In this document: piece after piece, positions 1 to 64,000 of the stretch
Numbering within the stretch: position 1 is the stretch's first letter
Layout: every line of letters begins with the position of its first letter
DNA from: a virus
Direction: 5' to 3' (one strand)
Length of the DNA stretch: 64,000 nucleotides
Virus record (IMG/VR): IMGVR_UViG_3300045594_000630
Made by a program: the position numbers and the translations under genes
Notes under the pieces: model-generated
What the model was told of the DNA's origin: nothing
The model's input: the letters and a program-made list of their open reading frames with translations, nothing else
Databases searched by the model: none

Positions 1-189
1 ATGGGAAGCGTGTGGACAGTGGCGGGAGGAACATGCTGTCCACATCAGCGAGTAACGATCTGATCTCAATCTTCATGGTGTCAGGAATGTGGTCAATGAT
101 CGTCAAGGCAACGGGTTTCTTATCCATGAGGATGTCCTTGTATAGGGTCGATACTGATGTGAGGTCTTGCTCGATGCAGATCAACGATA

Positions 190-1002
190 TCAGAACGTGA
201 ACACGATCTTGAGTCTGCAGGTGTCAAGCAGCTTCAGATTGTATGAGAGACGATCGATGTCTGACAGCATGGACTGCAACGATCTGCTGCTACCGAGTCT
301 GGATAAGATCATGCCTTCAGGTGAGATCACCCATTCAGGATGCTGCGCGTCTTGATGGTCGAAGATCTTGGGCTTCCTGCCGATCCATGCAAGAGCTGGC
401 TTCATAGATGCGGACAGGTTGAGGACAGCGTCAGACCACGCTTCAGCATAAGCGGTCTTCACGCCCTCCTTCCTCAGATCGTTCCAGGTGATGTCCTCAT
501 TCCTGATAGCATCATAGATCCCGACACTTACCGTCTTATGAATGATCGTGCTGTCCTTACTGATCCCCTCCGACCATGACGCGATCTGCTCCAGTCCACC
601 CGAGTACAAGCCCATACGATCGAGTTCACCGTCTGATGAGACGCTCCGGACGTCTGACCACCATTCGGGTCTGCGCATGATCGAATCTGCGGAAGGCCTC
701 CATATGGGCTCGAAGATCAATGGTTCTCCAGATCTGTGATGATCCCGCACCATGCGGATGAGTCGCATGCTGATGAGCGCGCGGGCTGACGACATCTCCT
801 GGGATGCAGGTGTCCGCAGTGTCTTCATGACCGGGGGATCAGTCTTGTCATGATCTTCCAGCCAGGCCACGGCTGCATTCTTGTCCGTCCAGTGTCTCAT
901 GGGCTTCCCGTTCTTATCCCTATGATTACGGCACTGCTTCGGGTCTTTCGCATAGCATTTCTCAAGACGTCCATCAGATATGACCCAGGAGATCTTCGAC
1001 AT
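190..1002 (-). CDS. hypothetical protein with N-terminal G-x-C-x-A-x-C-x-H motif
   Basis: ORF track 190..1068; start moved to the ATG at 1002 (MSKISW) because the shared Cys/His motif then lies at the N-terminus, as in three other proteins here. Confidence 0.7.
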   Translation of the reverse strand: MSKISWVISDGRLEKCYAKDPKQCRNHRDKNGKPMRHWTDKNAAVAWLEDHDKTDPPVMKTLRTPASQEMSSARALISMRLIRMVRDHHRSGEPLIFEPIWRPSADSIMRRPEWWSDVRSVSSDGELDRMGLYSGGLEQIASWSEGISKDSTIIHKTVSVGIYDAIRNEDITWNDLRKEGVKTAYAEAWSDAVLNLSASMKPALAWIGRKPKIFDHQDAQHPEWVISPEGMILSRLGSSRSLQSMLSDIDRLSYNLKLLDTCRLKIVFTF

Positions 1003-1190
1003 GGTATGAAGATATGCAGATCTGGGCTCTTGTAGGATGCGGACAAGACCTGGCGGCGATGATAGCATCTACGGCCACCGGGTACGTCTGGACTCTCGTG
1101 GACACGCCGGCTAAGTAAGATCATAAAAAGTTTTTTGGCTACGGGTCTCAACGTTTAGAGCATATCTGCAAAAGATCTTCCTGATAGATG

Positions 1191-1219
1191 TTGCATTCAT
1201 GCTAGCTCCGTGATATATT
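1191..1219 (+). promoter_or_regulatory. sigma70-type promoter upstream of the stand-alone omega-RNA
   Basis: TTGCAT-17 nt-TATATT with extended -10 TG. Confidence 0.65.
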
Positions 1220-1224
1220 ATCTA

Positions 1225-1425
1225 TTGTATTTGAAAGTTAAACAACTTGAATACAAGTTCGGGTTGAGCACCGTGTTACAGACGGAACGCTCCTGGCGTC
1301 CGAGAGGCGTCAGTCAAACCCCTGCTAGTAATCAGGGTTGACGTGAACGAGGATTCTCGGTAACGGCGACGGGTTTAACCAAGAATAACGGTTACTAGCA
1401 ACTGTCAACGTTCATAGGGAACGCT
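1225..1425 (+). ncRNA. stand-alone TnpB omega-RNA scaffold (to about 1405) plus putative guide
   Basis: About 1249-1405 is colinear with the 3' ends of both tnpB elements; conserved GCTAGTAA/TTACTAGC pseudoknot and AACTGT end; no tnpB ORF upstream. Confidence 0.8.
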
Positions 1426-1446
1426 ACTGATAAGGAACTGGAGGTC

Positions 1447-1596
1447 ATGATGGCAGCATTGCGTACAGTCAAATCAATGCGGTCGGCTCTTCAGGGCCAG
1501 TGGCCGCTTCAATCAGCTATGGATTATCAGCGCCTGAGTAGCGCAACGGCGTGCCTGATTAAGCATGTCTTTAATCCAGCGAGGATGATTGCGTAA
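1447..1596 (+). CDS. small ORF, 49 aa (MMAALRTVKS...RMIA)
   Basis: GGAGG Shine-Dalgarno before ATG; followed by a terminator; too short for the ORF track. Confidence 0.45.
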   Translation: MMAALRTVKSMRSALQGQWPLQSAMDYQRLSSATACLIKHVFNPARMIA

Positions 1597-1617
1597 CGTT
1601 GTAGATCTGTGGAAACA

Positions 1618-1658
1618 GAAACGGCGCAATCTTATCACGGGGATTGCGCCGTTCTTTG
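1618..1658 (+). terminator. intrinsic terminator
   Basis: aacggcgcaatc/gattgcgccgtt stem followed by a T-rich tail. Confidence 0.65.
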
Positions 1659-1682
1659 TATCTGTCACATAATTGAAGATTA

Positions 1683-1756
1683 CGGGTCGTAGCCCAGCTT
1701 GGTAGGGCGCCTCGTTCGGGACGAGGAGGCCGCGGGTTCAAATCCCGCCAACCCGA
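1683..1756 (+). tRNA. tRNA-Pro(CGG)
   Basis: cctcg-ttCGGga-cgagg. Confidence 0.92.
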
Positions 1757-1847
1757 CACGCCGTGGGAACACGATTGTCAACGACCGTGTTATCATGGAT
1801 AACGCCGCGCTTCACGGAGCGTCGATAACTTAAGAATGCACCATCAA

Positions 1848-1921
1848 CGGGATGTAGCGCAGCTTGGTAGCGCGCTTGCTTTGGGAGCAAGATGCCGCAG
1901 GTTCGAATCCTGTCATCCCGA
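1848..1921 (+). tRNA. tRNA-Pro(TGG)
   Basis: cttgc-ttTGGga-gcaag. Confidence 0.95.
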
Positions 1922-2459
1922 CGATGATCGCCTGATTCTCGTGACTGACTGATCGAGTGACGCTCGTGAAGATCAGCCGCGATGGTGATCTGAATAACTG
2001 AATACAGAACTGCTCGCACCAGTTGGAAGCAAAGTGCGCGACGGCCCGGGTACCGGAATGTGAAAGAACTCACCCTGCTTGGTCACGAAGATCACCATGT
2101 AGTCGATGGTGCAGTGACGGAGCGCCTGAATACAGGATCGAGCATGGGGAAGCCATCGCCCTGATTCTTGAAGGTCCGTATGGATCTGATGGAGATGTAC
2201 ATTGTACGTCAGCAACGCGATGATAACTCATGAACGGGATTACCAGCGTCATTCATGGAATGTTGACGACCCGTAGACATAAACAAGTTCCTTCAGATTA
2301 TCTTCAAAACGATGCAGATCTGCGGTCGGTGCGATGCAGATCTGAGGTCGTCGTCCCACCGGTGAGATGCACCGGCAACCGTTGATGATGCTGTGACCGC
2401 ATCATTGACAGCACATGTGGTCATCGTCGTGCTGGCGGACGTGAAACGCCAGTTCTTAT

Positions 2460-2534
2460 TCCCCGGGAGCAACCTTCGGCGGCTGCGATCGACTGTTAAT
2501 CGATAGAGAGCTGGTTCGACTCCAGTCCGGGGAG
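2460..2534 (+). tRNA. tRNA-Asn(GTT), atypical D arm (G8)
   Basis: atcga-ctGTTaa-tcgat; acceptor tccccgg/ccgggga. Confidence 0.8.
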
Positions 2535-2736
2535 CGATGGTTGAAAAGGGCGAAGATTGTTAAAAGATTGCTCATCATTCTGAATCCACGTGGTAGCTCC
2601 TCGTGGACGATGATAGGAAAGTCCGGAATCGAAAACTGATGACGATCATACTCTGGTCAATGTGCCATACAATCGGGAGGTCCATATCGTAATTCAGCGA
2701 GGCCTAGCGAGTAATTGACCTCAAGGTCCATCCAAT

Positions 2737-2813
2737 GCTTTCATGGCCCAATCGGCAGAGGCGCAGGGCACACTGCAGACCTGTTCATACTGGTTCGACT
2801 CCAGTTGGAAGCA
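2737..2813 (+). pseudogene. Leu-body tRNA-like gene with a 10-nt scrambled anticodon loop
   Basis: Body matches 6485-6558; anticodon arm caggg-cacactgcag-acctg. Confidence 0.65.
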
Positions 2814-2926
2814 CGCAGTATCAGTAGGCTATGAGCTGGCAGCGTGACGCAAGTCATCTTGGTTATCTGTGACCACCAGCGAGCTGAATGCAATAGCAGA
2901 CGGGTGAGTGCAAGGCTCACCATCAT

Positions 2927-3011
2927 GGATGATTCGCATAGAGGCCTAGTGCACTTGTCTTGAAAACAAGAGTGGGTCACACCACCGGGGGTTCGAATCC
3001 CTCATCATCCG
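2927..3011 (+). tRNA. tRNA-Ser(TGA)
   Basis: cttgt-ctTGAaa-acaag; long variable arm. Confidence 0.92.
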
Positions 3012-3121
3012 CGACCCGTACGTTGGGTCCATCTGGCGACACGATGGATTGGCGGTCCATCTTCTCCTGGCGGGGGATAGCCGGTTGATGTGATCGCATA
3101 CGGATTGCATCGCATACAGAT

Positions 3122-3206
3122 GCCCTCATGGCTGGAATAGGTAGACGCGGACGGCTCAAACCCGTCTCCCGTAATGGGGATCTCGGTTCGACTCCGAGTG
3201 AGGGTA
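3122..3206 (+). tRNA. tRNA-Leu(CAA)
   Basis: gacgg-ctCAAac-ccgtc; long variable arm. Confidence 0.92.
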
Positions 3207-3471
3207 CGACGAACACATCGGGCGGCTTAATCACCCGTCCGGTCGTGGGCATACATATGTCGCGCGTGGACGTGATTGATCCACGTGGATAGCCCGTTGC
3301 CAGGCATGTCCCGGCGGAAGTTTGATGCAGATTCTGCGTAGTTCGTCTTCCGTTGGGATCACTTGAAGACAGGTGCGGCCCGTTGGCTGCGGTGGAAGTG
3401 GGGTCCGAGTACCCAACGGTACCGGTTAGACTCCGGCTCCGGCGCGTGGGAACTCATCCATCTCCATATCT

Positions 3472-3545
3472 GCTCTCTTAGCCCAATTGGTAGAGGCGAT
3501 AGACCAAGGATCTATTCAGTGCGGGTTCGAGTCCCGTGGAGAGCA
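3472..3545 (+). tRNA. tRNA-Leu(AAG), C33, short variable loop
   Basis: ataga-ccAAGga-tctat; same body as the Leu TAG and CAG genes. Confidence 0.8.
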
Positions 3546-3896
3546 CAGATCTCATGACATCCTTACGGATGTCCTCTGAGATTCAGGGTCGATTCACTGT
3601 GGTGGTGATGAACATGCTCAAGGCCCGTCATGCAAGCATAGGAGTATGGAGCGAAGTTCCTATGTGGCTGCTGGTGCTGCGTAAACTGGTCGCGGTACAC
3701 GAATAACCAGATGATGTCCGGACTACTTGCCGGACAGACATGACAAGCAAGATGCTAACCACTGATTGCTTCCAGCATTAAATTGACTGGATAATGGCGA
3801 GATGGTGAAAGCCCATCGAGTGGAGTTAAAACCCGCGGCTTAATTAACCGTGGGGATCAGGGAGACTATGAATCGATCTGTTCACGCCACGCTTAC

Positions 3897-3969
3897 GCCC
3901 TTATAGCTCAGATGGTAGAGCAGCTGACTCTTAATCAGCGTGTCCGGGGTTCGAGCCCCCGTGAGGGCA
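3897..3969 (+). tRNA. tRNA-Lys(CTT)
   Basis: gctga-ctCTTaa-tcagc. Confidence 0.95.
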
Positions 3970-4017
3970 CTTATGAGCATTGATAGCATTGTGGCGCATT
4001 GATGATCATATGATTAT

Positions 4018-4101
4018 GGATGGTAGGCTGAGCGGTTAAGGCGCCTGTTCGCTAAACAGGTTCGTGTCACAGCGTGGTGGGTTCGACTCCCGCATCATCC
4101 G
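4018..4101 (+). tRNA. tRNA-Ser(GCT) copy 1, C33
   Basis: cctgt-tcGCTaa-acagg; paralog of 11519-11602. Confidence 0.82.
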
Positions 4102-4224
4102 CGGTCGGTAGGGGTTGTCCTCACTGGGCGATCAGCGACCTCATGAGCGCACGCATGGGATCAGTCACAGATCGTTGCAGTGCAGAACCCCTTCAGAAGA
4201 TGGACTCCGTGAAGGTCCACGAAT

Positions 4225-4297
4225 GCCGTCATAGCTCAGATGGTAGAGCGGCGAGCTGAAACCTCGCAGGTCGCTGGTTCAAGTCCAGTTGTCGGCA
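4225..4297 (+). tRNA. tRNA-Phe(GAA)
   Basis: gcgag-ctGAAac-ctcgc. Confidence 0.93.
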
Positions 4298-4298
4298 C

Positions 4299-4382
4299 GG
4301 TGCGGCTGAGCGACGGTCGCTCAGGTGGCCGTAACCCACCCGTTCGTAATGAGCATTGCAGGTTCGAATCCTGTCCGCACCA
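4299..4382 (+). tRNA. tRNA-Tyr(GTA), C33, atypical D arm
   Basis: ggtgg-ccGTAac-ccacc; acceptor ggtgcgg/ccgcacc. Confidence 0.75.
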
Positions 4383-4406
4383 CTCAGATCTGAAACAGAT
4401 CTGTAT

Positions 4407-4477
4407 GCGTCCATCGTATAATGGTAGTACTTGAGCTTCCAAACCTCATGATCTGGGTTCGATTCCTAGTGGGCGTG
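4407..4477 (+). tRNA. tRNA-Trp(CCA), probable (Gly-like D arm)
   Basis: tgagc-ttCCAaa-cctca with a C31-C39 mismatch; G73 and acceptor resembling 7618-7690. Confidence 0.65.
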
Positions 4478-4629
4478 CGAGACCAAGCCGTGAGGTGAGG
4501 TCATGGTTGACTGCATGATCGCCTACAATGCGTGTGGCTAGACACTGAAGTCATGCAGACAGCGTCGTCACTGGTATCGGCGGTGACGGCAACCGGTTCT
4601 CGTGTCCGGCTTACCAAAATACGACCAAT

Positions 4630-4702
4630 GGGGGCATGGCGCAGCTGGTAGCGCAACTCCTCAGCAAGGAGTAGGTCGCGGGTCCGAGTCCCGCTGCTTC
4701 CA
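4630..4702 (+). tRNA. tRNA-Ala(AGC), C33, C55
   Basis: actcc-tcAGCaa-ggagt; G3-U70, A73. Confidence 0.82.
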
Positions 4703-4929
4703 CTTGGATCCATCAAGACAGGGCGGCGTCAGCAGCATGATGGATCCGCGACACGCCGGTGATTGAGATCGGGCTGACTATGTTACAATGGTATTGTCCA
4801 CGAAAACGATGGATCACCCGAAGCCTGATAACCTAATCTAAGTCAATCATCTGGATCCATTGTCCACAGCGTATGCTCAGGATGATGGCAGGATGTCAAA
4901 GTCCCCGCGATGACGATAAACCCGCGAAT

Positions 4930-5010
4930 GCCCCTATGGTAGGAATTGGTAGACACGGTCGACTTAAAATCGATTGCTTAGGCGTCCCGGTTCGAGTCCG
5001 GGTGGGGGTA
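4930..5010 (+). tRNA. tRNA-Leu(TAA)
   Basis: gtcga-ctTAAaa-tcgat. Confidence 0.92.
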
Positions 5011-5125
5011 CAAGGTCGCGCCTAGGCGCGACCGCTCATCGGATCCATGTGATTCGATGAGCATGCAGTACCGTGAGATGATGCGGGTTCGAGTCCGCCT
5101 GGCAATCATTAACGGTGACGGAGTT

Positions 5126-5197
5126 GATCTAGTAACTCAATGGCAGAAGCTACTCCATTTATTGTGGAAATGCGGGTTCGAATCCCGCCTAGTGATC
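5126..5197 (+). pseudogene. degenerate tRNA (loop ttTATtg)
   Basis: Intact T arm gcggg-ttcgaat-cccgc; 2-nt insertion in the acceptor; weak D arm. Confidence 0.45.
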
Positions 5198-5282
5198 CGT
5201 CACAGATGATGCTGTGCGTCAATGGCGCATTGGAATAGATTCAACATTCTAATGGGGCCAGTCATCCAGCGTCCGCATGAAT

Positions 5283-5356
5283 GCTTTCATAGCCCAATAG
5301 GTAGAGGCGATGGATTTAGGATCCATTCAGTGCTGGTTCGAGTCCAGTTGAAAGCA
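5283..5356 (+). tRNA. tRNA-Leu(TAG), short variable loop
   Basis: atgga-ttTAGga-tccat. Confidence 0.9.
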
Positions 5357-5359
5357 CAA

Positions 5360-5446
5360 TGTCCGAATCAACTTAACGGCAGAGCAGCGGCCGAAACGCC
5401 GTGCGCGGGTCATTCCCGGCCTGTAGGGTTCGACTCCCACCGGACA
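5360..5446 (+). pseudogene. class II tRNA-like gene with a 6-nt anticodon loop
   Basis: gcggc-cgaaac-gccgt; variable-arm hairpin; ttcgact T loop. Confidence 0.4.
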
Positions 5447-5587
5447 GGAGCTGTATGCAAGTGGTGACGATCATGAGCATACGGTTCACAGCGTGGCGAA
5501 GATCTTGACGATGATCTTCATCACGCACGTTTGGCTCTATCATCGCTTGGCGATGATTGCAAGGTTCATCCCAAGGAGCCAATTCAT

Positions 5588-5659
5588 GGCCGTGAGGTCC
5601 TACGGTTGGACGCCTGCCTGTCGAGCAGGTTGCAGCGGGTTCAACTCCCGTCATGGTCG
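5588..5659 (+). tRNA. tRNA-Asp(GTC) copy 1
   Basis: cctgc-ctGTCga-gcagg. Confidence 0.88.
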
Positions 5660-5904
5660 CAAGGTGCCTGGTGTCTGCGCCGAGGATCAGCCCCTGGCTG
5701 ATCCATGACACCCGGTGGAAACGGCATGGTGACATGAAAACAGCATGGATCCATGATACGCCCTCCGTCTGTTACTTTCCGTCGGTGATGCTGAGGCGGC
5801 GGGGTTAACGATCTGTATTGTAGCGGATCGCTGCCGGCACGACCACATGGTCTTGAATGGACATGAAGCATCTCACGTGACGTCCGTGAAGCGTCACTTA
5901 AATT

Positions 5905-5984
5905 GGTGCGTTGGCAGAGCGGCAAATGCGGCTGGCTGTAAACCAGCTCTTTCGGGTTCGGGGGTTCGAGTCCCTCACGCACCA
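5905..5984 (+). tRNA. tRNA-Tyr(GTA)
   Basis: gctgg-ctGTAaa-ccagc. Confidence 0.93.
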
Positions 5985-6129
5985 CACAACATGTTTGGAT
6001 GGGTTAAAGGACACCAATGGCCCCATCCTGTTGACAGTGCTCACTGTCAACAGCGTGTGATCGTGCAGTGCAGGTGCCCAGTCGACCACTGCACGGGATA
6101 GTCCTCATGATGACGATAAAAGCATGAAT

Positions 6130-6200
6130 GCCTCTATAGTTCAAAGGAAGAACTTCGGACTTTTAATCCGCAGATCGGATATCGTAATTCCGTGGGGGCA
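6130..6200 (+). tRNA. tRNA-Lys(TTT) with aberrant T loop ATCGTAA
   Basis: tcgga-ctTTTaa-tccgc; acceptor gcctcta/tgggggc. Confidence 0.7.
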
Positions 6201-6484
6201 CGATGGTCATGTGGATTGCAACTGCGTGATCACGACTCGAATCTGCAGATTCGGGAATATGGATGCAAGTGAGCACAAGCCGCTGGTTGTGGTTCGAATC
6301 CCGCTCCTCAATGGTTATACCGGCGAGGGCGCGCCAATCGGTAGAGCGGGCGGCTGAACTCAACTGCATTCATCATGCAAGCATGTGGGGGTGTTCGACT
6401 CCCGCCTAGGGGCTCCATCGTGAGAGCGGTGGACACGCCCTTGGTGGTCTAGGGGTCATGGCGCTTCATATTGCTTGCACTTAT

Positions 6485-6558
6485 GCTTCCATAGCCCAAC
6501 AGGTAGAGGCGCAGGCTTCAGGAGTCTGTCAGTGCCGGTTCGAATCCAGTTGGAAGCA
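6485..6558 (+). tRNA. tRNA-Leu(CAG), short variable loop
   Basis: caggc-ttCAGga-gtctg. Confidence 0.88.
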
Positions 6559-6695
6559 CGGGCCACTAAAGATGTGAGTTCGCTCTGAAATCTAGCTAGA
6601 TACATCAATTGACCAAGGATGGTAACGTTGCGGAGTCATGATCCGTATGACGCGGATGTCACACGATGTTGGCATCATGCATCACCATTCGATAT

Positions 6696-6769
6696 GCTCT
6701 CATAGCCCAATGGATCAGAGCGCTTGTCTACGGAACAAGAGGGTGCGGGTTCGAGTCCCGCTGGGAGCA
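6696..6769 (+). tRNA. tRNA-Arg(ACG)
   Basis: cttgt-ctACGga-acaag. Confidence 0.93.
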
Positions 6770-6795
6770 CCGTGACCACATGGTGTGGTCATTAT

Positions 6796-6866
6796 TGCCC
6801 ATTCGTCTAACGGCAGGACGAAGGTCTTTGGTACCTTTAAAGTTGGTTCGAATCCAGCATGGGCAG
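6796..6866 (+). tRNA. tRNA-Gln(TTG)
   Basis: aaggt-ctTTGgt-acctt. Confidence 0.92.
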
Positions 6867-6867
6867 C

Positions 6868-6940
6868 GCTTCTCTGGCTCAATGGTTACAGCATCTGACT
6901 CTTAATCAGAGGATTGTGGGTTCGATCCCCACGGGGAGCA
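6868..6940 (+). tRNA. tRNA-Lys(CTT) copy 2
   Basis: tctga-ctCTTaa-tcaga. Confidence 0.9.
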
Positions 6941-6974
6941 CTTGGGGACATTCTGGTGACAGATGTCTACCATA

Positions 6975-7014
6975 GGGGCGGCTATATACCATGGTTCAAA
7001 TCCATGGCGCTCCA
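6975..7014 (+). ncRNA. tRNA-Ala-like minihelix (acceptor plus T arm only)
   Basis: ggggcg/cgctcc with G3-U70 and A73; ccatgg-ttcaaat-ccatgg; 8-nt linker replaces the D and anticodon arms. Confidence 0.5.
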
Positions 7015-7056
7015 CGACGGATGATGTCAGATCTGCTCCACATCGTCCTCACGTAT

Positions 7057-7129
7057 TGCTTGATAGCGCAACTGGGAACGCGCTCCGCTCTGGACGGAGA
7101 GATTGCAGGTCCGAATCCTGCTCAAGCAG
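7057..7129 (+). tRNA. tRNA-Gln(CTG), C55
   Basis: ctccg-ctCTGga-cggag. Confidence 0.88.
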
Positions 7130-7217
7130 CTTCACAGGTTTGGTGGCTAGCGTCGGCGGGTTGATACTGCCGACGCCCGTAGCGAGGGAGAGTCCTCGTG
7201 CAGATCTGTGGATTCTT

Positions 7218-7292
7218 GCCCTTGTAGCTCAGCGGATCAGAGCATCGGTCCTCGGAACCGAGTTGTCGCAGGTTCGAATCCTGTCAGGGGCA
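7218..7292 (+). tRNA. tRNA-Arg(TCG), C33
   Basis: tcggt-ccTCGga-accga. Confidence 0.85.
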
Positions 7293-7330
7293 CTGGCGAT
7301 GGTGCAGGCAGTGATGCTTGCGGATCGCCT

Positions 7331-7375
7331 GCAGCGTCACCGGGTCAGGGTGGGAACACAGCAGCCCAGCGCTGT
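7331..7375 (+). ncRNA. ffs: minimal SRP (4.5S-like) RNA, domain IV/helix 8
   Basis: cagcgt-cacc-ggg-tcagg-gtg-GGAA-cac-agcag-ccc-a-gcgctg: GGAA tetraloop with the symmetric and asymmetric loops of the SRP consensus. Confidence 0.8.
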
Positions 7376-7377
7376 TT

Positions 7378-7450
7378 GGGGTTGTAGCTCAGATGGTAGA
7401 GCGCTTCGTTCGCATCGAAGAGGTCGCGGGTTCGACTCCCGCTAATTCCA
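7378..7450 (+). tRNA. tRNA-Ala(CGC)
   Basis: cttcg-ttCGCat-cgaag; G3-U70. Confidence 0.92.
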
Positions 7451-7532
7451 CTGACCTTGGATCTGGTCTTACCATTGATGGGGCGCTTAGCTCCGTCATC
7501 TTCTGTACCTAGGCTGGTCCGAGTGTCTTCAT

Positions 7533-7615
7533 GGTGCGTTGGCAGAACGGCGAATGCAGTCGATCATACAGATCGGCATCTTCGGGATACGGGGGTTCGA
7601 GTCCCTCACGCACCG
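7533..7615 (+). pseudogene. Tyr-body tRNA-like gene with extended anticodon arm and G73
   Basis: Paralog of 5905-5984; arm gtcgatc-ataca-gatcggc. Confidence 0.6.
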
Positions 7616-7617
7616 CA

Positions 7618-7690
7618 TCGTCCGTGGCGTAAATGGTAGCGCAGCGGTCTCCAAAACCGCAGATTGCAGGTTCGAGTCCTGTCGGGCGTG
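7618..7690 (+). tRNA. tRNA-Trp(CCA)
   Basis: gcggt-ctCCAaa-accgc; G73. Confidence 0.9.
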
Positions 7691-7724
7691 CTATGACTGC
7701 AACCTGTAAAAAGGGTAGTCGTAT

Positions 7725-7796
7725 GCCGGTATAGCACAATGGTCAATGCTTCTGCTTAGTAAACAGATGATGATGGTTCGATTCCATCTATCGGCT
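7725..7796 (+). tRNA. tRNA-Thr(AGT)
   Basis: tctgc-ttAGTaa-acaga (C31-A39 mismatch). Confidence 0.82.
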
Positions 7797-7797
7797 C

Positions 7798-7871
7798 GTT
7801 CGCGTGGCGCAGTTGGTTAGCGCGCTTCCATGACACGGAAGAGGTCGCCTGTTCGAGTCAGGCCGTGAGCA
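7798..7871 (+). tRNA. tRNA-Val(GAC)
   Basis: cttcc-atGACac-ggaag. Confidence 0.92.
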
Positions 7872-7872
7872 C

Positions 7873-7945
7873 GCCTCCATAGCTCAGATGGTAGAGCGGC
7901 TCTCTCGTAAAGAGCAGGTCTCCGGTCCGATTCCGGATGGTGGCT
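7873..7945 (+). tRNA. tRNA-Thr(CGT), C55
   Basis: gctct-ctCGTaa-agagc. Confidence 0.9.
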
Positions 7946-7975
7946 CTAGTGGAACAGATCTGTATCCACGATCAT

Positions 7976-8047
7976 GCGGGTATCGTACATCGGTAAGTAC
8001 ATCTTTCTGATGAGAAGAAAAGCGGAGTTCGACTCTCTGTACCCGTA
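7976..8047 (+). tRNA. tRNA-Ile(GAT), Gly-like body
   Basis: tcttt-ctGATga-gaaga; A73. Confidence 0.75.
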
Positions 8048-8071
8048 CTGGTGACAGACTGCTGTCATCAT

Positions 8072-8144
8072 GGGGACGTAACTCAATTGGTAGAGTGCTT
8101 CCCTTGCAAGGAAGATGTAGCGAGTTCGAATCTCGTCGCCTCCA
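8072..8144 (+). tRNA. tRNA-Ala(TGC)
   Basis: cttcc-ctTGCaa-ggaag; G3-U70. Confidence 0.92.
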
Positions 8145-8267
8145 CGGCGCCCGTTCAACGGGCTATGTCATTAGAAGCGTTCTAACGCGCATTAGACGTG
8201 AGACCATCATGAAGATGAGTGTTCATTCATCTTCATGGTTATCTCGCTTAGAACGCAATCTAAGCAT

Positions 8268-8339
8268 CCGGATGTAGTACAACGGTTAGTATAATTGTCT
8301 GATACACAATTGACGATAGTTCAACTCTATCCATCCGGA
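8268..8339 (+). tRNA. tRNA-Ile(GAT)
   Basis: attgt-ctGATac-acaat. Confidence 0.88.
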
Positions 8340-8406
8340 CTATGGATCCATATGATGTGGACATGTGAGCAAGCATTGAGCCCGTCATGATGGATCCATT
8401 CTGCAT

Positions 8407-8480
8407 CGCTGCGTAGCTCAGTTGGTGAGAGCGTTCGACCCATAATCGAGAGGTCGGTGGTTCGAGTCCACCCGTAGTGA
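8407..8480 (+). tRNA. tRNA-Met or Ile2 (CAT), C33
   Basis: ttcga-ccCATaa-tcgag; positions 1-72 paired. Confidence 0.82.
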
Positions 8481-8601
8481 CGATCCTGTTAGCATGACGA
8501 CTGGTCATCTCATGCTGATGGGGTAAGAATGAGAGCAGCGTTGGATTGACCGATCCGCGTGGATTTGCGTCCGTTAGTGGCGTGATCCCCCATTCGATTA
8601 T

Positions 8602-8674
8602 GGTCCTATGGAGCAACGGTCACCTCGTCTGATTCTCAGTCAGAAGATTCCGGGTTCGATTCCCGGTGGGACTA
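8602..8674 (+). tRNA. tRNA-Glu(CTC)
   Basis: tctga-ttCTCag-tcaga. Confidence 0.92.
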
Positions 8675-8892
8675 CGCAGCATTGAGTACATGTCCGGTTC
8701 AATGGGCACATCCAAATAGTCTCTCAGGATCAATGTGAGGATGGGTCAGATCATGATGGAAGTCCTGTAGATCGTGGTCATCATGCTGCACGCAACATAC
8801 GGGTCTAGCGGTCCCGTCGGTGATCATTGCGAGCATTACAGCGCATCGTGCTCGCATGATCTTACAGATCCTCCGTCAATGGATCTTATTAT

Positions 8893-8964
8893 GGCCTTGA
8901 GGTCCTCCGGTTGGACGCCTGCCTGTCGAGCAGGTTGCAGCGGGTTCGATTCCCGTCATGGTCG
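8893..8964 (+). tRNA. tRNA-Asp(GTC) copy 2
   Basis: Near duplicate of 5588-5659; one acceptor mismatch. Confidence 0.85.
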
Positions 8965-8965
8965 C

Positions 8966-9036
8966 CGTGGTGTGGCCGAATGGTTAGGCGGCGGTCTGCA
9001 AAACCGTATAAGTCAGTTCGATTCTGATCACCACGT
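8966..9036 (+). tRNA. tRNA-Cys(GCA)
   Basis: gcggt-ctGCAaa-accgt; U73. Confidence 0.92.
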
Positions 9037-9039
9037 CTT

Positions 9040-9353
9040 GAGTTCCGCTTGACGTCGCGCGTCTAACAGGCGTGAGGAAATTCGGGGCATCATAGGGCAG
9101 GGGTGTGGATTAGACCACCGATCGTGAGATCAGCGATAGCGCCGCAGAGACCATACCGCCGATGGATCCATACGGGTCACAGGCAAGGGTGAAAAGCGTG
9201 AGGTAAGAGCTCACGGGATAATCTTCGCGAGGAGATCCTTGGCAAGCCGACCCTGATGAAACCACAAGTCGTGCTGGGCGGCCCGTCCAATAGCACAGGT
9301 AGCGGGATCAGATGGATGGCGTCTTAGACAGAACTCCGGTTACGGTGGAACTC
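9040..9353 (+). ncRNA. rnpB: RNase P RNA (bacterial type A-like, compact)
   Basis: P1 gagttccgc/gtggaactc; CR-I gaggaaattcgggg; agcgccgcagaga; accgccgatgg; aagggtgaaaag-ggtaagagc; CR-V acagaactccggtta. Confidence 0.9.
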
Positions 9354-9378
9354 ATGAACGATCTGCTCGACACTCCGG

Positions 9379-9407
9379 TTGTCAAGATGCTCGATCAGTG
9401 ATATGAT
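9379..9407 (+). promoter_or_regulatory. internal sigma70-type promoter of the array
   Basis: TTGTCA-17 nt-TATGAT with extended TG. Confidence 0.55.
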
Positions 9408-9488
9408 GGATCATGTTGTTCCTGATGACAACAGAAGCTTGATAACAGGATAGTGATTGACCCGATGAAGTCAGTAAACTCATCATAT

Positions 9489-9562
9489 GCCCGCATAGCC
9501 CAATGGACTAGAGCGCCAGTTTCCTAAACTGTAGGTTGTCGGTTCGAATCCGACTGTGGGCA
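9489..9562 (+). tRNA. tRNA-Arg(CCT)
   Basis: ccagt-ttCCTaa-actgt. Confidence 0.9.
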
Positions 9563-9735
9563 CTTGGACACTCCGGTGAAGCTATCCTCATGTGAAGACG
9601 TAGGGGCTTGACAGGGGCTGGTGGAGTGGACAATCGTGTAGGCAATGCGGTTAAGCGTCGTCAATGGTCGCAAAGTAGGCGGAAGCGTTGACAAGCATGC
9701 CGATCCCAGCAGGATGGCGCCATCTTGCTGGTTAC

Positions 9736-9809
9736 GCCTCGGTAGTCTAATGGATCAAAACGCCACTCCTCTAAAGTGGATAGTATGGGTTCGAATCCCA
9801 TTCGAGGCA
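9736..9809 (+). tRNA. tRNA-Arg(TCT), C33
   Basis: ccact-ccTCTaa-agtgg. Confidence 0.85.
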
Positions 9810-9810
9810 C

Positions 9811-9885
9811 GTGGACTATGGCTCAATGGTAGAGCGACGGATTGTGGCTCCGTAGGTGCGGGTTCGATTCCCGCTAGCCCAACCA
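9811..9885 (+). tRNA. tRNA-His(GTG) with G-1, A73 and encoded CCA
   Basis: acgga-ttGTGgc-tccgt. Confidence 0.88.
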
Positions 9886-9926
9886 CCGATGAGAATGTCA
9901 ACAGATGTTGACAAGAATCATCGTAT

Positions 9927-10001
9927 GGCCCCGCGGTGTGCTTGGTCTGCGCATACGTGACTTTCAATCACATGGTGACGGTTCGAGTCCGTCCGGGGCT
10001 A
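9927..10001 (+). tRNA. tRNA-Glu(TTC)
   Basis: cgtga-ctTTCaa-tcaca. Confidence 0.85.
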
Positions 10002-10030
10002 CCCTCCATGAGACATGGATGAACGATCTT

Positions 10031-10101
10031 GCCCCATTGTCGCCGGTTGCGCAACGATATCTTATAAACATTGTAAGAGGGTTCAACTCCTTCATGGGGT
10101 A
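10031..10101 (+). tRNA. tRNA-Ile(TAT), atypical D arm
   Basis: gatat-ctTATaa-acatt; acceptor gccccat/atggggt; A73. Confidence 0.6.
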
Positions 10102-10266
10102 CTTGTCGGGGAATGGCATAGTCTCCAGCGCACGTCATCCTAGGTGGCGTGGTCAACTGGCGGCAAGCGCCAGCAGATCTGATCTGTCGCTTCCCGTAAG
10201 AACAGCTCCTCTCCCCGACCACATCGTGATATCTTGTACACGACATTGGTATCATGGTGCTTGCAT

Positions 10267-10337
10267 GCGGATGTAGCCCAATGGTAAGGCGTCAGTCTTC
10301 CAAACTGATTACGCGGGTCCGATTCCCGTCATCCGCT
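10267..10337 (+). tRNA. tRNA-Gly(TCC), C55
   Basis: tcagt-ctTCCaa-actga; U73. Confidence 0.9.
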
Positions 10338-10493
10338 CTGAAGGCCAACAGCTCCTGGACTAGCGATCCGAGAGTTGCATAAACGGTGTGGTAGTCTGTT
10401 GGCCTGTAACACGCGCTGCGTCTCATGTGCCGGCAAGCGCCGTCACGCAGGCTATATCGGACACTCACGTGGTGAGACAGGGTGTCCACCAAT

Positions 10494-10566
10494 GCGGACA
10501 TGGTCTAGCTGGTAAGACGCGACCTTCCCAAGGTTGAGATCGCGGGTTCGAGCCCCGTTGTCCGCT
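10494..10566 (+). tRNA. tRNA-Gly(CCC)
   Basis: cgacc-ttCCCaa-ggttg. Confidence 0.92.
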
Positions 10567-10693
10567 CGATCGTCATTGCGGTAATGGCTGGCCGGGCAGT
10601 AATGGCGTTGATACCCGGAACTGCGCTCCTTGTGGATTCGATTGTATCCACGCAGGGTTAGGCGATCACGATGGAGCTTGTCGCCGCCATTAT

Positions 10694-10766
10694 GCTTCCG
10701 TAGCTCAGATGGCAGAGCGCCTCGGTCACATCGAGGATGTCGATGGTTCAAGTCCATTCGGAAGCA
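10694..10766 (+). tRNA. tRNA-Val(CAC)
   Basis: cctcg-gtCACat-cgagg. Confidence 0.92.
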
Positions 10767-10767
10767 C

Positions 10768-10844
10768 TGCGGGGTCGAGTAGCAATTCGGTAGCTCTCGT
10801 GGCTCATACCCACGGTGTTGCAGGTTCAAATCCTGCCCCCGCTA
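10768..10844 (+). tRNA. initiator-like tRNA-fMet(CAT)
   Basis: cgtgg-ctCATac-ccacg; U1-U72 mismatch; only two of the three G-C pairs. Confidence 0.8.
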
Positions 10845-10885
10845 CTAAGATCTGCGCTCATGAACGCAGATCTGCATGCAGTCTT

Positions 10886-10961
10886 GCTCCTGTAGCCCAG
10901 TCCGGCCCAAGGCGTCTGCCTTACACGCAGAAGATCCATGGTTCGAATCCATGTGGGAGCA
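10886..10961 (+). tRNA. tRNA-Val(TAC)
   Basis: tctgc-ctTACac-gcaga. Confidence 0.92.
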
Positions 10962-11105
10962 CGGCGGAACCTACTTGCAAGAGTCATCGTGCTGATAGTT
11001 CCCGAACGGGAGTAAGACGAGTGCAGGGAATGCCCTGGACTCGTCGAGAATTCAATGGTCGACTGGTTCCTTTCGCAATGCTGGCATTCAAGCATTGCAC
11101 TCAAT

Positions 11106-11178
11106 GCGGACATAGCTTAGTTGGTAAAGCGCGACCTTGCCAAGGTCGAGACCGCGGGTTCAAGTCCCGTTGTCCGCT
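11106..11178 (+). tRNA. tRNA-Gly(GCC)
   Basis: cgacc-ttGCCaa-ggtcg. Confidence 0.95.
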
Positions 11179-11182
11179 CTTC

Positions 11183-11255
11183 GCCTTGTTAGCTCAGATG
11201 GTAGAGCGGCCGCCTTGTAAGCGGCAGGTCTCCGGTTCAAGCCCGGAACATGGCT
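11183..11255 (+). tRNA. tRNA-Thr(TGT)
   Basis: gccgc-ctTGTaa-gcggc. Confidence 0.93.
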
Positions 11256-11256
11256 C

Positions 11257-11341
11257 GGATGATTCGCATAGTGGTCGAGTGCACTTGTCTAGAAAACAAG
11301 AGTGGGTCACACCGCCGGGGGTTCGAATCCCTCATCATCCG
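11257..11341 (+). tRNA. tRNA-Ser(AGA)
   Basis: cttgt-ctAGAaa-acaag; near duplicate of Ser(TGA) at 2927. Confidence 0.88.
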
Positions 11342-11518
11342 CTATTGATGATGGATAGATCGGTCTTCAACGATCTTATCAGCAGTCAAGAAACATGATA
11401 GCAGGGATTGAAGATACTTGCTGTCATGGATCGTGGTGGACACGCCCTGGTGCATAGCCAGGAACACGATCTAGTCAGGGTGGCTCCATGCCATCACTGA
11501 CAGCGCCATGATCATTAT

Positions 11519-11602
11519 GGATGGTAGGCTGAGCGGTTAAAGCGCCTCACTGCTAATGAGGTTCGGGTAACACCGTGGCGGGTTCGACTCCCGCATCATC
11601 CG
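11519..11602 (+). tRNA. tRNA-Ser(GCT) copy 2
   Basis: cctca-ctGCTaa-tgagg. Confidence 0.92.
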
Positions 11603-11857
11603 CAAGATCATGCCGGCAGTGATGTGGACATGATCCCTCCGCCGCAGGGGAACTGGGGAGCCGTGTGGGATCCCCGACTGCGGTCATGTCGGCTCTGCCC
11701 ACAGACTGCCGGCATCGTGGAGATCCCTGGTCGCGCAGGTCAAGACGCGCCGTGGAGGCTGGCCGTGCTCCACGATCATCAAAAACCAGGCGGATATGCT
11801 AAACAGAGCTAATAGGAATCTGGGAACCATGCTGTCTGCATGTGAGACAGCATGTAT

Positions 11858-11943
11858 GGAGAGTGTGATCTATTGGTAAGGTCGACCCGCTTCGAATACG
11901 GGCGCCGGTAATACGGTTAGGGGTTCGATTCCCTTACTCTCCG
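11858..11943 (+). tRNA. tRNA-Ser(CGA)
   Basis: cccgc-ttCGAat-acggg; long variable arm; G73. Confidence 0.85.
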
Positions 11944-11958
11944 CAATCATTGTCACGG

Positions 11959-12888
11959 TCATACCATCGTCGGTATGAAACCGATCTGGAAGATCTGCTG
12001 TCGTCCTCCCATGTTCAATATGACAGCTCTCCCCCTTGGCCTAGCCGGGAGATCATACCTCGGGTTCTCCGAGAACAAATCCCTGAATGCTTTCCAATTC
12101 TGATGTCCGCAATAGATCTTCGTCATAGAGTTCGATACGATCTCACGACCAGAAGTACTGATCGTATCAAGATAGCCAGTGATCATGAAGACATAGATGC
12201 CGGCGCTCCTGCACAGCCTGACCAGATAGTTGATAGTGTCAGTCATGAGCGAGATCTTCTCTGCCGCATGGACAGTTCCCATTCTAGACGGGCTCAGCGT
12301 GGAGACCCCTCCGAGCAGCCAGTCAGCTGGATCAATAATGATCCATTCAGTCTTCCTCGACGATAAGATCTTCTCCTCGCCCTCAGCGTCACCAACCGTG
12401 TTAGCAAGCTGCTTGTACGTGTCATTCATCTCAACCCTCAGACGAGTGATGAGATCATACGCCTCATCTATGCTCCGGGCCACACGGTCACCTTGACGAA
12501 GATTCTTCTGGACTCCATTAAGATCAATGACGTTCAGTCTGATCCCATCATGACGGAGTCCGTGCTCGATGATCGTCCTCATAAGAACGGTCTTACCGCT
12601 TCCTGTTCCTCCGGATACGATCACACTGGGATTCTTGTTAAGATCGAGGATCACATCCTTACCGCCCTCTCCAGCACCTATGCGGACAGTTGAGCGCGGA
12701 TCGTCATCATCGTTCCTGGAGTCGGTATCGATCGGCTTGTATATGAGCTCGTTGGGGAGATCGGGGTCTGGAGCACTGACCCCAAGTTGCTTCAGATTGG
12801 AGTCAAGGGTCTTCCATGTCGGGGTTCCCGGATTCACCGTGACGAGGAACGGCTTGCCGTTAAGCGCTTCATCCCTACTTGACAACAA
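11959..12888 (-). CDS. FtsK/SpoIIIE-like P-loop ATPase
   Basis: VILDLNKNPSVIVSGGTGSGKT Walker A; LVRLCRSAGI motif; start uncertain. Confidence 0.75.
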   Translation of the reverse strand: MLSSRDEALNGKPFLVTVNPGTPTWKTLDSNLKQLGVSAPDPDLPNELIYKPIDTDSRNDDDDPRSTVRIGAGEGGKDVILDLNKNPSVIVSGGTGSGKTVLMRTIIEHGLRHDGIRLNVIDLNGVQKNLRQGDRVARSIDEAYDLITRLRVEMNDTYKQLANTVGDAEGEEKILSSRKTEWIIIDPADWLLGGVSTLSPSRMGTVHAAEKISLMTDTINYLVRLCRSAGIYVFMITGYLDTISTSGREIVSNSMTKIYCGHQNWKAFRDLFSENPRYDLPARPRGRAVILNMGGRQQIFQIGFIPTMV

Positions 12889-12959
12889 TATGGATCCATC
12901 AGATCTGTAATCATACTGAATGTTAAGATCATTAGTCGTTTTCTTATTCCTTATTCCAT

Positions 12960-14714
12960 TGTAAACGTTAGATACCTGTTTTTCTTGTTATTTATGTTAC
13001 CGTCGTGATAATGATTAACGAGTTGCCTTTATAATGATCTTGAATGGTATAATATTCATTATCATAGTCAAGGGGTGAATAACCGTGAGGAAGAGCAAGA
13101 TCATCAGCATGGCGCTGAGCCTTAACCTGAGCGATGCTATCATTACCCCGTCACCCGGGAAGCGGCAGCCAAGCGTTACGGAATGGCCACCTTACATCAT
13201 GAGCACCCTACAGACTCAGACGAGGGATCAGAATAAGATCATAAGGCTTAACAAGGGCTTGGATCCTGATGACATGACTACTGGTCTCAAGTACTCGGAT
13301 CCCCTCATCCGCAAGAACATGATCATCCCGTCCAGCGTCAAGGAGAGCAGGGCGAGCGCATGGTTGAACACGGCATGGAGTCTGATTAACGACCAGTTAG
13401 AGTCATGGCGCTTACTCGCTCCATGGGCTCAACGATCCAGGCTCTTTGACGAAATCCGCGAGGGACCGAGCCTCGGGTTCAAGGACTTCAGGAGGAAGCA
13501 CGGGTACGAGTACCTGGACTACCAGCTCTGGTCTAACGTGCAGAGAATGAAGAGTAAGCCAGGACTCCCCGTCGTGAAGTCAGCGAGAATCTCGTACTCC
13601 AAGATGGGAGTACAGTGCTCCGGGGCGCCATGGTACGATAGTAAGACTGGAGTCTTGCACTGGGAATGCGTGAACATCGGTCAAGCGCGCCTAGACTTCT
13701 CATGGCACGCTCCGTGGATTCGTGCACGATACCCTCGCAGGTCCCTTCAGACCGGACGGATCAGCCGAGGAACGGTCCAGGCCGTACCCATGACTAGCCA
13801 CTCATTCAGCGTGGGGTACGGGGAGGACGCGAGCGGTAAGATCCGTGCTAGCATCTCTCGTGAGAATAACCGAGTAACATTCAGCCCGGCGACGGATGAC
13901 GTACGATTCACCTTCACGATTAAGGCTACTCGGCCATCGATACGCAAGCGTGTTAAGGCGGTTGCCGGGTTTGATATCGGGATGGAGTCGCACGCGGTGA
14001 TAGCCGGCCGGCGCGTGAGCCTGAACGGCGGAACGAGCAGGCCGCTCACGCTGAGCCGGGAGGGATTATCCCTCCAGCGTCACATCATCTCGCTCCAGCT
14101 AAAAGAACGGGAGGCTCTCGCGAAGCTCTCGAGGATCATGCAGGATCATGAGCCTGTGGCGAACCCGAGGCTCGTGGAGGGTGCTATCCATCTTCACGAG
14201 AAGCTGGAGGCGCTGAAGGCCGCGATGGACTGGGTCGCCGCGGACTCAGCCGTGAAGCACTGCCGTCCGGGTGACGTGCTCGTAATGGAGGAGCTCTCAT
14301 GGTCTGGCGGTGGCGCGGTGAAGTTCCGTCACGGCCGGCAGCAGGCTCGTGTCCAGCACCTCGCCGCTAGGCGCGGTTTCAGGATGGTTAGGGTGAACCC
14401 TGCCGGATCTAGTCACGAGTGTCCATCATGCCACGCCGCGTACGATGCGGATCCGAGGAGTCACGCCTTCAAGTGCAGCTCTTGCGGGTACGCGGGGGAT
14501 AAGGATGACGCGGCCGGTTTTATCATCGCACTCCGCGGCTTGGAGAAGCTCCGCAAGAATAACAATTACGGGTTGAGCGCCGTGGTACAGACGGTCCGCT
14601 CTCGTCGTCCAAGAGGCGACGGTTATGCCCATGCTAGTAACCAGGGTCACCGCGAACGAGCATGCTCGGTAACGGCGGCGGGTCTAACCAAGAATAACGG
14701 TTACTAGCAACTGT
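12960..14714 (+). mobile_element. non-autonomous tnpB-only element, copy 1 (IS200/605/607 superfamily)
   Basis: Homology with copy 2 runs from TGTAAAC to AACTGT; no tnpA; omega-RNA overlaps the last ~46 codons. Confidence 0.85.
13085..14707 (+). CDS. tnpB: TnpB RNA-guided endonuclease, 540 aa
   Basis: RuvC FDIG / VMEEL / DKDDAA; CPSC-CSSC zinc finger. Confidence 0.85.
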   Translation: MRKSKIISMALSLNLSDAIITPSPGKRQPSVTEWPPYIMSTLQTQTRDQNKIIRLNKGLDPDDMTTGLKYSDPLIRKNMIIPSSVKESRASAWLNTAWSLINDQLESWRLLAPWAQRSRLFDEIREGPSLGFKDFRRKHGYEYLDYQLWSNVQRMKSKPGLPVVKSARISYSKMGVQCSGAPWYDSKTGVLHWECVNIGQARLDFSWHAPWIRARYPRRSLQTGRISRGTVQAVPMTSHSFSVGYGEDASGKIRASISRENNRVTFSPATDDVRFTFTIKATRPSIRKRVKAVAGFDIGMESHAVIAGRRVSLNGGTSRPLTLSREGLSLQRHIISLQLKEREALAKLSRIMQDHEPVANPRLVEGAIHLHEKLEALKAAMDWVAADSAVKHCRPGDVLVMEELSWSGGGAVKFRHGRQQARVQHLAARRGFRMVRVNPAGSSHECPSCHAAYDADPRSHAFKCSSCGYAGDKDDAAGFIIALRGLEKLRKNNNYGLSAVVQTVRSRRPRGDGYAHASNQGHRERACSVTAAGLTKNNGY

Positions 14715-14793
14715 CATTGTGATAGCCTTATGATCATACGATGGTAAGATATGTCTTCAACGGGAATGATCTTGTCATGGCGTGACGTTATAA

Positions 14794-15360
14794 TTGCTGT
14801 ATGTTCCAAATGGTACAGATTTTCTATCAACGGTAAGCATGGATGGGTCGATCGTGTCTGATAAGAAGCATCGGTATGGAAAGAACAGTAAGATGAGAGC
14901 GTATTACGATTCTGTCATCAGCGACTTCAACGATGATTCCGATGAGTCGTATCTGGCAGAAGCCTATGAGAACATGCTGATGGATCAGGGTGCTAGTAGC
15001 CCCGATGACATCCTCGGAACCATGGACTACTATGAGTATGACAACGGTGAGGACATTGTCCACATCGTGACGGATGAGGTCGGGGAAGATGATGCTAAAC
15101 GAGCAATGGTGCTGTACTCCGCGACGAAGGACGGTGGCTCCCCGATCTATGGACTGAGTGACGATGAGATCAATGATGTTCTCACCGATGACGACAAGTT
15201 CGAGGAAGCGTATAAGGAATTGGAAGACGCAGGGATCGTCACCGAGAAGGAATATGAGGACGAAGATGCGATTAATAAGTTCATTGATGACAATTGGGAT
15301 TACATCGGGCCGTCATACGATTCAAGCGATGGTCTTGGAACGTATCATCAGCGGGTATGA
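14794..15360 (+). CDS. acidic hypothetical protein (start may be 14839)
   Basis: ORF with the element's codon style. Confidence 0.7.
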   Translation: MLYVPNGTDFLSTVSMDGSIVSDKKHRYGKNSKMRAYYDSVISDFNDDSDESYLAEAYENMLMDQGASSPDDILGTMDYYEYDNGEDIVHIVTDEVGEDDAKRAMVLYSATKDGGSPIYGLSDDEINDVLTDDDKFEEAYKELEDAGIVTEKEYEDEDAINKFIDDNWDYIGPSYDSSDGLGTYHQRV

Positions 15361-15512
15361 TGAAGACTGATGGTTCTGAATTCATGGATTGCCGGCACCG
15401 GGCGCTGACAGATCTATAGCCCCATCTTTGGTACCATTGCCGTCATGTATGTTTCGATTGATGCGATGACGGGTGACCATATCGTCATCAAGATCTTGAA
15501 GGAGAAGAGCTG

Positions 15513-16037
15513 ATGCTGGCTAAGCCGAGGAATGGATGGACAGCCCTTGAGACCACGGTTGAGGGCAAGCCGGTGACGATCGGTCCAATCAGCTACCTGT
15601 CTGACGCGCCGGTCATGCTGGCAGAGGCATTCTGGGCGCGGTTCATCGAGGAAGAGCCATTGAACGTGACGTTCGAGTCAGAGTCTGAAGGATATGTAGA
15701 TCTGGTTGAGATCGACGATTGCATCTTCGCTATGAAGCATTTTGATCAGAAGGATCCGGACATCCATGGGACCCTCATCGGATTCTCTGATATGATACCC
15801 GATCTTGCCAGTGAGCTCATTGTGGACATCACTGAGAACATTGACGGCTGGGCCTTGTTCGAAGAGCTGGGATCTGCAGATCTGGATGAGATCGGTGAAC
15901 GATCTGCGGAATCTGAACAAGAACGGCGCCGTATCGCCCTGGACGACTGGTGCACTGAGCTGTCCGACGTTCTTACCAAGTTCAAGATCGTTGACTCGAA
16001 GTTCAACCATGACGTCAGACGGCGCGCACGATGCTGA
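15513..16037 (+). CDS. hypothetical protein
   Basis: AGGAG SD; 174 aa. Confidence 0.75.
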   Translation: MLAKPRNGWTALETTVEGKPVTIGPISYLSDAPVMLAEAFWARFIEEEPLNVTFESESEGYVDLVEIDDCIFAMKHFDQKDPDIHGTLIGFSDMIPDLASELIVDITENIDGWALFEELGSADLDEIGERSAESEQERRRIALDDWCTELSDVLTKFKIVDSKFNHDVRRRARC

Positions 16038-16134
16038 CGCTAATGATTTCACTTCCCGTCTTGTCTATGATACGATGATCACATGGTTGATGATCACATT
16101 GATCATCAAAGACCGGCGAGATTAGGAGCAGATC

Positions 16135-16629
16135 ATGGCATTGATACAGCAAAGCATTGACCCAGCGACGGGTGAGATCATTGATGACAGTGATGAGTAC
16201 GGGAATAAGATACCGGTCAGTCTTGACGATGGAGCGCAGGTTCCGTCATACGCTCACGGTGATGACGCTGGTGCAGATCTGACATCGGTCGAAGATGTCA
16301 TGATCAATCCCGGGGAGCGGGTTCTTGTCCGCACCGGCGTCCATATCGAACTGGATGCAGATCTGCTTGCATGGGTGACGCCCCGATCCGGTCTTGCCGT
16401 GAAGCACGGCATTACGATCGTGAATGCGCCTGGTCTCATTGACGGCGGGTACCGTGGTGAGATCATGGTCTGCCTTCTGAATACGAGCGGTGAAGCCTAT
16501 CAGGTCAAGAAGGGCGATAAGATCGCACAGCTCGTGATCCAGGAGTACATTCACGCTGGATTCAAGGTGGTTCCAGAACTGCAGGCGAGTGATCGTGAAT
16601 CAGGGGGATTCGGATCAACGGGAAGATGA
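16135..16629 (+). CDS. dut: dUTPase
   Basis: AGADL, PRSGLA, GLIDGGYRGEI, IAQLVI and RESGGFGSTG motifs. Confidence 0.95.
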   Translation: MALIQQSIDPATGEIIDDSDEYGNKIPVSLDDGAQVPSYAHGDDAGADLTSVEDVMINPGERVLVRTGVHIELDADLLAWVTPRSGLAVKHGITIVNAPGLIDGGYRGEIMVCLLNTSGEAYQVKKGDKIAQLVIQEYIHAGFKVVPELQASDRESGGFGSTGR

Positions 16630-16660
16630 CAGCCCGAGGGTATGATCAGTAAGCAGTGAT

Positions 16661-16692
16661 AGTCCATGGCCGGTGACGGTCATGGACTTTTT
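16661..16692 (+). terminator. intrinsic terminator
   Basis: agtccatggcc/ggtcatggact stem plus T run. Confidence 0.7.
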
Positions 16693-16749
16693 CATATCCT
16701 CGTCATAGAGCTGGTCTTTTGACAACCACCCTGCTGATATCTTACCTGT

Positions 16750-17838
16750 ATGGACAATGGACATGATTCTTCGAACTACGTGGGGATAGATCTGTTCAGG
16801 AGAACCCTACCCGTGTTCAAGAAGGGTCTTGAGGCCAAGGACAGGCTTGCCAAGCGTGACGGAACGATCTCCAGATCTGAGAAGGTCAAGCTCCGTCGCC
16901 TGGCGACGCTTGGTGACGCTGCGTACCAGGAGGTTTGCGACGCTTGTGAGTGGATGGTGAATCGCGCGGTCAGGAAAGAGCTGAACAGGCCAAGATCGTT
17001 CCATGTCATCATGAATGACGAAGATCTTAGGCAGGCTGGATTCGAGGCTGTCTTCAAGATGATGAAGACCGCTGATCTGAGTAAGATGCACGGATCGGCC
17101 GTGAACTATCTTATGCAATGGATATCCACGAATGTGAGCAGGGCTGCCCTCAAGGATGAGGCCGAGTTCGGCATGAGTTCTAGTAAGCTCGTCATCATGC
17201 GGAAGATAGCAGCCGTCCGTGCGAGACTGGGAAAGACCCTTGGCCGGACCGCAACCGACGATGAGGTCTACGAGTTCTTGCAGTCAGGTGCTGCCGACAT
17301 GAAGACAATGTACGGTAGATCTGACGGGTCATCAAAGCATCATGCTAATGATAAGATCTCGCTGGATATGATCCATGACCAGTCCAGGCTGAATTCAGGG
17401 ACGCCGATGAAGTTCGCCGTTACAGACCCGATAGCCATTGACGCTGAGGTCAACTCTGAAGATCTTGGGGTCTCTGACTATGATGCTGTTCTTGAACCTC
17501 CAACCAAGACATTCTGGACAAGCTGGATGAAGCATGTCGGCATCAGTGAGAAGCAGTGGGACGTCATTGCCATTCTGACGGGGATCTATGACACCGGACC
17601 TGACATCAAGCGTCCGAGACGGGCGGCAAGACTAGTCAATGAGTTCTACATGCTTGTCGGAAGTAAGACCGGTGCTATCAACCTGTATGCGAAGCAATGG
17701 TCTAAGGATCATGGGCCCGGGCAGTGGGATGTCTTCTCCGACATAGAGCTTTCCGATGAGATACCAATCCACGGCGTCGATAAGAACGGAAGTCCGTTAT
17801 TCAACGTACTTAAGATCAATAGGGAGACGGAAGAATGA
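16750..17838 (+). CDS. divergent sigma-70-like factor
   Basis: Region 2-like EDLRQAGFEAVFKMMK...YLMQWI; leaderless after TGATATCTT. Confidence 0.5.
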   Translation: MDNGHDSSNYVGIDLFRRTLPVFKKGLEAKDRLAKRDGTISRSEKVKLRRLATLGDAAYQEVCDACEWMVNRAVRKELNRPRSFHVIMNDEDLRQAGFEAVFKMMKTADLSKMHGSAVNYLMQWISTNVSRAALKDEAEFGMSSSKLVIMRKIAAVRARLGKTLGRTATDDEVYEFLQSGAADMKTMYGRSDGSSKHHANDKISLDMIHDQSRLNSGTPMKFAVTDPIAIDAEVNSEDLGVSDYDAVLEPPTKTFWTSWMKHVGISEKQWDVIAILTGIYDTGPDIKRPRRAARLVNEFYMLVGSKTGAINLYAKQWSKDHGPGQWDVFSDIELSDEIPIHGVDKNGSPLFNVLKINRETEE

Positions 17839-18392
17839 ACATAATGATGATACTGGCATGGTCCCTGTTCCTGCTGCTTGGGGCGGTCGTGGCCTTCGCG
17901 ATCTATGCCGTTCTCAGGGGTAGGAAGGAAGACAGGGAGTATGAGTCTCTCCGACTGCCATCAATTGCCGGCGATGATGCGTCCGGGGGATTAGACAGCC
18001 TGCAATCATTAAGCGTGAACGACGTCGTCAAGGACGATGACCAGCCGGCTGATGACGTGGACGAGATCCCTGAGCCGGCAGAACCTGTGTCCGCATTGCC
18101 GATGCCAGATGACTACAGATCTGCTCCTCATGATGAAGACAGTCAGTCTTTGCCGATGCCGACGGACGACCGTGACGAGCTTGCCCTTCCGCTGCCGTCT
18201 AGCGAGCCGGAAGATCAGTCCCTCCCGCTTCCTCCTGACGTGACGGGTGACGGCCAAGACGATGGACCGCAGTTTGATCGGCAATTCGATCCGTTGGAGG
18301 GATCTGCGGACGATGCAGACGATCCTGTCGGCAAGATCGACAGCATGATCAATGACGACCATGAGACTAATCCATTCCAGTTCAACTTATAA
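17835..18392 (+). CDS. membrane-anchored acidic Pro-rich protein
   Basis: N-terminal TM helix; four LP[ML]P repeats. Confidence 0.75.
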   Translation: MNIMMILAWSLFLLLGAVVAFAIYAVLRGRKEDREYESLRLPSIAGDDASGGLDSLQSLSVNDVVKDDDQPADDVDEIPEPAEPVSALPMPDDYRSAPHDEDSQSLPMPTDDRDELALPLPSSEPEDQSLPLPPDVTGDGQDDGPQFDRQFDPLEGSADDADDPVGKIDSMINDDHETNPFQFNL

Positions 18393-18408
18393 AGGATCCG
18401 GTGAAGAT

Positions 18409-18705
18409 ATGAGCGATTATGTTTCTAGTAGAGATCTCGTCAAGAAGGTCGCAGACGATCTTGGTGTCAGCGTGTATTCGGTCGAATCCATGATCACAGC
18501 CCTTGGCAGCGAGGCCGCCGAGGCGCTTAAAGACGGTAAGACGGTTAAGATCCGCGGTCTTGTGAAGCTGTCCGTCCAGCGTAAGAAGGATAGGATCGTG
18601 TACTCACCGTATGATCATAGGAAGATCACGGTCCCCGCTCATGATGTGATCAGGGCTGAGAGCGCTGTCAAGATCGGGGATGATAGCACGGGCGAACCGG
18701 TATGA
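18409..18705 (+). CDS. HU/IHF-like DNA-binding protein
   Basis: MSDYVSSRDLVKKVA...EALKDGKTVKIRGLVKL...YSPYDHRKITVPA; start moved from 18352. Confidence 0.8.
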   Translation: MSDYVSSRDLVKKVADDLGVSVYSVESMITALGSEAAEALKDGKTVKIRGLVKLSVQRKKDRIVYSPYDHRKITVPAHDVIRAESAVKIGDDSTGEPV

Positions 18706-18757
18706 TCTCATATCTTCATCATAGTGATCATGAACGTCGAATGGAGGCATAAGTAGC

Positions 18758-19945
18758 ATGAGTTCTAATGATGCACCGATCAAGATAGATCTTAGAGGCG
18801 TGCAGTACAAGCAATGGCAGAGCATCTTCAGTCTGCTAGCATACCCGGGTTGCTCGGAGGTTGAGATCAACGGACCTGACCTGGTGTTCATCAAGCATCG
18901 TGGCAAGAGGCTTCAGGTAGGCATAGACACCCCGAACCCGATCGCATGGGTCGATAACAGTGACTTCGAGCGCACGATGTCTGACGTTGAGAGCCATATG
19001 GTGAGATACGGTCAAGACTTCAAGGACTCATTCTGTATCTATGAGGGTGGACTCAGATTGAAGACACTTGACGGGGCGCCTGAGATCCGCGCCAGGTTCC
19101 ATTGCTTGAAGCCGCCGGTCTGCGAGTTCCCTGCTGTCACGATCGCGAAGCAGTCGGTAGAGCTTGCCACGCTGGATTCGATCTTGAAATCAGGATCGTT
19201 ATCCTTGGAGATGGCCAATTTCATCAAGGGACTTATGGCCAAGCGGCAGACGCTGGTGTTCTCAGGTGGAACAGGTGCCGGCAAGACTACATTCTTGAAC
19301 GCAGTGTCGAAGCTCATTGACCCTAAGGAGAGGGTCATTGTCTGCGAGGACGCCCCTGAGCTTCTGTTCGATCATATCCCCGACACCGTGTACTTGAGAT
19401 CATATCCTCGTCAGCCCGGCAAGAGTACTGATGACCAGGCCACTCTTTCATGGGTGGTGGCGCAGACAGCCCGTCAACGATGCGATCGTATCATCATCGG
19501 TGAGACCCGTGGACCTGAATTCTCCGACTTCCTCACCGCCGCGAACTCAGGCTTCGACGGCTCGATGACCACGCTCCATGCGAACACTCCTCGAATGGCG
19601 CTGGACAAGATGTTCAACTTCTCCAAGCGCGCTCCGGGCAACGGATCTACTCCGTCATCATCGATCAACCAAGACATTGCGAACGCCGTCGACTACATTA
19701 TCCAGCTCGGACGGCCCGGTGGAAGCAAGTATCGTGTTCTTGCGATCGAGGAGGTCACGAAGGTCGTTGGCGACACTGAGGCGGCCAAGATCAAGACGAA
19801 CCCGATCTTCCAGTATGACAAGGATGCCGATTCATGGCGTCGTGTTGGATGGCCGTCTGATGACACTATGAGGGAAGCTCTTAACAAGTTCGAGAGCGGG
19901 CAGTTCAGCCAGGAGCACCGCCGTCATACGACGAGAAGAATATGA
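18758..19945 (+). CDS. CpaF/TadA/VirB11-family secretion ATPase
   Basis: GGTGAGKTT, EDAPEL, RIIIGETRGPE, GSMTTLHAN. Confidence 0.92.
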   Translation: MSSNDAPIKIDLRGVQYKQWQSIFSLLAYPGCSEVEINGPDLVFIKHRGKRLQVGIDTPNPIAWVDNSDFERTMSDVESHMVRYGQDFKDSFCIYEGGLRLKTLDGAPEIRARFHCLKPPVCEFPAVTIAKQSVELATLDSILKSGSLSLEMANFIKGLMAKRQTLVFSGGTGAGKTTFLNAVSKLIDPKERVIVCEDAPELLFDHIPDTVYLRSYPRQPGKSTDDQATLSWVVAQTARQRCDRIIIGETRGPEFSDFLTAANSGFDGSMTTLHANTPRMALDKMFNFSKRAPGNGSTPSSSINQDIANAVDYIIQLGRPGGSKYRVLAIEEVTKVVGDTEAAKIKTNPIFQYDKDADSWRRVGWPSDDTMREALNKFESGQFSQEHRRHTTRRI

Positions 19946-19977
19946 TCATCATGATCACTCTTTGATATCTTCGTCAT

Positions 19978-22506
19978 ATGTTAGAAGATCAGGATAGATA
20001 CGTAGCCCGTAGCAACGAGCGTAACGGGTTCGATGGGACGTATAACTCCGGTGACTGGGGCGCATCAAACAACGGATGGGATGATCATCAGAGCGAGGAG
20101 CTCTTGAAGAGTGTCGGATTCTTCATCGGCATCATTGCTGCACTTCTGGTGCTTCCAATTGCTATCGTTGCTGTCATCTTCTACTGGGCCATGTTCCGGC
20201 TGCTCAGATACAGACCATTGTTCACTGCTGCCGTTGATGCTGTCGTCACTCTGATAGCAGTCAAGGTCTTCAATGATCATGGCGGATTCGCCCCACTGGT
20301 AAGCTTCATCAGATCATACAAGTTCGACGGATTCGGATCCATCAGTCCATTCCTGTCATCGATAGCTCCAACGTTCATCGGAACGCTCTTCATGGTCGGG
20401 TTCATCGTCGGTCCATGGATCGCGCTTATCATGGAACTGTTCCAGATCAACAGGATGAAGACAAGTCCATTCCTCGTCGTGAATGAGGGCGTCGGCCCGA
20501 AATGGATGTACCACTTCAGATTCAACATGAGTCCGATTGAGATCATCAAGAAGTCCATGATGATCAGAAGCATCAAGTCTGATTCCCTGAAGCCGCATCA
20601 CCGGAACGATCTGATCCCACTCGGTGTCGAGGAGGAGCCCCTCAACGCCCCTGAAGACCCGTCCAAGATCAAGAAGGACGTTCTTGTCTGCAGAGCTGAA
20701 GACGAGGTCCCCAAGCATACGATGGTGACTGGCGCTGCCGGATCTGGTAAGACCGTCACCCTGAAGTCCATGATGACGAGGGACATCGATGCTCACAAGA
20801 CCGTCTTCATGATCGACTGCAAGAAGGATCCGGAGGTCGCCGAGTTCTTATCCCGGCGGGCTAAGGAGGCAGGGTGCAACTTCTATCACTTCTCCACGGA
20901 CCTCCCCTACATGATCCAGGGGAACCCGGAGGGTCCATCATCGTACGATCCGTTGTCTTCAGGGTCAACATCGAAGAAGGTCGACATGATGCTGAACACT
21001 AGGGAGTGGGATACCGCGTCAGCCGTCTATCGTGAGCAAGCGCAAGCGTTCCTGTCCAAGGTGTTCGCCGTCATGGATGAGGCCAGGAAGTACGGGATAC
21101 TTGACAAGGTGAAGGCTCTGGACACTACGTACGGTCAGATGTGGACGTTCACCCAGATGCTCGATCCACCGATCTTCAACGCAGTCATCGTAGCGATGAA
21201 CCAGATACCGGAAGCGTCATACATCCGTCAGCAGGCTTCGGAATTGAATGAGCTGCTGTCATCCCCGCGCCGGGACGCTAAGGTGCAGGCCGCCCAGCAC
21301 TCCCAGCAGGAGTACCTGTCCACGATGACAGGTCTGATGACAAGCTCGTACGGTAAATGGCTTCGTGGAGGTGAAAGCGCTGGATCTGGTAAGATCATCA
21401 ACATCACAGATCTCTCGTCAGAGCCGGGGAACGTGGTCTTGTTCTCACTCGACGCCGCACAGAAGGGTGATATGGGCTCATTCATGGGATCGATCATCTG
21501 TACAGATCTGGCGAACATGACGGAGACGAGGAAGAATCTTGGACAGGACAATCCGCTGTCCGTCTACATCGACGAGTTCCAGTCTCTACCACCGGAATGC
21601 GTGAAGTCCATGCTTCAGAAGGCCCGATCTGCGGACGTCGGCCTATCACTCGCATTCCAGTCGCTAGATCAGGTGTCCGCGTCCACCGGATCGGATACAT
21701 ACGTGAAATCACTTCTTGACACCTGCTCGAACTTCATCTTCCATGCCGGATCAAATTATGACACCGGTCTGATGGCGTCCAAGATCATTGGAACTCATAA
21801 GAAGAACATCTACATCGTGAACCGTAGGAATGAGACGAAGCTAGGCGCGTTCAACTGGAACAATAACAGGGACCTGCAGGTCAACACGGCGCCGTCCGAC
21901 GAATGGATCGTCGACCCGTCCGAGTTCGCTAAGCTGTCCATGCCGAACAAGCAGAATGGATACAAGTCTGAGGCGATCATCATCAAGAAGGCATCATCCG
22001 ATCCAATTGACAAGAAAACTGTCGGAGCGGTCGCGCATAAGACGAAGATGATCCCACCTGACTGCGTTCTTACCGAGTACTTTGATCCGCATGCGAAGCC
22101 GATCGACATTGATGCCCCGATTGATGTCAGAATGAGTCGGGGGTTCGCAAGGGACGCGAAGAAGGCGATAGCGGGGTCTCAGATCAAGCCCGTGACCGCA
22201 CCTGCAAGCATGCCTGTGGACATCCATGACCATGATGATCTGAGGCCCGCGAGACGGACTGTCCGCAGGATGCCGTCAGCCACTGTCCGCAGGTCTGTGG
22301 ACGATCATGATGACGCTGCGCTTCCGATGCCAGATCTTGATGGCAGTTCTGAAGACACCGTCCCGAAGCGCCCGCAGGAGCATAGGACGCGGCATCGTCC
22401 TATCCGTGACACGAATGGAAGCAATGGAATGCTTCCAATGCCATCAGATGAGCCCAGGAAGCCCCGTAGGGGTCTTGGCAGGGGAGCTAGTCTAGACGAC
22501 TTCTGA
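19978..22506 (+). CDS. VirD4/TraD-like conjugative coupling protein
   Basis: N-terminal TMs; HTMVTGAAGSGKT; IDCKKDP; VYIDEFQ; QKARSA. Confidence 0.88.
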   Translation: MLEDQDRYVARSNERNGFDGTYNSGDWGASNNGWDDHQSEELLKSVGFFIGIIAALLVLPIAIVAVIFYWAMFRLLRYRPLFTAAVDAVVTLIAVKVFNDHGGFAPLVSFIRSYKFDGFGSISPFLSSIAPTFIGTLFMVGFIVGPWIALIMELFQINRMKTSPFLVVNEGVGPKWMYHFRFNMSPIEIIKKSMMIRSIKSDSLKPHHRNDLIPLGVEEEPLNAPEDPSKIKKDVLVCRAEDEVPKHTMVTGAAGSGKTVTLKSMMTRDIDAHKTVFMIDCKKDPEVAEFLSRRAKEAGCNFYHFSTDLPYMIQGNPEGPSSYDPLSSGSTSKKVDMMLNTREWDTASAVYREQAQAFLSKVFAVMDEARKYGILDKVKALDTTYGQMWTFTQMLDPPIFNAVIVAMNQIPEASYIRQQASELNELLSSPRRDAKVQAAQHSQQEYLSTMTGLMTSSYGKWLRGGESAGSGKIINITDLSSEPGNVVLFSLDAAQKGDMGSFMGSIICTDLANMTETRKNLGQDNPLSVYIDEFQSLPPECVKSMLQKARSADVGLSLAFQSLDQVSASTGSDTYVKSLLDTCSNFIFHAGSNYDTGLMASKIIGTHKKNIYIVNRRNETKLGAFNWNNNRDLQVNTAPSDEWIVDPSEFAKLSMPNKQNGYKSEAIIIKKASSDPIDKKTVGAVAHKTKMIPPDCVLTEYFDPHAKPIDIDAPIDVRMSRGFARDAKKAIAGSQIKPVTAPASMPVDIHDHDDLRPARRTVRRMPSATVRRSVDDHDDAALPMPDLDGSSEDTVPKRPQEHRTRHRPIRDTNGSNGMLPMPSDEPRKPRRGLGRGASLDDF

Positions 22507-22570
22507 CAGTTGCGGTTCTCCCCGATCGTGATTACAATGGATCATATGACGCAAACGATGAGGAGAACTA

Positions 22571-23176
22571 ATGTCAGTTGATGATGTTGCATACAAGTTC
22601 GGGGCGTTCCTCCGCAAGACGGTAGATTCGGCTGGGAACGTCATGGATCATTACCATGAACTCTCCGACGATGAAGACGATCTGATGGCATCTGACACCA
22701 CGTCTGATGCAGATCTGTTCCATGCGGATCCGGTGGAAGATGAATCTGATTACGGCAGGCCGGGCATGGAGCGGTATATTACGATGTCATTCCCTGACAA
22801 CAGTCAGATCAAATGGCGAGTGGTCAATGATCAGCGGTCTAATGACGCTCTTGAGGTGGCTACGGAGGTCTTCCTGAAGAAGGCCGTGAAGTTCGTCAAT
22901 GATGACAGTAAGGATTATCACGAGCCAACCGTGAAGTCGGCGATCATTGATGACCGGACACGATGCATCGTGGTCGTGTACGTTGACAGCAGCGGGTTCA
23001 ATCATGGGGATGTCTTGTCAATCGTGCAGATCAGCGAGTCTGAGCCTGTTGCGGATAGCGCACTGCTTCCGAAGGTACCATACAATCCGTACGGGCTGCA
23101 ATGGCCATGGGACCCTGAAGACCAGTCGAAGTACCATTACGCGGCGAGAAGTATAAGATCATATGGAAGATCGTGA
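22571..23176 (+). CDS. hypothetical protein
   Basis: GAGGAG SD; 201 aa. Confidence 0.75.
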   Translation: MSVDDVAYKFGAFLRKTVDSAGNVMDHYHELSDDEDDLMASDTTSDADLFHADPVEDESDYGRPGMERYITMSFPDNSQIKWRVVNDQRSNDALEVATEVFLKKAVKFVNDDSKDYHEPTVKSAIIDDRTRCIVVVYVDSSGFNHGDVLSIVQISESEPVADSALLPKVPYNPYGLQWPWDPEDQSKYHYAARSIRSYGRS

Positions 23177-23185
23177 GGATAAGCA

Positions 23186-23854
23186 ATGAAGATTGACGAT
23201 AGTGTGGCCAAGGCTAACACGGTAAGTATCAAGCTCTTAAAGGACGCGGTGAAGAATGCAGGTCTGAAGCCGAAGGATCTGGCATCCAGGTTCGATGTTG
23301 ATGAAGACACGGTGCGGTCATGGTTTGACGACACGGTGCCGTACTCAGTCTTCCTGCAGATCTGTAAGATCACCCACGTGAAGGCTACCGCGATCTTCGA
23401 TGGGACCAAGGCTGAACTCAAGGCCGAGCGCGCTGCCGCCAAGGCCGATCCATCATCTGCGCCAGCACCGGCCGTGAAGCAAGATGCTGCCCCGGCTCCG
23501 GCCGAGACCGTTGACAAGAGCGTGACGGTTGATGATGACCCTGAAGAGCTTCCATTCCCTCTTATCACCGCTGAAGACGCTGGTCTGAAGAATGCTGACG
23601 CGATGCTGGCAGAATGGCCTACGGTCAAGAAGGAGGCCATCGAGCGGCGAGATGATTTGACTGACGCGCAGAAGCAGAATAAGATCGCCAAGTACCCGAA
23701 GCCGGTGAAACTGGCGAATGATAAGGTCGAGTTAGGCTTCAAGACGTACAAGTCCATGCAAGGGTTCGTGAACGGCGGATACTTGAATGACATCAATGAC
23801 GTGGTCGCGAAGAGAAGGTATGGCGTGACCGTGACCGTTAAAGATCATGAGTAG
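23186..23854 (+). CDS. protein with N-terminal XRE-like HTH
   Basis: AVKNAGLKPKDLASRFDVDEDTVRSWF. Confidence 0.6.
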   Translation: MKIDDSVAKANTVSIKLLKDAVKNAGLKPKDLASRFDVDEDTVRSWFDDTVPYSVFLQICKITHVKATAIFDGTKAELKAERAAAKADPSSAPAPAVKQDAAPAPAETVDKSVTVDDDPEELPFPLITAEDAGLKNADAMLAEWPTVKKEAIERRDDLTDAQKQNKIAKYPKPVKLANDKVELGFKTYKSMQGFVNGGYLNDINDVVAKRRYGVTVTVKDHE

Positions 23855-25241
23855 AAAGGCTATCGAGTTGACAAGAGGCAAAGATCTATCGCCGGAGTTC
23901 TTGGCGAAGATGAGTGATGATGAGATCAGCAACCTGCTGAAGGAGTCATATGCTCACAAGACGCCGGCGTCTGACAGCAAAGACATCGATCTTGATGACC
24001 TGACGAACAGTCTTGAGGAGTCGATCCGTCAGCAGCGGAAGTACATTCAGGATTCATTGAACGACATCGTCACCGAGGGCGGGAGCTCGCAGGCGGCTGC
24101 CGTCAGACCTCCAAAGACGATGGCCGAAGAGCTGGCCGGCAGATCTGGTCAGGGTGTGATCGTGAACAAGACACCGGATGAGATCAATAAGATGACGGAC
24201 GAGGAGCGGAAGAAGAAGGACGCCGAGGAGCGTGCCAAGATCTTGAAGGAAGCGCTAGACTCCCTCCATAAGCTTACCGGTCTGAAGAGCGTGAAGGATC
24301 AGGTTCTGGAGTTGCAGGCTACGATAGCGGCCGAGCAGGTCAGGAAGAAGCTGGGCATGCTTGACAAGAATGATCCGGAATCTGATGACATCTCAGTGCA
24401 TCTCGCCTTGCTGGGAGCACCCGGAACGGGTAAGACCACCGTTGCCAGGATCTATGCCAAGATTCTCCGCGGCATCGGACTGTTGAACAAGGGTCAGCTC
24501 GTGGAGACGGACAGATCTGGTCTTGTGGCCGAGTACCAGGGTCAGACGGCTCCGAAGACGAATAAGGTGATCGACTCCGCTCTTGACGGGGTCTTGTTCA
24601 TTGACGAGGCTTACAATCTGAATACGGGAGATCAGGACACCTTCGGCCAGGAGGCCATCGCGACCCTCATGAAGCGGATGGAGGATGATCGTGATCGTCT
24701 AGTCGTCATCATCGCCGGGTACACGGACGTCACCGAGCACTTCCTGGACTCGAACCCGGGTCTGCGGTCAAGGTTCGTGGAGAAGATCGAGTTCCCGAAC
24801 TATATGAATGACGAGCTTGTCGAGATCGCCGTGAGGAAGGCCAAGTCCAAGGGCGTTGAGATCAGTGATGCGAACAGGAAGATACTGACCGAGTCATTCA
24901 CGAAGCTCCGTGACACGGCCGCGTTCGCTAATGGACGGACGGCACGGGTTCTTGTAGACAACGCGATGAAGGCGCAGTCCCTCCGGTTCATGGATGAGAT
25001 GAAGAAGCGTCCGGACATGACCGAGGATGAGCAGAAGAAGTTCTTGGGGTCGCTAGATGACACGGATCTGCTTGAGGCCGAATCCAAGACGATCGACATG
25101 AGTACTTCAAAGCAGTCGGCGGAGAGCAAGATGATCGATGATAAGGTCAGGATTGCCGAGCTGTTCAAGCATGCCGGGGAAGATGTCTCCAAGAAGCTGC
25201 ATTCAGACTCGAATGCGGTCAAAGAGCTGTCCGCAGAGTGA
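23847..25241 (+). CDS. AAA+ ATPase, CbbX/SpoVK/EccA family
   Basis: LTGLKSVK, GAPGTGKTTVAR, LVAEYQGQTA, LFIDEAY, SNPGLRSRF, FANGR. Confidence 0.9.
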   Translation: MSRKAIELTRGKDLSPEFLAKMSDDEISNLLKESYAHKTPASDSKDIDLDDLTNSLEESIRQQRKYIQDSLNDIVTEGGSSQAAAVRPPKTMAEELAGRSGQGVIVNKTPDEINKMTDEERKKKDAEERAKILKEALDSLHKLTGLKSVKDQVLELQATIAAEQVRKKLGMLDKNDPESDDISVHLALLGAPGTGKTTVARIYAKILRGIGLLNKGQLVETDRSGLVAEYQGQTAPKTNKVIDSALDGVLFIDEAYNLNTGDQDTFGQEAIATLMKRMEDDRDRLVVIIAGYTDVTEHFLDSNPGLRSRFVEKIEFPNYMNDELVEIAVRKAKSKGVEISDANRKILTESFTKLRDTAAFANGRTARVLVDNAMKAQSLRFMDEMKKRPDMTEDEQKKFLGSLDDTDLLEAESKTIDMSTSKQSAESKMIDDKVRIAELFKHAGEDVSKKLHSDSNAVKELSAE

Positions 25242-25310
25242 CATCATCAGGTATGCCAGTGCTGATATCTTCCTATCGTCAATGTACAACTAGTCACGTT
25301 AGGAGCAGTC

Positions 25311-25880
25311 ATGTCAGAATTTGACGGCAGCAATGTCTTCACCAGCGAACCTGAAGACACGCAATCGGACACCTCTTCAGAGGAATCCCGCGCTGAGGAA
25401 TCTAAGCCGAAGAGCAGGCCATCAAGAAGAGTCATCAAGAAGGCGAACATCACCCCGCAGGCCGTCGAGGCTGTTCTTGAATGGAAGTCTCGCGTAGATC
25501 AGACCGACGCTAAGACGCTTGATCTTGCGGCCGATCTGTTGAGCGTGAAGCGAGACGATGAGGCGAAGTTCATCTCCGCTCTCATGGACAGCAGCGCGGT
25601 GTCAGCAGCTCGCAAGACGATCAGCAATGCGCTCGATCTGGCCGCACTTGATGACCTCAAGTTCGCCGTCGAGGTCTCTAAGATCGATAGGAACGATCGT
25701 AAGGATCTGTGGAATCTTGAATCCCATGTGGACCCGGATCTGGCGAACTCGCTCACGGATGGATCTGGCAAGCTTCCGACGAATGATCTGTATGCTGAGG
25801 TCAGTGTCATCAGGCGTCTGCAGAAGGAGTCGCCGGAGTTCCGGGAAGCCCTAGATGCCGTCACCGCCCTGCTAGGGTGA
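25311..25880 (+). CDS. hypothetical protein
   Basis: AGGAG SD; TGATATCTT upstream. Confidence 0.75.
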   Translation: MSEFDGSNVFTSEPEDTQSDTSSEESRAEESKPKSRPSRRVIKKANITPQAVEAVLEWKSRVDQTDAKTLDLAADLLSVKRDDEAKFISALMDSSAVSAARKTISNALDLAALDDLKFAVEVSKIDRNDRKDLWNLESHVDPDLANSLTDGSGKLPTNDLYAEVSVIRRLQKESPEFREALDAVTALLG

Positions 25881-25930
25881 AGTAGACACTGTCAATAGCA
25901 CGATCAGTCGACGTAAAGGATAGCAAGAAC

Positions 25931-26680
25931 ATGGCCAGGAAGAAACTTACTGATGGTCAGAAGACCATACTGCGGAGGCGCCGGAAGATAGCGTCCATGA
26001 TCTTAAAGGGTGAGACCAATAAAGCGGTCGCGAAAGCACTGTCCGTATCCGCTTCGACGGTGGCGAGGGATGTCCGGTGGATCAGGGACAATGAGCCGGA
26101 GAGACTAGAACGCGGCGCTGGGAAGCAGGACAAGACTACCCCCTCAGACGTCAAAGAAGGGCATTCTAACGCTCCGTCGACAGATGATGACAGATTGTCA
26201 ACACCGACGGTGCAAGACGCATCTATCAGTGAATCCGAGCGTTCTAGTGATGGTTCACCGTCCACCGTCACCGCGGACGAGTCTGTATCCCCTGTAGACA
26301 CCCCTGAACCCGATCTGGGGAAGACAGTCCCATCTGCCGGCGATGCTGTACACCCTGTAGACAGATCTGAAGCGCCTGTGGATCAGGTCAATGCCGTTGA
26401 AGAACCTGTAGATCACGATGATGTCAAGAAGTGGTGGGAAGACGGATCAAGTACTCTCGAGGATGCCGCCCTCAGGCGGGGAACATTCTCGCATGCGACC
26501 AAGGGCGCCATCAGATCTGTCCGTAAGGAGGCTGAGGATCTGGAACGATTCGATAGCGTGCCGGATGCGGAGAAGTACACGTACTTCAAGAACAGCGTCC
26601 ATCAGGCCAGATTCGAGACCATCACGGCGGTCGCACTAGCAGCTATGGTCGCGTTCATCATTCTCTGGATCGCACTGTAA
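25931..26680 (+). CDS. N-terminal HTH protein with C-terminal membrane anchor
   Basis: KGETNKAVAKALSVSASTVARDVR; terminal hydrophobic helix. Confidence 0.65.
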   Translation: MARKKLTDGQKTILRRRRKIASMILKGETNKAVAKALSVSASTVARDVRWIRDNEPERLERGAGKQDKTTPSDVKEGHSNAPSTDDDRLSTPTVQDASISESERSSDGSPSTVTADESVSPVDTPEPDLGKTVPSAGDAVHPVDRSEAPVDQVNAVEEPVDHDDVKKWWEDGSSTLEDAALRRGTFSHATKGAIRSVRKEAEDLERFDSVPDAEKYTYFKNSVHQARFETITAVALAAMVAFIILWIAL

Positions 26681-26690
26681 GGAAGTAGAT

Positions 26691-27542
26691 TTGAGCGGTG
26701 ACGATTGGGATGATCTCGGAGCAAATCAGAATGAGGACGATCCGGCAGGCCATACGCTGTTCATGGATCGTGGCAACGAGTACTATGACATCGACGCGGC
26801 CATAGGCTTCCCGATCTGGGTGGATGAAAGCACGCTTGAGTTCATCTTCTCCATCAGATACAATTCGCCGGCCTTCAACGATTCCATCTTACAGGAAGAT
26901 TACCGGATCATGACGCATAAGACCTTCTCTGACCTCATCAAGGAGCTCATCGTCCAGAAGCTTAAGATGATGGACAAGAGGCCAGATCTGTATCAGAATT
27001 CAAGCGTGAAGGCCAGCGGATACAATCTGAATACGATCAACACGAAGGACATCATAGCGATATCGGAGTCTATAGGTATAGATCCCGGTAAGATCGATGT
27101 TCTCACCCTGGTTGCAGACGTCGTCCAGTCACTGGAGAAGATCGTCGTGAACACGATCCGCAGGCGTCCCGGCATGAACAGCGGGGAGAAGATGCGATCC
27201 ATCAAGTTCATGGACGGCCAGCTATGGGATGAGGACGCTCAGTTAAGATGGAGAGCTGTCCATGCGAAGACGCTGGCGACTATGTACTCGTATGAGAATC
27301 TGCCCCGGTCAGTGAGGATCATCGACTCGCTTGACACGTACATCAACAATGAGATCAGATCTGGCCACATCAGTGGGGACATGTCCGTCACGTTCATGGA
27401 CTCGTATCTGAGTGATGACGTGATCACTTACGTTCTTGATCAGCTTGAATGCAAGGACCCCGGCATGGCCGATGAGATGGTGATCGATAATGCTATCGAA
27501 GATGTCCGCACGGGCGAATGGATGGATGATGACCATTGGTGA
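26691..27542 (+). CDS. hypothetical protein
   Basis: 283 aa ORF in operon context. Confidence 0.75.
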   Translation: MSGDDWDDLGANQNEDDPAGHTLFMDRGNEYYDIDAAIGFPIWVDESTLEFIFSIRYNSPAFNDSILQEDYRIMTHKTFSDLIKELIVQKLKMMDKRPDLYQNSSVKASGYNLNTINTKDIIAISESIGIDPGKIDVLTLVADVVQSLEKIVVNTIRRRPGMNSGEKMRSIKFMDGQLWDEDAQLRWRAVHAKTLATMYSYENLPRSVRIIDSLDTYINNEIRSGHISGDMSVTFMDSYLSDDVITYVLDQLECKDPGMADEMVIDNAIEDVRTGEWMDDDHW

Positions 27543-27600
27543 CAAGGCCATGATCTTTTGATATGATGTTCCATGGAAAGATCTTCATCAGGAATGGAGT

Positions 27601-28239
27601 ATGATCTTGAGGAAACATCTGCGTGGGAAGATTGCGGGCATAGCGATCATGGTGGGAGCGCTTGTTCTGATAGTAGGCGCGTTCACCCATCTGCTCATTG
27701 ATGCTATCATCATGCTGATCACCATAGCCGGGCTGTCATTAGGAATGGCCATCCCGGTCATGTGGCTCGCCCGCAAGATCAGGTACAAGAATGCTATCAA
27801 TGATGTTCGCAACTCGATGAAAGCGCAAGCGAGATCTGTCAGGGAGAACCGGGTTGAGGTGTCTGCCGAGTCTCCGCTAGCCGCCATGCGGGAGGCCTTG
27901 ACCGACCATGATCCGTACGCGATCAGCGTCATGGACTCATACCGGAATCTTGAACGCGAAGCAATGGACGCTCATGCGTCCCTAGAGCCGATCAGGGAGA
28001 AGTATCGGGTCAAGTTCGATGGTCTTGACAGGCTGCTGTCATTCAGGAAAGATCTGATCCGTGACCCGAAGCTGTACGGAATAGATCTGAAGACTGCGAA
28101 CACGATGATAGCAGAGTCAACCAGATCTATCGAGCTGTCTATTCTCGACGATACCAGATCATTCACGGACAGGAAGGTCATGGAAGCCCGAGCTACCGCT
28201 GACTACATCAACTCTGACGCGCCATCACCATCGATCTGA
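27601..28239 (+). CDS. membrane protein (2 TM)
   Basis: N-terminal hydrophobic hairpin; GGAG SD. Confidence 0.75.
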   Translation: MILRKHLRGKIAGIAIMVGALVLIVGAFTHLLIDAIIMLITIAGLSLGMAIPVMWLARKIRYKNAINDVRNSMKAQARSVRENRVEVSAESPLAAMREALTDHDPYAISVMDSYRNLEREAMDAHASLEPIREKYRVKFDGLDRLLSFRKDLIRDPKLYGIDLKTANTMIAESTRSIELSILDDTRSFTDRKVMEARATADYINSDAPSPSI

Positions 28240-28302
28240 TACCATATCGGCGATTCTTACGATATCTATGTTATAATGATCTTGTACACACTATGAGGTC
28301 AG

Positions 28303-28932
28303 ATGGAGGCAATCATGGATGACGACGCCAAGACTACGAGGATCGATCCGGTGGACAAGTATCAGGGGCCATCTACAACAGAGCATGATGAGCCTAAGGT
28401 CAAGGATGATCCGGCTGCAAGCAATGATCATGACGGATCTGGCAAGAGAATGGATCATAGCGGAAAGATCATCATAACGATAAGCGTTCTTGCAATGATC
28501 GTGGTGCTTGGAAGAATCGCCTTCATTGATGGTAACCATGGATCTGCTCCCTCTACCCCGGTGACGACAAGCTCATCGTATGATGATGCAAGCAAGAAGT
28601 CGGAAGCTCCGTCGCCCTCGGAATCATCGAAGACGGTTGATCTCAATGATCTTAAGGGACAGAAATGGAGCAACGCGAAGAAGATCGTGAAGAGCCGTGG
28701 TGGAGATCTGTCTAACGCTCTTGTACTCACCGATGACGGCAAGGAGCCGGTGGTCGACAGTAACTGGACGGTGAAGGACATCAGTCAAGATGCGAATGGT
28801 CTTATCACGGTCCATCTCACCCATGACAGCAGTGACGTTGACGTGAGCGGCCCGGTCAGCGGTCTTAAGGACGCTGGAGAGGATGCATGGAACAGCGTGA
28901 AGGATGGAACCGTAGGCCTCGGCCAGCACTGA
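28303..28932 (+). CDS. membrane-anchored protein with PASTA-like domain
   Basis: One TM, Ser-rich linker, LNDLKGQKWSNAKKIV...DSNWTV. Confidence 0.6.
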   Translation: MEAIMDDDAKTTRIDPVDKYQGPSTTEHDEPKVKDDPAASNDHDGSGKRMDHSGKIIITISVLAMIVVLGRIAFIDGNHGSAPSTPVTTSSSYDDASKKSEAPSPSESSKTVDLNDLKGQKWSNAKKIVKSRGGDLSNALVLTDDGKEPVVDSNWTVKDISQDANGLITVHLTHDSSDVDVSGPVSGLKDAGEDAWNSVKDGTVGLGQH

Positions 28933-29021
28933 TAGATGCAATGATCAGTAGCCATCTGTTGATATCTTAGTCCTCTTGTGGTACAATGATTATATAAAGA
29001 ACATTCATAAGGAGAAGAAGA

Positions 29022-31145
29022 TTGGTTAGCAACGATGAATCGTACACTGCTGACGACATCACGCATCTTGAATACCCGGTCTCTATATGGAAGAGACCGT
29101 CCATGTATCTTGGTGAACGTGGAGAGCAGCAGTCTGTCGGTATCCGTGAGCTCACGGACAATGCGACGCAGGAAGGCCTGAGAGGATTCGCAGATCATGT
29201 TCGCGTGATCTTCAATGAAGATGAATCCATCATCGTTCAGGACAATGGCCGCGGTCTTCCAGTTGACGTGAACAGGAAGACCGGTGAGAATGGCATCATT
29301 CTCACAATGGCCACGCTGCATGCAGGTGCTAACTTCAAGTCTGACGTGAAGGCGGGGCAGGCAGGAGCTGGTCTGAATGGTGTCGGCGCATCCGTCACGA
29401 ACGCTCTTGCGAAGAGATTTGACGTACTGGTGTACAGATCTGGCAAGGAGTACAGTCTGTCATTCCAGAATGGATACCCCGGACACTTCAATGGTGAAGA
29501 CCCTGACGCTGCGTTCAAGAAGGGCAAGGACATCATTGTCCATAAAGATCCCCGCCCTGCTGATGAACGCAAGACATGGAAGACAGGGACGTGGATACGG
29601 ATCTGGTATAATCAGGAGCACTTCCCTGATGATGAGAGCGTGGATCGGGAAGATCTCATCGAGCGCTTGAAGGGCGTGAGCTACATCATCCCCGGTCTTC
29701 ATATCGACATTGAAGACAGGATGCGCCATAATGAAGATGGCACGCCGTACTCATACTCGTTCTACTCGGAGCACGGTATACCTGAGTTCGTTGAGAACAT
29801 CTCCCCTGACGCTCTTCTTCCCGGATCTGAGACGAAGAGCGGCGGCGAATTCGAGAAGAAGGGCATCTACTCCGTCAAGGTGAATGGTCATTATGACGAG
29901 CACACGACGAATGAGCAGGGCAAGCCGATCATTGCTAAGAGAACGGTGACGGCAGATCTTGCCATGAGATGGGGCGTCGGTTATGAGCCTACCCTGAAGT
30001 CATACGTGAACACGATCCAGACGCATAACGGCGGTGTCCATGAGAAGGCGTTCGAAGACGCTATCGCGAAGACCTTCTCGCAACGGATGTCGTCAATGCG
30101 CGGGATGATCACGAAGAAGGACGAGCCGCCAATCTCGGAAGACATTCTTGGCGGCGCTACGATCGTTCTCTCCATCAATGTGCCGGAGCCGCAGTTCGTC
30201 GGACAGCAGAAGGACGAACTCTCCGGGCCAGAGGTGAAGAAGGCGCTGACGGCTGCATTCACCAGTGGATTCAATCGTCTTCTGAATTCAGCCCGTGAGC
30301 AGGATGCGCTCAGATCAATCTTCGAGAAGATCAAGACGGCTGCGAATGACCGTAAGTCCGCGCAAGACGCTAAGCTACTCAAGCGGCAGTCTCACCGCGT
30401 GACAAGCGCATCCCTTCCACCCAAGCTGTCTGACTGCGACGTGACTGACACCCCGGACTCAGAACTGCTGATCTGCGAGGGTGATTCCGCAGCAGGTACG
30501 ATCACCAAGGCCCGTGACGCGACGTACCAGGCTGTCATGCCGATCCGTGGTAAGATCTTGAACTGCTTGAAGGCTGACATGAAGAAGATACTCAGCAACG
30601 GTGAGGTCAATGACATTGCCAAGGCTCTCGGCGCTGGAATGGGAGACAACTTTGACTCAGAGCGATGCAGGTACGGGAGGGTCATCTTCGCGGCTGACGC
30701 CGATGTCGATGGCCTGCAGATCGATAACCTGCTGTACACGGTGTTCTACAGGCTGTTCAGAAGTCTTATCGAGGAGGGCAGGGTCTATCAAGCCGTGTCA
30801 CCATTGTATGAGATCAGATCTGGTTCCGGTAAGAATCAGAAGACTTACTACGCGATCGACGGTGAGGCCAGGGATAAGATCACGAAGAGACTCGACGCCG
30901 AGCATAAGACGTACAAGGTCGATCGTGATAAGGGACTTGGAGAGATGGACATCGATGACTTCTGGAACAGTGTGCTCGACCCCGAGAACAGGACGCTGAA
31001 GAAGCTCACACTTGATGATGTCCATGCTGCCGAGGACGCACTCACCCTGACGATGGATGATTCGTCTCAGGAGAAGAAGGATTTCATGAGTAACAACTTC
31101 GAGGCCGCTATTGAGACCGGGCTTATCGAAGGATTTGGAGACTGA
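29022..31145 (+). CDS. type IIA topoisomerase B subunit (GyrB/ParE)
   Basis: ELTDNA, DNGRGLP, GLNGVGAS, EGDSA, PIRGKILN, DADVDG, KGLGEM. Confidence 0.95.
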   Translation: MVSNDESYTADDITHLEYPVSIWKRPSMYLGERGEQQSVGIRELTDNATQEGLRGFADHVRVIFNEDESIIVQDNGRGLPVDVNRKTGENGIILTMATLHAGANFKSDVKAGQAGAGLNGVGASVTNALAKRFDVLVYRSGKEYSLSFQNGYPGHFNGEDPDAAFKKGKDIIVHKDPRPADERKTWKTGTWIRIWYNQEHFPDDESVDREDLIERLKGVSYIIPGLHIDIEDRMRHNEDGTPYSYSFYSEHGIPEFVENISPDALLPGSETKSGGEFEKKGIYSVKVNGHYDEHTTNEQGKPIIAKRTVTADLAMRWGVGYEPTLKSYVNTIQTHNGGVHEKAFEDAIAKTFSQRMSSMRGMITKKDEPPISEDILGGATIVLSINVPEPQFVGQQKDELSGPEVKKALTAAFTSGFNRLLNSAREQDALRSIFEKIKTAANDRKSAQDAKLLKRQSHRVTSASLPPKLSDCDVTDTPDSELLICEGDSAAGTITKARDATYQAVMPIRGKILNCLKADMKKILSNGEVNDIAKALGAGMGDNFDSERCRYGRVIFAADADVDGLQIDNLLYTVFYRLFRSLIEEGRVYQAVSPLYEIRSGSGKNQKTYYAIDGEARDKITKRLDAEHKTYKVDRDKGLGEMDIDDFWNSVLDPENRTLKKLTLDDVHAAEDALTLTMDDSSQEKKDFMSNNFEAAIETGLIEGFGD

Positions 31146-31148
31146 CAT

Positions 31149-33551
31149 ATGGCAAGAAGGAAACGTAAGAACTCAGAACTCATCCAGGAGTCTCAGCAGA
31201 GATTCAAGAACGTGGCGAAGAACATCGATGAAGTCCAGGTGCAGGACTGGCTAAAGACCAACTTCATCCCCTATGCATGGTCGTATAACCTGGACCGTGC
31301 GCTTGTTGACGTATCCGGTCTGAAGCCGGTGCAACGGCGCATACTGTATACGATGTACAAGCAAGGCTTGTCACCGTCTGCGAACAGATCTAAGGTGGCC
31401 ACACTTGGTGGCGCCGTCTTGCATCTGCATCCCCACGGTGACTCGTCAGTGGTCGACGCACTTAAGAACATGGCCAGATCTCACATCTTCCGGGTACCGC
31501 TCATTGACGGCAAGGGTGACTTCGGAGCGCCGGGGAAGCCGGGCGCCGCAGGAAGATACATCGAGGCGAGACTGTCCAGGGCCGCATGGCTGAACGTGAC
31601 TGACATCGGCATGAATGCCGTCAAGATGATACCGAACTATGACAACACGACGACAGAGCCGGCGTACATCCCGGTCAAGTGGCCCGTTGGTGTCATCAAT
31701 GGCGGATCTGGAATGGCCGTGGCCTATGCGTCGAACATCCCATCGCATAATCCGGGTGAGATCATGCGGGCATGCATCCAGCTGGTGAGGGATCCGAGGA
31801 CATCAGACAAGAAGCTTGAATCGATCATCAAGGGACCTGACTTCAAGATGGGTGGTCTGGTCACCAGCATCGACGGCGTCCATGACTACTTGGAGACAGG
31901 TGCGGGCACGTTCACCCTCAGAGCTAAGTATGAAGAGGAGACGATAGCCCGAGGTGCTACCAGGGTCGAGTTCTATGAGATCCCATTCGGAACATACCCG
32001 GAGAAGATCTTGGACTCCATCCAGAAGCAGATGAGCAACGGGAAGCTCCAGGACATCTCCGAGTACAAAGATCTGTCCGATCGTGAGCATCCCATCAGGA
32101 TCGTGGTCATCATCAAGCCAGGCGCTCAGAAGAAGAAGGCTATCGAGGACATCTTCAAGTACACGCCATTGCAGACCAGATTCTCCGTGAACATGACGAC
32201 GATCATGAAGAACAGGCCAACGCAGTCGTCCATGAAGGACATTCTTCTTGACTTCATCGAATTCAGGAAGCTCTGCGTGACGCATATTCTGAATTACGAT
32301 CTTGCCAGGAAGAAGGATAGGGCGCATCTTATTGATGGCATTCTCAAGGTTCTGCTTGACATTGACGCGGCTATAACGATCATCAGGAGATCTGATGATG
32401 CTGAATCTGCGAAGACCAAGTTGGAGAAGAGATTCAAGATCGATGACCAGCAGGCCGATTACGTGCTCTCGCTCCAGCTGCGCCGCCTCACGAGGATGGA
32501 CAGCGTTGCCCTCAAGAATGAAGACAAGCAGCTGTCCGCTGATGTGGCCGGCATTGCTGACACGCTGAATGATGAGGCCAAGTTCAAGGAGTACCTCATC
32601 AATGAGTTCAAGGACACGATGAAGATCATCGATGATCCGAGGTGCACTGAGATCAATGGCGTGACGGAGGAGGAGTTCAAGGCTGCGCAGACGGCCGCGG
32701 CTCGTAAGATCAAGGCTGCCAGCAAGGGTGCGTCCACGTATCTTGTCCAGCTGTCCGACGGATCCATCATGAAGAGTCTTGAGAAGATACCGACCTCGGT
32801 GGAGACGCATACTGCCGGCAAGGTGCGGTCGATCCCAATCAGATCTGTCAGCAAGCTCGCTGGCAATGCAAGCATCGCTCTCATAGGATCTGACGGATCT
32901 GCCTACACGTCGAGTCTGCTGTCCATGGATGACGGGAAGCAGGTCAAGACCAAGTCTCTTGGTGTACTGCCGTCAGGGGTCACATCACAGGCTATCATCG
33001 GTCCAGGGCATTCCACAGTACTGATCTGCACGCGCAAGGGCAAGGTGCGGCACGTCAATGTGGACAATGACGGCAAGTGGACGAGCGAACCTGTGGTGAG
33101 ACTAGACGATGGTGACACTATCGTAGGCGCCGTCGACACTACAAAGATCGTGAAGAATTCGACTGCTATCATCGTGACGAAGAAGGGTCGTGCGCTCAGA
33201 TTCAGGATAGACGACATCAGGCCATGCGGAGCCGGTTCACAGACCATCGCTGGTATGAATCTGGGGAAGGACGATGAAGTCGTCAGCATCGTTGCCGCCA
33301 GACCTGACGCTCATAGTCTGGTCACGACGTCGACCGTCACCATCAAGACCACGTCCCTAGATGACATCACGGTCCATGGACGCGGTGGCTCTGGCGTCGC
33401 TGTCCATAACCTGCTAGCGACTGACGGCATCACGCAAGCAGCCGTTGACCCGGTGATCGTCCACGGGCACACGATCGTGGACATCCCATCACCGTCATCA
33501 AGATCTGCACGGCCCGCTCCGCTCCAGAAGGGGTCGTTGCTATCCATCTGA
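31149..33551 (+). CDS. type IIA topoisomerase A subunit (GyrA/ParC)
   Basis: GLKPVQRRILY, HPHGD, catalytic AAGRYIEARL, pinwheel-like C-terminus. Confidence 0.95.
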   Translation: MARRKRKNSELIQESQQRFKNVAKNIDEVQVQDWLKTNFIPYAWSYNLDRALVDVSGLKPVQRRILYTMYKQGLSPSANRSKVATLGGAVLHLHPHGDSSVVDALKNMARSHIFRVPLIDGKGDFGAPGKPGAAGRYIEARLSRAAWLNVTDIGMNAVKMIPNYDNTTTEPAYIPVKWPVGVINGGSGMAVAYASNIPSHNPGEIMRACIQLVRDPRTSDKKLESIIKGPDFKMGGLVTSIDGVHDYLETGAGTFTLRAKYEEETIARGATRVEFYEIPFGTYPEKILDSIQKQMSNGKLQDISEYKDLSDREHPIRIVVIIKPGAQKKKAIEDIFKYTPLQTRFSVNMTTIMKNRPTQSSMKDILLDFIEFRKLCVTHILNYDLARKKDRAHLIDGILKVLLDIDAAITIIRRSDDAESAKTKLEKRFKIDDQQADYVLSLQLRRLTRMDSVALKNEDKQLSADVAGIADTLNDEAKFKEYLINEFKDTMKIIDDPRCTEINGVTEEEFKAAQTAAARKIKAASKGASTYLVQLSDGSIMKSLEKIPTSVETHTAGKVRSIPIRSVSKLAGNASIALIGSDGSAYTSSLLSMDDGKQVKTKSLGVLPSGVTSQAIIGPGHSTVLICTRKGKVRHVNVDNDGKWTSEPVVRLDDGDTIVGAVDTTKIVKNSTAIIVTKKGRALRFRIDDIRPCGAGSQTIAGMNLGKDDEVVSIVAARPDAHSLVTTSTVTIKTTSLDDITVHGRGGSGVAVHNLLATDGITQAAVDPVIVHGHTIVDIPSPSSRSARPAPLQKGSLLSI

Positions 33552-33591
33552 TAGCATCCATGGAAGACGAGTGTCTTGATATCTTCCCCAT

Positions 33592-34458
33592 ATGATTGGA
33601 GTCATGTCATATGTAAGATCTAGGATGCGGACAGAGGGTGGATTCATGGGGCTGACCCATGCGCTCAGTGCTGTCGCCATCATTCTCACGATCATGGCTA
33701 TACGCCCGGAATGGATCACAATAGTCACTAAGGGCGCCGGGACTCCGTACCTGATCTTACTGCTTCTCGTCGTGGTCGGTGGCGCGCTCATGCCGGATCT
33801 TGATAACACTGACTCGTCCGCCGAATCCGCTCTGGGGTTCATTGGATCTGGTATCAGCTGGTTCATGAGACTGACCGCGCCGATCATCCAGGGAGCTATC
33901 CATACGAAGTATGATAAGGACACGGAGAATGCGCACCGCGGATTCTATCACACGGCACTCGCGGCCGCTCTCTTCGGGTCGCTGACCTCATTCTTGTGCT
34001 CAGATGCTATTGACGTTCCAGTATACGGACCGTTCCATCTGAACGGCAAGATTATAGCGATCATCATCGCGTTCATCGGTGTCCACATCGCGTTGTCCAC
34101 GCTAGGCAAGCCGATCATCAAGAAGGCGCAGAGCCAGGCTGGTCTGCTTGGATTCATCGTGCCCACGTTGCTGTCAGCCGTCGTCGTTAGTGTATTATGG
34201 TCGCAGCTCCCGGAAGAGACTGACTACACGATCATTGGTATCGCGTTCGGAGCTGGATGGCTGATCCACGAACTTGGGGACATGTGCACGACGGCCGGGG
34301 TGCCGGTCTTATTCCCTCTCCCGATCCGAGGGCATCTCTGGTGGAATGTCCGTCTATTGCCGATCAAGGCGGGTGGAGTGATCGAGAACTATTTCTTCAT
34401 ACCGCTCTTCCTGATCGTATCCGTGGTCATGCTTGTTCTGATACTGCACATCACCTGA
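33592..34458 (+). CDS. YdjM-like membrane metal-dependent hydrolase
   Basis: GLTHA, LMPDLD, HRGFYHT, HELGDMCTTAGVP. Confidence 0.8.
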   Translation: MIGVMSYVRSRMRTEGGFMGLTHALSAVAIILTIMAIRPEWITIVTKGAGTPYLILLLLVVVGGALMPDLDNTDSSAESALGFIGSGISWFMRLTAPIIQGAIHTKYDKDTENAHRGFYHTALAAALFGSLTSFLCSDAIDVPVYGPFHLNGKIIAIIIAFIGVHIALSTLGKPIIKKAQSQAGLLGFIVPTLLSAVVVSVLWSQLPEETDYTIIGIAFGAGWLIHELGDMCTTAGVPVLFPLPIRGHLWWNVRLLPIKAGGVIENYFFIPLFLIVSVVMLVLILHIT

Positions 34459-34539
34459 ACGGTTATGAACAGGACCGCGTTACATAATATAATGCAAGAA
34501 TGTATATCTTCCCGTTATTAGGAAGATGGAGGATTCATT

Positions 34540-35247
34540 ATGGCGACTAGAAAATGGGGATTGACGATCGACCCTGACGGCACGATGCGGACAAGCATCT
34601 GCAGGGCTAAGAGGCCGGGGACCGGTAGGTGCCATCACTTTGCTCACGTGAAGGACGCTGAGACCGCGCAGAAGTACATCGCCCTCCACCAGTTGCAGCC
34701 AGATCTGATGAAGATCGTAGACTATGATAAGGACATGAAGTCACTGAGCAGCGCGGTGAGGGACTATCTTGAAGATCGTGGAGTTCAGGTCGAGCACACC
34801 CCTGCTGACGAGAATGTCAGCATCTTGGACACCTGGTTCCATGGTGACCGCAAGCTTGCTGACAAGATTCTCGGTGACGCCCAGGAGGCGAATGTGATAC
34901 CCTCCATCAAGGCGAATAGGAGCGTGACCAGCAGTGTCAAGGATCTTGTCAAGGATGGCGTGAAGGTCAAGGTCGACGGGAACAGATTCGCGGGGATGTC
35001 CATGGAGTACGATTCAGAGCTTGATACCGATGTCTGGATGACCGCGAATGGTCTGAACGCTGACAAGCTTGACGGCGACGCGCCCGTGACGATCATGGTG
35101 GCCAACGGATCCGATGAGAACGCGGCTGTCGGACACGTGCGGTCAAGCTGGGCTCATCATGAAGACAATGATGATCTGCTGTCAGAAGAGCGCCGGGAAG
35201 ATTTCAAGAACGCTGGATATGCTAGTCTGCATGGTCATAAGGTCTGA
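34540..35247 (+). CDS. hypothetical protein with N-terminal Cys/His motif
   Basis: DPDG...ICRAKRPGTGRCHHFAH. Confidence 0.75.
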   Translation: MATRKWGLTIDPDGTMRTSICRAKRPGTGRCHHFAHVKDAETAQKYIALHQLQPDLMKIVDYDKDMKSLSSAVRDYLEDRGVQVEHTPADENVSILDTWFHGDRKLADKILGDAQEANVIPSIKANRSVTSSVKDLVKDGVKVKVDGNRFAGMSMEYDSELDTDVWMTANGLNADKLDGDAPVTIMVANGSDENAAVGHVRSSWAHHEDNDDLLSEERREDFKNAGYASLHGHKV

Positions 35248-35269
35248 CTAGTCCGGCGGTAAAAGATAT

Positions 35270-35311
35270 AGCCCTAGGAACGTTGCTATTCCAGCGTTCA
35301 TAGGGCTTTTT
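35270..35311 (+). terminator. intrinsic terminator
   Basis: agcccta-gaacg/cgttc-tagggct plus T run. Confidence 0.65.
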
Positions 35312-35629
35312 CAGATATTTGGTTTCAATTCCAGACAACGATTTTATAATGATATCTGTCATCGGGTACCAGCTCATCTACTGATATCTTACATGTATCT
35401 CTCACATACACAAGTTGTGAAGACAAGGACTACATAAGGGGCGGAGATCATAAACAGCAGCGCAGTTTCTCAACAGCAGGTCAATTCTGATCAATCGAAT
35501 CAAATCGAACATCATAGCAGGTTCACGGCTGATGACGTCAGGCTGACAGCGTTAAGCAGGCAGGCCCGTCTTGCGGCGAGTGGCAATGCCAAGTACTTTG
35601 ATCTTGAAGAGGAGCTCTTCCTCGGGAGA

Positions 35630-36496
35630 ATGATCAGGCTGGCCAGGGAGAACCCTAGCAAGGAGTCAGAACGCCGTGCTAGAAGGGCTAAGCAATGCTT
35701 GGCGGATTCTAATGCCAGGTTGGTCTACAAGAAGGCTAACGCGGCATGGAAAAGATATCTGAATGGCAAGAAGAATCGGCCAGGTACTAGTCTTGAAGAT
35801 CTTATCGGAGCTGGAAGGGTTGGACTGTCCCGCGCTCTCAAAGACTATGACGATCTCCGCGGATTCAAGTTCTCAACGTACGCGATCTGGTGGATCAGGC
35901 ATTACATCCAGCGACTAGGCTATAAGATATCCAAAGTCGGCAATCTTCCCGGTAGCAAGATCAGCATACTCATGGACGTGAATAAGGACATCTCCGCCAT
36001 TCAGGCCGAGGACAGGAAAGTCACCCATGATGAGATGCATGAGATCTTGGTGAAGCACGGTATCGATGAGGCCGAGTACAATAAGATCAAATCATTCGAC
36101 GCGACAGCGTACAGTCTTGACGCTCCGGTGTTTGATGACGGATCGGCCACGGTGGGTGATGTTCTCATGTGTGAGGACACGAGCTATGGCACGACAGGCC
36201 AGGGTGACCTCAATCCGGAGTCAGAGGCGCTGCGTTCGGACACGATCTCAACGTTCAATACGATCTTGGACGAGCTTACCCCGTTGCAGAGATCACTCGT
36301 GACGATGATGTACATCGAGGACAATCCCATGGGTGCGAATGGTGAGATCAAGCGGACCAGGGCGTCTGTCCGCAGGGAGCTTGGGGTCACGAAGGCTAAG
36401 GCTGACAAGGAGCTGAACGATGCTCTTGCCATTCTCCGACGTGAGATGACGGCTGCCGGCTACGGCCCGGCATCCGGTGACTGGTCTAATCGTTAG
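35630..36496 (+). CDS. sigma-70 family RNA polymerase sigma factor (true start may lie upstream)
   Basis: EDLIGAGRVGL...FKFSTYAIWWIRHYI; SLDAPV; region 4-like C-terminus. Confidence 0.88.
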   Translation: MIRLARENPSKESERRARRAKQCLADSNARLVYKKANAAWKRYLNGKKNRPGTSLEDLIGAGRVGLSRALKDYDDLRGFKFSTYAIWWIRHYIQRLGYKISKVGNLPGSKISILMDVNKDISAIQAEDRKVTHDEMHEILVKHGIDEAEYNKIKSFDATAYSLDAPVFDDGSATVGDVLMCEDTSYGTTGQGDLNPESEALRSDTISTFNTILDELTPLQRSLVTMMYIEDNPMGANGEIKRTRASVRRELGVTKAKADKELNDALAILRREMTAAGYGPASGDWSNR

Positions 36497-36540
36497 ATAC
36501 TATTCAGTGACGACAGTTGTCCTCAGATGGAGATGGAACG

Positions 36541-38793
36541 ATGCATGACGTCTGGCACATGACCCCGAACGGACCTAAACGATGCTCTGCCCATGATCGT
36601 AGCTCTTGCCCGTATCATGACAGGATGCACGGTAGTCATGATGATCTGGTTAAGACTTATGAGACGGACATGACCGCAGTCCATGACCTCAAGGCAAGAC
36701 TTACGGACGCGGCCAAGGCGTATTACCAGGGTTCTGACATTGACTCCCCCATGACGGATGAGGAGTATGACGCCGGGATCAAGTATCTTCGCCAGTTGGA
36801 TCATGATTACGATCTGAAGGATACGGCGATCACATCCCTACTTGACGGTAAGGTCGCGGGCGGTACTAGCGTTGAAGACAAGAATGCGAACAAGGTCCAT
36901 CATGATGTTCCCATGCTTTCCCTGCGTAAGGCTGACAATGAGGAGCAAGTGCAAGACTATCTGAGGGACATGGAGGCCGAGGGAGCTACTGGATTCAAGT
37001 TGCAGGCCAAGCTTGACGGCATCGCGTGCTCCGCGCAGTATGATGGCGGGCAGCTCGTGAAGATGAGCACCCGTGGGAACGGATCTGAGGGCGAGGACAT
37101 GTCTTACCTGATCTCCAGCCCTGACGTCCAGGTGAAGGGTCTTCCGAAGCAGCTTGGAGGAAAGCTGTCAGGCAAGAGCGTTGAGATCCGTGGAGAGCTG
37201 TTCTTGCGTCCATCCGAGTTCGAGAAGATGAACGCGGAGAGGCGGGCGTCCGGTGGGGACGAGTACAAGAACCCGAGGAATACGAACGCTGGCATCGTGA
37301 AGCGGGCCGCCCGGGGGATGAATGGAGAGAAGGCTACGCTCCAGTTCGTCATGTACAAGATCGTGGGACCAACGTCTGCCGATGATCTTGCAGATGCGGG
37401 AGTTGCCGAGATCTCAAGGGTCACTGAAGACGAGTGGAGGAAGACGGGTGATGCGGCCCCGGCATCCCTCATCGTGATGATGAAGGGTAAGACGCCGGAT
37501 GAGGTCACCGCTGACACGATGAACGTGATCAACATGTTCGGCCCTGTCCGTGATGATCTGGACATCCCCACTGACGGCATCGTCATCAAGCCCGTGAACG
37601 AGACGGAGATGGACCGGAAGATGGGTCATAACGCTCATCATCCGTTATCCCAGCTTGCATGGAAGTACAGTGGCGCCATGGCTCAGGTGAAGGTGCAGGA
37701 TGTGGAGTGGACTGTAGGAAAGTCTGGCAAGCTGACTCCAACGGTGATCTATGAGCCGGCTTCATTCGGCGGGTCAATGAACTCACGGGCGACGCTGCAT
37801 AACCCGGCTATCTTGGAAGAGCTTCAGATCTCGAAGGGGAGCGTCATTCAGGTCGAGAAGCGCCACGATGTGATCCCTGAGATCAAGCGTGAGAAGCCGA
37901 TCTTCACGCCTGCCAACACTGACGCTATCAAACCGCCCAAGACCTGCCCGTACTGCGGACAGACCATTGTCCGGAAGGGAAGGGTCTACTCCTGCCCGAA
38001 TCCGCAGTGCCCATCCAGGGGATCGTACATGCTGAAGGCGGCTGCCGGCAAGGGTGCTCTCAACTTTGATGGCATGGGTGGGAATCTTATCGAATCCCTG
38101 CAGGACAGCGGAGCAGTATCTACCATAGCCGACTTCTATGATCTCACCGAGGACTCCCTGGCCGAGACACCCGTTGGCACTCGTGAAGACGGGACGCCAA
38201 AGACCTTCGGCCATACAAGAGCCCAGCACGTCATGGAGTTCATCAACGCGAGCAAGAATCTTCCATTCCATAAGGTCTTACCAGCCTTGTCCATCAATGA
38301 TCTTGGTCCACAGACCGCCAAGGCCATCATATCCAAGTACCCGTCCATAGATGAGATCAGATCTGCGTCCGTGGACGATCTTGCCAGCATCGAGGGCATT
38401 GGACCGGAGACAGCCCGTAAGGTGAAGGACGGGATATCCGCGCAATGGCCCGTCATCCAGAGGCTTAAGACCGCGGGTCTGCAGATGGAGGAGAAGCATC
38501 AGCCCTTGAACCATGAGAACGGATCTGATCCAGCCGTGAGGGCTGTCAAGGGTCTTAGATTCAGCATCAGCGGCGCGGTTCCAAGCGGATACAAGAATCG
38601 TGGCGAATGGCAGGAGTTCGTGGACGCGATGGGCGGTGAAGCCCAGAGCGCCCCCAATGCTGACACTGACTACATGATCGGTGATCCGTCATCCACATCT
38701 GGTAAGATCATGAAGGCGAAGAAGCTCGGGGTGAAGATCATATCCCCAGACGAGTTCATGGACGCGGTGAAGAGAGGCTCGTTCACCGCTTGA
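36541..38793 (+). CDS. ligA: NAD-dependent DNA ligase with extra N-terminal Cys/His motif
   Basis: HDVPMLSL, AKLDG, TRGNG, DGIVIK, CPYC-CPNPQC, HhH, BRCT; GGAG SD before ATG 36541. Confidence 0.95.
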   Translation: MHDVWHMTPNGPKRCSAHDRSSCPYHDRMHGSHDDLVKTYETDMTAVHDLKARLTDAAKAYYQGSDIDSPMTDEEYDAGIKYLRQLDHDYDLKDTAITSLLDGKVAGGTSVEDKNANKVHHDVPMLSLRKADNEEQVQDYLRDMEAEGATGFKLQAKLDGIACSAQYDGGQLVKMSTRGNGSEGEDMSYLISSPDVQVKGLPKQLGGKLSGKSVEIRGELFLRPSEFEKMNAERRASGGDEYKNPRNTNAGIVKRAARGMNGEKATLQFVMYKIVGPTSADDLADAGVAEISRVTEDEWRKTGDAAPASLIVMMKGKTPDEVTADTMNVINMFGPVRDDLDIPTDGIVIKPVNETEMDRKMGHNAHHPLSQLAWKYSGAMAQVKVQDVEWTVGKSGKLTPTVIYEPASFGGSMNSRATLHNPAILEELQISKGSVIQVEKRHDVIPEIKREKPIFTPANTDAIKPPKTCPYCGQTIVRKGRVYSCPNPQCPSRGSYMLKAAAGKGALNFDGMGGNLIESLQDSGAVSTIADFYDLTEDSLAETPVGTREDGTPKTFGHTRAQHVMEFINASKNLPFHKVLPALSINDLGPQTAKAIISKYPSIDEIRSASVDDLASIEGIGPETARKVKDGISAQWPVIQRLKTAGLQMEEKHQPLNHENGSDPAVRAVKGLRFSISGAVPSGYKNRGEWQEFVDAMGGEAQSAPNADTDYMIGDPSSTSGKIMKAKKLGVKIISPDEFMDAVKRGSFTA

Positions 38794-38950
38794 TGGTATT
38801 ATAGATCTTCGCTGATCTTCCATGCAGATCGTTTCTACATGACGATCACATGTTAGATCTAATGCACCCTCTAAAATGGGGATCATGATAGTATCGAGCT
38901 TGATATCTTCATTGTCCGCGCTAAAATCGAATAGGAAGGAGTAAGAAGTA

Positions 38951-39175
38951 ATGGTTACCATATACACGAAGCAACATTGCCCGCAGTGCGCTGCGACGAA
39001 GAGAAGACTCGCCAGGAACGGCGTGCAGTTCGTTGAGCAGGATGCGATCAGCAATCTTGATTCACTGAAGTCGATGGGGTTCAGAGCAGCCCCGGTTGTG
39101 ATCACATCTGAGACGAAATGGTCGGGCTACCGTCCAGATCTCATTGATGAGATAAGGGTCCCGGTGGCTGCGTAA
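38951..39175 (+). CDS. nrdH: NrdH glutaredoxin-like protein
   Basis: VTIYTKQHCPQC...APVV...WSGYRPD. Confidence 0.9.
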   Translation: MVTIYTKQHCPQCAATKRRLARNGVQFVEQDAISNLDSLKSMGFRAAPVVITSETKWSGYRPDLIDEIRVPVAA

Positions 39176-39195
39176 CAGTTCGCCCGGACTCTTTG

Positions 39196-39222
39196 GGAAT
39201 AGCGTCGAGCTATTCCTTTTTT
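39196..39222 (+). terminator. intrinsic terminator
   Basis: ggaatagc/gctattcc plus T6. Confidence 0.75.
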
Positions 39223-39240
39223 CATGCGTTCTTACCGGGC

Positions 39241-39374
39241 TGAGATCCAGCTATGTTCAGAAGCATAGGCCCTGCTAGTGTTCTAGACGCATTCGGAACG
39301 GCACCATGCGAGAATCACCGATCTAGTATGACGTTACTTCTTGAACACTACCGCGTCTTCAGATTCCAGATCTG
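39241..39374 (+). repeat. 134-bp dispersed repeat, copy A
   Basis: Gapless 97/134 match (hand count) to the reverse complement of 53059-53192; first 23 nt identical. Confidence 0.85.
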
Positions 39375-39403
39375 TTGACTAGATGGTAACATGATGTTAG
39401 CAT
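39375..39403 (+). promoter_or_regulatory. sigma70-type promoter directly abutting repeat A
   Basis: TTGACT-17 nt-TAGCAT. Confidence 0.55.
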
Positions 39404-39437
39404 TAGATGAAACGGATCATTAAGGAATGGAGGAATC

Positions 39438-40013
39438 ATGCTTGATGGCAAGACCGAGTTCAGTCTGACGGTAGGTGAGATCAATGACATGATCACCACC
39501 TCGGTTCTCTACGCTTGCGGCCGTTCGTCTTACATCACCAGCGTGGTGGGAGACTTCATGAAGACAATGGCCGATCATGCTTCAGGTGAGACCATTGACG
39601 CTGTCATGAAGATCATTGCGGATCAGTCATCTCGTTCACGAAATGATTATGACATGATCTACGTATGGGCTCCAGTCATGGACTTGTACGGCAGACTAGA
39701 GCGCAGATCAGTCGACCCTGATGACGTGATCGTGTTCACGTATGAACTTGATGATTTCTATCTTGTCCTAGGATCGTGCCACAGGGCCATCTGCTACCAT
39801 GATCCCAAGCCCGTCATGAGCATCGATACGTTCAAGAACATCATCAGACGGAATCCGGGGACGATGAATGAGAAGTGGAAGCGTAATCTTCTCCGGGACA
39901 TCAACGATCTCCTGTACATCGACAAGCGATCAGATGCGGAGTTCATCAAGCAACAGAAGACGTATGACGGCGCTGGTGAATATCTTCGCAATGAGCGAGG
40001 AGAGATTCTATGA
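39438..40013 (+). CDS. hypothetical protein
   Basis: GGAGG SD; 191 aa. Confidence 0.75.
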   Translation: MLDGKTEFSLTVGEINDMITTSVLYACGRSSYITSVVGDFMKTMADHASGETIDAVMKIIADQSSRSRNDYDMIYVWAPVMDLYGRLERRSVDPDDVIVFTYELDDFYLVLGSCHRAICYHDPKPVMSIDTFKNIIRRNPGTMNEKWKRNLLRDINDLLYIDKRSDAEFIKQQKTYDGAGEYLRNERGEIL

Positions 40014-40684
40014 ACAAGGTCATCGGGTTAGTATTAGGGGTCTTCATCGGATCGGTCGTCTTGATAGCCCAGCCATTGGGAGTTCTCTGGAGCCTGCCGC
40101 TTGCCCTGGGGATCGGTGGAGGCGTCGGAGCGCTGGTCGCTAAGATCTATGCCCCTGAGGTGAAGGTCGGGAACGTGAAAGCCGCTCTCGTGAAAGATCC
40201 CAAGGCCGTTGCAGACAAGCTGGAGAAGGGTAAGGACTTCCTCTCCATGCTGGTCGCAAGACAGGGCCAGGTGAAAGATCCCACGGTGTCTGGTGAGATC
40301 AACGAGCTCATAGATGATGTCACCAGATTGATCTCATACGTGGAAGATCATCCCTCGCAGTACCAGTCCCTCGGATCATTCTTATCGTCGTACGCGATGC
40401 AGGCAGATCAGGTGCTGTCAGGCTACGTGACCATAGAGGCGTACGGCGGCCACGTCGACGCTGCTAGGGAGAACACGATCAACGCTTTGAACGCTCTTGA
40501 GGGTGCAGCCCGTGGTAGTCTAGATCATATCAGTACTGCGCAGAGCACGGCCGTCGAGGCAAGCAGCGAGGCTATCAACCGGCTGGTATCCATGCAAGGG
40601 TACCAGCCCGATGAGAACCAGTCTGCTGACACGCTGAATGCAGCGTCTGAATTGAAGAAGCTCGCGTCACCATCCAACGGGTGA
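40010..40684 (+). CDS. XpaC-like protein
   Basis: N-terminal TMs plus helical domain, directly upstream of a TelA homolog (xpaC-yaaN arrangement). Confidence 0.65.
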   Translation: MNKVIGLVLGVFIGSVVLIAQPLGVLWSLPLALGIGGGVGALVAKIYAPEVKVGNVKAALVKDPKAVADKLEKGKDFLSMLVARQGQVKDPTVSGEINELIDDVTRLISYVEDHPSQYQSLGSFLSSYAMQADQVLSGYVTIEAYGGHVDAARENTINALNALEGAARGSLDHISTAQSTAVEASSEAINRLVSMQGYQPDENQSADTLNAASELKKLASPSNG

Positions 40685-40726
40685 CGCATAATAGTAACCA
40701 TCATCACTAATCACAAGGAGAACATC

Positions 40727-41893
40727 GTGACGGAAGCAACAGCTAGTGCAGCCGAGAACGCGCCGGACAGTAATGACATCTCGCTAGACGATCTGACGGC
40801 AGCGTCTGGTACGGAGGTAGCGCAAGCCCAGCCGGCAGCGTCTGACGTGACCGTGGCAGCACCAGTCGAGCAGAAGCTGTCCGCTGAAGATCAGGCTAAG
40901 GCCGATGAGATCGCCAAGAGCATCGACTTCACGAAGGACAACATCGAATCTTCATACGGATCTGAAGCCCAGCGGACGCTCGGTGAATTCGCTGACTCCA
41001 TTCTAGACAACACGAGATCTAAGGACGCTGGTCAGGCCGGGGAGCTGATGCAGAAGCTCGTGACCACGATCGATGACTCTCATCTGAACGGGGTGAAGAA
41101 GATACCGATCATCGGGAACGTGACGATGAAGATCGATGAGATCAGGCGCCGTTACCAGAAGGTGACCCCACAGATCGATGACATTGTGGACAAGCTGCTT
41201 CAAGCGCAAGCGCAGATGCAGGCAGACATCGCCATGTATGATGTCATGTATGATCGTAACTACGCCCAGTACAAGGCGTTGAAGATCTACGTGGCAGCTG
41301 GTAAGAAGAGTCTTGAGGAGTTCAAGAAGGATAAGCTCCCGAAGCTGGAAGCGCAGGCTGCAAGCAGTAATGATCCCATGAAGGCCCAGGTTCTGAAGGA
41401 CTTCAAGGACAAGCTGGATCGGTTCGCCAAGCACCTTGATGACCTGGACAGGATCAGCGTCGTATCGCTTCAGAACGCTCCGCAGATCAAGGTCTTGCAG
41501 AACGCTGACCGCAAGGTTGCTGACAAGGTGAACACGACGATCACAACCACGATCCCGCTCTGGAAGTCCCAGATGGTGATCGCCCTCGGTCTTGAACGCC
41601 AGCGCCAGGCCATCGATCTCCAGAACAGGGTTGATGACACGACGAACAAGCTGCTGGCGCAGAACGCTGAACTTCTTCATACTGGAGCAGTCGCAGCCGA
41701 GAAGGCTAGCCAGCGATCCGTGGTCGACATCGAGACCCTACAGAAGGTGAACAGCGAATTGATCGCAACCTTGAAGGAGACCCAGCAGATCCAGGAGGAA
41801 GGTCGCCAGAAGAGAGCGGCTGCAGAGGGTCAGATGCGACAGATCGAGCAAGAGCTCAAGACCGCCCTCCGTGAGAACGCGAAATCCATGTGA
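40727..41893 (+). CDS. TelA/KlaA toxic anion resistance family protein
   Basis: YGSEAQ, QNAPQIKVLQ, TTIPLWKSQM, VVDIETL. Confidence 0.9.
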   Translation: MTEATASAAENAPDSNDISLDDLTAASGTEVAQAQPAASDVTVAAPVEQKLSAEDQAKADEIAKSIDFTKDNIESSYGSEAQRTLGEFADSILDNTRSKDAGQAGELMQKLVTTIDDSHLNGVKKIPIIGNVTMKIDEIRRRYQKVTPQIDDIVDKLLQAQAQMQADIAMYDVMYDRNYAQYKALKIYVAAGKKSLEEFKKDKLPKLEAQAASSNDPMKAQVLKDFKDKLDRFAKHLDDLDRISVVSLQNAPQIKVLQNADRKVADKVNTTITTTIPLWKSQMVIALGLERQRQAIDLQNRVDDTTNKLLAQNAELLHTGAVAAEKASQRSVVDIETLQKVNSELIATLKETQQIQEEGRQKRAAAEGQMRQIEQELKTALRENAKSM

Positions 41894-41930
41894 ATGATTC
41901 CGCTATGATGCGGATTGATATCTTCACCAT

Positions 41931-42689
41931 GTGAGAATAGCTACATGGAACGTGCTTAATGACACGGAGTCTTGGTGGAAGCGGATACCGGGCATCGTTG
42001 GCGTGATCCGGCGTGATGATCCTGACATCATATGTCTTCAGGAGGTCATTGACGCGGGTAAGAATACGATGAAGATCCAGCTGAAACGCGCAGGATATGA
42101 GATCAGTGAAGCATCAGACACTAATGGAACTGACAAGTGCTATGTAGCATGGAAGTCTGACGGATACGATCTCTCCGGCGAGTACAGCATCTCCGGAATT
42201 GATGTCAAGATCGTACGGCTTGCAACCAGATCTGGCAGCAGGCTCTTCATAGCGTCGTATCACGGGCTATGGGGGGCTGAGCGCAATCATGAACGCACGA
42301 TCGAAGTCAGATCTATAATCTCATGGATGGAAGGCCATACCGGGCCGGGAGATCTGGTCTATCTAGCCGGCGACTTCAACGCTCGTCCATACGATCATGC
42401 GCTCAAAGTGCTGCATGGAGAGGAAGATGATGACACGTACTGGACTGACGCTGCTTCCGCGCCGGTCGTCCGGGGACTTGGCCACGGAACGTCATTGAAG
42501 ACGGGGATGGCCTTGAAGACCGCGAAGAGAAAGTCGATCATCATGCCGTCCGCGCTCCCTGACAGAACGATTGATCATATACTTGTCCGCGGATGGATGC
42601 ATGGCAAGCGCGGCGGGTTCAAGGCCCTGGAAGCGCGATCGTTCGCAGATCTGAGTGATCATGCTCTTCTCATGGCCGACATCATCTAA
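41931..42689 (+). CDS. endonuclease/exonuclease/phosphatase family protein
   Basis: ATWNV, LQEV, AGDFNA, IDHI, SDH. Confidence 0.88.
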   Translation: MRIATWNVLNDTESWWKRIPGIVGVIRRDDPDIICLQEVIDAGKNTMKIQLKRAGYEISEASDTNGTDKCYVAWKSDGYDLSGEYSISGIDVKIVRLATRSGSRLFIASYHGLWGAERNHERTIEVRSIISWMEGHTGPGDLVYLAGDFNARPYDHALKVLHGEEDDDTYWTDAASAPVVRGLGHGTSLKTGMALKTAKRKSIIMPSALPDRTIDHILVRGWMHGKRGGFKALEARSFADLSDHALLMADII

Positions 42690-42780
42690 TGGATCAGAGA
42701 ATATATTGATACTGGCCTTCAGAGGTCTGAATCTGTGCGCGTTCAGAGGAAGACGCTGAAGGTCTCCCTACTTGGTAAGG

Positions 42781-43173
42781 TTAAGCCCGCTCCACGATGG
42801 ACAATAGGCTGTCCCGATCACCAGCGGCTGCAAGCATGGCAGCTTTCACCACGTCATCATCACTGATCTTCAACGGGCCACGCACCATGTCAATGATCGT
42901 GAGACCGGAGATCACAGCTGTTCTCTTGTTGCCATCAGGGAATCCGTGGTCGCGCGCTATTCTGATCATAAGGTCCGTAACCTGGTCATTCAGACCGTCA
43001 TACATCTCGGCTCTTGCTACGAAGACCACGTAGACTATTGAACCGATGACCTTCCTGCTGGAATACGACACGGCGTTCAGACCCTTGCTCATGGTGAGCA
43101 GGGCGTCATGAGTGGCCATGATGAGCTCGATCATGTCTTCAATGGTTCTTTCACCTAATTCTATCGGCTTCAC
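42781..43173 (-). CDS. Doc/Fic-family toxin
   Basis: HGFPDGNKRTA. Confidence 0.88.
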   Translation of the reverse strand: MKPIELGERTIEDMIELIMATHDALLTMSKGLNAVSYSSRKVIGSIVYVVFVARAEMYDGLNDQVTDLMIRIARDHGFPDGNKRTAVISGLTIIDMVRGPLKISDDDVVKAAMLAAAGDRDSLLSIVERA

Positions 43174-43367
43174 TTGTCTTCAAGCTCCCGTATGGCCGTA
43201 GGGAGCGTTCTAATGACGTTCTTAAGCGAGAACAGTGCTTCCCGCAGGGAAAATGCGGGCGCCTCTCCGCCCGCGTCTATGGTGCGTTCTATCGCTTCTG
43301 AACCGGTATTCTTTTCCACGAGATCAATGGTATCACGCGGATATGATCGCGGCGATAAGATCGTCAT
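43170..43367 (-). CDS. probable antitoxin, 65 aa
   Basis: Small ORF whose stop overlaps the doc start. Confidence 0.55.
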   Translation of the reverse strand: MTILSPRSYPRDTIDLVEKNTGSEAIERTIDAGGEAPAFSLREALFSLKNVIRTLPTAIRELEDK

Positions 43368-43896
43368 GCTTCTTCACGGAGTCGATGCCGGCAGGATCAA
43401 ACTTGAAGGCCGCCGGGTCGCTATCGCCGTTCCGAATCCATACCGCACCGAGGTCGTCATTGTACTCGATGTCGACGAGCTTGCTTCCAGATCGTATCCA
43501 CAGATCAATGAATCCGTCACTGATCTTCAGTCTTGACATCTTGGAGGATGGATCCCTCGCCGTCCAGCGCTGCTGGATGAGGTCAGCCCTGGAATCGATC
43601 GTGATGCCATCAATGGGATCATCTGGAAGGCCGGGTGCGGGTGGCTCCGGGACATCATCCTCCAGATCTTGCTGACGGTCATGATCTTCCATGCCCTCGG
43701 CAGCATCGTCTTCATGATCGTCCGCATTAGGCGTCTCATCAGATCCGTCGTCTTCATCCGTATCCGTGTCACTGAGACCGGTAAGATCTTCATCTTCTTC
43801 AGGAGCTGGATCTTGCTGATCATCAATCATGTCTTGACTGTTCTCATCTGAAGGAACGTCAGTATCGTCTGTATGACCCTTAAACCATTTGAACAT
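43333..43896 (-). CDS. acidic hypothetical protein
   Basis: Leaderless after CGATATCTT. Confidence 0.7.
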   Translation of the reverse strand: MFKWFKGHTDDTDVPSDENSQDMIDDQQDPAPEEDEDLTGLSDTDTDEDDGSDETPNADDHEDDAAEGMEDHDRQQDLEDDVPEPPAPGLPDDPIDGITIDSRADLIQQRWTARDPSSKMSRLKISDGFIDLWIRSGSKLVDIEYNDDLGAVWIRNGDSDPAAFKFDPAGIDSVKKHDDLIAAIISA

Positions 43897-43970
43897 GATG
43901 ATAAGATATCGGTCTCACTGTCTTTTCCAGATCTGAGGTAATATAATGACTATAGGATTGGGGTGGCGTC

Positions 43971-44888
43971 ATGATAAGAACGTTGATCGTTGGTGATGGC
44001 CATGACAAGTGGTCGACCATACTGCCGTTGGTTGATGCGGTCGTGAAGCGCTATACTGTTAGCCGGGTCATTCTTATGGGTGATCTGGTGAATGATTGGT
44101 CTGTGACGGCTCATGACGAGCTGAATGAGATCAGACTGCTTACAAGATGGATCAACACGAGTAAGATCCAGGTGGAGACCCTGATCGGGAATCATGATGT
44201 CTATTACTTGCTTGACTCAGGTGACCATCGACCGGAGACGGAAGAGGTGAGATCTGCATCACCGGGCCATCATTATGAGCTCCGTGGAGAGGTGAAGGCA
44301 CTGCTCTCAGATCTGAATCGCCCGTTGAAGATATCCACCGTCATCACGGTCGATGATCGTGAGTTCTTGCTTACTCATGCTGGACTTACGAAGCGATGGG
44401 CGGACTTCCATCTTGATCATGCGCAGGGCATCCGGCGTCTTAACCGGGCTCTTAACCATATGTATGACGAGTATGACTGGGCGGATCTGTACACGATCGG
44501 CCCTGCGCGCGGAGGCATCTCGATCCCCAGCCCGTTATGGGCTGACAGGGAGGAGCTGCTTGCAGATCCGTATCCAGATCTGCCGCAGATCGTTGGTCAC
44601 ACTCCGGTAAGCTCCGTTGAGGAGTGGATCCGTCCGAAGGGCGAGTACAGGACAGGATGGCCGCTGATCTTCTGCGACACGATGAGTTCAGCGTCTGATG
44701 GCACCCGGATCGGTGACTGGACTGCTCTTCTCGTTGATGATGAGTTCAGCGTGGTCAGTCTCGAGGACCCTGGTGATCTGAATCCGCTAGAGCATCAGTA
44801 TGAGACAAGGTACGAACGTCTTAAGGCTGATCGTAAGGCGCATGATCATGATGAGCATCCGGCATGGCGTCATCATCGCAGGAATTGA
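43971..44888 (+). CDS. calcineurin-like metallophosphoesterase
   Basis: GDGH, GDLVN, GNHD, THAG, GHT. Confidence 0.88.
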   Translation: MIRTLIVGDGHDKWSTILPLVDAVVKRYTVSRVILMGDLVNDWSVTAHDELNEIRLLTRWINTSKIQVETLIGNHDVYYLLDSGDHRPETEEVRSASPGHHYELRGEVKALLSDLNRPLKISTVITVDDREFLLTHAGLTKRWADFHLDHAQGIRRLNRALNHMYDEYDWADLYTIGPARGGISIPSPLWADREELLADPYPDLPQIVGHTPVSSVEEWIRPKGEYRTGWPLIFCDTMSSASDGTRIGDWTALLVDDEFSVVSLEDPGDLNPLEHQYETRYERLKADRKAHDHDEHPAWRHHRRN

Positions 44889-44929
44889 TATCTTCACCAT
44901 GCATACGTAACCAACATCAGGAGGTCAAC

Positions 44930-45226
44930 ATGTTCTGGTCACTGCTTACCGCGCTTACCGCGCTTGTCCTGCTCGCTCTCGTTCTTCCCAAGGTCATGGA
45001 TGCAGACAAGGGGAAGACCGGCAAGGTCGTGTCGATCACATGGAAGGTGATAGCCTTCGGACTGGTGGCGATCGCATTCTTCAACGTCTTCGAAGTTCTG
45101 ATGTTCTTCATCAGGTTCATTCTAGCCCTGCTGGTTGACGCTGTCATCTTGATGGCATTCATTGGGCTCGTTGTCTTCATCGTGAACAAGATCAGGGGCC
45201 ATAGGGACAGATCAGACATGAAATGA
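44930..45226 (+). CDS. small membrane protein
   Basis: GGAGG SD before MFWSLL; three hydrophobic helices. Confidence 0.7.
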   Translation: MFWSLLTALTALVLLALVLPKVMDADKGKTGKVVSITWKVIAFGLVAIAFFNVFEVLMFFIRFILALLVDAVILMAFIGLVVFIVNKIRGHRDRSDMK

Positions 45227-45338
45227 TGATCATGTTGGTATCATGATCTCTTGTTATTAAGCAGGTCGGTTGAGATGGTATGGAACGCGGGCCACCGCGT
45301 CCCTGAATGTCGGATCGACCTAATAGCAAGGAGATCTA

Positions 45339-47108
45339 GTGACAAGAAAAAGAAATGCGGACAAGATCCAGGGGCGAATGATGTTCTCTGGAGTCCAGCT
45401 GCCGAAGATCGATTACAGATTTGATGCAGCGTATCCCATTGAGAACGTGAAGATACCGCAGACGCTTGACGGATCTGAATACGATCCGGAGAAGGGCGTC
45501 AGGAAGTATGACGAGGAGGCTGACGAGGCACTTAAATCCAGCATGAAGAAGTTCGGGTTCATTGACCCCATCGTGCTGTCAGGTGATGGCGTCGTCATCC
45601 ACGGGCTTCACAGATTCCTCATTGCAGTCCAGCTCCAGCAGGCCACGATACCTGCCATCATCGTGAAGAACTGGGATCATACGGTCGATGAGACGCAGTT
45701 CTTCAACATCATGTCGAATAAGCTGAATGACTGGTCCACATGGCTAGCTCCGAATGTTGACCGTGTTCTCAGGAATCTTGACGGAGGCGTGAAGAGCAGG
45801 GTCATCCGTGGGGACGATGGAACATTCGTGGTCGTGGCCGATGAGTCCGGCGAGTACAGGGATCTTGCCAGGAAGCTCGGACTGTTCATTGATGTGATCC
45901 CCCGGCAGCTGTGCGCGTCTGCCGTCGATCTGCTTACACTCGCGAAGATGCGGGTTAAGACCCTAGGCCGCCGGTACCAGTACAATGACGAACAGATCTT
46001 GTACATCGAGACGCTGAGGGATCAGATAGATCAGTACAGGCGCAAGGCCGTAGAGGTCGGCATCGACACGTCAGGGAACGTCGCGCAGAAGCTCCAGCAG
46101 GAGACCACGTGGAATGAGAACATCGAGAAGGATGGTATCAAGGTCGCCAGGATCGTGCTGCTGCATTCGATCGGCGTGCCGAACGCAGAGATCGCTAAGA
46201 TCGTTGATGTTCCCGTGGACAATAAGGCTACGCGGAAAGCGGCCAAGGACGCTGGTCTTGACACGTTCATGGAACAGGTCACCGTCGAGAACGCGCTGCT
46301 CAGATCCTCGAAGCGAGAATTTGATCCATTAGCGTCATACGGGTACTGGATCGATAAGACTCTGCGTGAACGGTACGAGGTTCTTAAGGACGTTGATGTA
46401 AGATCTGCGCTTGCTCATCTTGACCAGTACCGTGTAGACGTCAAGGTCACCGTGAAGACAGATGAGATCACTCCGCCGGACAAGAAGCTCGTGCTTGACT
46501 CCGAGGAGGCGAAGGATGAGTTCAATGCTGCCGTTGACCTCATTGAAGCCAAGCTCCCGGACAAGGAGCTGCCACGGATCGTAGTGGAGGATTGGGTCCG
46601 CTGGCCGCAGACTCTGAAGTTCTATGCGAACGAATGCTTCAAGGATGTCCTGCTGGTGGACAAGAAGCTGCATCCGGAGAACATCTCCGCCAAGACCCCG
46701 ATGGACGTGAAGACGACGCGACAGACGACGGACAAGGCTTGCGCTAAGACTGAATGGAATGAGATCTGGTGGCTTGACAAGGTGAATTCAGGTGAGGTCA
46801 AGATACCGCTCATCGAACCTGACTACACGATCGTCGCTGATAGGGATGATCTGAGTGAGGATGAAGCCCTGGCCATCGTCACCGAAGATGCGAACAAGAG
46901 ACTCGACGCGGAGGTGGATAAGCTCCGTAAGGCCGAGAACGTCAAGTCTAGCGCCATCTATGACAAGCTCGTCGCCAGGGACTTCAATAAGATACTGATC
47001 GGTATCCGGAAGAAGTATGAGAAGGGACCGATCAACCTGTTCTCGATCGGTAAGAACAGGGATGGGAACGTTGACGATGACCCTGACGCTAAGGGCGTGA
47101 AGTCATGA
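45339..47108 (+). CDS. protein with N-terminal ParB/Srx-like domain
   Basis: LKSSMKKFGFIDPIVL...VIHGLHRFLIA...IPAIIV. Confidence 0.7.
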   Translation: MTRKRNADKIQGRMMFSGVQLPKIDYRFDAAYPIENVKIPQTLDGSEYDPEKGVRKYDEEADEALKSSMKKFGFIDPIVLSGDGVVIHGLHRFLIAVQLQQATIPAIIVKNWDHTVDETQFFNIMSNKLNDWSTWLAPNVDRVLRNLDGGVKSRVIRGDDGTFVVVADESGEYRDLARKLGLFIDVIPRQLCASAVDLLTLAKMRVKTLGRRYQYNDEQILYIETLRDQIDQYRRKAVEVGIDTSGNVAQKLQQETTWNENIEKDGIKVARIVLLHSIGVPNAEIAKIVDVPVDNKATRKAAKDAGLDTFMEQVTVENALLRSSKREFDPLASYGYWIDKTLRERYEVLKDVDVRSALAHLDQYRVDVKVTVKTDEITPPDKKLVLDSEEAKDEFNAAVDLIEAKLPDKELPRIVVEDWVRWPQTLKFYANECFKDVLLVDKKLHPENISAKTPMDVKTTRQTTDKACAKTEWNEIWWLDKVNSGEVKIPLIEPDYTIVADRDDLSEDEALAIVTEDANKRLDAEVDKLRKAENVKSSAIYDKLVARDFNKILIGIRKKYEKGPINLFSIGKNRDGNVDDDPDAKGVKS

Positions 47109-47196
47109 GGGATCACACGACAGATAGCATGGACGGCAGTCCGATGATGATCAACTACTTCATCATCGGTCAGGGATCAATCAAGGTGATAGCGTA

Positions 47197-48423
47197 ATGG
47201 ATACAGTCTTCATACCAAGCAAGGGCAGATCGTCTAATTGCAGTACGCATCGGAGTCTAGAGGCGTTCGACATGCATGACTGGGTGTACGTGGTGGAGCC
47301 CGACGATTACTGGGCATACATCCACCGACTCCGTGAAGACGGTGTCTACATGCCAGAGACTCACGTGTACTCATTTGATGTCGAAAGATTCAAAAGCCCT
47401 AGAAGCGCTGAGCACCCGGACGGATTCGACTACTGTGATGATCTTGGCTGGAAGCCAGGTCTGACAACAGGACCGGGTCCGGCTAGGAACGCCCTGCACC
47501 AGCTGGCCATTGACATGGGTCTTAAGCACTACTGGATGATGGATGATGACATCCAGAGCTTCTCGATCGACGCCTTCTACTTCCAGAAGAACATCTGGAC
47601 GAAAGACATTGCGAATGGAGGGGTGAAGGAGCGCCGGATCAGTCTGATCGACACGTTTGATCTGTATCAGAGATTCCTTGACAAGTTCAGTAATGTCGGC
47701 ATAGCCGAGCTTGACAAGCAAGGCCTTGTCCAGAATCATCGTAAGAACAGCCAGTTCTCAGTGAACTGCAAGGCTTACTCATGCATCAGGTTCAGAACCG
47801 ATGGCCCGAAGATACCGTGGAGATCACGGTTCAATGATGATGTGACGATCTCCCTAGACTATGAGAAGCGCGGATTCGTGAACGTATCTAGTAAGATCAT
47901 GGCGTACCAGACACCTGACACGCAGAGACAGAAGGGTGGCATGACGGAGGCGTTCCATCAGGAGGGGACGCTTCGTAAGGTCAAGTATCTTGTCAAGCAG
48001 TATCCGGAGACCACATTCGCCATCTTGAAGTTCGGAAGGATCCATCACTTCGTGGACTACTCGAAGTTCCGTCAGCGTCTGAGCAGGAATCCGGGCGTCG
48101 AGAATCTTAAGGATCTGCTCCCGGAGTCTTACGGCCCGTACAGATCGTTCATCCCGTATCTTGACGGGGCGACGACCGAGGCTGAGAAGGATCTGCATTG
48201 GAAGAATGTGGACGATGAGCTCCGCAGAGAGTACATTCTTGAACAGCGGAAGATCTATGGTGACTTCTTCGGCGCTGGGAACAAGGCGACCTATGACAAG
48301 AGGATCATCCCCGGATTCATCTCACCGTCTGCCGTGAATGACAACGATGATGAAGATCAGGATATTACAGACAATGAAGACATTGCTGACAGCACTGATG
48401 GCAGCGAGGAAGCACCATTCTAA
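47197..48423 (+). CDS. GT-A glycosyltransferase, TET-associated/GREB1-like type
   Basis: VFIPSKGR, VVEPDDY, GPARN, WMMDDDI, NDDV, QKGG. Confidence 0.7.
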   Translation: MDTVFIPSKGRSSNCSTHRSLEAFDMHDWVYVVEPDDYWAYIHRLREDGVYMPETHVYSFDVERFKSPRSAEHPDGFDYCDDLGWKPGLTTGPGPARNALHQLAIDMGLKHYWMMDDDIQSFSIDAFYFQKNIWTKDIANGGVKERRISLIDTFDLYQRFLDKFSNVGIAELDKQGLVQNHRKNSQFSVNCKAYSCIRFRTDGPKIPWRSRFNDDVTISLDYEKRGFVNVSSKIMAYQTPDTQRQKGGMTEAFHQEGTLRKVKYLVKQYPETTFAILKFGRIHHFVDYSKFRQRLSRNPGVENLKDLLPESYGPYRSFIPYLDGATTEAEKDLHWKNVDDELRREYILEQRKIYGDFFGAGNKATYDKRIIPGFISPSAVNDNDDEDQDITDNEDIADSTDGSEEAPF

Positions 48424-48434
48424 GGAACACTCAT

Positions 48435-49325
48435 ATGGCAGGAAGATCTAAGGGGAATAGGAACAGAAAGAGCAAGGAGCGGGAGACAGCCGTCACGGAT
48501 CCGACGATGATTCAGGTCTCACCGGAAGATGCGAGGAAGCAGACCATCATAGGTGTGATCGTCGTGGCTCTTGTCATCGCTCTTATCGGCGGGATCATGA
48601 CATGGAGGATCATAGCCGGGAAGCAGGACGCTGAGCAGGTGGCCACATCACAGGGGTCAGCGTATGACATCATGAATTCATCCAGCACGGATCGCCCGTC
48701 CGACTATCTGACGAAGGATGGAGCGTTCGTCGTCACGAAGGATGGTGTCGTGAAGGATCCGGCGACAGTCGTCAGCAAGCTTGGTAAGAACGTCAAGATC
48801 GTTGACACGTATGTTGATCTGAACTGCCCGGGCTGCGGTGCCGTTGATCGTAGCCTGAACAGGTATTACCAGCAGTATCTCGAGAATGGCAAGATAGCTC
48901 TTAGAGTGCACCTGATCGCATTCTTGAACAATGTGAGTTCAGATCAGTATTCAGAGCGTGCTGCCAACGCTGTCTACAGGATGCTAGACGTAGCTCCGGA
49001 TAAGACACTTGACTACATGACGTACTTGCTGTCTGATGGCGTCCAGCCCGGTGAGGGAGCTGAATACAAGTCGTTCACGGACAAGGATCTCCAGGCTGCT
49101 GCCGTGAAGGTAGGCGTCGACCAGGGTAAGGTCTCGACGCTCACAGATAAGAAGTATGACACGTATGTCACTAACGTGACGACGTATGTCGTGAACGATA
49201 AGGATCTGTGGAAGGAGAACGCGACGTCATTCACGACGCCGATCGTTCTTGTTGACGGCAAGCAGCTGACATTTGATGACAGCGGTGCGTTCATCAACCA
49301 GTTCATTGACCTTATCAATAAGTAA
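48435..49325 (+). CDS. membrane-anchored DsbA/thioredoxin-fold protein
   Basis: One TM; DLNCPGC; TTPIVLVDG. Confidence 0.85.
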   Translation: MAGRSKGNRNRKSKERETAVTDPTMIQVSPEDARKQTIIGVIVVALVIALIGGIMTWRIIAGKQDAEQVATSQGSAYDIMNSSSTDRPSDYLTKDGAFVVTKDGVVKDPATVVSKLGKNVKIVDTYVDLNCPGCGAVDRSLNRYYQQYLENGKIALRVHLIAFLNNVSSDQYSERAANAVYRMLDVAPDKTLDYMTYLLSDGVQPGEGAEYKSFTDKDLQAAAVKVGVDQGKVSTLTDKKYDTYVTNVTTYVVNDKDLWKENATSFTTPIVLVDGKQLTFDDSGAFINQFIDLINK

Positions 49326-49383
49326 GATCCGTATCTTGCCATGTTAGATCTTCTGTACACATGTCTACAAGGAGATCGTTATC

Positions 49384-50670
49384 ATGGCGAAGTATCATAT
49401 CGGTAAGGATGGGGAGCCACATCTCTGCAACGCGGAGAAGAGACCATGCCCGTTGAAGCAGGCTGACGGCAGTCCGGTTCCCCATTACGGATCAATGGAG
49501 CAAGCGTACGAGGCTCTGTACGTGAAGGAATCACACTCCCTCAATGACGCGATCAGGTACCAGAAGAAGTATGAGAATTGGGCTGACAAGGATCAGGACG
49601 TCCAGGACATCATTGACGATGCATTCGCCGGTAAAAGATTCCAGATGTTCAAGACTGCTAACGCTGAGTACAGTGTCCCCGTGAAGACGGTCAGACAGTC
49701 GAAGGCGACGAGGGAACTCACGGCGGGGATGCATGACAGGTTCAAGAGCGTCAGATCTGCGCAAGAGGCAATGACCCCTGACGGCAAGCTGGCCGCGCAG
49801 TACGCATCAATGACCGCAATCGAATCCGACATGAAGCGGCTGAAGGCAAGTACAGCGCAGGAATCCCTCGCTAACGTTCTTTACGTGAACAGCAGGGCTG
49901 ATGGAGCATTCCAGGTACAGGTCAGCGCTTCAATAGACAAGAACAAGATCAAGAGCGATCTTGACATGAGTGACGCTGATCTTGAGAAGTTCTATGATGT
50001 GAGCACCGGTGATTACTCGGTGTCCAGCGTCAAGAAGGCGTTCAACGATTCTATTGCTGACGCTATACCGGCAGGAACCAGGGGAGCTCCGGCGAAGCGG
50101 AAGGCCGCTTGGGACGCTAGCGGGCTTGCCGTCGATGAGGTCACGTACAGCCCTGACAAGAAGGCTCTTGAAGCCGTGGCCAGTGCTCACAATGATGCTG
50201 TCATCAGTGAGCAGTTCGATGACGACAAGCTCGGAACCATGTGGGGTTCAGCGAAGCGTGCAGCCCTCTGCGAGCTGGGCGTCCAGCACCAGATCTTGAA
50301 GGATGAGATATCCGCTCGTGAGGATGCGCTGAGGAAGCAGGGCGCATCAGAGTCTGGTGATCCCAACGCTGTATTCAAGAAGCTGTCAGAATCAGACTCT
50401 GACGGTCTGAAGTTCAAGGAGCGACATTCAGCCGTACTGAATGAGAAGAACGTGGATGCATTCGCCAGGCAGCATGGTATTGATGCGAAGACGCTCCGCA
50501 AGACATCAAAGTCATTCACTCTTGACAAGTTCAAGGAGTTCGCAAAAGACAAGAAGATACCGACGTTCAAGTATCTGAAGCCGCAACGGGCCGTCCATCT
50601 TCGCTACATGAAGAATCAGAAGGCGTACGATGATCACACCGTGGCAGCCAGGGATGTTGTCAATGCATGA
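49384..50670 (+). CDS. hypothetical protein with N-terminal Cys/His motif
   Basis: KYHIGKDGEPHLCNAEKRPCP...HY. Confidence 0.8.
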   Translation: MAKYHIGKDGEPHLCNAEKRPCPLKQADGSPVPHYGSMEQAYEALYVKESHSLNDAIRYQKKYENWADKDQDVQDIIDDAFAGKRFQMFKTANAEYSVPVKTVRQSKATRELTAGMHDRFKSVRSAQEAMTPDGKLAAQYASMTAIESDMKRLKASTAQESLANVLYVNSRADGAFQVQVSASIDKNKIKSDLDMSDADLEKFYDVSTGDYSVSSVKKAFNDSIADAIPAGTRGAPAKRKAAWDASGLAVDEVTYSPDKKALEAVASAHNDAVISEQFDDDKLGTMWGSAKRAALCELGVQHQILKDEISAREDALRKQGASESGDPNAVFKKLSESDSDGLKFKERHSAVLNEKNVDAFARQHGIDAKTLRKTSKSFTLDKFKEFAKDKKIPTFKYLKPQRAVHLRYMKNQKAYDDHTVAARDVVNA

Positions 50671-50726
50671 TCATCATGGTATGATTGATCATGTTAATAG
50701 GAGCGTATCGATGCAAGGGGAAGACA

Positions 50727-51038
50727 ATGGCTGAGCTTAGCAAGGCTAAGGACAATGAAGTACCAGCGTACGTGACGTGGTGGCTCAAGGACAATGAGTC
50801 TAGGGAGATCGATGAAGACCGGTGCATCGTACTGCAGGCCATGCACGGTGACGACATTGATTACGAGACAGGCCCGTACGTCATCGAATTCGCTGAGCCC
50901 GTAGCCATGAGGTTCTTCTATGCGAACGGACTGGACAGGCTTATTGCTAAGCTGAATGATGATCATCCTGGAGATTCATTCGAGCCGGTGACGGCTAGTG
51001 AAGATCCGTACGCTGATGAAGATGAGTTCTTAATCTGA
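50727..51038 (+). CDS. small acidic hypothetical protein
   Basis: ORF track 50685; SD-supported start MAELSK. Confidence 0.65.
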   Translation: MAELSKAKDNEVPAYVTWWLKDNESREIDEDRCIVLQAMHGDDIDYETGPYVIEFAEPVAMRFFYANGLDRLIAKLNDDHPGDSFEPVTASEDPYADEDEFLI

Positions 51039-51159
51039 CGCAGACAAGATCAGATGGGCGCTGAAGACATCTGGACTCAGCATAAGTCAGCTAGCGTGGT
51101 TGATAGGCGCTTCAGTAGGAATGCTTCAACGATGGATCGTTGGAGATGAAATCCATCCA

Positions 51160-52909
51160 ACAGTTGCTAGTAACCGTTATTCTTGGTTAGACCCGCCGCC
51201 GTTACCGAGCATGCTCGTTCACGGTGGCCCTGGTTACTAGCATGGGCATGACCGTCGCCTCTCGGACGACGAGAGCGGACCGTCTGTACCACGGCGCTCA
51301 ACCCAAACTTGTTATTCTTGCGGAGCTTCCCCAGGCCGCGCAGCGCGAGAGTGAAGCTAGCCGCGTCATCCTTATCCCCCGCGTAACCGCACCTCACGCA
51401 CTTGAATGAGTGCGATCGGGGATCAGCATCATACGCGGCGCGGCATGACGGGCACTCGTGACTCGACCCGGCAGGATCCACCCTCACCATCTTGACGCCA
51501 CGCCTATCGGCGAGGTGCTGGACACGAGCCTGCTGCCGCCCATGACGGAACTTCACCGCGCCGCCGCCAGCCCATGAGAGCTCCTCCATTACGAGCACGT
51601 CACCCGGGCGGCAGTGCTTCACGGCTGAGTCAGCAGCGACCCAATCCATCGCATCCTTCAAGAGCTCCAGCTTCTCGTGAAGATGGATAGTACCCTCCAC
51701 GAGCCTCGGGTTCGCCATGGGCTCATGATCCTGCATGATCCTCGAGAGCTTCGCGAGAGCCTCCCGTTCTTTTAGCTGGAGCGAGATGATGTGACGCTGG
51801 AGTGATGATCCCTCCCGGCTCAGCGTGAGCGGCCTGCTCGTTCCGCCGTTCAGGCTCACGCGCCGTCCGGCTATCACCGCGTGCGACTCCATCCCGATAT
51901 CGAACCCGACGACCGCATTGACGCGCTTGCGTATCGACGGTGCCGTGGACTTGATCGTGAAGGTGAATCGTACGTCGTCCGTCGCCGGGTTGAATGACAC
52001 GGTGTTAACAGTACGTGAGATCTTGGCGCGGATCTTACCAGCCACGTCTTCCTTGTATCCTACGCTGAATGAGTGGCTAGTCTTAGGGACGGCCTGGATC
52101 GTTCCCCGGCTGATCCTGCCAGCCTGGAGCGAGCGGCGGGGGTACCGGGCACGGATCCACGGAGCGTGCCATGCGAAGTCTAGGCGAGCTTGACCGATGT
52201 TCACGTTATCCCAGTGCAAGACTCCAGTCTTACGATCGTACCATGGCTTATTAGAGATCTGCATGGCCATCTTGGAATACGCGATCCGCGCTGACTCCAC
52301 GACGGGGAGTCCTGGCTTACTCTTCATTCTCTGCACGTTAGACCAGAGCTGGTAGTCCAGGTACTCGTACTCGTGCTTCTTCTTGAAGTCCTTGAAGCTT
52401 AATGGGCCTTTATCAGAACGGGCCTCATCAAAGAGCCTGGATCGTTGAGCCCATGGCGCGAGTAAGCGCCATGCTTCTAATTGATCGTTAATCAGGCTCC
52501 ATGCCGTGTTCGACCATGCTTCCGTCCTGCTCTCCTTGACACTTGGAGGGATGATCATGTTCTTGCGAATCAGGGGATCCGAGTACTTGAGGCCAGTAGT
52601 CATGTCATCAGGGTCCAGGCCCTTATTAGCGCTTATGATCTTATTCTGATCCGCCGTCTGGGTTTTCAGAATACTCACGATGTAAGATGGCCAGTCCGTC
52701 ACGCCCGGTTGCCGCTTCCCGGGCGACGGGGTGATGATCGCGCCGCTCAGATTAAGGCTAAGTGCCATGCTGATGGTCTTACGCTTCCTCACGATTATTC
52801 ACCCCTTGACTATGATAATGAATATTATACCATTCAATATCATTATAAGGGTAACTCATTATCACGGAGGTAACATCAATAACAAGAAGACAGGTATCTA
52901 ATGTTTACA
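51160..52909 (-). mobile_element. non-autonomous tnpB-only element, copy 2
   Basis: Same TGTAAAC left end and AACTGT right end as copy 1. Confidence 0.85.
51167..52792 (-). CDS. tnpB: TnpB RNA-guided endonuclease, 541 aa
   Basis: Close paralog of 13085-14707; RuvC D/E/D and zinc finger intact. Confidence 0.85.
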   Translation of the reverse strand: MRKRKTISMALSLNLSGAIITPSPGKRQPGVTDWPSYIVSILKTQTADQNKIISANKGLDPDDMTTGLKYSDPLIRKNMIIPPSVKESRTEAWSNTAWSLINDQLEAWRLLAPWAQRSRLFDEARSDKGPLSFKDFKKKHEYEYLDYQLWSNVQRMKSKPGLPVVESARIAYSKMAMQISNKPWYDRKTGVLHWDNVNIGQARLDFAWHAPWIRARYPRRSLQAGRISRGTIQAVPKTSHSFSVGYKEDVAGKIRAKISRTVNTVSFNPATDDVRFTFTIKSTAPSIRKRVNAVVGFDIGMESHAVIAGRRVSLNGGTSRPLTLSREGSSLQRHIISLQLKEREALAKLSRIMQDHEPMANPRLVEGTIHLHEKLELLKDAMDWVAADSAVKHCRPGDVLVMEELSWAGGGAVKFRHGRQQARVQHLADRRGVKMVRVDPAGSSHECPSCRAAYDADPRSHSFKCVRCGYAGDKDDAASFTLALRGLGKLRKNNKFGLSAVVQTVRSRRPRGDGHAHASNQGHRERACSVTAAGLTKNNGY

Positions 52910-53058
52910 TATGATCAGATCATTGAGAATGCGGTTGCCTTCATACGGTTGTATGATACTGGTGACAGATCGTCAACAAGGAATGCTATCATCAACGTTG
53001 ACAGATCGGGTTCATCACCATATGAAGAGTTCATCAAGAACCGTATAGATCATAAGCG

Positions 53059-53192
53059 CAGATCTGGCATCTGAGGAACGATCTGCGTTCAAGACGTGAC
53101 ATTATACTAGATCGGGCTTTCCGGCATGTGACCGATCTTAATGCGTTCAGAAACATAGGACCTACTACACTTCTGAACATAGCTGGATCTCA
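53059..53192 (-). repeat. 134-bp dispersed repeat, copy B (inverted relative to A)
   Basis: See copy A; contains a gttcagaa/ttctgaac inverted repeat. Confidence 0.85.
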
Positions 53193-53407
53193 TCCGATTG
53201 TAGGTGTCCTGTCTGACGGCCTTCTCGTAAGCTTCCGACGGTTCAGCTGAAAGATCTCGTTCAGATCAATCTGCGGCTTCGGCAATTGCATGATTATGAT
53301 CACAATCATCTTCTAAATGGATGCAGATCTGACTTCAGATTGAGAACAGATCTGTATTAATCACTACCCGGCGCGTTGAAGCCAGATCGGTGATATACTG
53401 GATGTAC

Positions 53408-53752
53408 GGGGTCGAAAGGAATCGATTGATCCTCATAACTGAACAGTGCAAGCCGCTGAACCACGATAGCACAGCGTATAAACTATTCGTGAAATTACAG
53501 AAGCTGCTTACAACACTTCTGACTTCGCTCTAGCAGCGTAGTCCGTGAACATGATGAGGTCACTATCTTGTAGTCATGTTCGCGTCGCAACAAGATAGCG
53601 AGGGCGAGATCGGGTCGACTCGTCTGGTTGCAGACCCGGAACCGAGTACCTAGGCCGATCCATGTCCGGTGGTACTTGTTAAGACATGGGAAGCTTGTAA
53701 TCCACTGCCAGGGCGAGGAGACAAGACCCGGGTTCGAATCCCGGCGGCTCCA
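53408..53752 (+). ncRNA. ssrA: tmRNA
   Basis: 5' GGGGTCGAAAGGAATCGA; 3' T arm and cggctcca with G3-U70; tag frame ending ...AAYNTSDFALAA-stop (53482-53541). Confidence 0.92.
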
Positions 53753-53843
53753 CAACTGATCTGTCACCCCTGTCATCCATCTTATCAGATTCATGGTATG
53801 ATGCTACCATTGTTACGTACTTACGGTAAGATGGAGGTAGAGC

Positions 53844-54359
53844 ATGGTGAAAGCACTGATAGGGACATCGTTGAAGACATATAACATCGTATTCATCCGT
53901 TACGATGGTGATCAGAGTATCGATGATCTGAAGAAGATCGTCGTGAATTGGGTGTCATCGATGACGATCAAGGATCTGACGAAGTATGGGAACGTCACAT
54001 TCCTCGGATCTGGACTCAGTGAGACCAAATGGCAGCAGGATGAACCCGAATCTGAACAGCCTAACTACACGCACTCAGTCGTCGTCAACAACATCACCGA
54101 CTTCACGGATCTCTTCAGGAGATCATTACCGGCCGTGAAGAGGGAGCAGTTCAAGAAGGAAGCCGACGAGAAGAATGCGAAGCTGGCGAAGGGTCGTAGG
54201 AGGGTCTCTCCCCGCAAGTGCTATTATAAGGACGATGGATTCAGACCTGAAGTCATGTTCCTCTGCAAGAACATCAATAACTCGACGATTGAATGGATGG
54301 TCAACGAGAATGACAAGAACGGGTGGCAGACATTGAAGACGATGAAAGATCAGGCTTGA
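53844..54359 (+). CDS. hypothetical protein
   Basis: GGAGG SD; 171 aa. Confidence 0.75.
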   Translation: MVKALIGTSLKTYNIVFIRYDGDQSIDDLKKIVVNWVSSMTIKDLTKYGNVTFLGSGLSETKWQQDEPESEQPNYTHSVVVNNITDFTDLFRRSLPAVKREQFKKEADEKNAKLAKGRRRVSPRKCYYKDDGFRPEVMFLCKNINNSTIEWMVNENDKNGWQTLKTMKDQA

Positions 54360-54367
54360 ACGATCCG

Positions 54368-55288
54368 TCACTCAGAACATGTCTTCAAGACTGTCTGCAT
54401 CTCGATCTTATCACGGGCGGTGACGGTGAGATCATACTTCAAGGCCGTATCGATCCATCTGTTCACATACTCGCAGGCATAGCTCTTATCAGATGGCGTC
54501 CATTCATCCGGTCCCTTATCCCCACGATCATCACTGGCAGATCTTGACACGGCCAGCAGTAACGATCCGTCATTAGCGTACGCCCTCTTCTGGTCGGGTG
54601 ACCACGATGCCCCGCCGTGCTGTTCAGCATACTTCAGGGGGATGACGTAGTCCACGGTGATGTCACTGATGTCAGATATCTTACCGCCGGTGAACGGATC
54701 AGTCACCGAGCCACCGGTGGGACGGCACTTGCTGTCAACTGAAAGCCCCGCATTCTTCATCACAAGTTCACGCGCATCACACTGGCCTGACACGATCGTC
54801 CAGTGAGGCCATTCAGCGGCCTTGAAAGCATCCCCGGACGGATCTGCCGTGGACAGCGAGTCAGCTCTCGTAGCCTCACTCTGCTTGCTGCCGGCCGATC
54901 CACCCTCCGTCACCCCATTCTCCATGGCGTACTCATCCGAGTCAGCGTTATCGATCTTGCCGTCATTGTTCACATCGCCGATCTTCGCCTGGACGTCCTT
55001 ATCATACAAGCATGATGCATCTTCAACGAAGTTGCAGATATTCGACAGCTTCTTGTCAAGCCCTGACCCCCGGATCGTCCTCGACGTCTCGTTAGACGCC
55101 CCTCTAAAATAGTCTATGGCCGCATTGATGCTGGTGATGTGATTGACCCGGAGGAATGCGAGAGCAGCTGCGATCGCAACGATGGTCACAATGACCCCAA
55201 AGATCTTACCACGGCCGGCAGAGCTTCCAGCTCTTCCCTTGGACTTCTTGCGGGCTGGTTTCCTGTTAGTAGCCATAGATCTCATCAC
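54368..55288 (-). CDS. exported DUF1524/HNH-like protein with degenerate active site
   Basis: N-terminal TM; DYVIPL...LLAVSRSASDDRGDKGPDEW...CEYVNRW. Confidence 0.7.
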   Translation of the reverse strand: MMRSMATNRKPARKKSKGRAGSSAGRGKIFGVIVTIVAIAAALAFLRVNHITSINAAIDYFRGASNETSRTIRGSGLDKKLSNICNFVEDASCLYDKDVQAKIGDVNNDGKIDNADSDEYAMENGVTEGGSAGSKQSEATRADSLSTADPSGDAFKAAEWPHWTIVSGQCDARELVMKNAGLSVDSKCRPTGGSVTDPFTGGKISDISDITVDYVIPLKYAEQHGGASWSPDQKRAYANDGSLLLAVSRSASDDRGDKGPDEWTPSDKSYACEYVNRWIDTALKYDLTVTARDKIEMQTVLKTCSE

Positions 55289-55353
55289 CTCTCCATGATA
55301 AGATATCGCGGTCTCGCTGCGGAGCGGTCAATCATCCATCATTCTGTAATGAT

Positions 55354-55716
55354 CTATCTCCGTCGCCGTACAGATCGTTTCACCCTGTCCGTGAAGTCCA
55401 CCCATGCGTAGCCAATGCCGAACTGCCTGGCTGAATCAATGAAGAGCTTGACCAGATCTGCGAACCATCCAATGGCCATGAAGATGAGAATACTGACTGC
55501 ATAGATGATAGCGGGTATCGTGAACAAGCCAAGACTGATCCACGTCATGATGATCATGTACCCGTTATAGGCAATGAGGATCAGATTGATCCATCCGTTC
55601 ACGCCGACAGGTCTTGCATCCCAGCGTCTGAACGGGAAGACATGATGCTTCCACTGATAGCCGATGACAGCGGTGATGACAGCCGTGACGGCAAGATTGA
55701 CGATCGTTATGATCAT
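55354..55716 (-). CDS. membrane protein
   Basis: Three hydrophobic segments; GGAG SD. Confidence 0.65.
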   Translation of the reverse strand: MIITIVNLAVTAVITAVIGYQWKHHVFPFRRWDARPVGVNGWINLILIAYNGYMIIMTWISLGLFTIPAIIYAVSILIFMAIGWFADLVKLFIDSARQFGIGYAWVDFTDRVKRSVRRRR

Positions 55717-55728
55717 GATGCCCTCCGG

Positions 55729-57519
55729 TCAGTCATCATCATCGGAACGACGTCTGCGCGTGATCCTTGCCCGATTCGTGAGAACGTACTGATAGCACGA
55801 TTCATCATCAGCGAACATGGTGTCGAGAAGAACGTCCTTACCGATCTCATGCTGGATCCTGTTCCTTGCCGACTTAGATCCGGCGCCCGCCAGAGCAGCA
55901 TTCAGATCCGTGACCCGCTTCTCATTCTCCATGAGTTCTATGCGAGCCTTCTTCGCACGCTTCCTGACCGCGGCGTCAGCACGCCTGGCGTCAGGGTCAA
56001 TGAGGAACGCTTCATCGGGCACCCCATCGCCCTCCATGATCACATCGTTGATCGAACGGCACCGGCTCAGAGCTACATATCCGAGCCCCTTCTGGAAGCA
56101 CCTGCTGAGGTCAATGATCGCACCATCTAGCGTCTGACCCTGCGACTTATGGACGGTGATAGCCCATGCAAGCCGGAGCGGAACATAGCTCACCGCCGCG
56201 TCCGTGACCTCGATCTCCTTGATGACCGGAAGTCCGTCATCATCAACGATCTTACGAGCTTCCACGTGAGTCTTCTTCACCTGAGCGTACCCGATGGTGA
56301 CGGTCTTGAACTCACTGCTGAGTTCATCAGACATCTCATCGCTGATCTGCATGTCCGAGGGTCCATTGTTCATCCGCACCTGGATGATTGGGATCATCTT
56401 ACCGTCAGCTCCCATCTCATCACCGAGCTTGGTCACCACGCCTAGGGATCCGTTCACGTATCCTGGAACCGCGCCATTTGATGTCAGCATGACGACAGCA
56501 CCCTCCTTGAGAGCAAGCGGCGAAAGGCGCCCGTTCTTGATGAGCTCCTTACAGTCGTCAGGGTCACCATGCCGTTTAAGATTATAGACATGATCTTTAC
56601 CGGGGATCGCATCAAGACGGGACTGGTTGTATGCATCCACGCTCCGGTTGATCGTCCGCAGGTGGGTATAGACCTTGTCGTCATCTTTGCCGGCATTGAA
56701 CCTTGGATAGATCATCTTACGAAGACTGCTAAGATCTTCACCGTCACGGATACCGTTCAGCAGATCGTTCAGAACCGGATCGTCAGATCTCCGCACCCGG
56801 TCAAGATAGCAGAACTTGAATCCCCCAGACGAAAAGATCTTATGACCATCAGGATCACGCGCCCGGAAACAGTATCCGCCGTCTACAGGGTTGCCATCAG
56901 AGTCAAGCTGATGGGAGTCCACGGGAGGGAGCTGCAGGAAGTCCCCCACCAGTACGATCTGCATGCCTCCGAATGGTATGCTCTTACCCTTGGCCTTCCT
57001 GCAGGCCGCATCAAGATTGGATAGGAAGTACGCTGGAAGCATGCTGACCTCATCAACGATCAGCACGTCAGTGTCCTTGATACGGCGCTTCGCATTGATC
57101 CACACGTGCTTCTGCTTGTCGGTCATCCTGGTCTCATCGAATGGATCCACGCTGATACCAAGACCTGACCATGAATGGATCGTACGGCCGAAGATCAGCG
57201 CGGCTGCCGCACCTGTACTAGCCGTCACCGCGACGTTCAGACGGTGAGAGTCAGAGTCTAATCTGCCGGAGAATCCGTGAATGATCTCCTGGTACTTATC
57301 GATCACCCATGACTTGCCTGCACCGGCAGCGCCACACAAGATCACATTATCCCCATGCAGCAGCCAGTACAAGGCTTCCATCTGGCTCGTGTACTCGCTC
57401 TTCGCCAGCTCGTCGGCACTATCGAATTCCGGAATGATCTTATGGAGGCCCTTCGGATAATGCGGATCTTCGGTCTCGTCGATCTCCCTGTCATTGAACA
57501 GATCTTCCATCATTATCAT
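55729..57519 (-). CDS. PIF1/RecD-like SF1B helicase
   Basis: GAAGAGKS, IVDEVSM, VGDFLQLPPV, AITVHKSQGQT, YVALSR. Confidence 0.92.
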   Translation of the reverse strand: MIMMEDLFNDREIDETEDPHYPKGLHKIIPEFDSADELAKSEYTSQMEALYWLLHGDNVILCGAAGAGKSWVIDKYQEIIHGFSGRLDSDSHRLNVAVTASTGAAAALIFGRTIHSWSGLGISVDPFDETRMTDKQKHVWINAKRRIKDTDVLIVDEVSMLPAYFLSNLDAACRKAKGKSIPFGGMQIVLVGDFLQLPPVDSHQLDSDGNPVDGGYCFRARDPDGHKIFSSGGFKFCYLDRVRRSDDPVLNDLLNGIRDGEDLSSLRKMIYPRFNAGKDDDKVYTHLRTINRSVDAYNQSRLDAIPGKDHVYNLKRHGDPDDCKELIKNGRLSPLALKEGAVVMLTSNGAVPGYVNGSLGVVTKLGDEMGADGKMIPIIQVRMNNGPSDMQISDEMSDELSSEFKTVTIGYAQVKKTHVEARKIVDDDGLPVIKEIEVTDAAVSYVPLRLAWAITVHKSQGQTLDGAIIDLSRCFQKGLGYVALSRCRSINDVIMEGDGVPDEAFLIDPDARRADAAVRKRAKKARIELMENEKRVTDLNAALAGAGSKSARNRIQHEIGKDVLLDTMFADDESCYQYVLTNRARITRRRRSDDDD

Positions 57520-57584
57520 TTAATTTGTCTCCATGTCCGCAGAATGCTTACATGATCATAGTACCATCAGTGCATGTGGATCGG

Positions 57585-58775
57585 TCAGACGAGAGTGATC
57601 ATCGTCCTGTCGACCATGAATTCAGGGCTGATAGCCGAGTATGATGTCAGACCGAATCTTCCCACGAAACTGCTGAACACGGTCATGACCCCATCCCTAG
57701 GGTCAATCGGGGCACGCTCATCGTCAGAGCCCGCTATCCATCGCTGGCTCGCGTCTAGCGACCCGCTGATGATCCTTGACTGCATCAGCTGGACGACCCC
57801 GTTCAGATGGGCGATCTTACCGTCAGATACCAGAATGACCCTCGGACCTGACTCCCCGCTGATGGCAAGCAGTGTCTTCAGATAGGCCATGAAAGCGTGA
57901 GCATCCGCCGTCGTCCCCTCCATGGGGTCATACCCGTTCTTGATGATCTGACTGATCTTCTCGATGACGACGGGAGGACCTGCGGGGGAGATCATCAGAC
58001 CGAGGTCAGATCCGGCGGCAAGGAACATCGGAGCGGCCTTCATGGTGATGGGATCCCTCCGCAGCCGATCCGTGAACGCATAGACGTCCTCATCCTGACC
58101 CTGTGAGACCAAGATGCAGACAGCGTAGGCAAGATCGTCATCGAATGATGACCGTATGGATTCGATCGTCAGTCCGCTCTCCCCAAGCGCCTTCTCATGC
58201 AGTATGGTGAGAGCGAGTATCGTAGCAGTCTTGGCTGCATCGTCCTCAGATCTGGAATCAATGAACTTCACGGTCTTGCCGGCAGCGTCGTCACCAATGA
58301 TCGGACTGACGATCTCAACCGCTCTCTCATATGATCCATCTGCGAGGGACGGCTCCGTTGGCGTGTACTCACCTTCCGTCAGCAGCTGCTCCCATCCTTC
58401 AAGTATGATCGTCCCTGACGGATGATCATCATCGGTAGACTTCGGATCGCTAGGATTCATGATCTTACCCGATATGGATGACACGATGATTGATCGTAGC
58501 CTGTCCGCTCCGTTATCTATGGTGAGCTTGTCCCCATCCGGGTTCAGAAGATCATCATTCGACAAGATGATCATGTCTTCATCAAGGGCTTCCAATGCTT
58601 TCATGACGCTGCGAGCCGCATCGATGCGGCCAGACCCCGCGATAAGAATATTGCTCTTACCGTCAAGATCGATCGTCCAGCTGGTCTCATTCTGCTGGAA
58701 TCTGAGTCCATGATTGATGCCGCTGCTTTTCCGCGGCTTCAACGGCTTGTCTTTCTTCTTTCCAAATCCGAACAT
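57585..58775 (-). CDS. hypothetical protein
   Basis: 396 aa; leaderless after TGATATAAT. Confidence 0.75.
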   Translation of the reverse strand: MFGFGKKKDKPLKPRKSSGINHGLRFQQNETSWTIDLDGKSNILIAGSGRIDAARSVMKALEALDEDMIILSNDDLLNPDGDKLTIDNGADRLRSIIVSSISGKIMNPSDPKSTDDDHPSGTIILEGWEQLLTEGEYTPTEPSLADGSYERAVEIVSPIIGDDAAGKTVKFIDSRSEDDAAKTATILALTILHEKALGESGLTIESIRSSFDDDLAYAVCILVSQGQDEDVYAFTDRLRRDPITMKAAPMFLAAGSDLGLMISPAGPPVVIEKISQIIKNGYDPMEGTTADAHAFMAYLKTLLAISGESGPRVILVSDGKIAHLNGVVQLMQSRIISGSLDASQRWIAGSDDERAPIDPRDGVMTVFSSFVGRFGLTSYSAISPEFMVDRTMITLV

Positions 58776-58884
58776 ATGATCATTATATCAATAGAACTCA
58801 TTGGACGCGTACATCGTCCCTTCATGTTAGATCGTTATTCTCATTGATATCTGAATCGTACTAAGCTAATCTAAACGGAGGAGA

Positions 58885-59475
58885 ATGATCATGGCTGATA
58901 AGAATGACGTGCAAGACAATGAGACGGATATCCGAATCGACCCTAAGGAAGATGCACAAGTGACTGACGCTGACGACAAGACCATTGCAGATGACGGCAG
59001 CGATGAGGCCAAGGATGAGGACGGATCATTCATCGCCAAGTCAATCGTGAAAGACGGCGCTGATCCGAAGATCACCGGCAAGAACGGTAAGGGCAGGCTT
59101 CCATCATTCGACTCCCTGCGGAAGGAGCATGACACGATGATCGTCACCAGGCTTGTCCTCACGGTCGTGGTCGCACTGATCCTTATGATCCCAATCCCGA
59201 TCACGTTCATCGGAGTGAAGTTCGTTCTCTTCGTCCTCCTAGCGTATGCGTCTATCTATAATGAGGTAGATCTGCGTAAAGAGTCGGAGCTTCGCAAGGA
59301 CGGATTCTCCCGAAGAGCTCATATCGCGTCATACGTCACGTTCACGATCGTACTAGCCCTGTTCTTACTGCTTGCTATCATTGCTGGTCTCAAGATGGCA
59401 GCGATGACGAACGCAACAGACTACGCTCTGTGGATCTTGAACCAGAACGGACTAGGTTCGGTCATCGTGAAGTAG
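58885..59475 (+). CDS. membrane protein
   Basis: Acidic N-terminus plus three TMs; GGAGGAG SD. Confidence 0.75.
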   Translation: MIMADKNDVQDNETDIRIDPKEDAQVTDADDKTIADDGSDEAKDEDGSFIAKSIVKDGADPKITGKNGKGRLPSFDSLRKEHDTMIVTRLVLTVVVALILMIPIPITFIGVKFVLFVLLAYASIYNEVDLRKESELRKDGFSRRAHIASYVTFTIVLALFLLLAIIAGLKMAAMTNATDYALWILNQNGLGSVIVK

Positions 59476-61120
59476 CAGCGTATGCACTGCTCTCGTACAG
59501 ATCGTATCCACCTGTTCTCATGACCAGCTTCAAATCGTTATCAGCATCACATGCTTCGGACAATGGCGTCCCCGTCTTGTAAAGATACCATCGGACATCC
59601 TTCCGCAGCGCAGCGACGTACCTCGGAGCCTTGGACGGATCTTGGTATGAGTCCACGAAGTCTTTCCAATCTTCATGTCCGTTCCCTGAGATTGCATTCG
59701 AGTACAGCTCCGGCCGCGCATCGATCACGATCTTATGGCCCATGTAGATCAGCTCTCCCCCGATAAGATCTGAGGACGCTACCGGATCCTTGTCCTTATT
59801 GATCGTATCCACGATCTGAGTCGGGATGAATGTCTCGCTCGGACCTTCCGCTTGGTATGAGTCTAGCGACCCGTACATGATGGTAAGACCGGCAATGACG
59901 ACAGCGCTGATACCGATCGTCAGCGGCCATACAAGCCTTCTAGGCATCACGATTCTCGTTGACCTGTTCTTAGCGTCATACAGGGCTATGATGATGAGCA
60001 CGGGTATGATCAGCAATTGGAAGTTCCTGATATGCAGACAGGTCTCGAATATGATCGCGTAGGTGAGCAGTGACGTGGCCACCCATTCGGTCGACCTCTT
60101 GTATGCTAGGACGAGAACCATGACAGTGACCAGCATGGCTGCGATCATGGCCGTACTGCTTCTGATCATCATCAATGGAAGCAGCTCGATGATGGCAGAT
60201 CCGTACTCGGCCTCACCGTACGCTTTAAAGATGAACGTCGCTCCGTCCAGGCCGTAAGGATTCACGATCAGAAGCGCGGGAAGCAGTACAGTCATGATGA
60301 TAGTCTGGATGACGACCCTGCGGTCAAGATCTGACGCCAGCGCTCGCATGATGATCACAGTGATCATGTACCCCACCGTTACGATGATGACCATGACGGA
60401 CATGGCAAGATGGAAGTTGTTCGCAACGATGAGGACAGTTGATATGATGGGGATGATCGTCCACGGGTGGCCATGACGATCCCAGCGTATGATCATGAAT
60501 GCGGCCAAGAGCGTGAACATGATGGTGATGATAGCAGGCCTCATGTGGAGGAACTGGACGAGTATGCACATCGATATGCTCATGGCTATGATCGAGAACG
60601 GGGTGAACCATTTCCCGGTGATTTCATGATGGATGAGGACTCCTATGCAGACGATCATGAAGAGGAAGATCCCGAACAGTACGGCGACACCTGCTTGACC
60701 CCACGTCGAGTACATCAGGTACACGATGATGGATGTGATCCATTGCTCGATGATGATCTTACCGCCATGGATCGACCACGGATTAGTGAACGGTATCCCA
60801 TGCTCGACTATCCATCTTCCATTGCTCATCATGAACCATTGGTCGGAAGACCAGCCACCGTCGCTGAAGAATGCGATGACCATGCACGCGGATAAGATGG
60901 ACAGTATGATGACGATCTGACGCCATGATGTCTGCACTGTTTTCACGATGATGAAGATGTTCTCCCTGCTGATATCTTCATCGTGAACCTGTTCTATTGA
61001 TATAAGGGGTATTATGGCACGGAAAACTCCAAAGAGAGGATCTAGAATCCTCACCCAGTCGTCCTCATATAAAGACACGAAGCTTCTATGGGCGATCATC
61101 GGTATCATCGCGATCATCAT
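59462..61120 (-). CDS. polytopic membrane protein, GT-C glycosyltransferase-like (start uncertain)
   Basis: More than 10 TMs; SDQWF...GRWIVEH.IP loop; C-terminal soluble domain. Confidence 0.55.
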   Translation of the reverse strand: MMIAMIPMIAHRSFVSLYEDDWVRILDPLFGVFRAIIPLISIEQVHDEDISRENIFIIVKTVQTSWRQIVIILSILSACMVIAFFSDGGWSSDQWFMMSNGRWIVEHGIPFTNPWSIHGGKIIIEQWITSIIVYLMYSTWGQAGVAVLFGIFLFMIVCIGVLIHHEITGKWFTPFSIIAMSISMCILVQFLHMRPAIITIMFTLLAAFMIIRWDRHGHPWTIIPIISTVLIVANNFHLAMSVMVIIVTVGYMITVIIMRALASDLDRRVVIQTIIMTVLLPALLIVNPYGLDGATFIFKAYGEAEYGSAIIELLPLMMIRSSTAMIAAMLVTVMVLVLAYKRSTEWVATSLLTYAIIFETCLHIRNFQLLIIPVLIIIALYDAKNRSTRIVMPRRLVWPLTIGISAVVIAGLTIMYGSLDSYQAEGPSETFIPTQIVDTINKDKDPVASSDLIGGELIYMGHKIVIDARPELYSNAISGNGHEDWKDFVDSYQDPSKAPRYVAALRKDVRWYLYKTGTPLSEACDADNDLKLVMRTGGYDLYESSAYAATSR

Positions 61121-62369
61121 CTCATTCGGCGTCTATTACATCTTGAATTCGATCACGAAGCAAGACACGTACTATGTCTTGAACACGAACATCCCGTCAA
61201 GAACGCAGATCATACCTGACTACCTCACCCCGGTGACGACTAGTCAAGGATCGGCCCCACAGAACGCCCTGGACATGAGTGATGTCCAGACCGGAACGGT
61301 CTACTCGAAGTATCCTCTGAACGCTGGCGATGTGGTTGCAGCATCAAACGCCGGCTCGTTGGATTCGATCAATGAGGGCGTTCCTGACAACTGGGTGGTC
61401 ACAAGCTTTGACCCTGGGGACAATGATCCCGTGGTCCAGAATCTGAAGAGGGGTGACTACTTCGACATCATGGTCACGAACATGAAGAAGAGTGACACGT
61501 CGACGCAAGTATCTGAAGATCAGAACAACGTGACAAGTAACATCAAGGTCGGCCAATGGCTCTTCAGGAACGTCATGGTTCTTGACAATCCTAGCGCTAC
61601 GGTCACGTCTGATTCGTCTGATTCATCGAATGGCGCGACGTCGCAGACCCAGAACACGACGACCATGTTCTTGCTCGGCATGAGCCCACAGAACGCGACG
61701 ATACTAGCAATGGCGGCATCACAGTTCACGATGAAGCTTGTCATCAGCCCGCAGCAGAACTCCTACACGAGCCCGAAGACATTGGATGCGCTGTACAAGA
61801 ACTTCGACTTCAATGATGTCATCGCGAAGAACCCTAACGGAATCATAGCAAGTGACTGCGTGGACTCGTCGACCGGTGAAGATCTCAGCTCTGACTGCAC
61901 TGACAACACGTTCTCCCCGCAGGAGAGGGATCGGTTCGGCGTTCCGTACAATGTCGGATCTGGCGACACTCGAGACGCGAACGGCAATCCGCAGCCACTC
62001 ACGAAGTTCGAGATCGAATGGTGCACGCAGCTGTTCTATGATAGCTCGAACAAGTACTACTACTACAAGAACATCGGTGATCAGACGGATAATGACGCGA
62101 AGCTTGCGGCTGCCAAGGACGACTATTACTGGGGATCTAAGTGGGATGACTCGAAGAAGTACTGCTCCGACCATAACGCGAAGGCCACGCAGGCCACGCC
62201 CGACGGTAAGACACCTGACTTCAAGACCCTTCTGAAGAACGAGAAAGATCTGAAGACGAAACTTGCGAACAGTAGCTCCAAGGACTCGTTCCGTAGCTCC
62301 AGCTCGTCTGACCAGTCTGCAAGCGGTGACAATGGATCCACGGACGGATCTGATTCATCTACGGAATGA
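61014..62369 (+). CDS. SAF-domain CpaB/RcpC-like Tad pilus assembly protein
   Basis: One TM; YYVLNTNIPSRTQI...YPLNAGDVV; LKRGDYFDI. Confidence 0.7.
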   Translation: MARKTPKRGSRILTQSSSYKDTKLLWAIIGIIAIIISFGVYYILNSITKQDTYYVLNTNIPSRTQIIPDYLTPVTTSQGSAPQNALDMSDVQTGTVYSKYPLNAGDVVAASNAGSLDSINEGVPDNWVVTSFDPGDNDPVVQNLKRGDYFDIMVTNMKKSDTSTQVSEDQNNVTSNIKVGQWLFRNVMVLDNPSATVTSDSSDSSNGATSQTQNTTTMFLLGMSPQNATILAMAASQFTMKLVISPQQNSYTSPKTLDALYKNFDFNDVIAKNPNGIIASDCVDSSTGEDLSSDCTDNTFSPQERDRFGVPYNVGSGDTRDANGNPQPLTKFEIEWCTQLFYDSSNKYYYYKNIGDQTDNDAKLAAAKDDYYWGSKWDDSKKYCSDHNAKATQATPDGKTPDFKTLLKNEKDLKTKLANSSSKDSFRSSSSSDQSASGDNGSTDGSDSSTE

Positions 62370-62457
62370 TTCAGATCTACACGCGGAGGATACCATATGA
62401 CCCGTCTTGATATCTTATCAACGTAGAGAATGTTCAATCCGAAGCGAGGAAAATAGA

Positions 62458-63954
62458 TTGCTGAAAGCAGTTTTCATAGGTTCTAAGTCCACTTATGACT
62501 TCCTAAGGAAGAACGTGAAGCCTAACTGGGACTGGCAGATTCCCGTCGCTACCATAGATGAGTTCTGGGATGACATCGACAATGACAGGCTTGACGGGGA
62601 TCACACCGTCGTCATCGTCATCTCAACCGAATTCTATAGAGCGGCGGTGAAGAAGAAGGACCCAGCACTTCTGGAATCATTCCTTGATCTCATCTTCTCA
62701 AGCACGCAGACCGCGTTCACGATGATCGTCGACTACTTCAATGACAGTGCGGATATCGAGAGAGATCTGCTCAAGTATTCAGGTCGTGAAGACAATCAGG
62801 AGGCAGGTGTTCTCAAGAGTTACTGGTGGATCGATCCGAGGAAGCCGAACCCGACGATCGACTCGGCCATCCGTGAGTACATCAACTCTCCAGACTCTGA
62901 GCCGGACATCGTCAAGGCCGTGGCCGAGGCTGAGAACATGCCCATCTCCACGGTGAAGAATGACGACTATGAGGACGATCAGGAAGAGCAGGAGAAGCGG
63001 GAGGAATGGTTCGGTGACTCGCTGTCAGAGGAAGGCCCTGAGGAGCAGTACTCGAACAATTACGGGAAGAAAGCCGAGATCATCTGCACCACCGGATCTA
63101 AGGGCGGGGTCGGTAAGACGACCACGGCCATGGGTCTGGGGGCATGGATCGCCATGTCTAGCGAGCAAGCAGCCGCTGCCGGCACCCTGAAAGCACCATT
63201 GAAGGTCTGCATCGTCGACTTCGACGTGAACGACGCGCAGATCGGGTCAATGATCGGCAAGACCACCCCGAACATCCTTCAGATCGCTATCGCTGAGGAC
63301 ATCAATCAGGATGTGGTGGGGAAGAACGTCATCTACTCTGATAGGATGAAGTGCTCATTCCTACTGTCCCCAAAGCTCCCCAAGAGTGCTGACAACATCC
63401 CCGTCAGCAAGTTCGATGAGATCATATCCGTCCTTCAGTACATGTTCGACGTGATCATCATCGACACCTCCGTGAACTATAAGGACAAGCTGTTCAGCGT
63501 GGTCACGTATCCACGCGCGGACAGGATCATCTTCGTCACCAGCCTTGATCGTAAGTCCGTCATCGGCATGATGAAGTGGATATACTATAACGGATCTAGT
63601 CAAGAGTCTGGCGGGACCGAGATCGATCTGAGTAAGGTCGGCGTCGTGGTCAACATGGCGCAGCACGATGTGAACATGACCAGCGGTGAGATCATGTCCA
63701 TCATCAACATGGCCACCCAGAGAGCATACTCCACGCTGGACAGAAGTATCAGACCCGAGGACTGGCATACTCCGAAGCTTATCGGGGCTATCCCGGTCAT
63801 TAAGAACGGGCTTCTCGTCAAGCTGTCGAACGTTCTGCAATTCGATCTCTCCATGGGCATCCCATTCTTCGAAGAGCCGATCAGTCAGATCGCGAAGGCC
63901 GTACTACCGGAGGCGTTCAGTAAGGTTCTGAATCCAATCAAGACCCCGGAATGA
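62458..63954 (+). CDS. CpaE/TadZ/MinD-like ATPase
   Basis: GSKGGVGKTT, VDFD, IIIDT; the ORF-track start 62407 is the promoter motif itself, so the SD-supported TTG was used. Confidence 0.85.
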   Translation: MLKAVFIGSKSTYDFLRKNVKPNWDWQIPVATIDEFWDDIDNDRLDGDHTVVIVISTEFYRAAVKKKDPALLESFLDLIFSSTQTAFTMIVDYFNDSADIERDLLKYSGREDNQEAGVLKSYWWIDPRKPNPTIDSAIREYINSPDSEPDIVKAVAEAENMPISTVKNDDYEDDQEEQEKREEWFGDSLSEEGPEEQYSNNYGKKAEIICTTGSKGGVGKTTTAMGLGAWIAMSSEQAAAAGTLKAPLKVCIVDFDVNDAQIGSMIGKTTPNILQIAIAEDINQDVVGKNVIYSDRMKCSFLLSPKLPKSADNIPVSKFDEIISVLQYMFDVIIIDTSVNYKDKLFSVVTYPRADRIIFVTSLDRKSVIGMMKWIYYNGSSQESGGTEIDLSKVGVVVNMAQHDVNMTSGEIMSIINMATQRAYSTLDRSIRPEDWHTPKLIGAIPVIKNGLLVKLSNVLQFDLSMGIPFFEEPISQIAKAVLPEAFSKVLNPIKTPE

Positions 63955-64000
63955 TATGAGGTCTCCTCATGTCTGATCTCATCACGTTCACAGCTCCATG

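Follow-up and report, generated by a model that had tools for sequence, protein, structure and literature searches.

The window analysed here (the whole 64,000-nt stretch of DNA) is part of a giant, phage-like extrachromosomal element from bioreactor sludge, some 350-420 kb in size. The element has a near-complete tRNA set of its own, arranged in an array in which A34 genes take the place of the usual bacterial G34 genes in the Leu, Ser, Thr and Ala codon boxes. To our knowledge, textbooks hold A34 tRNAs besides Arg-ACG to be nearly absent from bacterial systems, and we know of very few natural cases of decoding by unmodified A34. The element and a relative, G001, provide a naturally occurring and conserved group of four to five non-Arg A34 tRNAs for which no accompanying deaminase gene was found. 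At stake is whether elements that infect bacteria have reinvented inosine-based decoding or place plain adenosine at the wobble position, and also whether host defences that cleave tRNAs influence which wobble base is used.

The A34 genes and their partners

The array comprises 51 tRNA genes, all on the + strand and together covering all 20 amino acids, at positions 1683..11944 of the window (ARAGORN, Rfam and sequence inspection; Infernal agrees), and most of them lack an encoded CCA end. The original prediction had drawn the range as 3472-11341, which takes in the A34 genes but falls short of the full array. Five A34 anticodons were identified by ARAGORN, and with 47.6-63 bits each of the five genes clears the gathering score of the Rfam tRNA model. 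The gene with anticodon AAG, for the Leu CUN box (3472..3546), is 75 nt long and has a short variable loop, a Leu-type D arm, A73 and the anticodon loop CCAAGGA, with C33. Ala-AGC (4630..4703) carries G3:U70 and A73, and its loop, UCAGCAA, has a C33 that is also kept in G001. The loop of Arg-ACG (6696..6771), CUACGGA, is a canonical TadA-type substrate loop; Thr-AGT (7725..7797) adjoins Val-GAC and Thr-CGT, likewise in the relative; and Ser-AGA (11257..11342) is a class II tRNA with G73.

Alongside these genes ARAGORN finds C34 and U34 partners, namely the short-arm Leu CUN genes CAG (6485..6559) and UAG (TAG in the DNA; 5283..5357), Ala-CGC (7378..7451) and Ala-UGC (TGC; 8072..8145), Thr-CGT (7873..7946) and Thr-UGT (TGT; 11183..11256), and Ser-CGA (11858..11944) and Ser-UGA (TGA; 2927..3012), the last a near-identical paralog of Ser-AGA. 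In the Arg box the partner of ACG is Arg-UCG (TCG; 7218..7293), and a CCG gene is absent from the array. Neither ARAGORN nor a permissive Infernal scan detected a GAG, GGC, GGT (GGU) or GGA gene in the array; the Infernal scan of positions 1-13000 yielded no additional tRNA-like gene, and the 7 kb upstream hold no tRNA gene. G34 is retained in Val-GAC, Gly-GCC and Ile-GAT, and Pro is represented by CGG and TGG only. The layout originally described, with A34 replacing G34 in the Leu, Ser, Thr and Ala boxes and with Val and Gly staying G34, is thus confirmed by both programs. Two array members are odd, one having an 8-nt anticodon loop (2737-2814) and the other being Tyr-like but aberrant in its loop (7533-7616).

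Other translation genes accompany the tRNAs. A bacterial class A RNase P RNA lies inside the array (9039..9358, + strand; Rfam, 166.5 bits), a tmRNA is found at 53408..53755 (+ strand; ARAGORN and Rfam) with the tag AAYNTSDFALAA, identical in G001, and genes for a CCA-adding enzyme and IF3 are located near the element's translation RNAs. The array tRNAs are bacterial in type, as judged from a class II Tyr and from the bacterial RNase P RNA and tmRNA alongside. The nearest clusters to the TelA protein are from Bacillota and Actinomycetota.

Conservation and origin of the set

The relative G001 (IMG/VR) is complete at 419.7 kb and collinear with the element, with 30-77% protein identity (about 60%). 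Its 50 tRNAs all lie in a single array whose A34 set and gene order match those of the window, and it has an additional Ser-ACU, for the split AGN box, which brings its non-Arg A34 tRNAs to five as compared with four in the window. The five orthologous A34 pairs differ at 8-22 bases with their anticodons unchanged, and their stems have experienced 17 compensatory pair changes (seven in Leu-AAG and five in Ala-AGC) and no broken pairs. Identity elements are intact, among them position 73 (A73 in Ala and Leu, G73 in Ser), the G3:U70 pair of Ala, the long arm of Ser and the Leu-type D loop of Leu. Moreover, contigs from independent runs and assemblies show zero sequence differences across the five genes. 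Compensatory stem changes, unchanged anticodons and identical independent assemblies together indicate that the A34 genes are working genes, kept by selection since before the element and G001 split, rather than products of error or decay.

The claim that selection maintains the set is therefore well supported by its conservation, the compensatory changes and the preserved gene order. That the A34 genes play no part in decoding, as neutral or decaying duplicates or as artefacts of assembly or sequencing, is very improbable. The array does include the odd members at 2737-2814 and 7533-7616, but five anticodons have been held at orthologous positions across about 60% protein identity, and the Rfam scores and identical independent sequences speak against this view as well. 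Two ways in which the original prediction could have failed, namely decaying A34 copies with G34 copies nearby and sequencing error, were not borne out: no G34 partner gene for the A34 boxes occurs in the array or anywhere in the complete G001 genome, and the independent assemblies agree.

The same prediction spoke of four independent switches, which is too strong because the switches are older than the split from G001 and because one of them seems to have arisen within the array. Ser-AGA is 94-95% identical to the element's own Ser-UGA, and position 34 is among the differences. By this comparison, Ser-AGA is a duplicate of Ser-UGA and not a mutated G34 gene.

State of position 34

The explanation that we consider best, held with somewhat less than even confidence, is that the element reads codons ending in a pyrimidine with its own A34 tRNAs, which probably stay mostly unmodified and belong to a private pool facing host tRNA-targeting defence. 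In a search of RNA runs, none held the stretch. In the Leu CUN, Ser UCN, Thr ACN, Ala GCN and Arg CGN boxes, such codons would be read by an A34 tRNA and not by the usual bacterial G34 tRNA, and the element would draw on the 51 tRNAs, the RNase P RNA and the tmRNA that it encodes for translation, plus the adjacent CCA-adding enzyme and IF3. Host TadA would convert A34 to I34 in Arg-ACG and possibly in Leu-AAG, and Ser-AGA, Thr-AGU and Ala-AGC would most likely remain A34. Unmodified A34 would form Watson-Crick pairs with NNU codons; NNC codons would be read less well, and host G34 tRNAs would serve as a back-up. The advantage may be a pool whose anticodon loops are unlike those of the host, so that translation could continue when host tRNAs are cleaved or depleted, and a private pool would also match the NNU share of the A34 boxes, which is roughly 50%.

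We took a 7-nt anticodon loop with U33-A34-C35-G36 to define a TadA substrate. The Arg-ACG loop fits in both the window and G001. The Leu-AAG loop of G001, CUAAGGA, is close to a TadA substrate, with position 35 the sole difference from the Arg-ACG loop, and the window's copy has C33. The Ser-AGA, Thr-AGU and Ala-AGC loops are without C35 and G36 and thus lie outside the substrate context. Complete G001 yielded no TadA/ADAT-like gene in searches with PF00383 and PF14437 and in a zinc-motif scan of all six frames; its single gene with a cytidine-deaminase fold belongs, by motif and NCBIfam, to the dCMP/dCTP type. A tadA paralog on the replicon, which the original prediction had suggested looking for, is not supported. 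Known bacterial TadA enzymes are narrow: that of E. coli partially edits just 3 of 15 A34 anticodons, and in Oenococcus oeni two of the four A34 tRNAs are edited (PMC11066159). The lack of a TadA gene in G001, the loops of Ser, Thr and Ala, the narrowness of bacterial TadA and the Ser-ACU of G001 all count for unmodified A34, the last because I34 in the split AGN box would misread AGA (Arg). Superwobbling, which was also suggested and which in its strict form has one tRNA per box, does not apply, since each A34 box also holds other tRNAs (C34 and U34, or TCG for Arg).

Some observations count against this explanation. In the A34 boxes, 25-28% of the codons end in C and would be poorly read by unmodified A34 unless host G34 tRNAs persist, and such reliance on the host is an awkward fit with an element that otherwise looks self-sufficient. 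Strict use of either A34 or G34 in a box is the pattern of I34 systems (PMC13249217), and the host TadA could be broad. Any link between A34 boxes and codon usage is weak: in the window, U/(U+C) reaches 0.48 for A34 boxes and 0.29 for G34 boxes, and the corresponding values in G001 are 0.54 and 0.48.

It is possible but unsupported that the boxes are read by I34 as in eukaryotes, with all five A34 tRNAs deaminated by a broadened host TadA or by an unrecognised element enzyme, and we judge this unlikely. Inosine would read U, C and A and make the G34 genes dispensable. In keeping with this idea, A34 together with C34 and U34 in each box, the mutual exclusion of A34 and G34, and G34 for Gly mirror the eukaryotic layout, and a self-sufficient element would require some tRNA to read the C-ending codons. 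The near match of the G001 Leu-AAG loop to that of Arg-ACG also favours it, as does the resemblance to Lactobacillales, where TadA converts tRNA-Leu(AAG) to IAG and AAG and GAG are mutually exclusive (PMC13249217). However, this reading must contend with the lack of a TadA gene in G001, the narrow bacterial enzymes, the Ser, Thr and Ala loops (with C33 in Ala-AGC) and the misreading by Ser-ACU that a promiscuous deaminase would cause. Eukaryotic I34 decoding depends on ADAT2/3 and operates in the TAPSLIVR boxes. The element resembles this system in that its Thr, Ala, Ser, Leu and Arg boxes are A34-based and free of G34, with G34 kept for Gly, but its Val and Ile boxes stay G34, Pro has neither A34 nor G34, no ADAT/TadA homologue was found in G001, and the element's tRNAs are bacterial in type.

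Like the expanded A34 sets of Bacillota, such as those of Lactobacillales and Oenococcus oeni, the array has A34 beyond Arg, includes Leu-AAG and Thr-AGT and uses A34 or G34 exclusively in each box. Unlike them, it resides on a mobile element and not on a chromosome, covers four non-Arg boxes including Ala-AGC and Ser-AGA (five in the relative), comes with no TadA gene in G001, and includes several loops that depart from the TadA substrate, for example by C33. Unmodified A34, as in Mycoplasma tRNA-Thr(AGU) and yeast mitochondrial tRNA-Arg(ACG), is a good reader of U and can also read C or G where the box is strong (PMC11066159). The element shares with these decoders an A34 tRNA that has no G34 partner, but their minimal sets use one tRNA for a whole box, whereas its boxes also hold C34 and U34 tRNAs.

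Hosts, phage arrays and tRNA-targeting defence

The pattern might instead originate in the host, if the host lineage uses A34 in these boxes and the element copied or tracks its tRNA set. Thr-AGT is native to many Lactobacillaceae, Weissella, Erysipelotrichaceae, Clostridia and Mollicutes, Ala-AGC occurs sporadically across several phyla, and weak Gram-positive hints come from the TelA clusters and from the 48-51% identity of the G001 kinase-Rnl1 protein described below to Bifidobacterium proteins. We nevertheless regard such mimicry as quite improbable. The derivation of Ser-AGA from Ser-UGA points to an origin within the array, the best match of any array tRNA to the sampled genome loci is <=84%, and the combination of A34 in Leu, Ser, Thr and Ala was seen in no bacterium among those sampled or in the literature found.

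The IMG/VR scan indicates that replacement of G34 by A34, especially in Thr, is widespread in phage tRNA arrays, for which we found no published description. Among the first 120 IMG/VR matches listed, 89 have Thr-AGT, and in none of these is it accompanied by Thr-GGT/GGU. The A34-for-G34 layout that was called eukaryote-like is real, but its rarity was overstated. The same phenomenon is seen at other sampled phage-array loci, where the non-Arg A34 anticodons number one, rarely two and never more than three; with four, or five in G001, the element is the richest case among the loci sampled of a habit common in phage tRNA arrays.

Several features speak for pressure from host defence. Position 33, a near-universal U, is C33 in 9 of the 51 window tRNAs and in 9 of the 50 in G001, mostly in different genes. 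G001 encodes a 506-aa fusion of a kinase and RNA_lig_T4_1 (T4 Rnl1-type RNA ligase); no such repair enzyme was seen within the 64,000-nt window. Phage T4 reseals tRNA cut by anticodon nuclease with this kind of kinase/ligase enzyme. Phage tRNAs with altered anticodon loops provide a precedent, and in mycobacteriophage cluster C1 arrays anticodon-loop changes have been proposed to protect against the anticodon nucleases of the host (van den Berg et al. 2023; PMC10264068). As in those arrays, a virus-like element here carries a large tRNA array with non-consensus anticodon loops, together with an Rnl1-type repair enzyme in G001. Unlike them, where the published changes flank the anticodon and leave decoding unchanged, the wobble base itself differs, and with it the codon-reading rules.

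Escape from anticodon-specific nucleases, as the original prediction had offered, is plausible on indirect evidence. A fuller version, which we think doubtful, is that G34-to-A34 changes in four or five boxes, U33-to-C33 changes, short-arm tRNA-Leu and the element's own RNase P RNA, CCA-adding enzyme and tRNA ligase would form an orthogonal tRNA pool that escapes host anticodon nucleases recognising G34 tRNAs and still decodes NNY via unmodified A34. In that case, phage tRNA arrays would in general counter host defence by exchanging the wobble base, and the frequent replacement of Thr-GGU by Thr-AGU in such arrays would be accounted for. A protein 80% identical to the kinase-Rnl1 fusion of G001 is present in another assembly.

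A34 genes without G34 partners in two related arrays

The original prediction that A34 tRNAs replace G34 tRNAs is correct. ARAGORN reports 51 tRNA genes on the plus strand of the window, from 1683 to 11944; the range first proposed, 3472-11341, captured the A34 genes but not the full extent of the array. Five of these plus-strand genes carry A34, namely Leu-AAG (3472-3546), Ala-AGC (4630-4703), Arg-ACG (6696-6771), Thr-AGT (7725-7797) and Ser-AGA (11257-11342), and all five exceed the gathering score of the Rfam tRNA model (47.6-63 bits). None of their boxes has a G34 gene in the window according to ARAGORN. C34 and U34 genes are present in each except Arg, which has UCG only. Val, Gly and Ile retain G34 in the window, and Pro is represented by CGG and UGG only. 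In a search for hidden G34 copies, a permissive Infernal scan of window 1-13000 recovered no additional tRNA-like gene, and the 7 kb located 5′ of the window contain no tRNA gene.

The A34 set is shared with G001 (IMG/VR contig 3300044557_000292), a 419,707-bp relative with direct terminal repeats and a CheckV completeness of 100%, which is collinear with the window at protein identities of 30-77% and has an identical tmRNA tag (window tmRNA at 53408-53753, ARAGORN). Its 50 tRNAs form a single array at 306.4-320 kb, in which Leu-AAG, Ala-AGC, Thr-AGT, Ser-AGA and Arg-ACG occupy matching relative positions. In both arrays Thr-AGT precedes Val-GAC and Thr-CGT, Ala-AGC neighbors Trp, Ser-AGA neighbors Thr-UGU, and Arg-ACG lies ahead of Gln-UUG. 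As for G34 genes residing elsewhere on the element, none with a GAG, GGC, GGU, GGA or GGG anticodon exists anywhere in the complete G001 genome.

The five A34 ortholog pairs differ at 8-22 bases with their anticodons unchanged, and the stem changes comprise 17 double (compensatory) and 9 one-sided substitutions with no broken pair. Moreover, contigs from independent runs that cover all five genes show zero differences. From these sequence comparisons, sequencing error and decay of the A34 genes, either of which would have undermined the original prediction, are effectively excluded. The expected identity elements are also present (Ala carries G3:U70 and A73, Ser a long arm plus G73, and Thr G1-C72/C2-G71), and the proposal that the A34 set is under selection is supported. 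However, the idea of four independent switches goes too far. Because the set is common to G001, the switches are old and shared rather than recent independent events, and Ser-AGA is 94-95% identical to the Ser-UGA gene of the same element in both the window and G001, which indicates that it is a duplicate altered at position 34 and does not derive from a mutated G34 gene.

Decoding by the A34 tRNAs

We favor a reading in which A34 is predicted to stay mostly unmodified in the Ser, Thr and Ala tRNAs, whereas Arg, and perhaps Leu, would be edited by a host TadA. Alternatively, all five A34 tRNAs could be deaminated to inosine (I34). A TadA of broadened specificity was previously proposed; one borne by the element finds no support: searches with PF14437, PF00383 and a six-frame zinc-motif scan revealed no cytidine-deaminase-fold gene in the window and a single one in G001, whose motifs and NCBIfam matches (ComEB, dCTP deaminase) identify it as a nucleotide deaminase rather than TadA. 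The deaminase beside the A34-bearing phage array of G011 is of the dCMP type as well. Since no TadA was found on the element, any editing would have to come from the host. The anticodon loops bear on which tRNAs such an enzyme might accept. The Arg-ACG loop is CUACGGA in both elements, and the Leu-AAG loop of G001 (CUAAGGA) departs from it at position 35 only, although the window Leu-AAG has C33. The Ser-AGA, Thr-AGU and Ala-AGC loops lack both C35 and G36, and Ala-AGC has C33 in both elements. Published TadA editing is narrow: of the 15 A34 anticodons placed in an engineered tRNA, Escherichia coli TadA partially edits just three, and only two of the four A34 tRNAs of Oenococcus oeni are edited (PMC11066159). 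Unmodified A34 reads mainly U; in GC-rich boxes it also reads C and G (PMC11066159).

The absence of TadA, the unsuitable loops and the narrow editing thus favor A34 remaining mostly unmodified, as does a further gene of G001, Ser-ACU (317522-317611, minus strand), which places A34 in the split AGN box; an inosine there would misread AGA, an Arg codon. This gene occupies the position of the window Ser-GCU at 4018-4102, and G001 has in addition an ordinary Ser-GCU gene, whose sequence matches the window gene at 11519-11603 with 100% identity. Complete deamination would fit the exclusive use of either A34 or G34 in each box, which matches I34 systems such as that of Lactobacillales, where the choice is strict (PMC13249217), and the 25-28% of codons in the A34 boxes that end in C point the same way. 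Codon usage might have separated the two readings, but in the window U/(U+C) averages 0.48 across A34 boxes and 0.29 across G34 boxes, and in G001 the corresponding means are 0.54 and 0.48. This excess of U-ending codons is weak, non-significant and does not decide between the readings, although its very weakness counts to some extent against unmodified A34. Strict superwobbling, another of the mechanisms initially suggested, does not apply, since C34 and U34 genes accompany A34 in the Leu, Ala, Ser and Thr boxes.

Other departures from tRNA norms and a possible defense motive

U33 is nearly universal in tRNAs. However, nine tRNAs in each array (of 51 in the window and 50 in G001) have C33 instead, with only Ala-AGC and one Met-CAU sharing the change between elements. 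Position 33 thus turns over quickly, as the C33 genes mostly differ between the two. C33 is also not a trait specific to A34 tRNAs, given that it occurs in two of the five compared with 9 of 51 overall and is mostly not conserved. Deviation from tRNA invariants is a general feature of the array. All Leu-NAG tRNAs are only 75 nt long (window 3472-3546, 5283-5357 and 6485-6559; G001 at 318081, 316288 and 318578), with a 5-nt variable loop in place of the long arm that Leu-CAA and Leu-UAA keep, while retaining A73 and a Leu-type D loop (AAUUGGUAGA, 3-bp D stem). Shortened Leu tRNAs are common elsewhere in IMG/VR phage arrays, where 37 of about 107 sampled Leu genes are of a short 77-nt form, but none occurs in the bacterial loci sampled. 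No class I synthetase that might serve the short tRNA-Leu was detected on the element by PF00133.

Four further features of the window array were observed. The CCA end is not encoded in nearly all of its tRNAs, His being the exception. An 84-nt gene at 7533-7616, called Val-TAC by ARAGORN and not recovered by Rfam, is 82% identical to the tRNA-Tyr at 5905. Its anticodon hairpin is aberrant, with either A33 or a 5-nt loop on a 6-bp stem, and the gene could be a copy in decay or a decoy that resembles a tRNA. Another member of the short Leu-NAG family (2737-2814; 36.5 bits with the Rfam tRNA model) has an 8-nt anticodon loop, with the anticodon given as actg by ARAGORN. Finally, a class A RNase P RNA (9039-9358, Rfam) is embedded in the array, and a candidate bacterial small SRP RNA (7312-7401; 38.6 bits, just under the gathering score of 40) lies between Arg-UCG and Ala-CGC, overlapping the start of the latter gene.

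In a 506-aa protein of G001 (377922-379442, minus strand; 17922-19442 of the G001 segment L055), a P-loop kinase is fused to a T4 Rnl1-type RNA ligase, and the product looks like a tRNA repair enzyme. Among named proteins it is closest to those of Bifidobacterium (48-51% identity), and a protein sharing 80% identity with it occurs on a 4-kb ENA contig. In T4, a kinase and Rnl1 pair reseals tRNA cut by an anticodon nuclease. Changes in the anticodon loops of phage tRNAs have been proposed to confer resistance to tRNA nucleases of the host (PMC10264068). Given this proposal and the Rnl1-type enzyme, a private tRNA pool that escapes such nucleases would be a reasonable motive for the A34 set, plausible but unproven.

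Distribution of A34 tRNAs and nature of the element

In bacteria, sampled at one genome per species, a scan for Ala-AGC or Thr-AGT genes whose D arm is canonical yielded at least 120 loci. Thr-AGT accounts for at least 94 genes and, among the matches listed, resides mostly in Lactobacillaceae, Weissella, Erysipelotrichaceae, Clostridia and Mollicutes, with Ala-AGC sporadic (Flavobacterium, Planctomycetota, Verrucomicrobiaceae, and arrays from Denitrobaculum and a Cognatishimia-binned contig). The latter, 2.6 kb long (L142), holds a compact array with Pro-AGG and Ala-AGC. The same criteria applied to IMG/VR gave Thr-AGT in at least 89 loci, never alongside Thr-GGT among the matches listed, Ala-AGC in at least 26 and Ser-AGA in at least six. 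Among the matches listed, the majority carry a single non-Arg A34 anticodon, at least 10 have two and at least one has three; a compact array at IMG/VR locus L284 combines Ser-AGA, Thr-AGT and Ala-AGC. A34 tRNAs are therefore not unique to this element, but it (four non-Arg boxes) and G001 (five) are the fullest cases among the matches listed. Our literature search found no published description of A34 replacement in phage tRNA arrays.

The window encodes highly divergent gyrase subunits, an NAD-dependent ligase, TelA, ParB, a PIF1-type helicase, a TET-associated glycosyltransferase and T4SS/Tad-like ATPases. Just 5′ of it are IF3 and a DnaX-like clamp-loader gene, with a CCA-adding enzyme carrying an HD domain adjoining IF3 and lying about 2 kb 5′ of the array (1767-3212 of L001, a locus that includes this upstream DNA). 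T4-like accessory genes of G001 include rIIA-like, NrdA, NrdD, primases and dCMP deaminase. Terminase_6N was not found, and 30 large ORFs gave no PHROGs match to capsid, portal or terminase. Classification as a phage is thus based on how IMG/VR files the sequence, on its terminal repeats and on the T4-like genes (rIIA-like, Rnl1, Nrd), and the T4SS/Tad-like ATPases are compatible with a plasmid-like lifestyle. Hence, we use the neutral name giant phage-like element.

G001 is the one relative recovered. Known phages and plasmids share no DNA similarity with the window except single generic tRNAs, and its GyrA shares no more than 32% identity with homologues from plasmids or bacteria. Scanning IMG/VR with GyrA gave no further relatives, a GyrB-alignment scan returned only G001 from IMG/VR and nothing from metagenome contigs, a TnpB scan of genomes detected no relative, and a 292-aa protein flanking the array matched only itself. 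Phages of about 150 kb retrieved with a Ser anticodon-arm pattern are unrelated and have ordinary U34-rich sets. The DNA of the element is present in bioreactor-sludge metagenomes from 2021, where a G001-like element occurs in the same samples (runs X3, X4, X7 and X8; window 1600-12000) at a contig depth of about 1000-1500 compared with about 13-45 for the element of the window, a roughly hundred-fold difference. Two TnpB genes with a Cas12f1-like TNB domain (window 13085-14707, plus strand; 51167-52792, minus strand) have no counterpart at the syntenic places of G001, and therefore look like insertions specific to the element of the window.

Follow-up and report, generated by a model that had tools for sequence, protein, structure and literature searches.

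The window, by which we mean the whole 64-kb stretch of viral DNA that was analysed, carries an array of 51 co-oriented tRNA genes (ARAGORN) at 1683..11944 on the plus strand, which covers all 20 amino acids within 10.3 kb and in which Rfam gives 45 tRNA matches above threshold. A bacterial class A RNase P RNA lies inside the array (9039..9358, plus strand; Rfam RF00010, 166.5 bits), and T4SS-like, ParB and TnpB genes are also present in the window, which is probably part of a huge-phage-like genome of about 350 kb.

Two relatives were compared with the window, and the three together are called the clade here. The first, G001, comes from IMG/VR, as a phage genome of 419.7 kb that has direct terminal repeats and is rated 100% complete by CheckV; its orthologue of the window's coupling-type ATPase is 69% identical, and its syntenic array of 50 tRNAs likewise encloses an RNase P RNA. 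The second, L128, is a 491-kb contig with a coupling-protein orthologue 60% identical to that of the window and with a partial array of 19 tRNAs. Searches of IMG/VR with a Tyr-tRNA pattern and with the coupling protein returned G001 as the only relative, the proteins encoded at 11959-12888 and 190-1068 have no homologues outside the window's own record, and the one at 16750-17838 has no IMG/VR match. Two metagenome scans for relatives gave nothing useful (one chance match, without tRNAs), and the coupling-protein homologues P0012, P0013, P0004 and P0007 have no adjacent array in the contig stretches examined. No match among genome contigs was obtained when the host was sought with copy 2 of tRNA-Ser(GCT) (see below), whose sequence is the same in both the window and G001 (100% identity).

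Few bases in biology are as conserved as uridines 33 and 55 of tRNA. The initial annotation had reported C33 in seven tRNAs of the window and C55, within a TCCGA T loop, in four, and both sets were borne out by ARAGORN, by direct reading and by one Infernal alignment. All of these genes are on the plus strand. C33 is found in tRNA-Leu(AAG) (3472..3546; C at 3505, loop CCAAGGA, short variable arm, 47.6 bits on Rfam), the G001 and L128 orthologues of which have U33, and in copy 1 of tRNA-Ser(GCT) (4018..4102; C at 4050, loop TCGCTAA, 40.4 bits), which is redundant with copy 2 at 11519 (U33, 52.3 bits). It is also found in a Tyr(GTA)-like gene (4299..4383; C at 4330, loop CCGTAAC), which has in addition C8 and an over-long D helix and has no orthologue in G001, and in tRNA-Arg(TCG) (7218..7293; C at 7251, loop CCTCGGA), where L128 has the identical loop (86% identity) and G001 has U33. 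The remaining genes with C33 alone are an elongator-like tRNA-Met/CAT (8407..8481; C at 8440, loop CCCATAA), whose G001 orthologue (81% identity) has U33, and tRNA-Arg(TCT) (9736..9810; C at 9769, loop CCTCTAA), with C33 in L128 and U33 in G001. Both changes occur in tRNA-Ala(AGC) (4630..4703; C33 at 4662 and C55 at 4684), which has C at both model positions when aligned by Infernal to the Rfam tRNA model, and of which the G001 orthologue shares C33 and the L128 orthologue does not. C55 alone is carried by tRNA-Gln(CTG) (7057..7130; C at 7111, T loop TCCGAAT; U55 in the G001 and L128 orthologues), by tRNA-Thr(CGT) (7873..7946; C at 7927, T loop TCCGATT; C55 also in G001, at 88% identity, and not in L128), and by tRNA-Gly(TCC) (10267..10338; C at 10319, T loop TCCGATT), for which the L128 orthologue (89% identity) has U55 and the G001 orthologue has U55 but C33.

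Misregistration of the anticodon loop was ruled out by the 7-nt loops between unambiguous stems and by the agreement of Infernal. Two more tRNAs of the window lack U33, namely one at 2737, with an anticodon loop of 8 nt and a C preceding the anticodon, and a Tyr-derived paralogue at 7533, which has A33. The change is confined to particular positions: 50 of the 51 window tRNAs have G53, T54, C56, A58 and C61 unaltered, and it is at 33 and 55 that variation occurs, nearly always to C.

The description of the stems as otherwise intact holds for 10 of the 11 variants, which score 40-67 bits on the Rfam tRNA model, comparable to the other array genes, and not for the Tyr gene at 4299, which falls below the tRNA threshold; its sole Rfam match is tRNA-Sec, at 31 bits and under the cut-off of that family, so that as a tRNA it appears marginal, an exception among the variants. 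The variant stems show 59 double and 22 single changes that preserve pairing versus 27 breaks, which is similar to the canonical tRNAs (98 and 27 versus 31). The codons read by the variants are major ones of the phage: CTT and CTC make up 46% of Leu codons, GCT and GCC 56% of Ala, AGA 22% of Arg, ACG 46% of Thr and CAG 88% of Gln. Because the stems are compensated and the codons are major, we take the variant tRNAs to be working genes, which, judged by sequence, probably function in translation with C at these positions. C33 as such is compatible with function, as known from the eukaryotic initiator tRNA (PMC9023262).

For comparison with other viruses, 1243 tRNAs from 120 other IMG/VR loci were used as background, of which 3.1% have C33 and 0.8% have C55. 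The window alone already differs from it (Fisher p = 1.2e-3 for C33 and 1.5e-3 for C55). G001 has eight tRNAs with C33 and three with C55, and L128 has C33 in 5 of its 19 tRNAs, so that for the clade C33 reaches 20/118 against 38/1243 elsewhere (odds ratio 6.5, p = 1.4e-8) and C55 reaches 7/118 against 10/1243 (odds ratio 7.8, p = 2.9e-4), although L128 is partial and some of these counts share ancestry.

All three genomes show such changes, for the most part in different tRNAs. The window and G001 have in common only C33 of Ala(AGC) and C55 of Thr(CGT), and the window and L128 only C33 of Arg(TCG) and of Arg(TCT); over the three genomes there are about 12 lineage-specific C33 or C55 states versus 3-4 shared ones, where orthology of the diverged pairs (70-75% identity) was set by anticodon, similarity and synteny only. 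Exchange rates were obtained by comparing orthologues of the window and G001 at those sites where T is present. At position 33, T has exchanged with C in 21% of cases and at position 55 in 15%, whereas the D loops give 15%, the variable region 18% and the stems 29%; T-to-purine exchange is 0% at 33 and 55 versus 18-22% elsewhere. U8 and T54 show no change to C in the same comparison (the position-8 calls of ARAGORN are non-U in 15% of cases even in the background and were not relied on). The initial annotation had held that an equal rate of T-to-C change at unconstrained positions would refute its reading, and in one sense this is what was found, as the rate at 33 and 55 matches that of unconstrained T. 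Nevertheless U is retained in most tRNAs of the clade (83% U33, 94% U55), and since U is thereby favoured about 5:1 at 33 and 16:1 at 55, the sites are not fully neutral.

These results could be accounted for by a clade-wide relaxation in which U may be replaced by any pyrimidine at both U-turns and is so tolerated in working tRNAs, a reading that we prefer and to which we give an even chance. To hypothesize, U33 of the anticodon loop and U55 of the T loop would be constrained only to a pyrimidine in this clade of huge phages, U-to-C transitions would arise there at the ordinary mutation rate, and C33 and C55 would be tolerated in tRNAs that still fold and are in use, to be later reverted or lost. 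Gain at an ordinary rate together with reversion or loss would leave each phage with its own changing set, at about 15% C33 and 6% C55. Because positions 33 and 55 exchange about as fast as unconstrained bases, the changes look like tolerated variation rather than editing or a proven device against nucleases. The relaxation would presumably reflect that selection is weak on phage tRNAs which are short-lived and supplement those of the host, and would involve no editing. Against it, near-neutral C/T exchange is equally expected from efficient C-to-U editing, the exchange rates are compatible with a fast arms race too, and it does not account for a clade 6-8 times richer in such tRNAs than other viral arrays. 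The two mechanisms proposed in the initial annotation, nuclease evasion and an editor encoded by the element, cannot be demonstrated from sequence; as an account of the variants in general, each is rather disfavoured by the evidence.

According to the first of them, selection favoured U33C and U55C because tRNAs so altered are no longer properly recognised by a host tRNase reading the U-turn uridine (of Schlafen/Cash type, or an anticodon nuclease), so that the phage tRNAs survive when those of the host are cut. We consider this rather unlikely, although a U-turn uridine is affected at both positions, the enrichment is specific to the clade and to the positions, and the variants decode major phage codons. 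To our knowledge, CbCash is the only described enzyme whose recognition is centred on both U-turns, that of the T loop with U55 and that of the anticodon loop. It is a CRISPR-associated Schlafen tRNase, thus a host defence enzyme and a candidate selective agent only, not a part of this element (PMC13462974). Its cleavage site is directly 5' of U55 in T loops and an equivalent UC site in anticodon loops, and single mutations of U54 or U55 abolish cleavage; in the text consulted, no U-to-C substitutions are listed among those tested, and the authors leave open whether phage tRNAs escape (PMC13462974). The changes may thus far still serve to escape a nuclease that, like CbCash, reads U-turns. However, a broad nuclease of this kind should push most tRNAs to C, whereas most retain U at both positions; most C states are not conserved between the relatives; and positions 33 and 55 do not exchange faster than T does where it is unconstrained. 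Furthermore, the UC context (U33-C34) cut by CbCash is not preferred, because C34 is present in only 5/20 of the clade's C33 tRNAs, and gamma-toxin, an anticodon nuclease, is indifferent to U33C (PMC2275089). Nor does anything else point independently to pressure from tRNases, as G001 is without RtcB-type repair.

Loop-altered phage tRNAs have been proposed or shown to resist tRNases, in mycobacteriophage C1 against VapC-type tRNases (PMC10264068) and in T5 against retron and PARIS effectors (PMC11555353). The tRNAs of the clade are similar in being accessory, phage-encoded, with deviations in the anticodon loop and in big clusters of large phages. In C1 and T5, however, the changes concern particular tRNAs and fall where an identified host nuclease is known to cut or recognise the tRNA, while here they affect the structural uridines of the U-turn, in many tRNA species and including the T loop, and are mostly not conserved in relatives; maintenance on the same tRNAs across relatives, as expected of nuclease-insensitive tRNAs, was seen only for the four states shared by two of the three genomes. 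The stronger statement, that a huge-phage clade is replacing both U-turn uridines by C under pressure of Schlafen/Cash-like tRNases, with C-turn elongator tRNAs which still decode major codons, seems to us unlikely. If true, this would be without precedent as an escape from defence via the T loop and via the most conserved base of the anticodon loop.

Decay, with the variant genes as redundant copies that drift to pseudogenes, fits a few genes: the Tyr gene at 4299, for its failed Rfam threshold, C8, aberrant D arm and lack of an orthologue; copy 1 of Ser(GCT), which scores below its conserved duplicate; and the paralogue at 7533 with its A33. As an explanation of the whole set it is very unlikely, because each of the other nine variants (47-67 bits) is the only gene of the array with its anticodon. 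Their stems are maintained by compensatory change no less than those of canonical tRNAs, the codons they serve are major ones, and the remaining invariant bases of the T loop are untouched. The features of a pseudogene (low score, broken stems, no compensatory change) were found together only in Tyr 4299, and a lack of function in these tRNAs, which the initial annotation named as a further refutation of its reading, is at odds with the compensatory stem changes and the decoding of major codons.

Editing, in which a deaminase turns C33 and C55 into U after transcription so that the genomic C is silent or a switch, would be expected to limit exchange to C and T, at a neutral rate, where U is otherwise invariant, just as observed. 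A precedent is known from the archaeon Methanopyrus kandleri, in which CDAT8 turns a genomic C8 back into U8 in the tRNA. The genomic C at an invariant tRNA uridine is similar in both cases, but in Methanopyrus most tRNA genes carry C and a dedicated CDA+THUMP enzyme is present, while in the clade a minority carry C and no such enzyme was found in the window or G001. In search of the proposed editor, no tRNA-type deaminase was found in the 64-kb window or in complete G001: the window has no H[AVS]E...PCxxC zinc-deaminase motif of the CDA type and no tblastn match to the G001 deaminase, and the 420-kb genome of G001 encodes one CDA-fold protein only (153 aa, dCMP-deaminase/ComEB-like, without an RNA-binding domain). 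Since one enzyme would also need to act on two different loops of many different tRNAs, and we know of no tRNA C-to-U editing in bacteria or phages, editing is extremely unlikely.

A natural tRNA with C33 that is functional is the eukaryotic cytoplasmic initiator tRNA-Met, which is a single conserved species with a dedicated role and an A54/A58 signature (PMC9023262); C33 in the clade, by contrast, is not conserved and occurs in elongator tRNAs for many different amino acids. About 1 in 6 tRNAs of the clade is without U33 and 1 in 17 without U55, yet they are folded and serve the commonest phage codons, which suggests that C-turn tRNAs may be viable in bacterial translation. The clade thus offers natural test substrates for the real contribution of the U-turn uridine and of pseudouridine-55, and bears on whether U-turn-reading defence nucleases (CbCash) select on phage tRNAs and on how weak selection on accessory tRNAs is. 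If the changes are merely tolerated drift, caution is due, as deviations at invariant positions in phage arrays need comparative evidence before they are read as adaptive.

The distribution over anticodons also differs from that of other viruses. Background C33 in IMG/VR tends to be anticodon-specific, as in Val(GAC) (4/9), Ala(GGC) (2/4) and Ile(GAU) (5/41), while in the clade it is diffuse, absent from Ile and Val, and accompanied by C55. A link of C33 to A34, C34 or Arg tRNAs was dropped due to small numbers and no clear excess, and so was C33 with C55 within one tRNA as a rule, which is true of Ala(AGC) only; over unrelated arrays, co-occurrence of C33 and C55 gave an odds ratio of 3 (p = 0.2). 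Within the clade, C33 is marginally associated with C32 (18/20 versus 64/97, p = 0.03), an association absent in the background.

The array in the window consists of 51 co-oriented tRNA genes (ARAGORN, positions 1683-11944), accompanied by a tmRNA at 53408; 45 tRNAs of the array exceed the Rfam threshold, and a class A RNase P RNA (9039-9358, Rfam, 166 bits) lies within it. The initial annotation had described C in place of the near-invariant U33 of the anticodon loop in seven tRNAs and of U55 of the T loop in four, and all of them were confirmed from ARAGORN structures and by re-reading the bases from the window. C33 is found in Leu(AAG) at 3505, Ser(GCT) copy 1 at 4050, Tyr 4299 (named, like Met 8407, by its start) at 4330, Ala(AGC) at 4662, Arg(TCG) at 7251, Met 8407 at 8440 and Arg(TCT) at 9769, and C55 in Ala(AGC) at 4684, Gln(CTG) at 7111, Thr(CGT) at 7927 and Gly(TCC) at 10319. 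An independent Infernal alignment also places C at both model positions in Ala(AGC). Since the 7-nt loops are flanked by unambiguous 5-bp stems, U is not recoverable by any other register. G53, T54, C56, A58 and C61 are unchanged in 50 of the 51 genes, the sole exception being an A54/T58 swap in Lys(TTT) at 6130, and because these adjoining invariant bases are kept, the loops are not generally eroded.

A 349,703-bp JGI contig carries proteins of the window. Among the products encoded in the window are a VirB11-like ATPase, a coupling ATPase of TraG/TraD-like type, subunits of gyrase/topoisomerase, TelA, an NAD-dependent ligase and a PIF1-like helicase. A D-arm pattern search of IMG/VR gave 120 viral loci, one of which proved to be a true relative and belongs to G001 (IMGVR_UViG_3300044557_000292), a genome of 419,707 bp with direct terminal repeats and 100% complete according to CheckV. 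G001 has a 50-tRNA array with the gene order of the window and an RNase P RNA inside, adjoined by a coupling-ATPase orthologue with 69% identity to the window protein. A second relative, L128, was reached through a protein database; it lies on a 491-kb JGI contig whose coupling ATPase is 60% identical, and the stretch analysed covers the final 19 tRNAs of its array. Judging from homologues of the coupling protein, the clade has dozens of members. Because of these two relatives, the window is treated as a piece of what appears to be a huge phage, or at minimum a huge phage-like element, of the same clade.

As background we used 1243 viral tRNAs from the other 120 IMG/VR loci, in which C33 occurs 38 times (3.1%) and C55 10 times (0.8%), so C33 is not rare among viral tRNAs at large. 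The corresponding counts are 7/50 and 4/50 in the window (Fisher p = 1.2e-3 and 1.5e-3 vs background), 8/49 and 3/49 in G001, and 5/19 and 0/19 in L128. Pooled, the clade has C33 in 20/118 and C55 in 7/118 (odds ratios 6.5 and 7.8; p = 1.4e-8 and 2.9e-4), counts that, with a few states shared by descent, are not wholly independent. The clade is thus clearly richer in C33 than other viral arrays, and enriched at 55 too, by about 6-8 times. Background C33 clusters on a small number of anticodons with G34 (Val GAC 4/9, Ala GGC 2/4, Ile GAU 5/41), and that of the clade is scattered over many anticodons, with none in Ile or Val. A few unrelated viral arrays (L055, L003, L109 and L094) carry 9-15% C33, e.g., 4/26 in L055, and C33 is missing from 21 of the 34 viral arrays having at least 15 tRNAs; being rich in C33 is thus characteristic of particular lineages in several groups of phages.

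Window and G001 tRNAs were paired by anticodon, similarity and order, giving 44 pairs, of which about 38 reach 70% identity. In pairs of at least that identity, position 33 is unlike in 7/38 and position 55 in 5/39, always as C/T, while the counts at other positions are 1/39 (54), 0/39 (56), 1/38 (58) and 1/36 (37). When exchange is counted at sites with T in at least one partner, T/C exchange amounts to 21% at 33 and 15% at 55, compared with D loops (15%), the variable region (18%) and stems (29%); U8 to C is seen in 0/35 and T54 to C in 0/41. An equal rate of T-to-C change at unconstrained positions would count against the initial annotation, and in one sense, that of rate, it is what the comparison shows. 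T/purine exchange is 0% at both positions and 18-22% elsewhere. From these rates, positions 33 and 55 behave as pyrimidine-only positions, with U and C replacing one another roughly as fast as expected under neutrality. The states of individual tRNAs agree with such drift. Window and G001 have in common Ala(AGC) C33 and Thr(CGT) C55, window and L128 Arg(TCG) C33 and Arg(TCT) C33, and about a dozen C states are restricted to a single genome: Leu AAG, Met 8407, Gly TCC C55 and Gln CTG C55 in the window; Thr AGT, Cys, Arg CCT, Glu TTC, Gly TCC, a second Met and a second Gln in G001; Thr TGT and Ser TGA in L128.

The variants do not look non-functional, a possibility that the initial annotation had allowed for. 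Ten of the eleven score 40-67 bits on Rfam, inside the range of the remaining array. Stems of variant-containing orthologue pairs show 59 double and 22 single pairing-preserving substitutions vs 27 breaks, and those of canonical pairs 98 and 27 vs 31; pairing being preserved in this way, the tRNA fold is evidently under selection in both groups alike. The variants are mostly the sole array genes for their anticodons and read heavily used phage codons (CTT+CTC 46% of Leu, GCT+GCC 56% of Ala, AGA 22% of Arg, ACG 46% of Thr, CAG 88% of Gln, GGA 27% of Gly).

To hypothesize, with moderate confidence and from sequence comparison, the huge phages of this clade may have relaxed the requirement for U at both U-turns to one for a pyrimidine, so that C is tolerated in working accessory tRNAs. 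C variants would originate by ordinary transitions, tRNAs that supplement a complete host set would tolerate them at both U-turns, and the C states would turn over between lineages. The leftover preference for U, 5:1 at 33 and 16:1 at 55, points to C being slightly inferior or to a mutational bias towards T. Functional C33 is established in eukaryotic initiator tRNA (PMC9023262), and phage accessory tRNAs with non-canonical loops are already known. Our literature search returned no description of phage tRNAs enriched in C33 or C55; new are the change that U55 shows in parallel, a diffuse spread over anticodons and the comparative evidence of drifting, unconserved states.

It seems unlikely on balance that C33 and C55 were selected for escape from a host tRNase, as the initial annotation had proposed. 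The evasion hypothesis in the literature deals with tRNA-specific changes at cleavage sites already known and leaves U33 unmentioned (PMC10264068), and gamma-toxin is indifferent to U33C (PMC2275089). The most relevant enzyme is CbCash, a cA4-activated Schlafen tRNase that cuts just 5' of U55 in T loops and at a corresponding UC site in anticodon loops; one mutation at U54 or at U55 is enough to block it, and its authors leave the targeting of phage tRNAs as an open question (PMC13462974). It offers a concrete candidate selective agent for positions 33 and 55 and lends them a shared significance, each being the uridine of a U-turn. However, a broad nuclease should drive most tRNAs to C, yet U33 is kept in 83% and U55 in 94%; the C states are not maintained in orthologues and change no faster than neutral sites, and C34 is not favoured among C33 tRNAs (5/20).

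Among the variant genes, decay can reasonably be argued for Tyr 4299 alone, which misses the Rfam tRNA threshold, matches only tRNA-Sec (31 bits, under that family's cut-off) and shows C8 together with a D helix that is too long, making this one of the seven C33 genes doubtful as a tRNA. It may also apply to Ser(GCT) at 4018, which duplicates the copy at 11519, the latter being 100% identical to that of G001.

C-to-U editing that restores U would give exactly such C/T-only exchange at the neutral rate, therefore the pattern by itself does not speak against it. For the element-encoded editor of the initial annotation, a six-frame scan of the 64-kb window revealed no H[AVS]E...PCxxC zinc-deaminase signature, and the G001 deaminase as a tblastn query had no match there. 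With two Pfam models, the complete G001 genome yields a single CDA-fold gene, for a 153-aa protein of dCMP-deaminase/ComEB kind with no additional RNA-binding domain; G001 has neither TruB nor RtcB. Since neither the window nor G001 revealed a tRNA-type deaminase and we know of no bacterial or phage precedent for tRNA C-to-U editing, we regard it as very improbable.

Positions 33 and 55 aside, the arrays show further peculiarities. At 2737-2814 lies a well-folding tRNA (36.5 bits), kin of the short 'Leu' family, with an 8-nt anticodon loop (ACACTGCA) in which ARAGORN calls a 4-base anticodon. Short tRNAs of 75 nt with the Leu anticodons AAG, TAG and CAG (3472-3546, 5283-5357, 6485-6559) are devoid of the long variable arm typical of bacterial tRNA-Leu; the window also carries ordinary long-arm Leu(CAA) and Leu(TAA). 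Short tRNAs of this kind are present in G001 too, and the 'Leu(TAG)' type is repeated across many unrelated viral contigs of IMG/VR. A long-arm tRNA-Tyr paralogue at 7533-7616 (83% identity to G001 Tyr, loop CATACAG with A33, anticodon TAC), below the Rfam threshold, represents a duplicate in decay or else a tRNA that has been re-aimed.

Most orthologous tRNAs of window and G001 (locus L122) are 70-90% identical, with Ser(GCT) copy 2 (11519-11603) at 100% and Pro(TGG) (1848-1922) at 99%. In both phages, A replaces U8 in Ser(GCT), and the 43 nt at its 5' end had no exact match in 185,579 species genomes. The class A RNase P RNA of G001 (L122 2575-2936, minus strand, 148 bits) occupies a different position in the gene order than that of the window. 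In the 27 plus-strand ORFs at 16750-50670 (53% G+C), AGA+AGG account for 48% of Arg codons, and the array provides Arg(TCT) and Arg(CCT); in its codon usage the phage may rely on the tRNAs that it encodes. A TET-associated glycosyltransferase gene and two TnpB-type ORFs (~540 aa, Cas12f-like TNB domain) lie at 47197-48423, 13085-14707 and 51167-52792, respectively, the glycosyltransferase hinting at hypermodified DNA bases. In L128, a tRNA with the amber-reading anticodon CTA (1816-1890, loop CCCTAAA) also has C33, and a gene for a 540-aa TROVE (Ro60-like) protein (3361-4983) directly follows the main tRNA run.

What the first reader, a model, noticed from the sequence alone, without database searches (positions are those of the whole stretch)
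6975..7014. A 40-nt natural alanine minihelix inside the tRNA operon
Seen: a 6-bp acceptor with G3-U70 and A73 stacked on a 6-bp T stem with a TTCAAAT loop gives the canonical 12-bp acceptor-T helix. The D and anticodon arms are replaced by gctatata. Established: AlaRS charges such minihelices in vitro, and RNase P and the CCA enzyme recognise this domain. Inference: a chargeable non-decoding RNA (Ala donor for peptidoglycan or lipid aminoacylation, a decoy, or a processing signal).
Basis: partly seen in the sequence, partly recalled or inferred. Interest (0 to 1): 0.68.

Follow-up and report, generated by a model that had tools for sequence, protein, structure and literature searches.

The report
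Natural 40-base alanine tRNA minihelix
Among about 50 tRNA genes on a giant mobile element sits a 40-base gene that keeps only the alanine-marked top half of a tRNA; it is real and resembles short RNAs in unrelated phages, but whether it is made, charged or useful is untested.

Summary
Observation confirmed. Window 6975-7014 folds into a perfect 12-bp acceptor+T helix with every alanine mark (G1-C72, G2-C71, G3:U70, A73), a TTCAAAT loop and an 8-nt linker. The split is 6/6, not the canonical 7/5, and CCA is not encoded (only C74, as in all 50 array tRNAs checked). It lies in a ~51-tRNA array of a ~350-kb conjugative actinobacterial-type element that encodes RNase P RNA, tmRNA and a CCA enzyme. 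An independent assembly has the same bases. A single fresh deletion gives 6/6 in only 1% of simulated perfect outcomes, whereas 6/6 minihelices recur in unrelated phages (8/23 vs 0/22 control hits). One phage family keeps the 6/6 fold through six compensatory changes yet loses G3:U70. The only relative with a readable array has neither a minihelix nor a tRNA-Ala in this slot, so conservation of this copy is unproven. Best reading (0.45): an excised, alanylatable, non-decoding RNA with a weak EF-Tu stem, acting as acceptor-end decoy or alanine donor. Rivals: relic (0.27), processing signal (0.20). No Rfam family or paper found; this scan reported similar 34-59-nt RNAs on other DNA.

The parts
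6975..7014 (+). Alanine-identity minihelix gene (40 nt to base 73; 43 nt after CCA completion)
6975..6980 (+). Acceptor 5' strand (G1..G6); G3 at 6977
   Evidence: pairing
6981..6988 (+). 8-nt unpaired linker in place of the D, anticodon and variable regions
6989..7007 (+). 6-bp T stem (C48-G66, C49-G65, A50-U64, U51-A63, G52-C62, G53-C61) with loop TTCAAAT 6995-7001; 17 of 18 bases match the T arm of tRNA-Val(TAC) at 10936-10953; predicted weak EF-Tu stem (+1.0 kcal/mol)
   Evidence: PMC3239215 Table 2
7008..7015 (+). Acceptor 3' strand (U70 at 7011), discriminator A73 (7014) and C74 (7015); no encoded CCA
6943..6972 (+). Upstream spacer hairpin with GNRA loop; loosely resembles an Ala acceptor stem with one bulged A (weak: such loose matches occur elsewhere)
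7016..7050 (+). Downstream spacer hairpin
6868..6940 (+). Upstream neighbour tRNA-Lys(CTT)
7057..7129 (+). Downstream neighbour tRNA-Gln(CTG)
8072..8144 (+). tRNA-Ala(TGC), the likeliest relative: its acceptor minus the A5xC68 mismatch equals the minihelix acceptor, and its leader shares an 11-mer with the minihelix leader (3 copies in the window)
   Evidence: inference
9039..9358 (+). Element-encoded class A RNase P RNA inside the array
   Evidence: 166.5 bits
1683..11944 (+). tRNA array, 51 ARAGORN calls, all + strand
53408..53755 (+). Element-encoded one-piece tmRNA (another G3:U70 RNA)

Best explanation
A tRNA-Ala-derived gene that lost its D and anticodon arms and was then re-tuned to keep a 12-bp top half (6/6). 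Shown: the sequence, fold, identity marks and setting. Inferred steps: (1) it is co-transcribed with the array; (2) RNase P (host or element) cuts before G6975, the 3' trailer is trimmed to C74 and the CCA enzyme completes a 43-nt RNA, as for the CCA-less tRNAs around it; (3) host AlaRS charges it through G3:U70 and A73; (4) with no anticodon it cannot decode, and its weak T stem lets it largely escape EF-Tu; (5) it therefore acts as a free acceptor-end substrate outside the ribosome. I rank a decoy for host defence enzymes that attack tRNA acceptor or CCA ends slightly first (about 0.27) and an alanine donor for host Fem/MurM or lipid aminoacyl-transferases second (about 0.18).
For: Perfect helix, canonical T loop and all Ala marks. 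C74 is shared with 50 of 50 window tRNAs and 48 of 49 in the relative. Own RNase P RNA and CCA enzyme. Single-deletion simulation: 6/6-only is 85 of 8,603 perfect outcomes and 0 of 344 for Ala tRNAs. The form recurs: among viral hits with an intact T stem, full 12 bp in 11/23 vs 3/22 for a control pattern (p 0.02) and 6/6 in 8/23 vs 0/22 (p 0.004). Some copies fill slots in tRNA arrays (L013, L131), and a 40-nt 6/6 copy with an 8-nt linker occurs in a Baltobacteraceae genome (L227). EF-Tu sum +1.0 vs -0.6 to -1.1 kcal/mol for the element's three tRNA-Ala (PMC3239215). G2-C71 is the FemX determinant and acceptor helices are FemX substrates (PMC2655667). Arrays on mobile elements are proposed anti-defence units (PMC12803027), and a toxSAS toxin reads the acceptor stem (10.1101/2024.07.05.602228, abstract).
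Against: The one readable relative (G001, 420 kb, CCA enzyme about 60% identical) has a homologous array but no minihelix, so conservation of this copy is not shown. In the L018 phage family the fold is kept while G3:U70 and A73 are lost in 6 of 10 contigs. The weak T stem is simply the arm of the element's own tRNA-Val(TAC), and across the class EF-Tu sums range from -1.1 to +1.4. The leader has A at -1, where 31 of 50 array tRNAs have AT at -2/-1. No transferase partner was seen in the part of the element read, and none of FemAB, LPG synthase or SmpB in G001.
Confidence: 0.45

Rival explanations
1. Neutral relic: a spare tRNA-Ala copy lost its middle and is drifting. It may still be cut out and even charged, but nothing depends on it.
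For: Absent from the relative. The array already has three full tRNA-Ala and holds other degenerate tRNA-like pieces (T arms at 5172 and 10077). The acceptor and a leader 11-mer resemble tRNA-Ala(TGC) at 8072. About a fifth to a third of simulated deletions leave a perfect top half.
Against: A single deletion almost always leaves 7/5, not 6/6 (1% overall, 0/344 for Ala). The linker does not look like a variable loop (T at position 46, seen in 5 of 79 class I tRNAs). After a register shift and a different T arm, no pair, loop base, identity mark or C74 is damaged. The same 6/6 form recurs elsewhere and is held by compensatory change.
Confidence: 0.27
2. Processing signal: only the 12-bp shape matters, as an RNase P and 3'-trimming site that breaks up the transcript. 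Alanine identity is inherited baggage.
For: In the L018 family the 6/6 fold and 10-nt linker are kept by six two-sided changes while G3:U70 becomes G3-C70 and A73 becomes U, and that form lies 6 bases before a tmRNA gene. RNase P cleaves acceptor/T hairpins at the canonical site (PMC11143913).
Against: Here it sits between two full tRNAs only 116 bases apart, which already punctuate the transcript; many spacers in the array are longer. Selection on shape alone would not need to keep the G:U wobble and A73.
Confidence: 0.2
3. An extreme tmRNA-like domain that works with SmpB, either releasing stalled ribosomes or titrating SmpB.
For: G3:U70 top half without anticodon arm, as in tmRNA. The TLD-only RNA of phage DS6A is a precedent (PMC4131195, PMC11915505). 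In the L018 family the Ala form occurs in contigs that lack the tmRNA in that slot (partial records).
Against: No D-loop equivalent, no h2 stem and no GAC before the T stem, unlike the element's own tmRNA (SmpB site from own knowledge). Weak EF-Tu stem. The element already has a full tmRNA.
Confidence: 0.07
4. Chance hairpin, integration-site remnant or assembly artefact.
For: 3' fragments of tRNA-Ala and tmRNA at integration sites do mimic this pattern: the control scan gave 51 hits against 42, and four genome hits were duplicated tRNA-Ala 3' ends.
Against: Expected number about 4e-7 in the spacers. Its 3' half copies no tRNA-Ala or tmRNA of the window. Same bases in an independent assembly.
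Confidence: 0.01

Closest known systems
Synthetic minihelix-Ala (Francklyn and Schimmel 1989; cited in PMC9976931 and PMC4033280)
   Same: 12-bp acceptor+T helix, T loop, G3:U70, A73
   Different: Natural and genome-encoded; 6/6 split with an 8-nt bulged linker rather than a continuous 7+5 hairpin; CCA must be added
tRNA-like domain of tmRNA (RF00023) and the TLD-only RNA of phage DS6A (PMC4131195, PMC11915505)
   Same: Ala identity, no anticodon arm, carried on mobile elements
   Different: No D-loop, h2 stem or GAC motif; about 25 nt shorter than the ~65-bp CDS-less forms; 6/6
mascRNA/menRNA (RF01684)
   Same: Short tRNA-like RNA cut from a longer transcript and given CCA; best Rfam look-alike (16.6 bits)
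   Different: Far below the 42.5-bit cut-off; vertebrate, 7/5, keeps two small arms
Allo-tRNAs 8/4 and 9/3 (PMC7609411)
   Same: 12-bp top half with a shifted split; some carry G3:U70
   Different: They are full cloverleaves that decode; 6/6 is not among the described splits
Non-proteogenic tRNA-Gly of Staphylococcus aureus (PMC7826273)
   Same: Weak EF-Tu binding with a possible cell-wall donor role
   Different: Full-length tRNAs whose FmhB determinants lie in the D and T arms; Gly, not Ala; donor role shown there, only inferred here

Membership tests
Canonical tRNA-Ala (RF00005) | Cloverleaf with D arm and anticodon arm | tested here: not met
   8-nt linker only; no ARAGORN or Rfam call
Canonical tRNA-Ala (RF00005) | 7-bp acceptor plus 5-bp T stem | tested here: not met
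   G7 faces G66; C48-G66 makes 6/6
AlaRS substrate (minihelix-Ala) | G3:U70, A73, G1-C72, G2-C71 | tested here: met
   determinants in PMC9976931
AlaRS substrate (minihelix-Ala) | 3' CCA end | tested here: inconclusive
   Not encoded; C74 present as in all array tRNAs; CCA enzyme gene next to the array
AlaRS substrate (minihelix-Ala) | Actual alanylation | not testable with these tools
   needs an assay
RNase P hairpin substrate | 12-bp stem capped by a T loop, G at +1, unpaired 5' leader | tested here: met
   PMC11143913; A at -1 is atypical for this array
tmRNA / TLD-only RNA (RF00023) | D-loop region, h2 stem and short variable link that bind SmpB | tested here: not met
   absent; compare the element's tmRNA; no RF00023 hit at E<=10
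mascRNA-menRNA (RF01684) | Score above the gathering cut-off | tested here: not met
   16.6 vs 42.5 bits
Integration-site (att) tRNA fragment | Copy of the 3' end of an intact tRNA or tmRNA gene | tested here: inconclusive
   No parent among window genes; host chromosome and the rest of the element not available
Non-proteogenic (cell-wall donor) tRNA | Weak EF-Tu T stem | tested here: met
   +1.0 kcal/mol vs -0.6 to -1.1, computed from PMC3239215; not a constant of the class
Non-proteogenic (cell-wall donor) tRNA | Preferential use by a Fem-type or lipid transferase | not testable with these tools
   no partner gene found in the part read

The most novel reading that the evidence does not exclude
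Bacterial mobile elements encode a recurrent class of 38-45-nt stand-alone minihelix genes, mostly in a 6/6 register. They are matured like tRNAs and charged with alanine in vivo for a job outside decoding (anti-defence decoy or non-ribosomal alanine donor): a living counterpart of the minihelix long used as a model of the primordial tRNA.
Probability: 0.35. Interest if true: 0.8.

Novelty: new variant of a known kind. Interest (0 to 1): 0.52.

Why it matters
Minihelices are known as laboratory substrates and as a model of the ancestral tRNA. I found no paper or Rfam family for a natural stand-alone gene of this kind. If it is expressed and charged, it shows that cells tolerate and use a bare tRNA top half, makes the 'operational code' idea testable in vivo, and adds a gene class that tRNA finders miss in phage and plasmid arrays. 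If it is a relic, the 6/6 class seen in other phages still stands as a lead.

Tried and rejected
No whole genome is held for the window. Exact and near-exact patterns of the element found nothing in viral or metagenome contigs; an array marker found only G001, and the element-type RNase P motif was not found in 401 sampled Actinomycetales genomes. The two proteins flanking the array have no close homologues; distant ones led to no readable array. Related elements L049 and L052 have no tRNAs near their CCA gene. The arrays of Bifidobacterium megaplasmids pMP7017 and p1 hold no minihelix. Sequencing runs: no RNA holder listed, which says nothing about expression. Raw hit counts of the viral pattern are not evidence (42 vs 51 for the control); I used only pairs the pattern did not force. 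Rejected as minihelices: TLD-type mini-tmRNAs, tmRNA and tRNA 3' ends, and the Akkermansiaceae and Phycisphaerales hits, which are duplicated tRNA-Ala 3' ends. The 160-codon ORF 6963-7445 runs through three tRNA genes and is taken as spurious. A split or permuted tRNA was considered: the flanking hairpins have no D-arm or anticodon-loop form. The promoter scan of the array was near background, 13 vs 8.6 +/- 3.1. Two searches for natural minihelices in the literature gave no describing paper; the library lacks most subscription journals.

Full report
Observation. Window 6975-7014 (+) reads as a 6-bp acceptor (G1-C72, G2-C71, G3:U70, G4-C69, C5-G68, G6-C67), an 8-nt linker, a 6-bp Watson-Crick T stem with the loop TTCAAAT, and A73. 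RNAfold returns this fold with 93% ensemble weight and z -3.06, also within the 115-nt spacer between tRNA-Lys(CTT) and tRNA-Gln(CTG). ARAGORN and Rfam do not call it. The analytic chance in the array's spacers is about 4e-7 (post hoc). A contig from another sample covers it without a difference.

Setting. The window holds 51 tRNA calls at 1683-11944, a class A RNase P RNA inside the array and a tmRNA at 53408, with conjugation-type ATPases, topoisomerase, NAD ligase, a sigma factor and TnpB genes. The contig is 349,703 bases, from bioreactor sludge. A CCA-adding enzyme of actinobacterial type is encoded just before the window start. All 50 array tRNAs I could parse are followed by C74 and only one by a full CCA; the minihelix also has C74. 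Its leader ends in TA, where 31 of 50 end in AT. So the element treats this unit much like its tRNA genes, with one atypical base.

Relatives. The CCA enzyme led to a related 420-kb circular element, G001, whose array I read in full. It has a homologous order of tRNAs and an RNase P RNA, but no alanine minihelix and no tRNA-Ala in the Gln-Lys-Gln region. No closer relative could be read.

Origin. The minihelix acceptor equals the acceptor of the window's tRNA-Ala(TGC) without its A5xC68 mismatch, and the two leaders share an 11-mer that has three copies in the window; this is suggestive only. Its T arm matches that of tRNA-Val(TAC) in 17 of 18 bases. To test a fresh deletion I enumerated all single internal deletions of tRNAs from both arrays that leave 38-46 nt. 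A perfect 6/6-only helix arose in 85 of 8,603 perfect outcomes and in none of 344 from Ala tRNAs. The unit has therefore changed more than once since it was a tRNA and yet kept 12 pairs, the loop, the G:U wobble, A73 and C74. That is the main argument for selection on this copy. It is an inference, and it assumes a canonical ancestor.

A wider class. A pattern scan of viral contigs gave 42 hits, but a control with a non-pairing 5' pentamer gave 51, because tmRNA and tRNA 3' ends match too. I therefore scored only pairs the pattern did not force. Among hits with an intact T stem the full 12-bp helix was present in 11/23 against 3/22 (p 0.02), and the 6/6 register in 8/23 against 0/22 (p 0.004). 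Examples fill slots in tRNA arrays (L013, L131); an imperfect one lies between two tRNA-Ala genes (L017). A 40-nt 6/6 copy with an 8-nt linker occurs in a Baltobacteraceae genome (L227). In one gut-phage family the same slot holds either an alanine-type 6/6 minihelix (4 contigs) or a 6/6 minihelix with six two-sided pair changes, G3-C70 and U73, placed just before a tmRNA gene (6 contigs). There the geometry is clearly selected and alanine identity is not constant. These are analogues, not homologues, of the window's copy.

Mechanism. From established work, RNase P cleaves acceptor/T hairpins at the normal site (PMC11143913), the top half is what RNase P, the CCA enzyme and synthetases read (PMC4033280), and G3:U70 with A73 governs alanylation, including of minihelices (PMC9976931). 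I therefore expect a 43-nt, alanylatable RNA that cannot decode. With the T-stem values of PMC3239215 its EF-Tu sum is +1.0 kcal/mol, against -0.6 to -1.1 for the element's tRNA-Ala, so an EF-Tu sponge is unlikely. This fits use outside the ribosome, as for non-proteogenic tRNA-Gly (PMC7826273), and G2-C71 suits FemX (PMC2655667). Against this, the arm is shared with a normal tRNA-Val, the class is not uniformly weak, and no transferase was found in the part of the element read or in G001. A decoy role fits the proposed anti-defence use of such arrays (PMC12803027) but has no direct support. A pure processing role fits the phage analogue but is hard to need between two tRNAs 116 bases apart.

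Verdict. Real and not in any described family I could find. Odds: excised non-decoding alanine RNA with a job 0.45 (decoy 0.27, donor 0.18), relic 0.27, processing signal 0.20, SmpB-related 0.07, artefact 0.01. Earlier notes of this scan describe similar 34-59-nt RNAs in phage arrays; I did not check those cases and do not count them as support. Novelty: new variant of a known kind. Interest 0.52.

Noticed in passing
L018:8303-8344 vs L230:647-688 (also L027, L029, L042, L231-L235): Gut-phage family with two forms of one 6/6 minihelix: alanine type where the slot has no tmRNA, non-alanine type directly before a tmRNA gene. The swap may be a functional replacement.
   Followed up: partly
L217:7870-7910, L218:2832-2872, L226:5412-5452: Three Akkermansiaceae genomes carry a duplicated tRNA-Ala 3' end preceded, at the same 9-nt distance, by a complementary GGGGCG, so the integration scar itself folds as a near-perfect minihelix.
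   Followed up: partly
window 6868-7014; L013:6669-6795; L131:803-929: In three unrelated arrays the minihelix neighbours tRNA-Lys(CTT); not so in L018, L017 or L044. Post hoc, may be chance.
   Followed up: partly
window 1683-11944 and G001 array: Every parsed window tRNA (50/50) and 48 of 49 in G001 are followed by C74 but almost none encode CCA: a strict 3'-processing signature.
   Followed up: partly
L058 about 3560-3635 and about 4320-4350 (- strand): G001 has a G3:U70 tRNA-like gene with a 6- or 8-nt loop around CGC, plus a truncated copy; ARAGORN misses both.
   Followed up: no
L058 about 5325-5385 (- strand): After tRNA-Lys(CTT), G001 has a tRNA-like unit with acceptor, D arm and T arm but no proper anticodon arm.
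   Followed up: no
window about 5120-5200 and 10030-10102: Degenerate tRNA-like units with intact T arms that ARAGORN does not call; the second has a counterpart in G001.
   Followed up: no
L009, L012, L021, L032-L034, L037, L039, L045, L030, L081: Many viral contigs carry ~75-80-nt tmRNA-like domains without a coding part.
   Followed up: no
L001:18581-19867: The Bifidobacterium longum megaplasmid p1 has a FemA/FemB-family gene 3.5 kb after its tRNA array.
   Followed up: no
window 7331-7375; L051 about 19555-19590: An SRP-like hairpin noted earlier by this scan is also present in the relative's array.
   Followed up: no
L003:1279-3212 (just upstream of window position 1): A GNAT acetyltransferase gene lies tail to tail with the CCA enzyme gene, next to IF3 and a DnaX-like gene.
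   Followed up: no

What the first reader, a model, noticed from the sequence alone, without database searches (positions are those of the whole stretch)
9040..9353. Element-encoded RNase P ribozyme embedded in the transcript it would process
Seen: a compact 314-nt rnpB with all conserved regions and a variant P4 (AAUUCGGGG/CUCCGGUU), starting 3 nt after tRNA-Cys. Inference: it may be tuned to the many non-canonical tRNAs here (odd T loops, minihelix), making the array self-processing.
Basis: partly seen in the sequence, partly recalled or inferred. Interest (0 to 1): 0.7.

Follow-up and report, generated by a model that had tools for sequence, protein, structure and literature searches.

The report
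RNase P ribozyme gene inside tRNA array
A giant mobile genetic element (at least 262 kb) carries, inside its 51-gene tRNA cluster, its own compact copy of the RNase P ribozyme that trims tRNA precursors; related elements preserve its fold, but nothing shows it is specially adapted to odd tRNAs, and I found no paper describing such a gene on a virus or plasmid.

Summary
Window 9039-9354 (+) is a full-length bacterial class-A RNase P RNA (Rfam RF00010, 166.5 bits against a cut-off of 100). P1 starts 2 nt after the tRNA-Cys discriminator, inside a co-oriented array of 51 tRNA genes. All five conserved regions, the bulged U69, the L15 GGU and P13/P14 are present. P18 is absent.

The variant P4 is real, and all 8 pairs form. 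The closest relative (a 420-kb IMG/VR record) has a homologous RNA in a syntenic array. It shows 19 compensatory pair changes plus 3 more in P4, so the fold is under selection. The U68-type P4 turned up in only 3 real RNase P RNAs across about 185,000 species genomes.

None of 25 viral records carrying an RNase P RNA, and no window ORF tested, encodes the protein subunit RnpA. The ribozyme most likely works with the host's protein.

The "tuned to deviant tRNAs" idea is not supported. The ribozyme's recognition motifs match the bacterial consensus. The array's precursors look like optimal canonical substrates: A-2/U-1 leaders in 31 of 41, and C74 in 45 of 45.

Whether this clade is a phage or plasmid-like is unresolved. 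This scan already noted RNase P RNAs in phage tRNA arrays in at least 20 other genomes.

The parts
9039..9354 (+). RNase P RNA gene (class A, P18-less), about 316 nt
   Evidence: RF00010 166.5 bits, E 6.5e-52, full model; homologue in G001 with 19 compensatory pairs
9039..9049 (+). P1, 5' strand; pairs with 9344-9354
   Evidence: Read from the sequence. 6 of 9 P1 pairs covary with G001
9074..9088 (+). CR-I with the P4 5' strand (9079-9087). U at position 68, bulged U69 kept, G at position 71
   Evidence: cmscan alignment; P4 table
9185..9210 (+). CR-II (AAGGGUGAAA) and CR-III (GGUAAGAGC) with P13: the S-domain modules that read the tRNA elbow. They match the consensus
   Evidence: cmscan alignment
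9216..9238 (+). P14 hairpin with a GCGA tetraloop
   Evidence: cmscan alignment; 2 compensatory pairs against G001
9298..9300 (+). L15 GGU motif, which pairs with tRNA positions 73-75
   Evidence: cmscan alignment, sequence; role as described in PMC11143913
9307..9309 (+). Place where P18 is missing (25 model positions replaced by 1 nt)
   Evidence: cmscan alignment; the same deletion in G001
9328..9343 (+). CR-V with the P4 3' strand (9334-9341)
8893..8965 (+). tRNA-Asp(GUC), abutting tRNA-Cys
8966..9037 (+). tRNA-Cys(GCA): discriminator at 9036, C74 at 9037; 1 nt before P1 of the ribozyme
9355..9488 (+). Spacer after the ribozyme. No terminator and no significant fold. It holds the best sigma-70-like match of the first 13 kb (9379-9407)
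9489..9563 (+). Next downstream tRNA, Arg(CCU)
1683..11944 (+). Array of 51 co-oriented tRNA genes (the substrates). C74 encoded in 45 of 45, full CCA in 1; A-2U-1 leader in 31 of 41 spaced genes; 10 genes abut their neighbour
53408..53755 (+). tmRNA gene, another classical RNase P substrate
   Evidence: RF00023 73.3 bits; ARAGORN

Best explanation
This is a functional, element-borne gene for the catalytic RNA of bacterial RNase P (class A, lacking P18). Inferred: it is transcribed together with the surrounding tRNA genes and cut out of the precursor by the nucleases that release the tRNAs. An endonucleolytic cut after tRNA-Cys would make its 5' end; in relatives, RNase P cleavage at the next tRNA would make its 3' end. 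Inferred: it then binds the host cell's RnpA protein, because neither the element nor its relatives encode one. The resulting hybrid holoenzyme would add to or secure 5'-end maturation of the element's 51 tRNAs, and probably of its tmRNA. This matters because many of the tRNA genes abut, so an RNase P cut makes both ends. A CCA-adding enzyme encoded about 0.4 kb upstream of the window would then finish the C74-only 3' ends. Shown: homology, intact core motifs, selection on the fold, absence of rnpA, canonical substrate signals, and recurrence in many large viral contigs. Inferred: expression, catalysis and use of the host protein.
For: 1. Full-length RF00010 match, 166.5 bits.
2. Bulged U69, the A65-A67 run, C70, the J5/15 adenosine, the L15 GGU, and CR-II, CR-III, CR-IV and CR-V are all kept.
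3. P4 forms 8 of 8 pairs despite three changed pairs.
4. The closest relative, G001 (420 kb; 66-69% identical TraG-like protein), has a homologous RNA of 148 bits in a largely syntenic array.
5. Window and G001 RNAs are only 65% identical, yet 19 of 79 predicted pairs changed on both sides and stayed paired; 3 more did so in P4.
6. RNase P RNAs sit in the tRNA arrays of at least 20 distinct large IMG/VR contigs, often within 15 nt of a tRNA on both sides.
7. RnpA (PF00825) was found in 0 of 25 such records, 9 of them at least 90% complete, and in 10 of 10 control bacteria. It was not among the families listed for 42 window ORFs.
8. Substrate signals are canonical: U-1 in 36 of 51 tRNAs, A-2U-1 in 31 of 41, C74 in 45 of 45. 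The GGU-to-73/74/75 pairing is essential in vivo in E. coli and B. subtilis (PMC11143913).
9. A CCA-adding enzyme gene (PolyA_pol + RNA-binding + HD domains) lies just upstream on a contig that overlaps window 1-1405 with no mismatch.
10. No terminator lies between tRNA-Cys and the ribozyme or directly after it.
Against: There are no expression data and no activity assay. P18 is absent: deleting P18 from the E. coli RNA lowers the RNA-alone rate more than 3000-fold (PMC11143913), although P18 is naturally lost in Aquificales and Chlorobium (PMC8457005). P4, normally well conserved, has a U-G pair next to the catalytic U69 bulge and a second G-U pair. P15 has an A-C mismatch, P3 is very short, and L8 differs from the consensus. 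Any of these could weaken catalysis or protein binding. The RNA sits on a long branch. The strongest promoter-like match of the region lies just after the gene, so the array may not be a single transcript. The MFE z-score is not significant (-0.87). The rest of the window's own element could not be searched for rnpA.
Confidence: 0.6

Rival explanations
1. One reading: a specialised or orthogonal RNase P RNA whose altered P4 adapts it to the element's deviant tRNAs (odd T loops, C33, minihelix, C74-only ends), so the array is processed by its own ribozyme rather than the host's.
For: The U68-type P4 is very rare in cells. Of 65 pattern hits in about 185,000 species genomes, only 3 are real RNase P RNAs. 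It recurs in four lineages of large viral contigs. The window/G001 clade combines it with C74-only tRNA genes and loss of P18. Earlier scan notes list unusual tRNAs in this array.
Against: P4 is the catalytic core, not a substrate-reading module. The modules that read the T-loop/D-loop elbow (CR-II/CR-III), N-1 (the A248 position) and the 3' end (GGU) match the consensus. The precursors carry canonical signals. The L016/L017 clade has the same U68/G71 P4 but full CCA-encoding tRNA genes. There is no protein subunit of its own.
Confidence: 0.1
2. A catalytically weak or dead RNase P RNA that acts as a decoy. It would soak up host RnpA, or compete for precursors, to shut down host tRNA maturation or to regulate the element's own.
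For: P18 is missing, there is a wobble pair beside U69, P15 has an A-C mismatch, and P3 is short. No rnpA gene is carried, so it must compete for the host protein.
Against: The element's own 51 tRNAs and its tmRNA need RNase P. The catalytic nucleotides and both substrate-binding modules are conserved, and a mere protein sponge would not need them. Covariation extends over the S-domain helices P13 and P14.
Confidence: 0.08
3. A captured host rnpB copy that is drifting: a hitch-hiker in the array with no present function.
For: Long branch, 65% identity to its nearest relative and 60% or less to all others. It has lost P18, has mismatches, and sits at a different place in the array in G001.
Against: 22 compensatory pair changes with no broken pair in P1, P4, P13 or P14. 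All conserved regions are intact. The gene is retained in two relatives that have otherwise diverged to about 66-69% protein identity, and in many other lineages.
Confidence: 0.07
4. Assembly chimera or host contamination: the rnpB belongs to a bacterial chromosome, not to the element.
For: Many small IMG/VR contigs carry a consensus-type rnpB at a contig end with no tRNA array. These look like host flanks.
Against: Here the gene is 2 nt from a tRNA in the middle of a 10-kb array. The relative G001 (terminal repeats, 420 kb) has the homologue in the syntenic array. No SSU rRNA is present in G001-G005. The sequence has no near match in about 185,000 genomes by its P4 signature.
Confidence: 0.02

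Closest known systems
Bacterial class-A RNase P RNA (Rfam RF00010; E. coli M1 RNA/rnpB, Thermotoga maritima P RNA)
   Same: Full-length match above the curated score. It has P1-P17 with the P4 pseudoknot, bulged U69, CR-I to CR-V, P13/P14 and the L15 GGU.
   Different: It is encoded on a giant mobile element inside a tRNA array, without rnpA. It lacks P18, has a very short P3, and has three altered P4 pairs (U68-G358, G71-C356, G73-U354). At 316 nt it is shorter than the 367-position model.
Naturally P18-less class-A RNase P RNAs of Aquificales and Chlorobium (Haas 1994 and Marszalkowski 2006, as cited in PMC8457005)
   Same: Loss of P18 and of the L18-P8 strut with the rest of the type-A fold kept.
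   Different: Those are chromosomal, single-copy, essential genes with a canonical P4. I did not test whether this RNA has the compensating stabilisation described for the thermophiles.
RNase P RNA genes of plastids, cyanelles and the Paulinella chromatophore (PMC4264200)
   Same: A dependent genome keeps the RNA subunit while, by my reading of that literature, the protein comes from elsewhere. The RNA is often reduced.
   Different: Those are organelles with vertical descent from a cyanobacterium. Here it is a mobile element, and the cell already has a complete RNase P.
Theta (minimal HDV-like) ribozymes next to phage tRNA genes (bioRxiv 10.1101/2023.06.13.544163)
   Same: A ribozyme encoded within phage tRNA clusters and proposed to mature the phage's tRNAs (abstract seen).
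   Different: Those are small, self-cleaving, cis-acting ribozymes at individual tRNAs. This is the trans-acting, multiple-turnover 5'-end ribozyme.
tRNA array units of phages, plasmids and mycobacteria (PMC5966550, PMC12803027), and huge-phage translation genes (PMC7162821)
   Same: A dense array of tRNA genes on a mobile element, with tmRNA and translation factors nearby.
   Different: 'RNase P RNA' occurs 0 times in the first two papers and 'RNase P' 0 times in the third (occurrence counts).

Membership tests
RF00010 bacterial RNase P RNA class A | Covariance-model score at or above Rfam's gathering score, over the whole model | tested here: met
   166.5 bits against 100; model positions 1-367 of 367; E 6.5e-52
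RF00010 bacterial RNase P RNA class A | P4 long-range helix between CR-I and CR-V, with a bulged U (E. coli U69) | tested here: met
   8 of 8 pairs form (two are G-U/U-G); the U bulge is kept. Three pairs covary with G001
RF00010 bacterial RNase P RNA class A | Conserved regions CR-I to CR-V | tested here: met
   All align. CR-II and CR-III are identical to the consensus; CR-I and CR-V differ only at paired P4 positions
RF00010 bacterial RNase P RNA class A | Substrate-binding nucleotides: the J5/15 adenosine (A248) and the L15 GGU | tested here: met
   J5/15 reads AAA; GGU lies at 9298-9300. Positions were assigned from the alignment, not from a structure
RF00010 bacterial RNase P RNA class A | Type-A peripheral helices P13/P14 and P18 | tested here: inconclusive
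   P13 and P14 are present and covary. P18 is absent. P18 loss is known within the family (PMC8457005), so it does not exclude membership
RF00010 bacterial RNase P RNA class A | Catalysis of pre-tRNA 5'-leader removal | not testable with these tools
   Needs an in-vitro cleavage or complementation assay
Bacterial RNase P holoenzyme (rnpB + rnpA) | A cognate RnpA (PF00825) gene in the same genome | tested here: not met
   Not among the families listed for 42 window ORFs (only 25 of 33 families were shown). 0 of 25 related viral records, against 10 of 10 control bacteria. The remainder of the window's own element was not searchable
Tailed huge (jumbo) phage | Virion and packaging hallmark genes (terminase, capsid, sheath, tube, baseplate) | tested here: inconclusive
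   No structural gene was found in the 64-kb window. The closest complete relative, G001, hit none of phrog_2 (its hit is a Dda helicase), PF03237, PF17289, PF05065, PF04984, PF04865 or PF06841. G002-G005 each hit at least one. Divergent structural genes could escape these profiles
Conjugative plasmid | Type IV secretion ATPase VirB4 plus a coupling protein | tested here: inconclusive
   The window has a TraG/TrwB-like coupling protein, a T2SSE-family ATPase, RcpC, ParA and ParB. There is no VirB4 (PF03135) in G001. A relaxase was not searched for

The most novel reading that the evidence does not exclude
The window/G001 clade is not a tailed phage but a giant plasmid-like element that carries a near-complete RNA-maturation and translation kit: 51 tRNAs with C74-only ends, its own CCA-adding enzyme, an RNase P RNA, tmRNA, a mini SRP RNA and IF3. 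Its fast-evolving P4-variant, P18-less ribozyme would be functionally distinct from the host's. For example, it might be insensitive to something that disables the host RNase P RNA, or it might prefer C74-only precursors. That would make tRNA supply from the element independent of the host's own ribozyme.
Probability: 0.12. Interest if true: 0.85.

Novelty: new variant of a known kind. Interest (0 to 1): 0.65.

Why it matters
RNase P RNA is treated as a universal, chromosomal, single-copy housekeeping ribozyme. A mobile-element copy would be a new class of auxiliary gene: it is kept under selection, embedded among its substrates and lacks the protein partner. It would also extend the list of translation functions that giant phages and elements bring with them.

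These RNAs are also natural experiments on the ribozyme. They show which parts of the well-conserved P4 core can change (pairs 67-359, 68-358, 71-356, 72-355, 73-354, 74-353 all covary) and which peripheral helices can be lost (P18 here, P13/P14 in another clade).

All of this is directly testable with standard cleavage and complementation assays. The link between C74-only tRNA genes, an element-encoded CCA-adding enzyme and an RNase P RNA with an intact GGU suggests a coherent, element-encoded tRNA maturation pathway.

Tried and rejected
- BLAST of the ribozyme and of 24 kb of the window against GenBank phages and PLSDB plasmids gave no match.
- No whole genome is held for the window, so rnpA and a second rnpB could not be sought in the full element.
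- The MFE z-scores of the ribozyme (-0.87) and of the downstream spacer (-1.0) are uninformative.
- Promoter- and terminator-like sites in the array are no more frequent than in shuffles.
- A clade-specific 23-mer found only G001 in IMG/VR. The single metagenome scan found only copies of the L016-type RNA.
- Capsid (PF05065), sheath (PF04984) and Terminase_6C profiles missed even the clear phage G005 (no match, or for the sheath only a sub-threshold one), so they say little.
- The weak phrog_2 'terminase' hit in G001 is a Dda/PIF1 helicase.
- A partial BLAST hit in 'Microcystis phage MaAM05' lies among fabI, engB and mtgA and looks bacterial, so I did not follow it.
- Eight literature searches and several paper look-ups found no report of a virus- or plasmid-encoded RNase P RNA. 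The library lacks most subscription journals.
- I did not build a covariance model: a model of about 330 nt exceeds the calibration limit.
- I did not send a 362-character structure string to the count of structure pairs. Pairs were counted with RNAalifold and a script instead.

Full report
**1. The observation.**
Rfam's class-A bacterial RNase P model (RF00010) matches window 9039-9358 on the + strand. The score is 166.5 bits against a gathering score of 100, with E 6.5e-52, over the whole model.

The same scan and ARAGORN find 51 tRNA genes, all on the + strand, between 1683 and 11944, and a tmRNA at 53408-53755.

Reading the sequence:
- tRNA-Cys(GCA) ends with discriminator U9036 and an encoded C9037.
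- P1 of the ribozyme pairs 9039-9049 with 9344-9354, so the RNA is about 316 nt and begins 2 nt after the discriminator.

**2. Anatomy.**
From the cmscan alignment, the RNA has P1-P3 (P3 is only 5-6 pairs with a 3-nt loop), CR-I, P5-P12, and CR-II and CR-III identical to the consensus. It also has P13 and P14 (GCGA loop), P15-P17, the GGU of L15 (9298-9300), CR-IV and CR-V.

P18 is absent: 25 model positions are replaced by one base at about 9307-9309. P15 has one A-C mismatch.

In E. coli numbering, three P4 pairs differ from the consensus:
- G68-C358 has become U-G.
- C71-G356 has become G-C.
- G73-C354 has become G-U.

A65-A67, the bulged U69, C70, G72 and G74 are unchanged, and all 8 pairs form.

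From my own memory of the universal CR-I consensus (not tested here), positions 68, 71 and 73 are among those that vary across the domains of life.

P4 is described as well conserved, with the bulged U69 binding the catalytic metal (PMC11143913). P18 loss is known in Aquificales and Chlorobium (PMC8457005). Deleting P18 from the E. coli RNA costs more than 3000-fold in rate (PMC11143913).

**3. The element.**
No genome is held for the window.

An exact-protein look-up places its GyrA on a 262,079-bp JGI metagenome contig (sample 3300046047) and on independent Logan assemblies. That contig starts inside gyrB, about 29.7 kb into the window. The window therefore comes from a permuted or longer record of the same element.

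The window encodes:
- two TnpB proteins, GyrB/GyrA, an NAD-dependent ligase and a Dda-like helicase;
- dUTPase, dCTP deaminase, a sigma-70-family factor, HU, TelA and a TET-associated glycosyltransferase;
- ParA/ParB, FtsK-like proteins, a T2SSE-family ATPase, a TraG/TrwB-like coupling protein and RcpC.

No virion gene was seen in the window.

The closest relative found is IMGVR_UViG_3300044557_000292 (G001). It is 419,707 bp, has terminal repeats, is scored 100% complete by CheckV, and its TraG-like protein is 66-69% identical to the window's.

G001-G005 have no SSU rRNA, so they are not cellular.

G002-G005 each hit at least one virion hallmark: Baseplate_J, terminase or the gp19 tube protein. 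G001 hit none of seven such profiles and has no VirB4. Whether the window's clade is a phage or a plasmid-like element stays open.

**4. Relatives of the RNA.**
Exact-pattern scans of IMG/VR, followed by Rfam and an nhmmer profile with ARAGORN, found RNase P RNAs in well over 100 viral contigs.

At least 20 distinct ones lie inside tRNA arrays of contigs up to 463 kb. The ribozyme is often within 15 nt of a tRNA on both sides, for example Cys-RPR-Gly(UCC), Leu(CAG)-RPR-Arg(UCG), Val(UAC)-RPR-Arg(CCG) and Thr(GGU)-RPR-Gly(GCC).

Other clades keep P18 but lack P13/P14.

G001 has a 148-bit homologue of the window's RNA, also without P18. The two form a fully supported pair on a long branch: 65% identical to each other and 60% or less to everything else.

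The two arrays are largely syntenic, but the ribozyme sits at different places. In the window it follows Cys and precedes Arg(CCU). In G001 it lies between Gly(GCC) and Thr(UGU).

**5. Selection on the fold.**
RNAalifold on the window and G001 finds 79 pairs. In 19 of them both sides changed and the pair was kept. These include 6 in P1, 3 in P13 and 2 in P14.

G001's P4 differs from the window's by three further double changes (A67-U359 to G-C, G71-C356 to A-U, G72-C355 to C-G) and still forms 8 of 8 pairs.

Across the array-embedded RNAs whose P4 could be read, nearly all form 8 of 8 pairs. Two have 7 of 8: L121, and the L057/L066 pair. Six positions covary.

A scan of one genome for each of about 185,000 species for the U68-type CR-I gave 65 hits. 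Only 3 are real RNase P RNAs: two bacterial MAGs and one archaeon. The pattern also required a fixed CAUAG spacing, so this is a lower bound. The variant is nevertheless rare in cells and recurs in four lineages of viral contigs.

**6. No protein subunit.**
PF00825 (RnpA) was not among the families listed for 42 window ORFs.

It was absent from all 25 RNase-P-RNA-bearing viral records searched. Nine of those are at least 90% complete, and the same search found it in all 10 control bacteria.

The RNA must therefore use the host's RnpA or work without protein.

**7. Substrates look canonical, not deviant.**
- In the window, the base after the discriminator is C in 45 of 45 Rfam-called tRNAs. Only 1 has CCA, and C75 is depleted (3 of 45).
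- N-1 is U in 36 of 51 tRNAs.
- The leader ends in A-2U-1 in 31 of the 41 genes that have a spacer.
- 10 genes abut the previous tRNA.

G001's array is also mostly C74-only. Other arrays that carry the ribozyme encode C, CC or CCA almost without exception.

The GGU of L15 pairs with positions 73, 74 and 75. A248 and neighbouring residues bind A-2/U-1 leaders (PMC11143913).

So both partners keep the standard recognition code. The P4 variant does not track tRNA oddities: the L016/L017 clade has the same U68/G71 P4 with fully CCA-encoding tRNA genes. This is why I rate the "tuning" idea low.

**8. A maturation kit.**
A Logan contig that overlaps window 1-1405 without a mismatch extends 7 kb upstream. 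It encodes a CCA-adding enzyme (PolyA_pol, PolyA_pol_RNAbd, HD) about 0.4-1.8 kb before the window start, in the orientation of the array, followed further upstream by IF3.

C74-only genes, abutting tRNAs, an element-encoded CCA-adding enzyme and an RNase P RNA fit one pathway. RNase P cuts release the tRNAs, and for abutting pairs make both ends. The CCA enzyme then completes the 3' ends.

**9. Transcription.**
There is no room for a promoter in the 2 nt between tRNA-Cys and P1, and no terminator-like site there or after the gene. The 134-nt spacer after the gene has no significant fold. It holds the best sigma-70-like match of the first 13 kb (9379-9407). Such sites are not enriched overall, so this is only a lead. 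Co-transcription is therefore likely but not shown.

**10. Novelty.**
Eight full-text searches and several look-ups found no paper that reports an RNase P RNA gene on a phage, plasmid or other mobile element. The huge-phage and tRNA-array papers do not mention it.

This scan's own notes record the same kind of gene in at least 20 other genomes, each time with no paper found.

What this window adds:
- a P18-less, P4-variant lineage on a long branch;
- strong pairwise covariation, including inside P4;
- movement of the gene within a syntenic array;
- the C74-only/CCA-enzyme link;
- a host element that may not be a tailed phage.

**Verdict.**
It is a new variant of a known kind, with interest 0.65.

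Noticed in passing
window 1683-11944: Every Rfam-called tRNA gene (45 of 45) has C right after the discriminator, but only 1 has CCA. C at position 75 is depleted (3 of 45). G001's array is the same (32 of 38 are C-only). Other arrays carrying an RNase P RNA encode C, CC or CCA almost without exception.
   Followed up: partly
L257:1767-3212 (-) and L257:3270-3761 (-); that is about 0.4-2.4 kb upstream of window position 1, + strand in window orientation: A CCA-adding enzyme (PolyA_pol + PolyA_pol_RNAbd + HD, 481 aa) and an IF3 gene lie just upstream of the tRNA array. They are on a contig identical to window 1-1405.
   Followed up: partly
window 5076-5102, 5171-5203, 5423-5440, 6288-6304, 6388-6405: T-arm-like GGTTCGA-type repeats sit in array spacers where neither ARAGORN nor Rfam calls a tRNA. 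They may be degenerate tRNAs or tRNA-like minihelices.
   Followed up: no
window 2737-2814: ARAGORN calls a tRNA with a four-base anticodon (ACUG) in an enlarged loop; Rfam scores it 36.5 bits.
   Followed up: no
window 9379-9407: The best sigma-70-like match of the first 13 kb (TTGTCA, 17 nt, TATGAT, with an extended -10 TG) lies directly after the ribozyme. The array may be more than one transcription unit.
   Followed up: no
L100 (G001:300000-318000) compared with window 8000-11400: The two arrays share gene order (Cys, Arg, Arg, Glu, Gly, Gly, Val, Met, Val, Gly, Thr, Ser), but the ribozyme sits at different points. It has moved within the array.
   Followed up: partly
window 18758-22506 and 61014-63954; G001: The window holds a T2SSE-family ATPase, a TraG/TrwB-like coupling protein, RcpC/CpaB, and ParA/ParB. 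The complete relative G001 hit none of seven virion-gene profiles and has no VirB4. The clade may be a plasmid-like giant element filed as a virus in IMG/VR.
   Followed up: partly
L074:5070-5488 (-) and L074:2787-3115 (-): A 385-kb viral contig has a GOLLD RNA (212 bits) inside its tRNA array. Next to tRNA-Leu it has two weak fragments resembling the ends of an RNase P RNA, which Rfam does not call.
   Followed up: no
L111, L134, L156, L187: RNase P RNAs on viral contigs, two of them 94 kb and 447 kb (L134, L111), with yet another P4 (U68-A358, U71-G356). They lie more than 2 kb from any tRNA, so not all viral copies are inside arrays.
   Followed up: no
L089 (JGI Ga0455796_000023) compared with window 29022-33551: The 262-kb JGI contig begins inside gyrB, at about window position 29,687. 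The window spans that contig's end, so the element is circular or permuted, or a longer record exists.
   Followed up: no
L259 (MW495066.1:112823-117917): The GenBank record 'Microcystis phage MaAM05' has fabI, engB and mtgA around a partial rnpB-like match. This stretch looks bacterial rather than phage.
   Followed up: no
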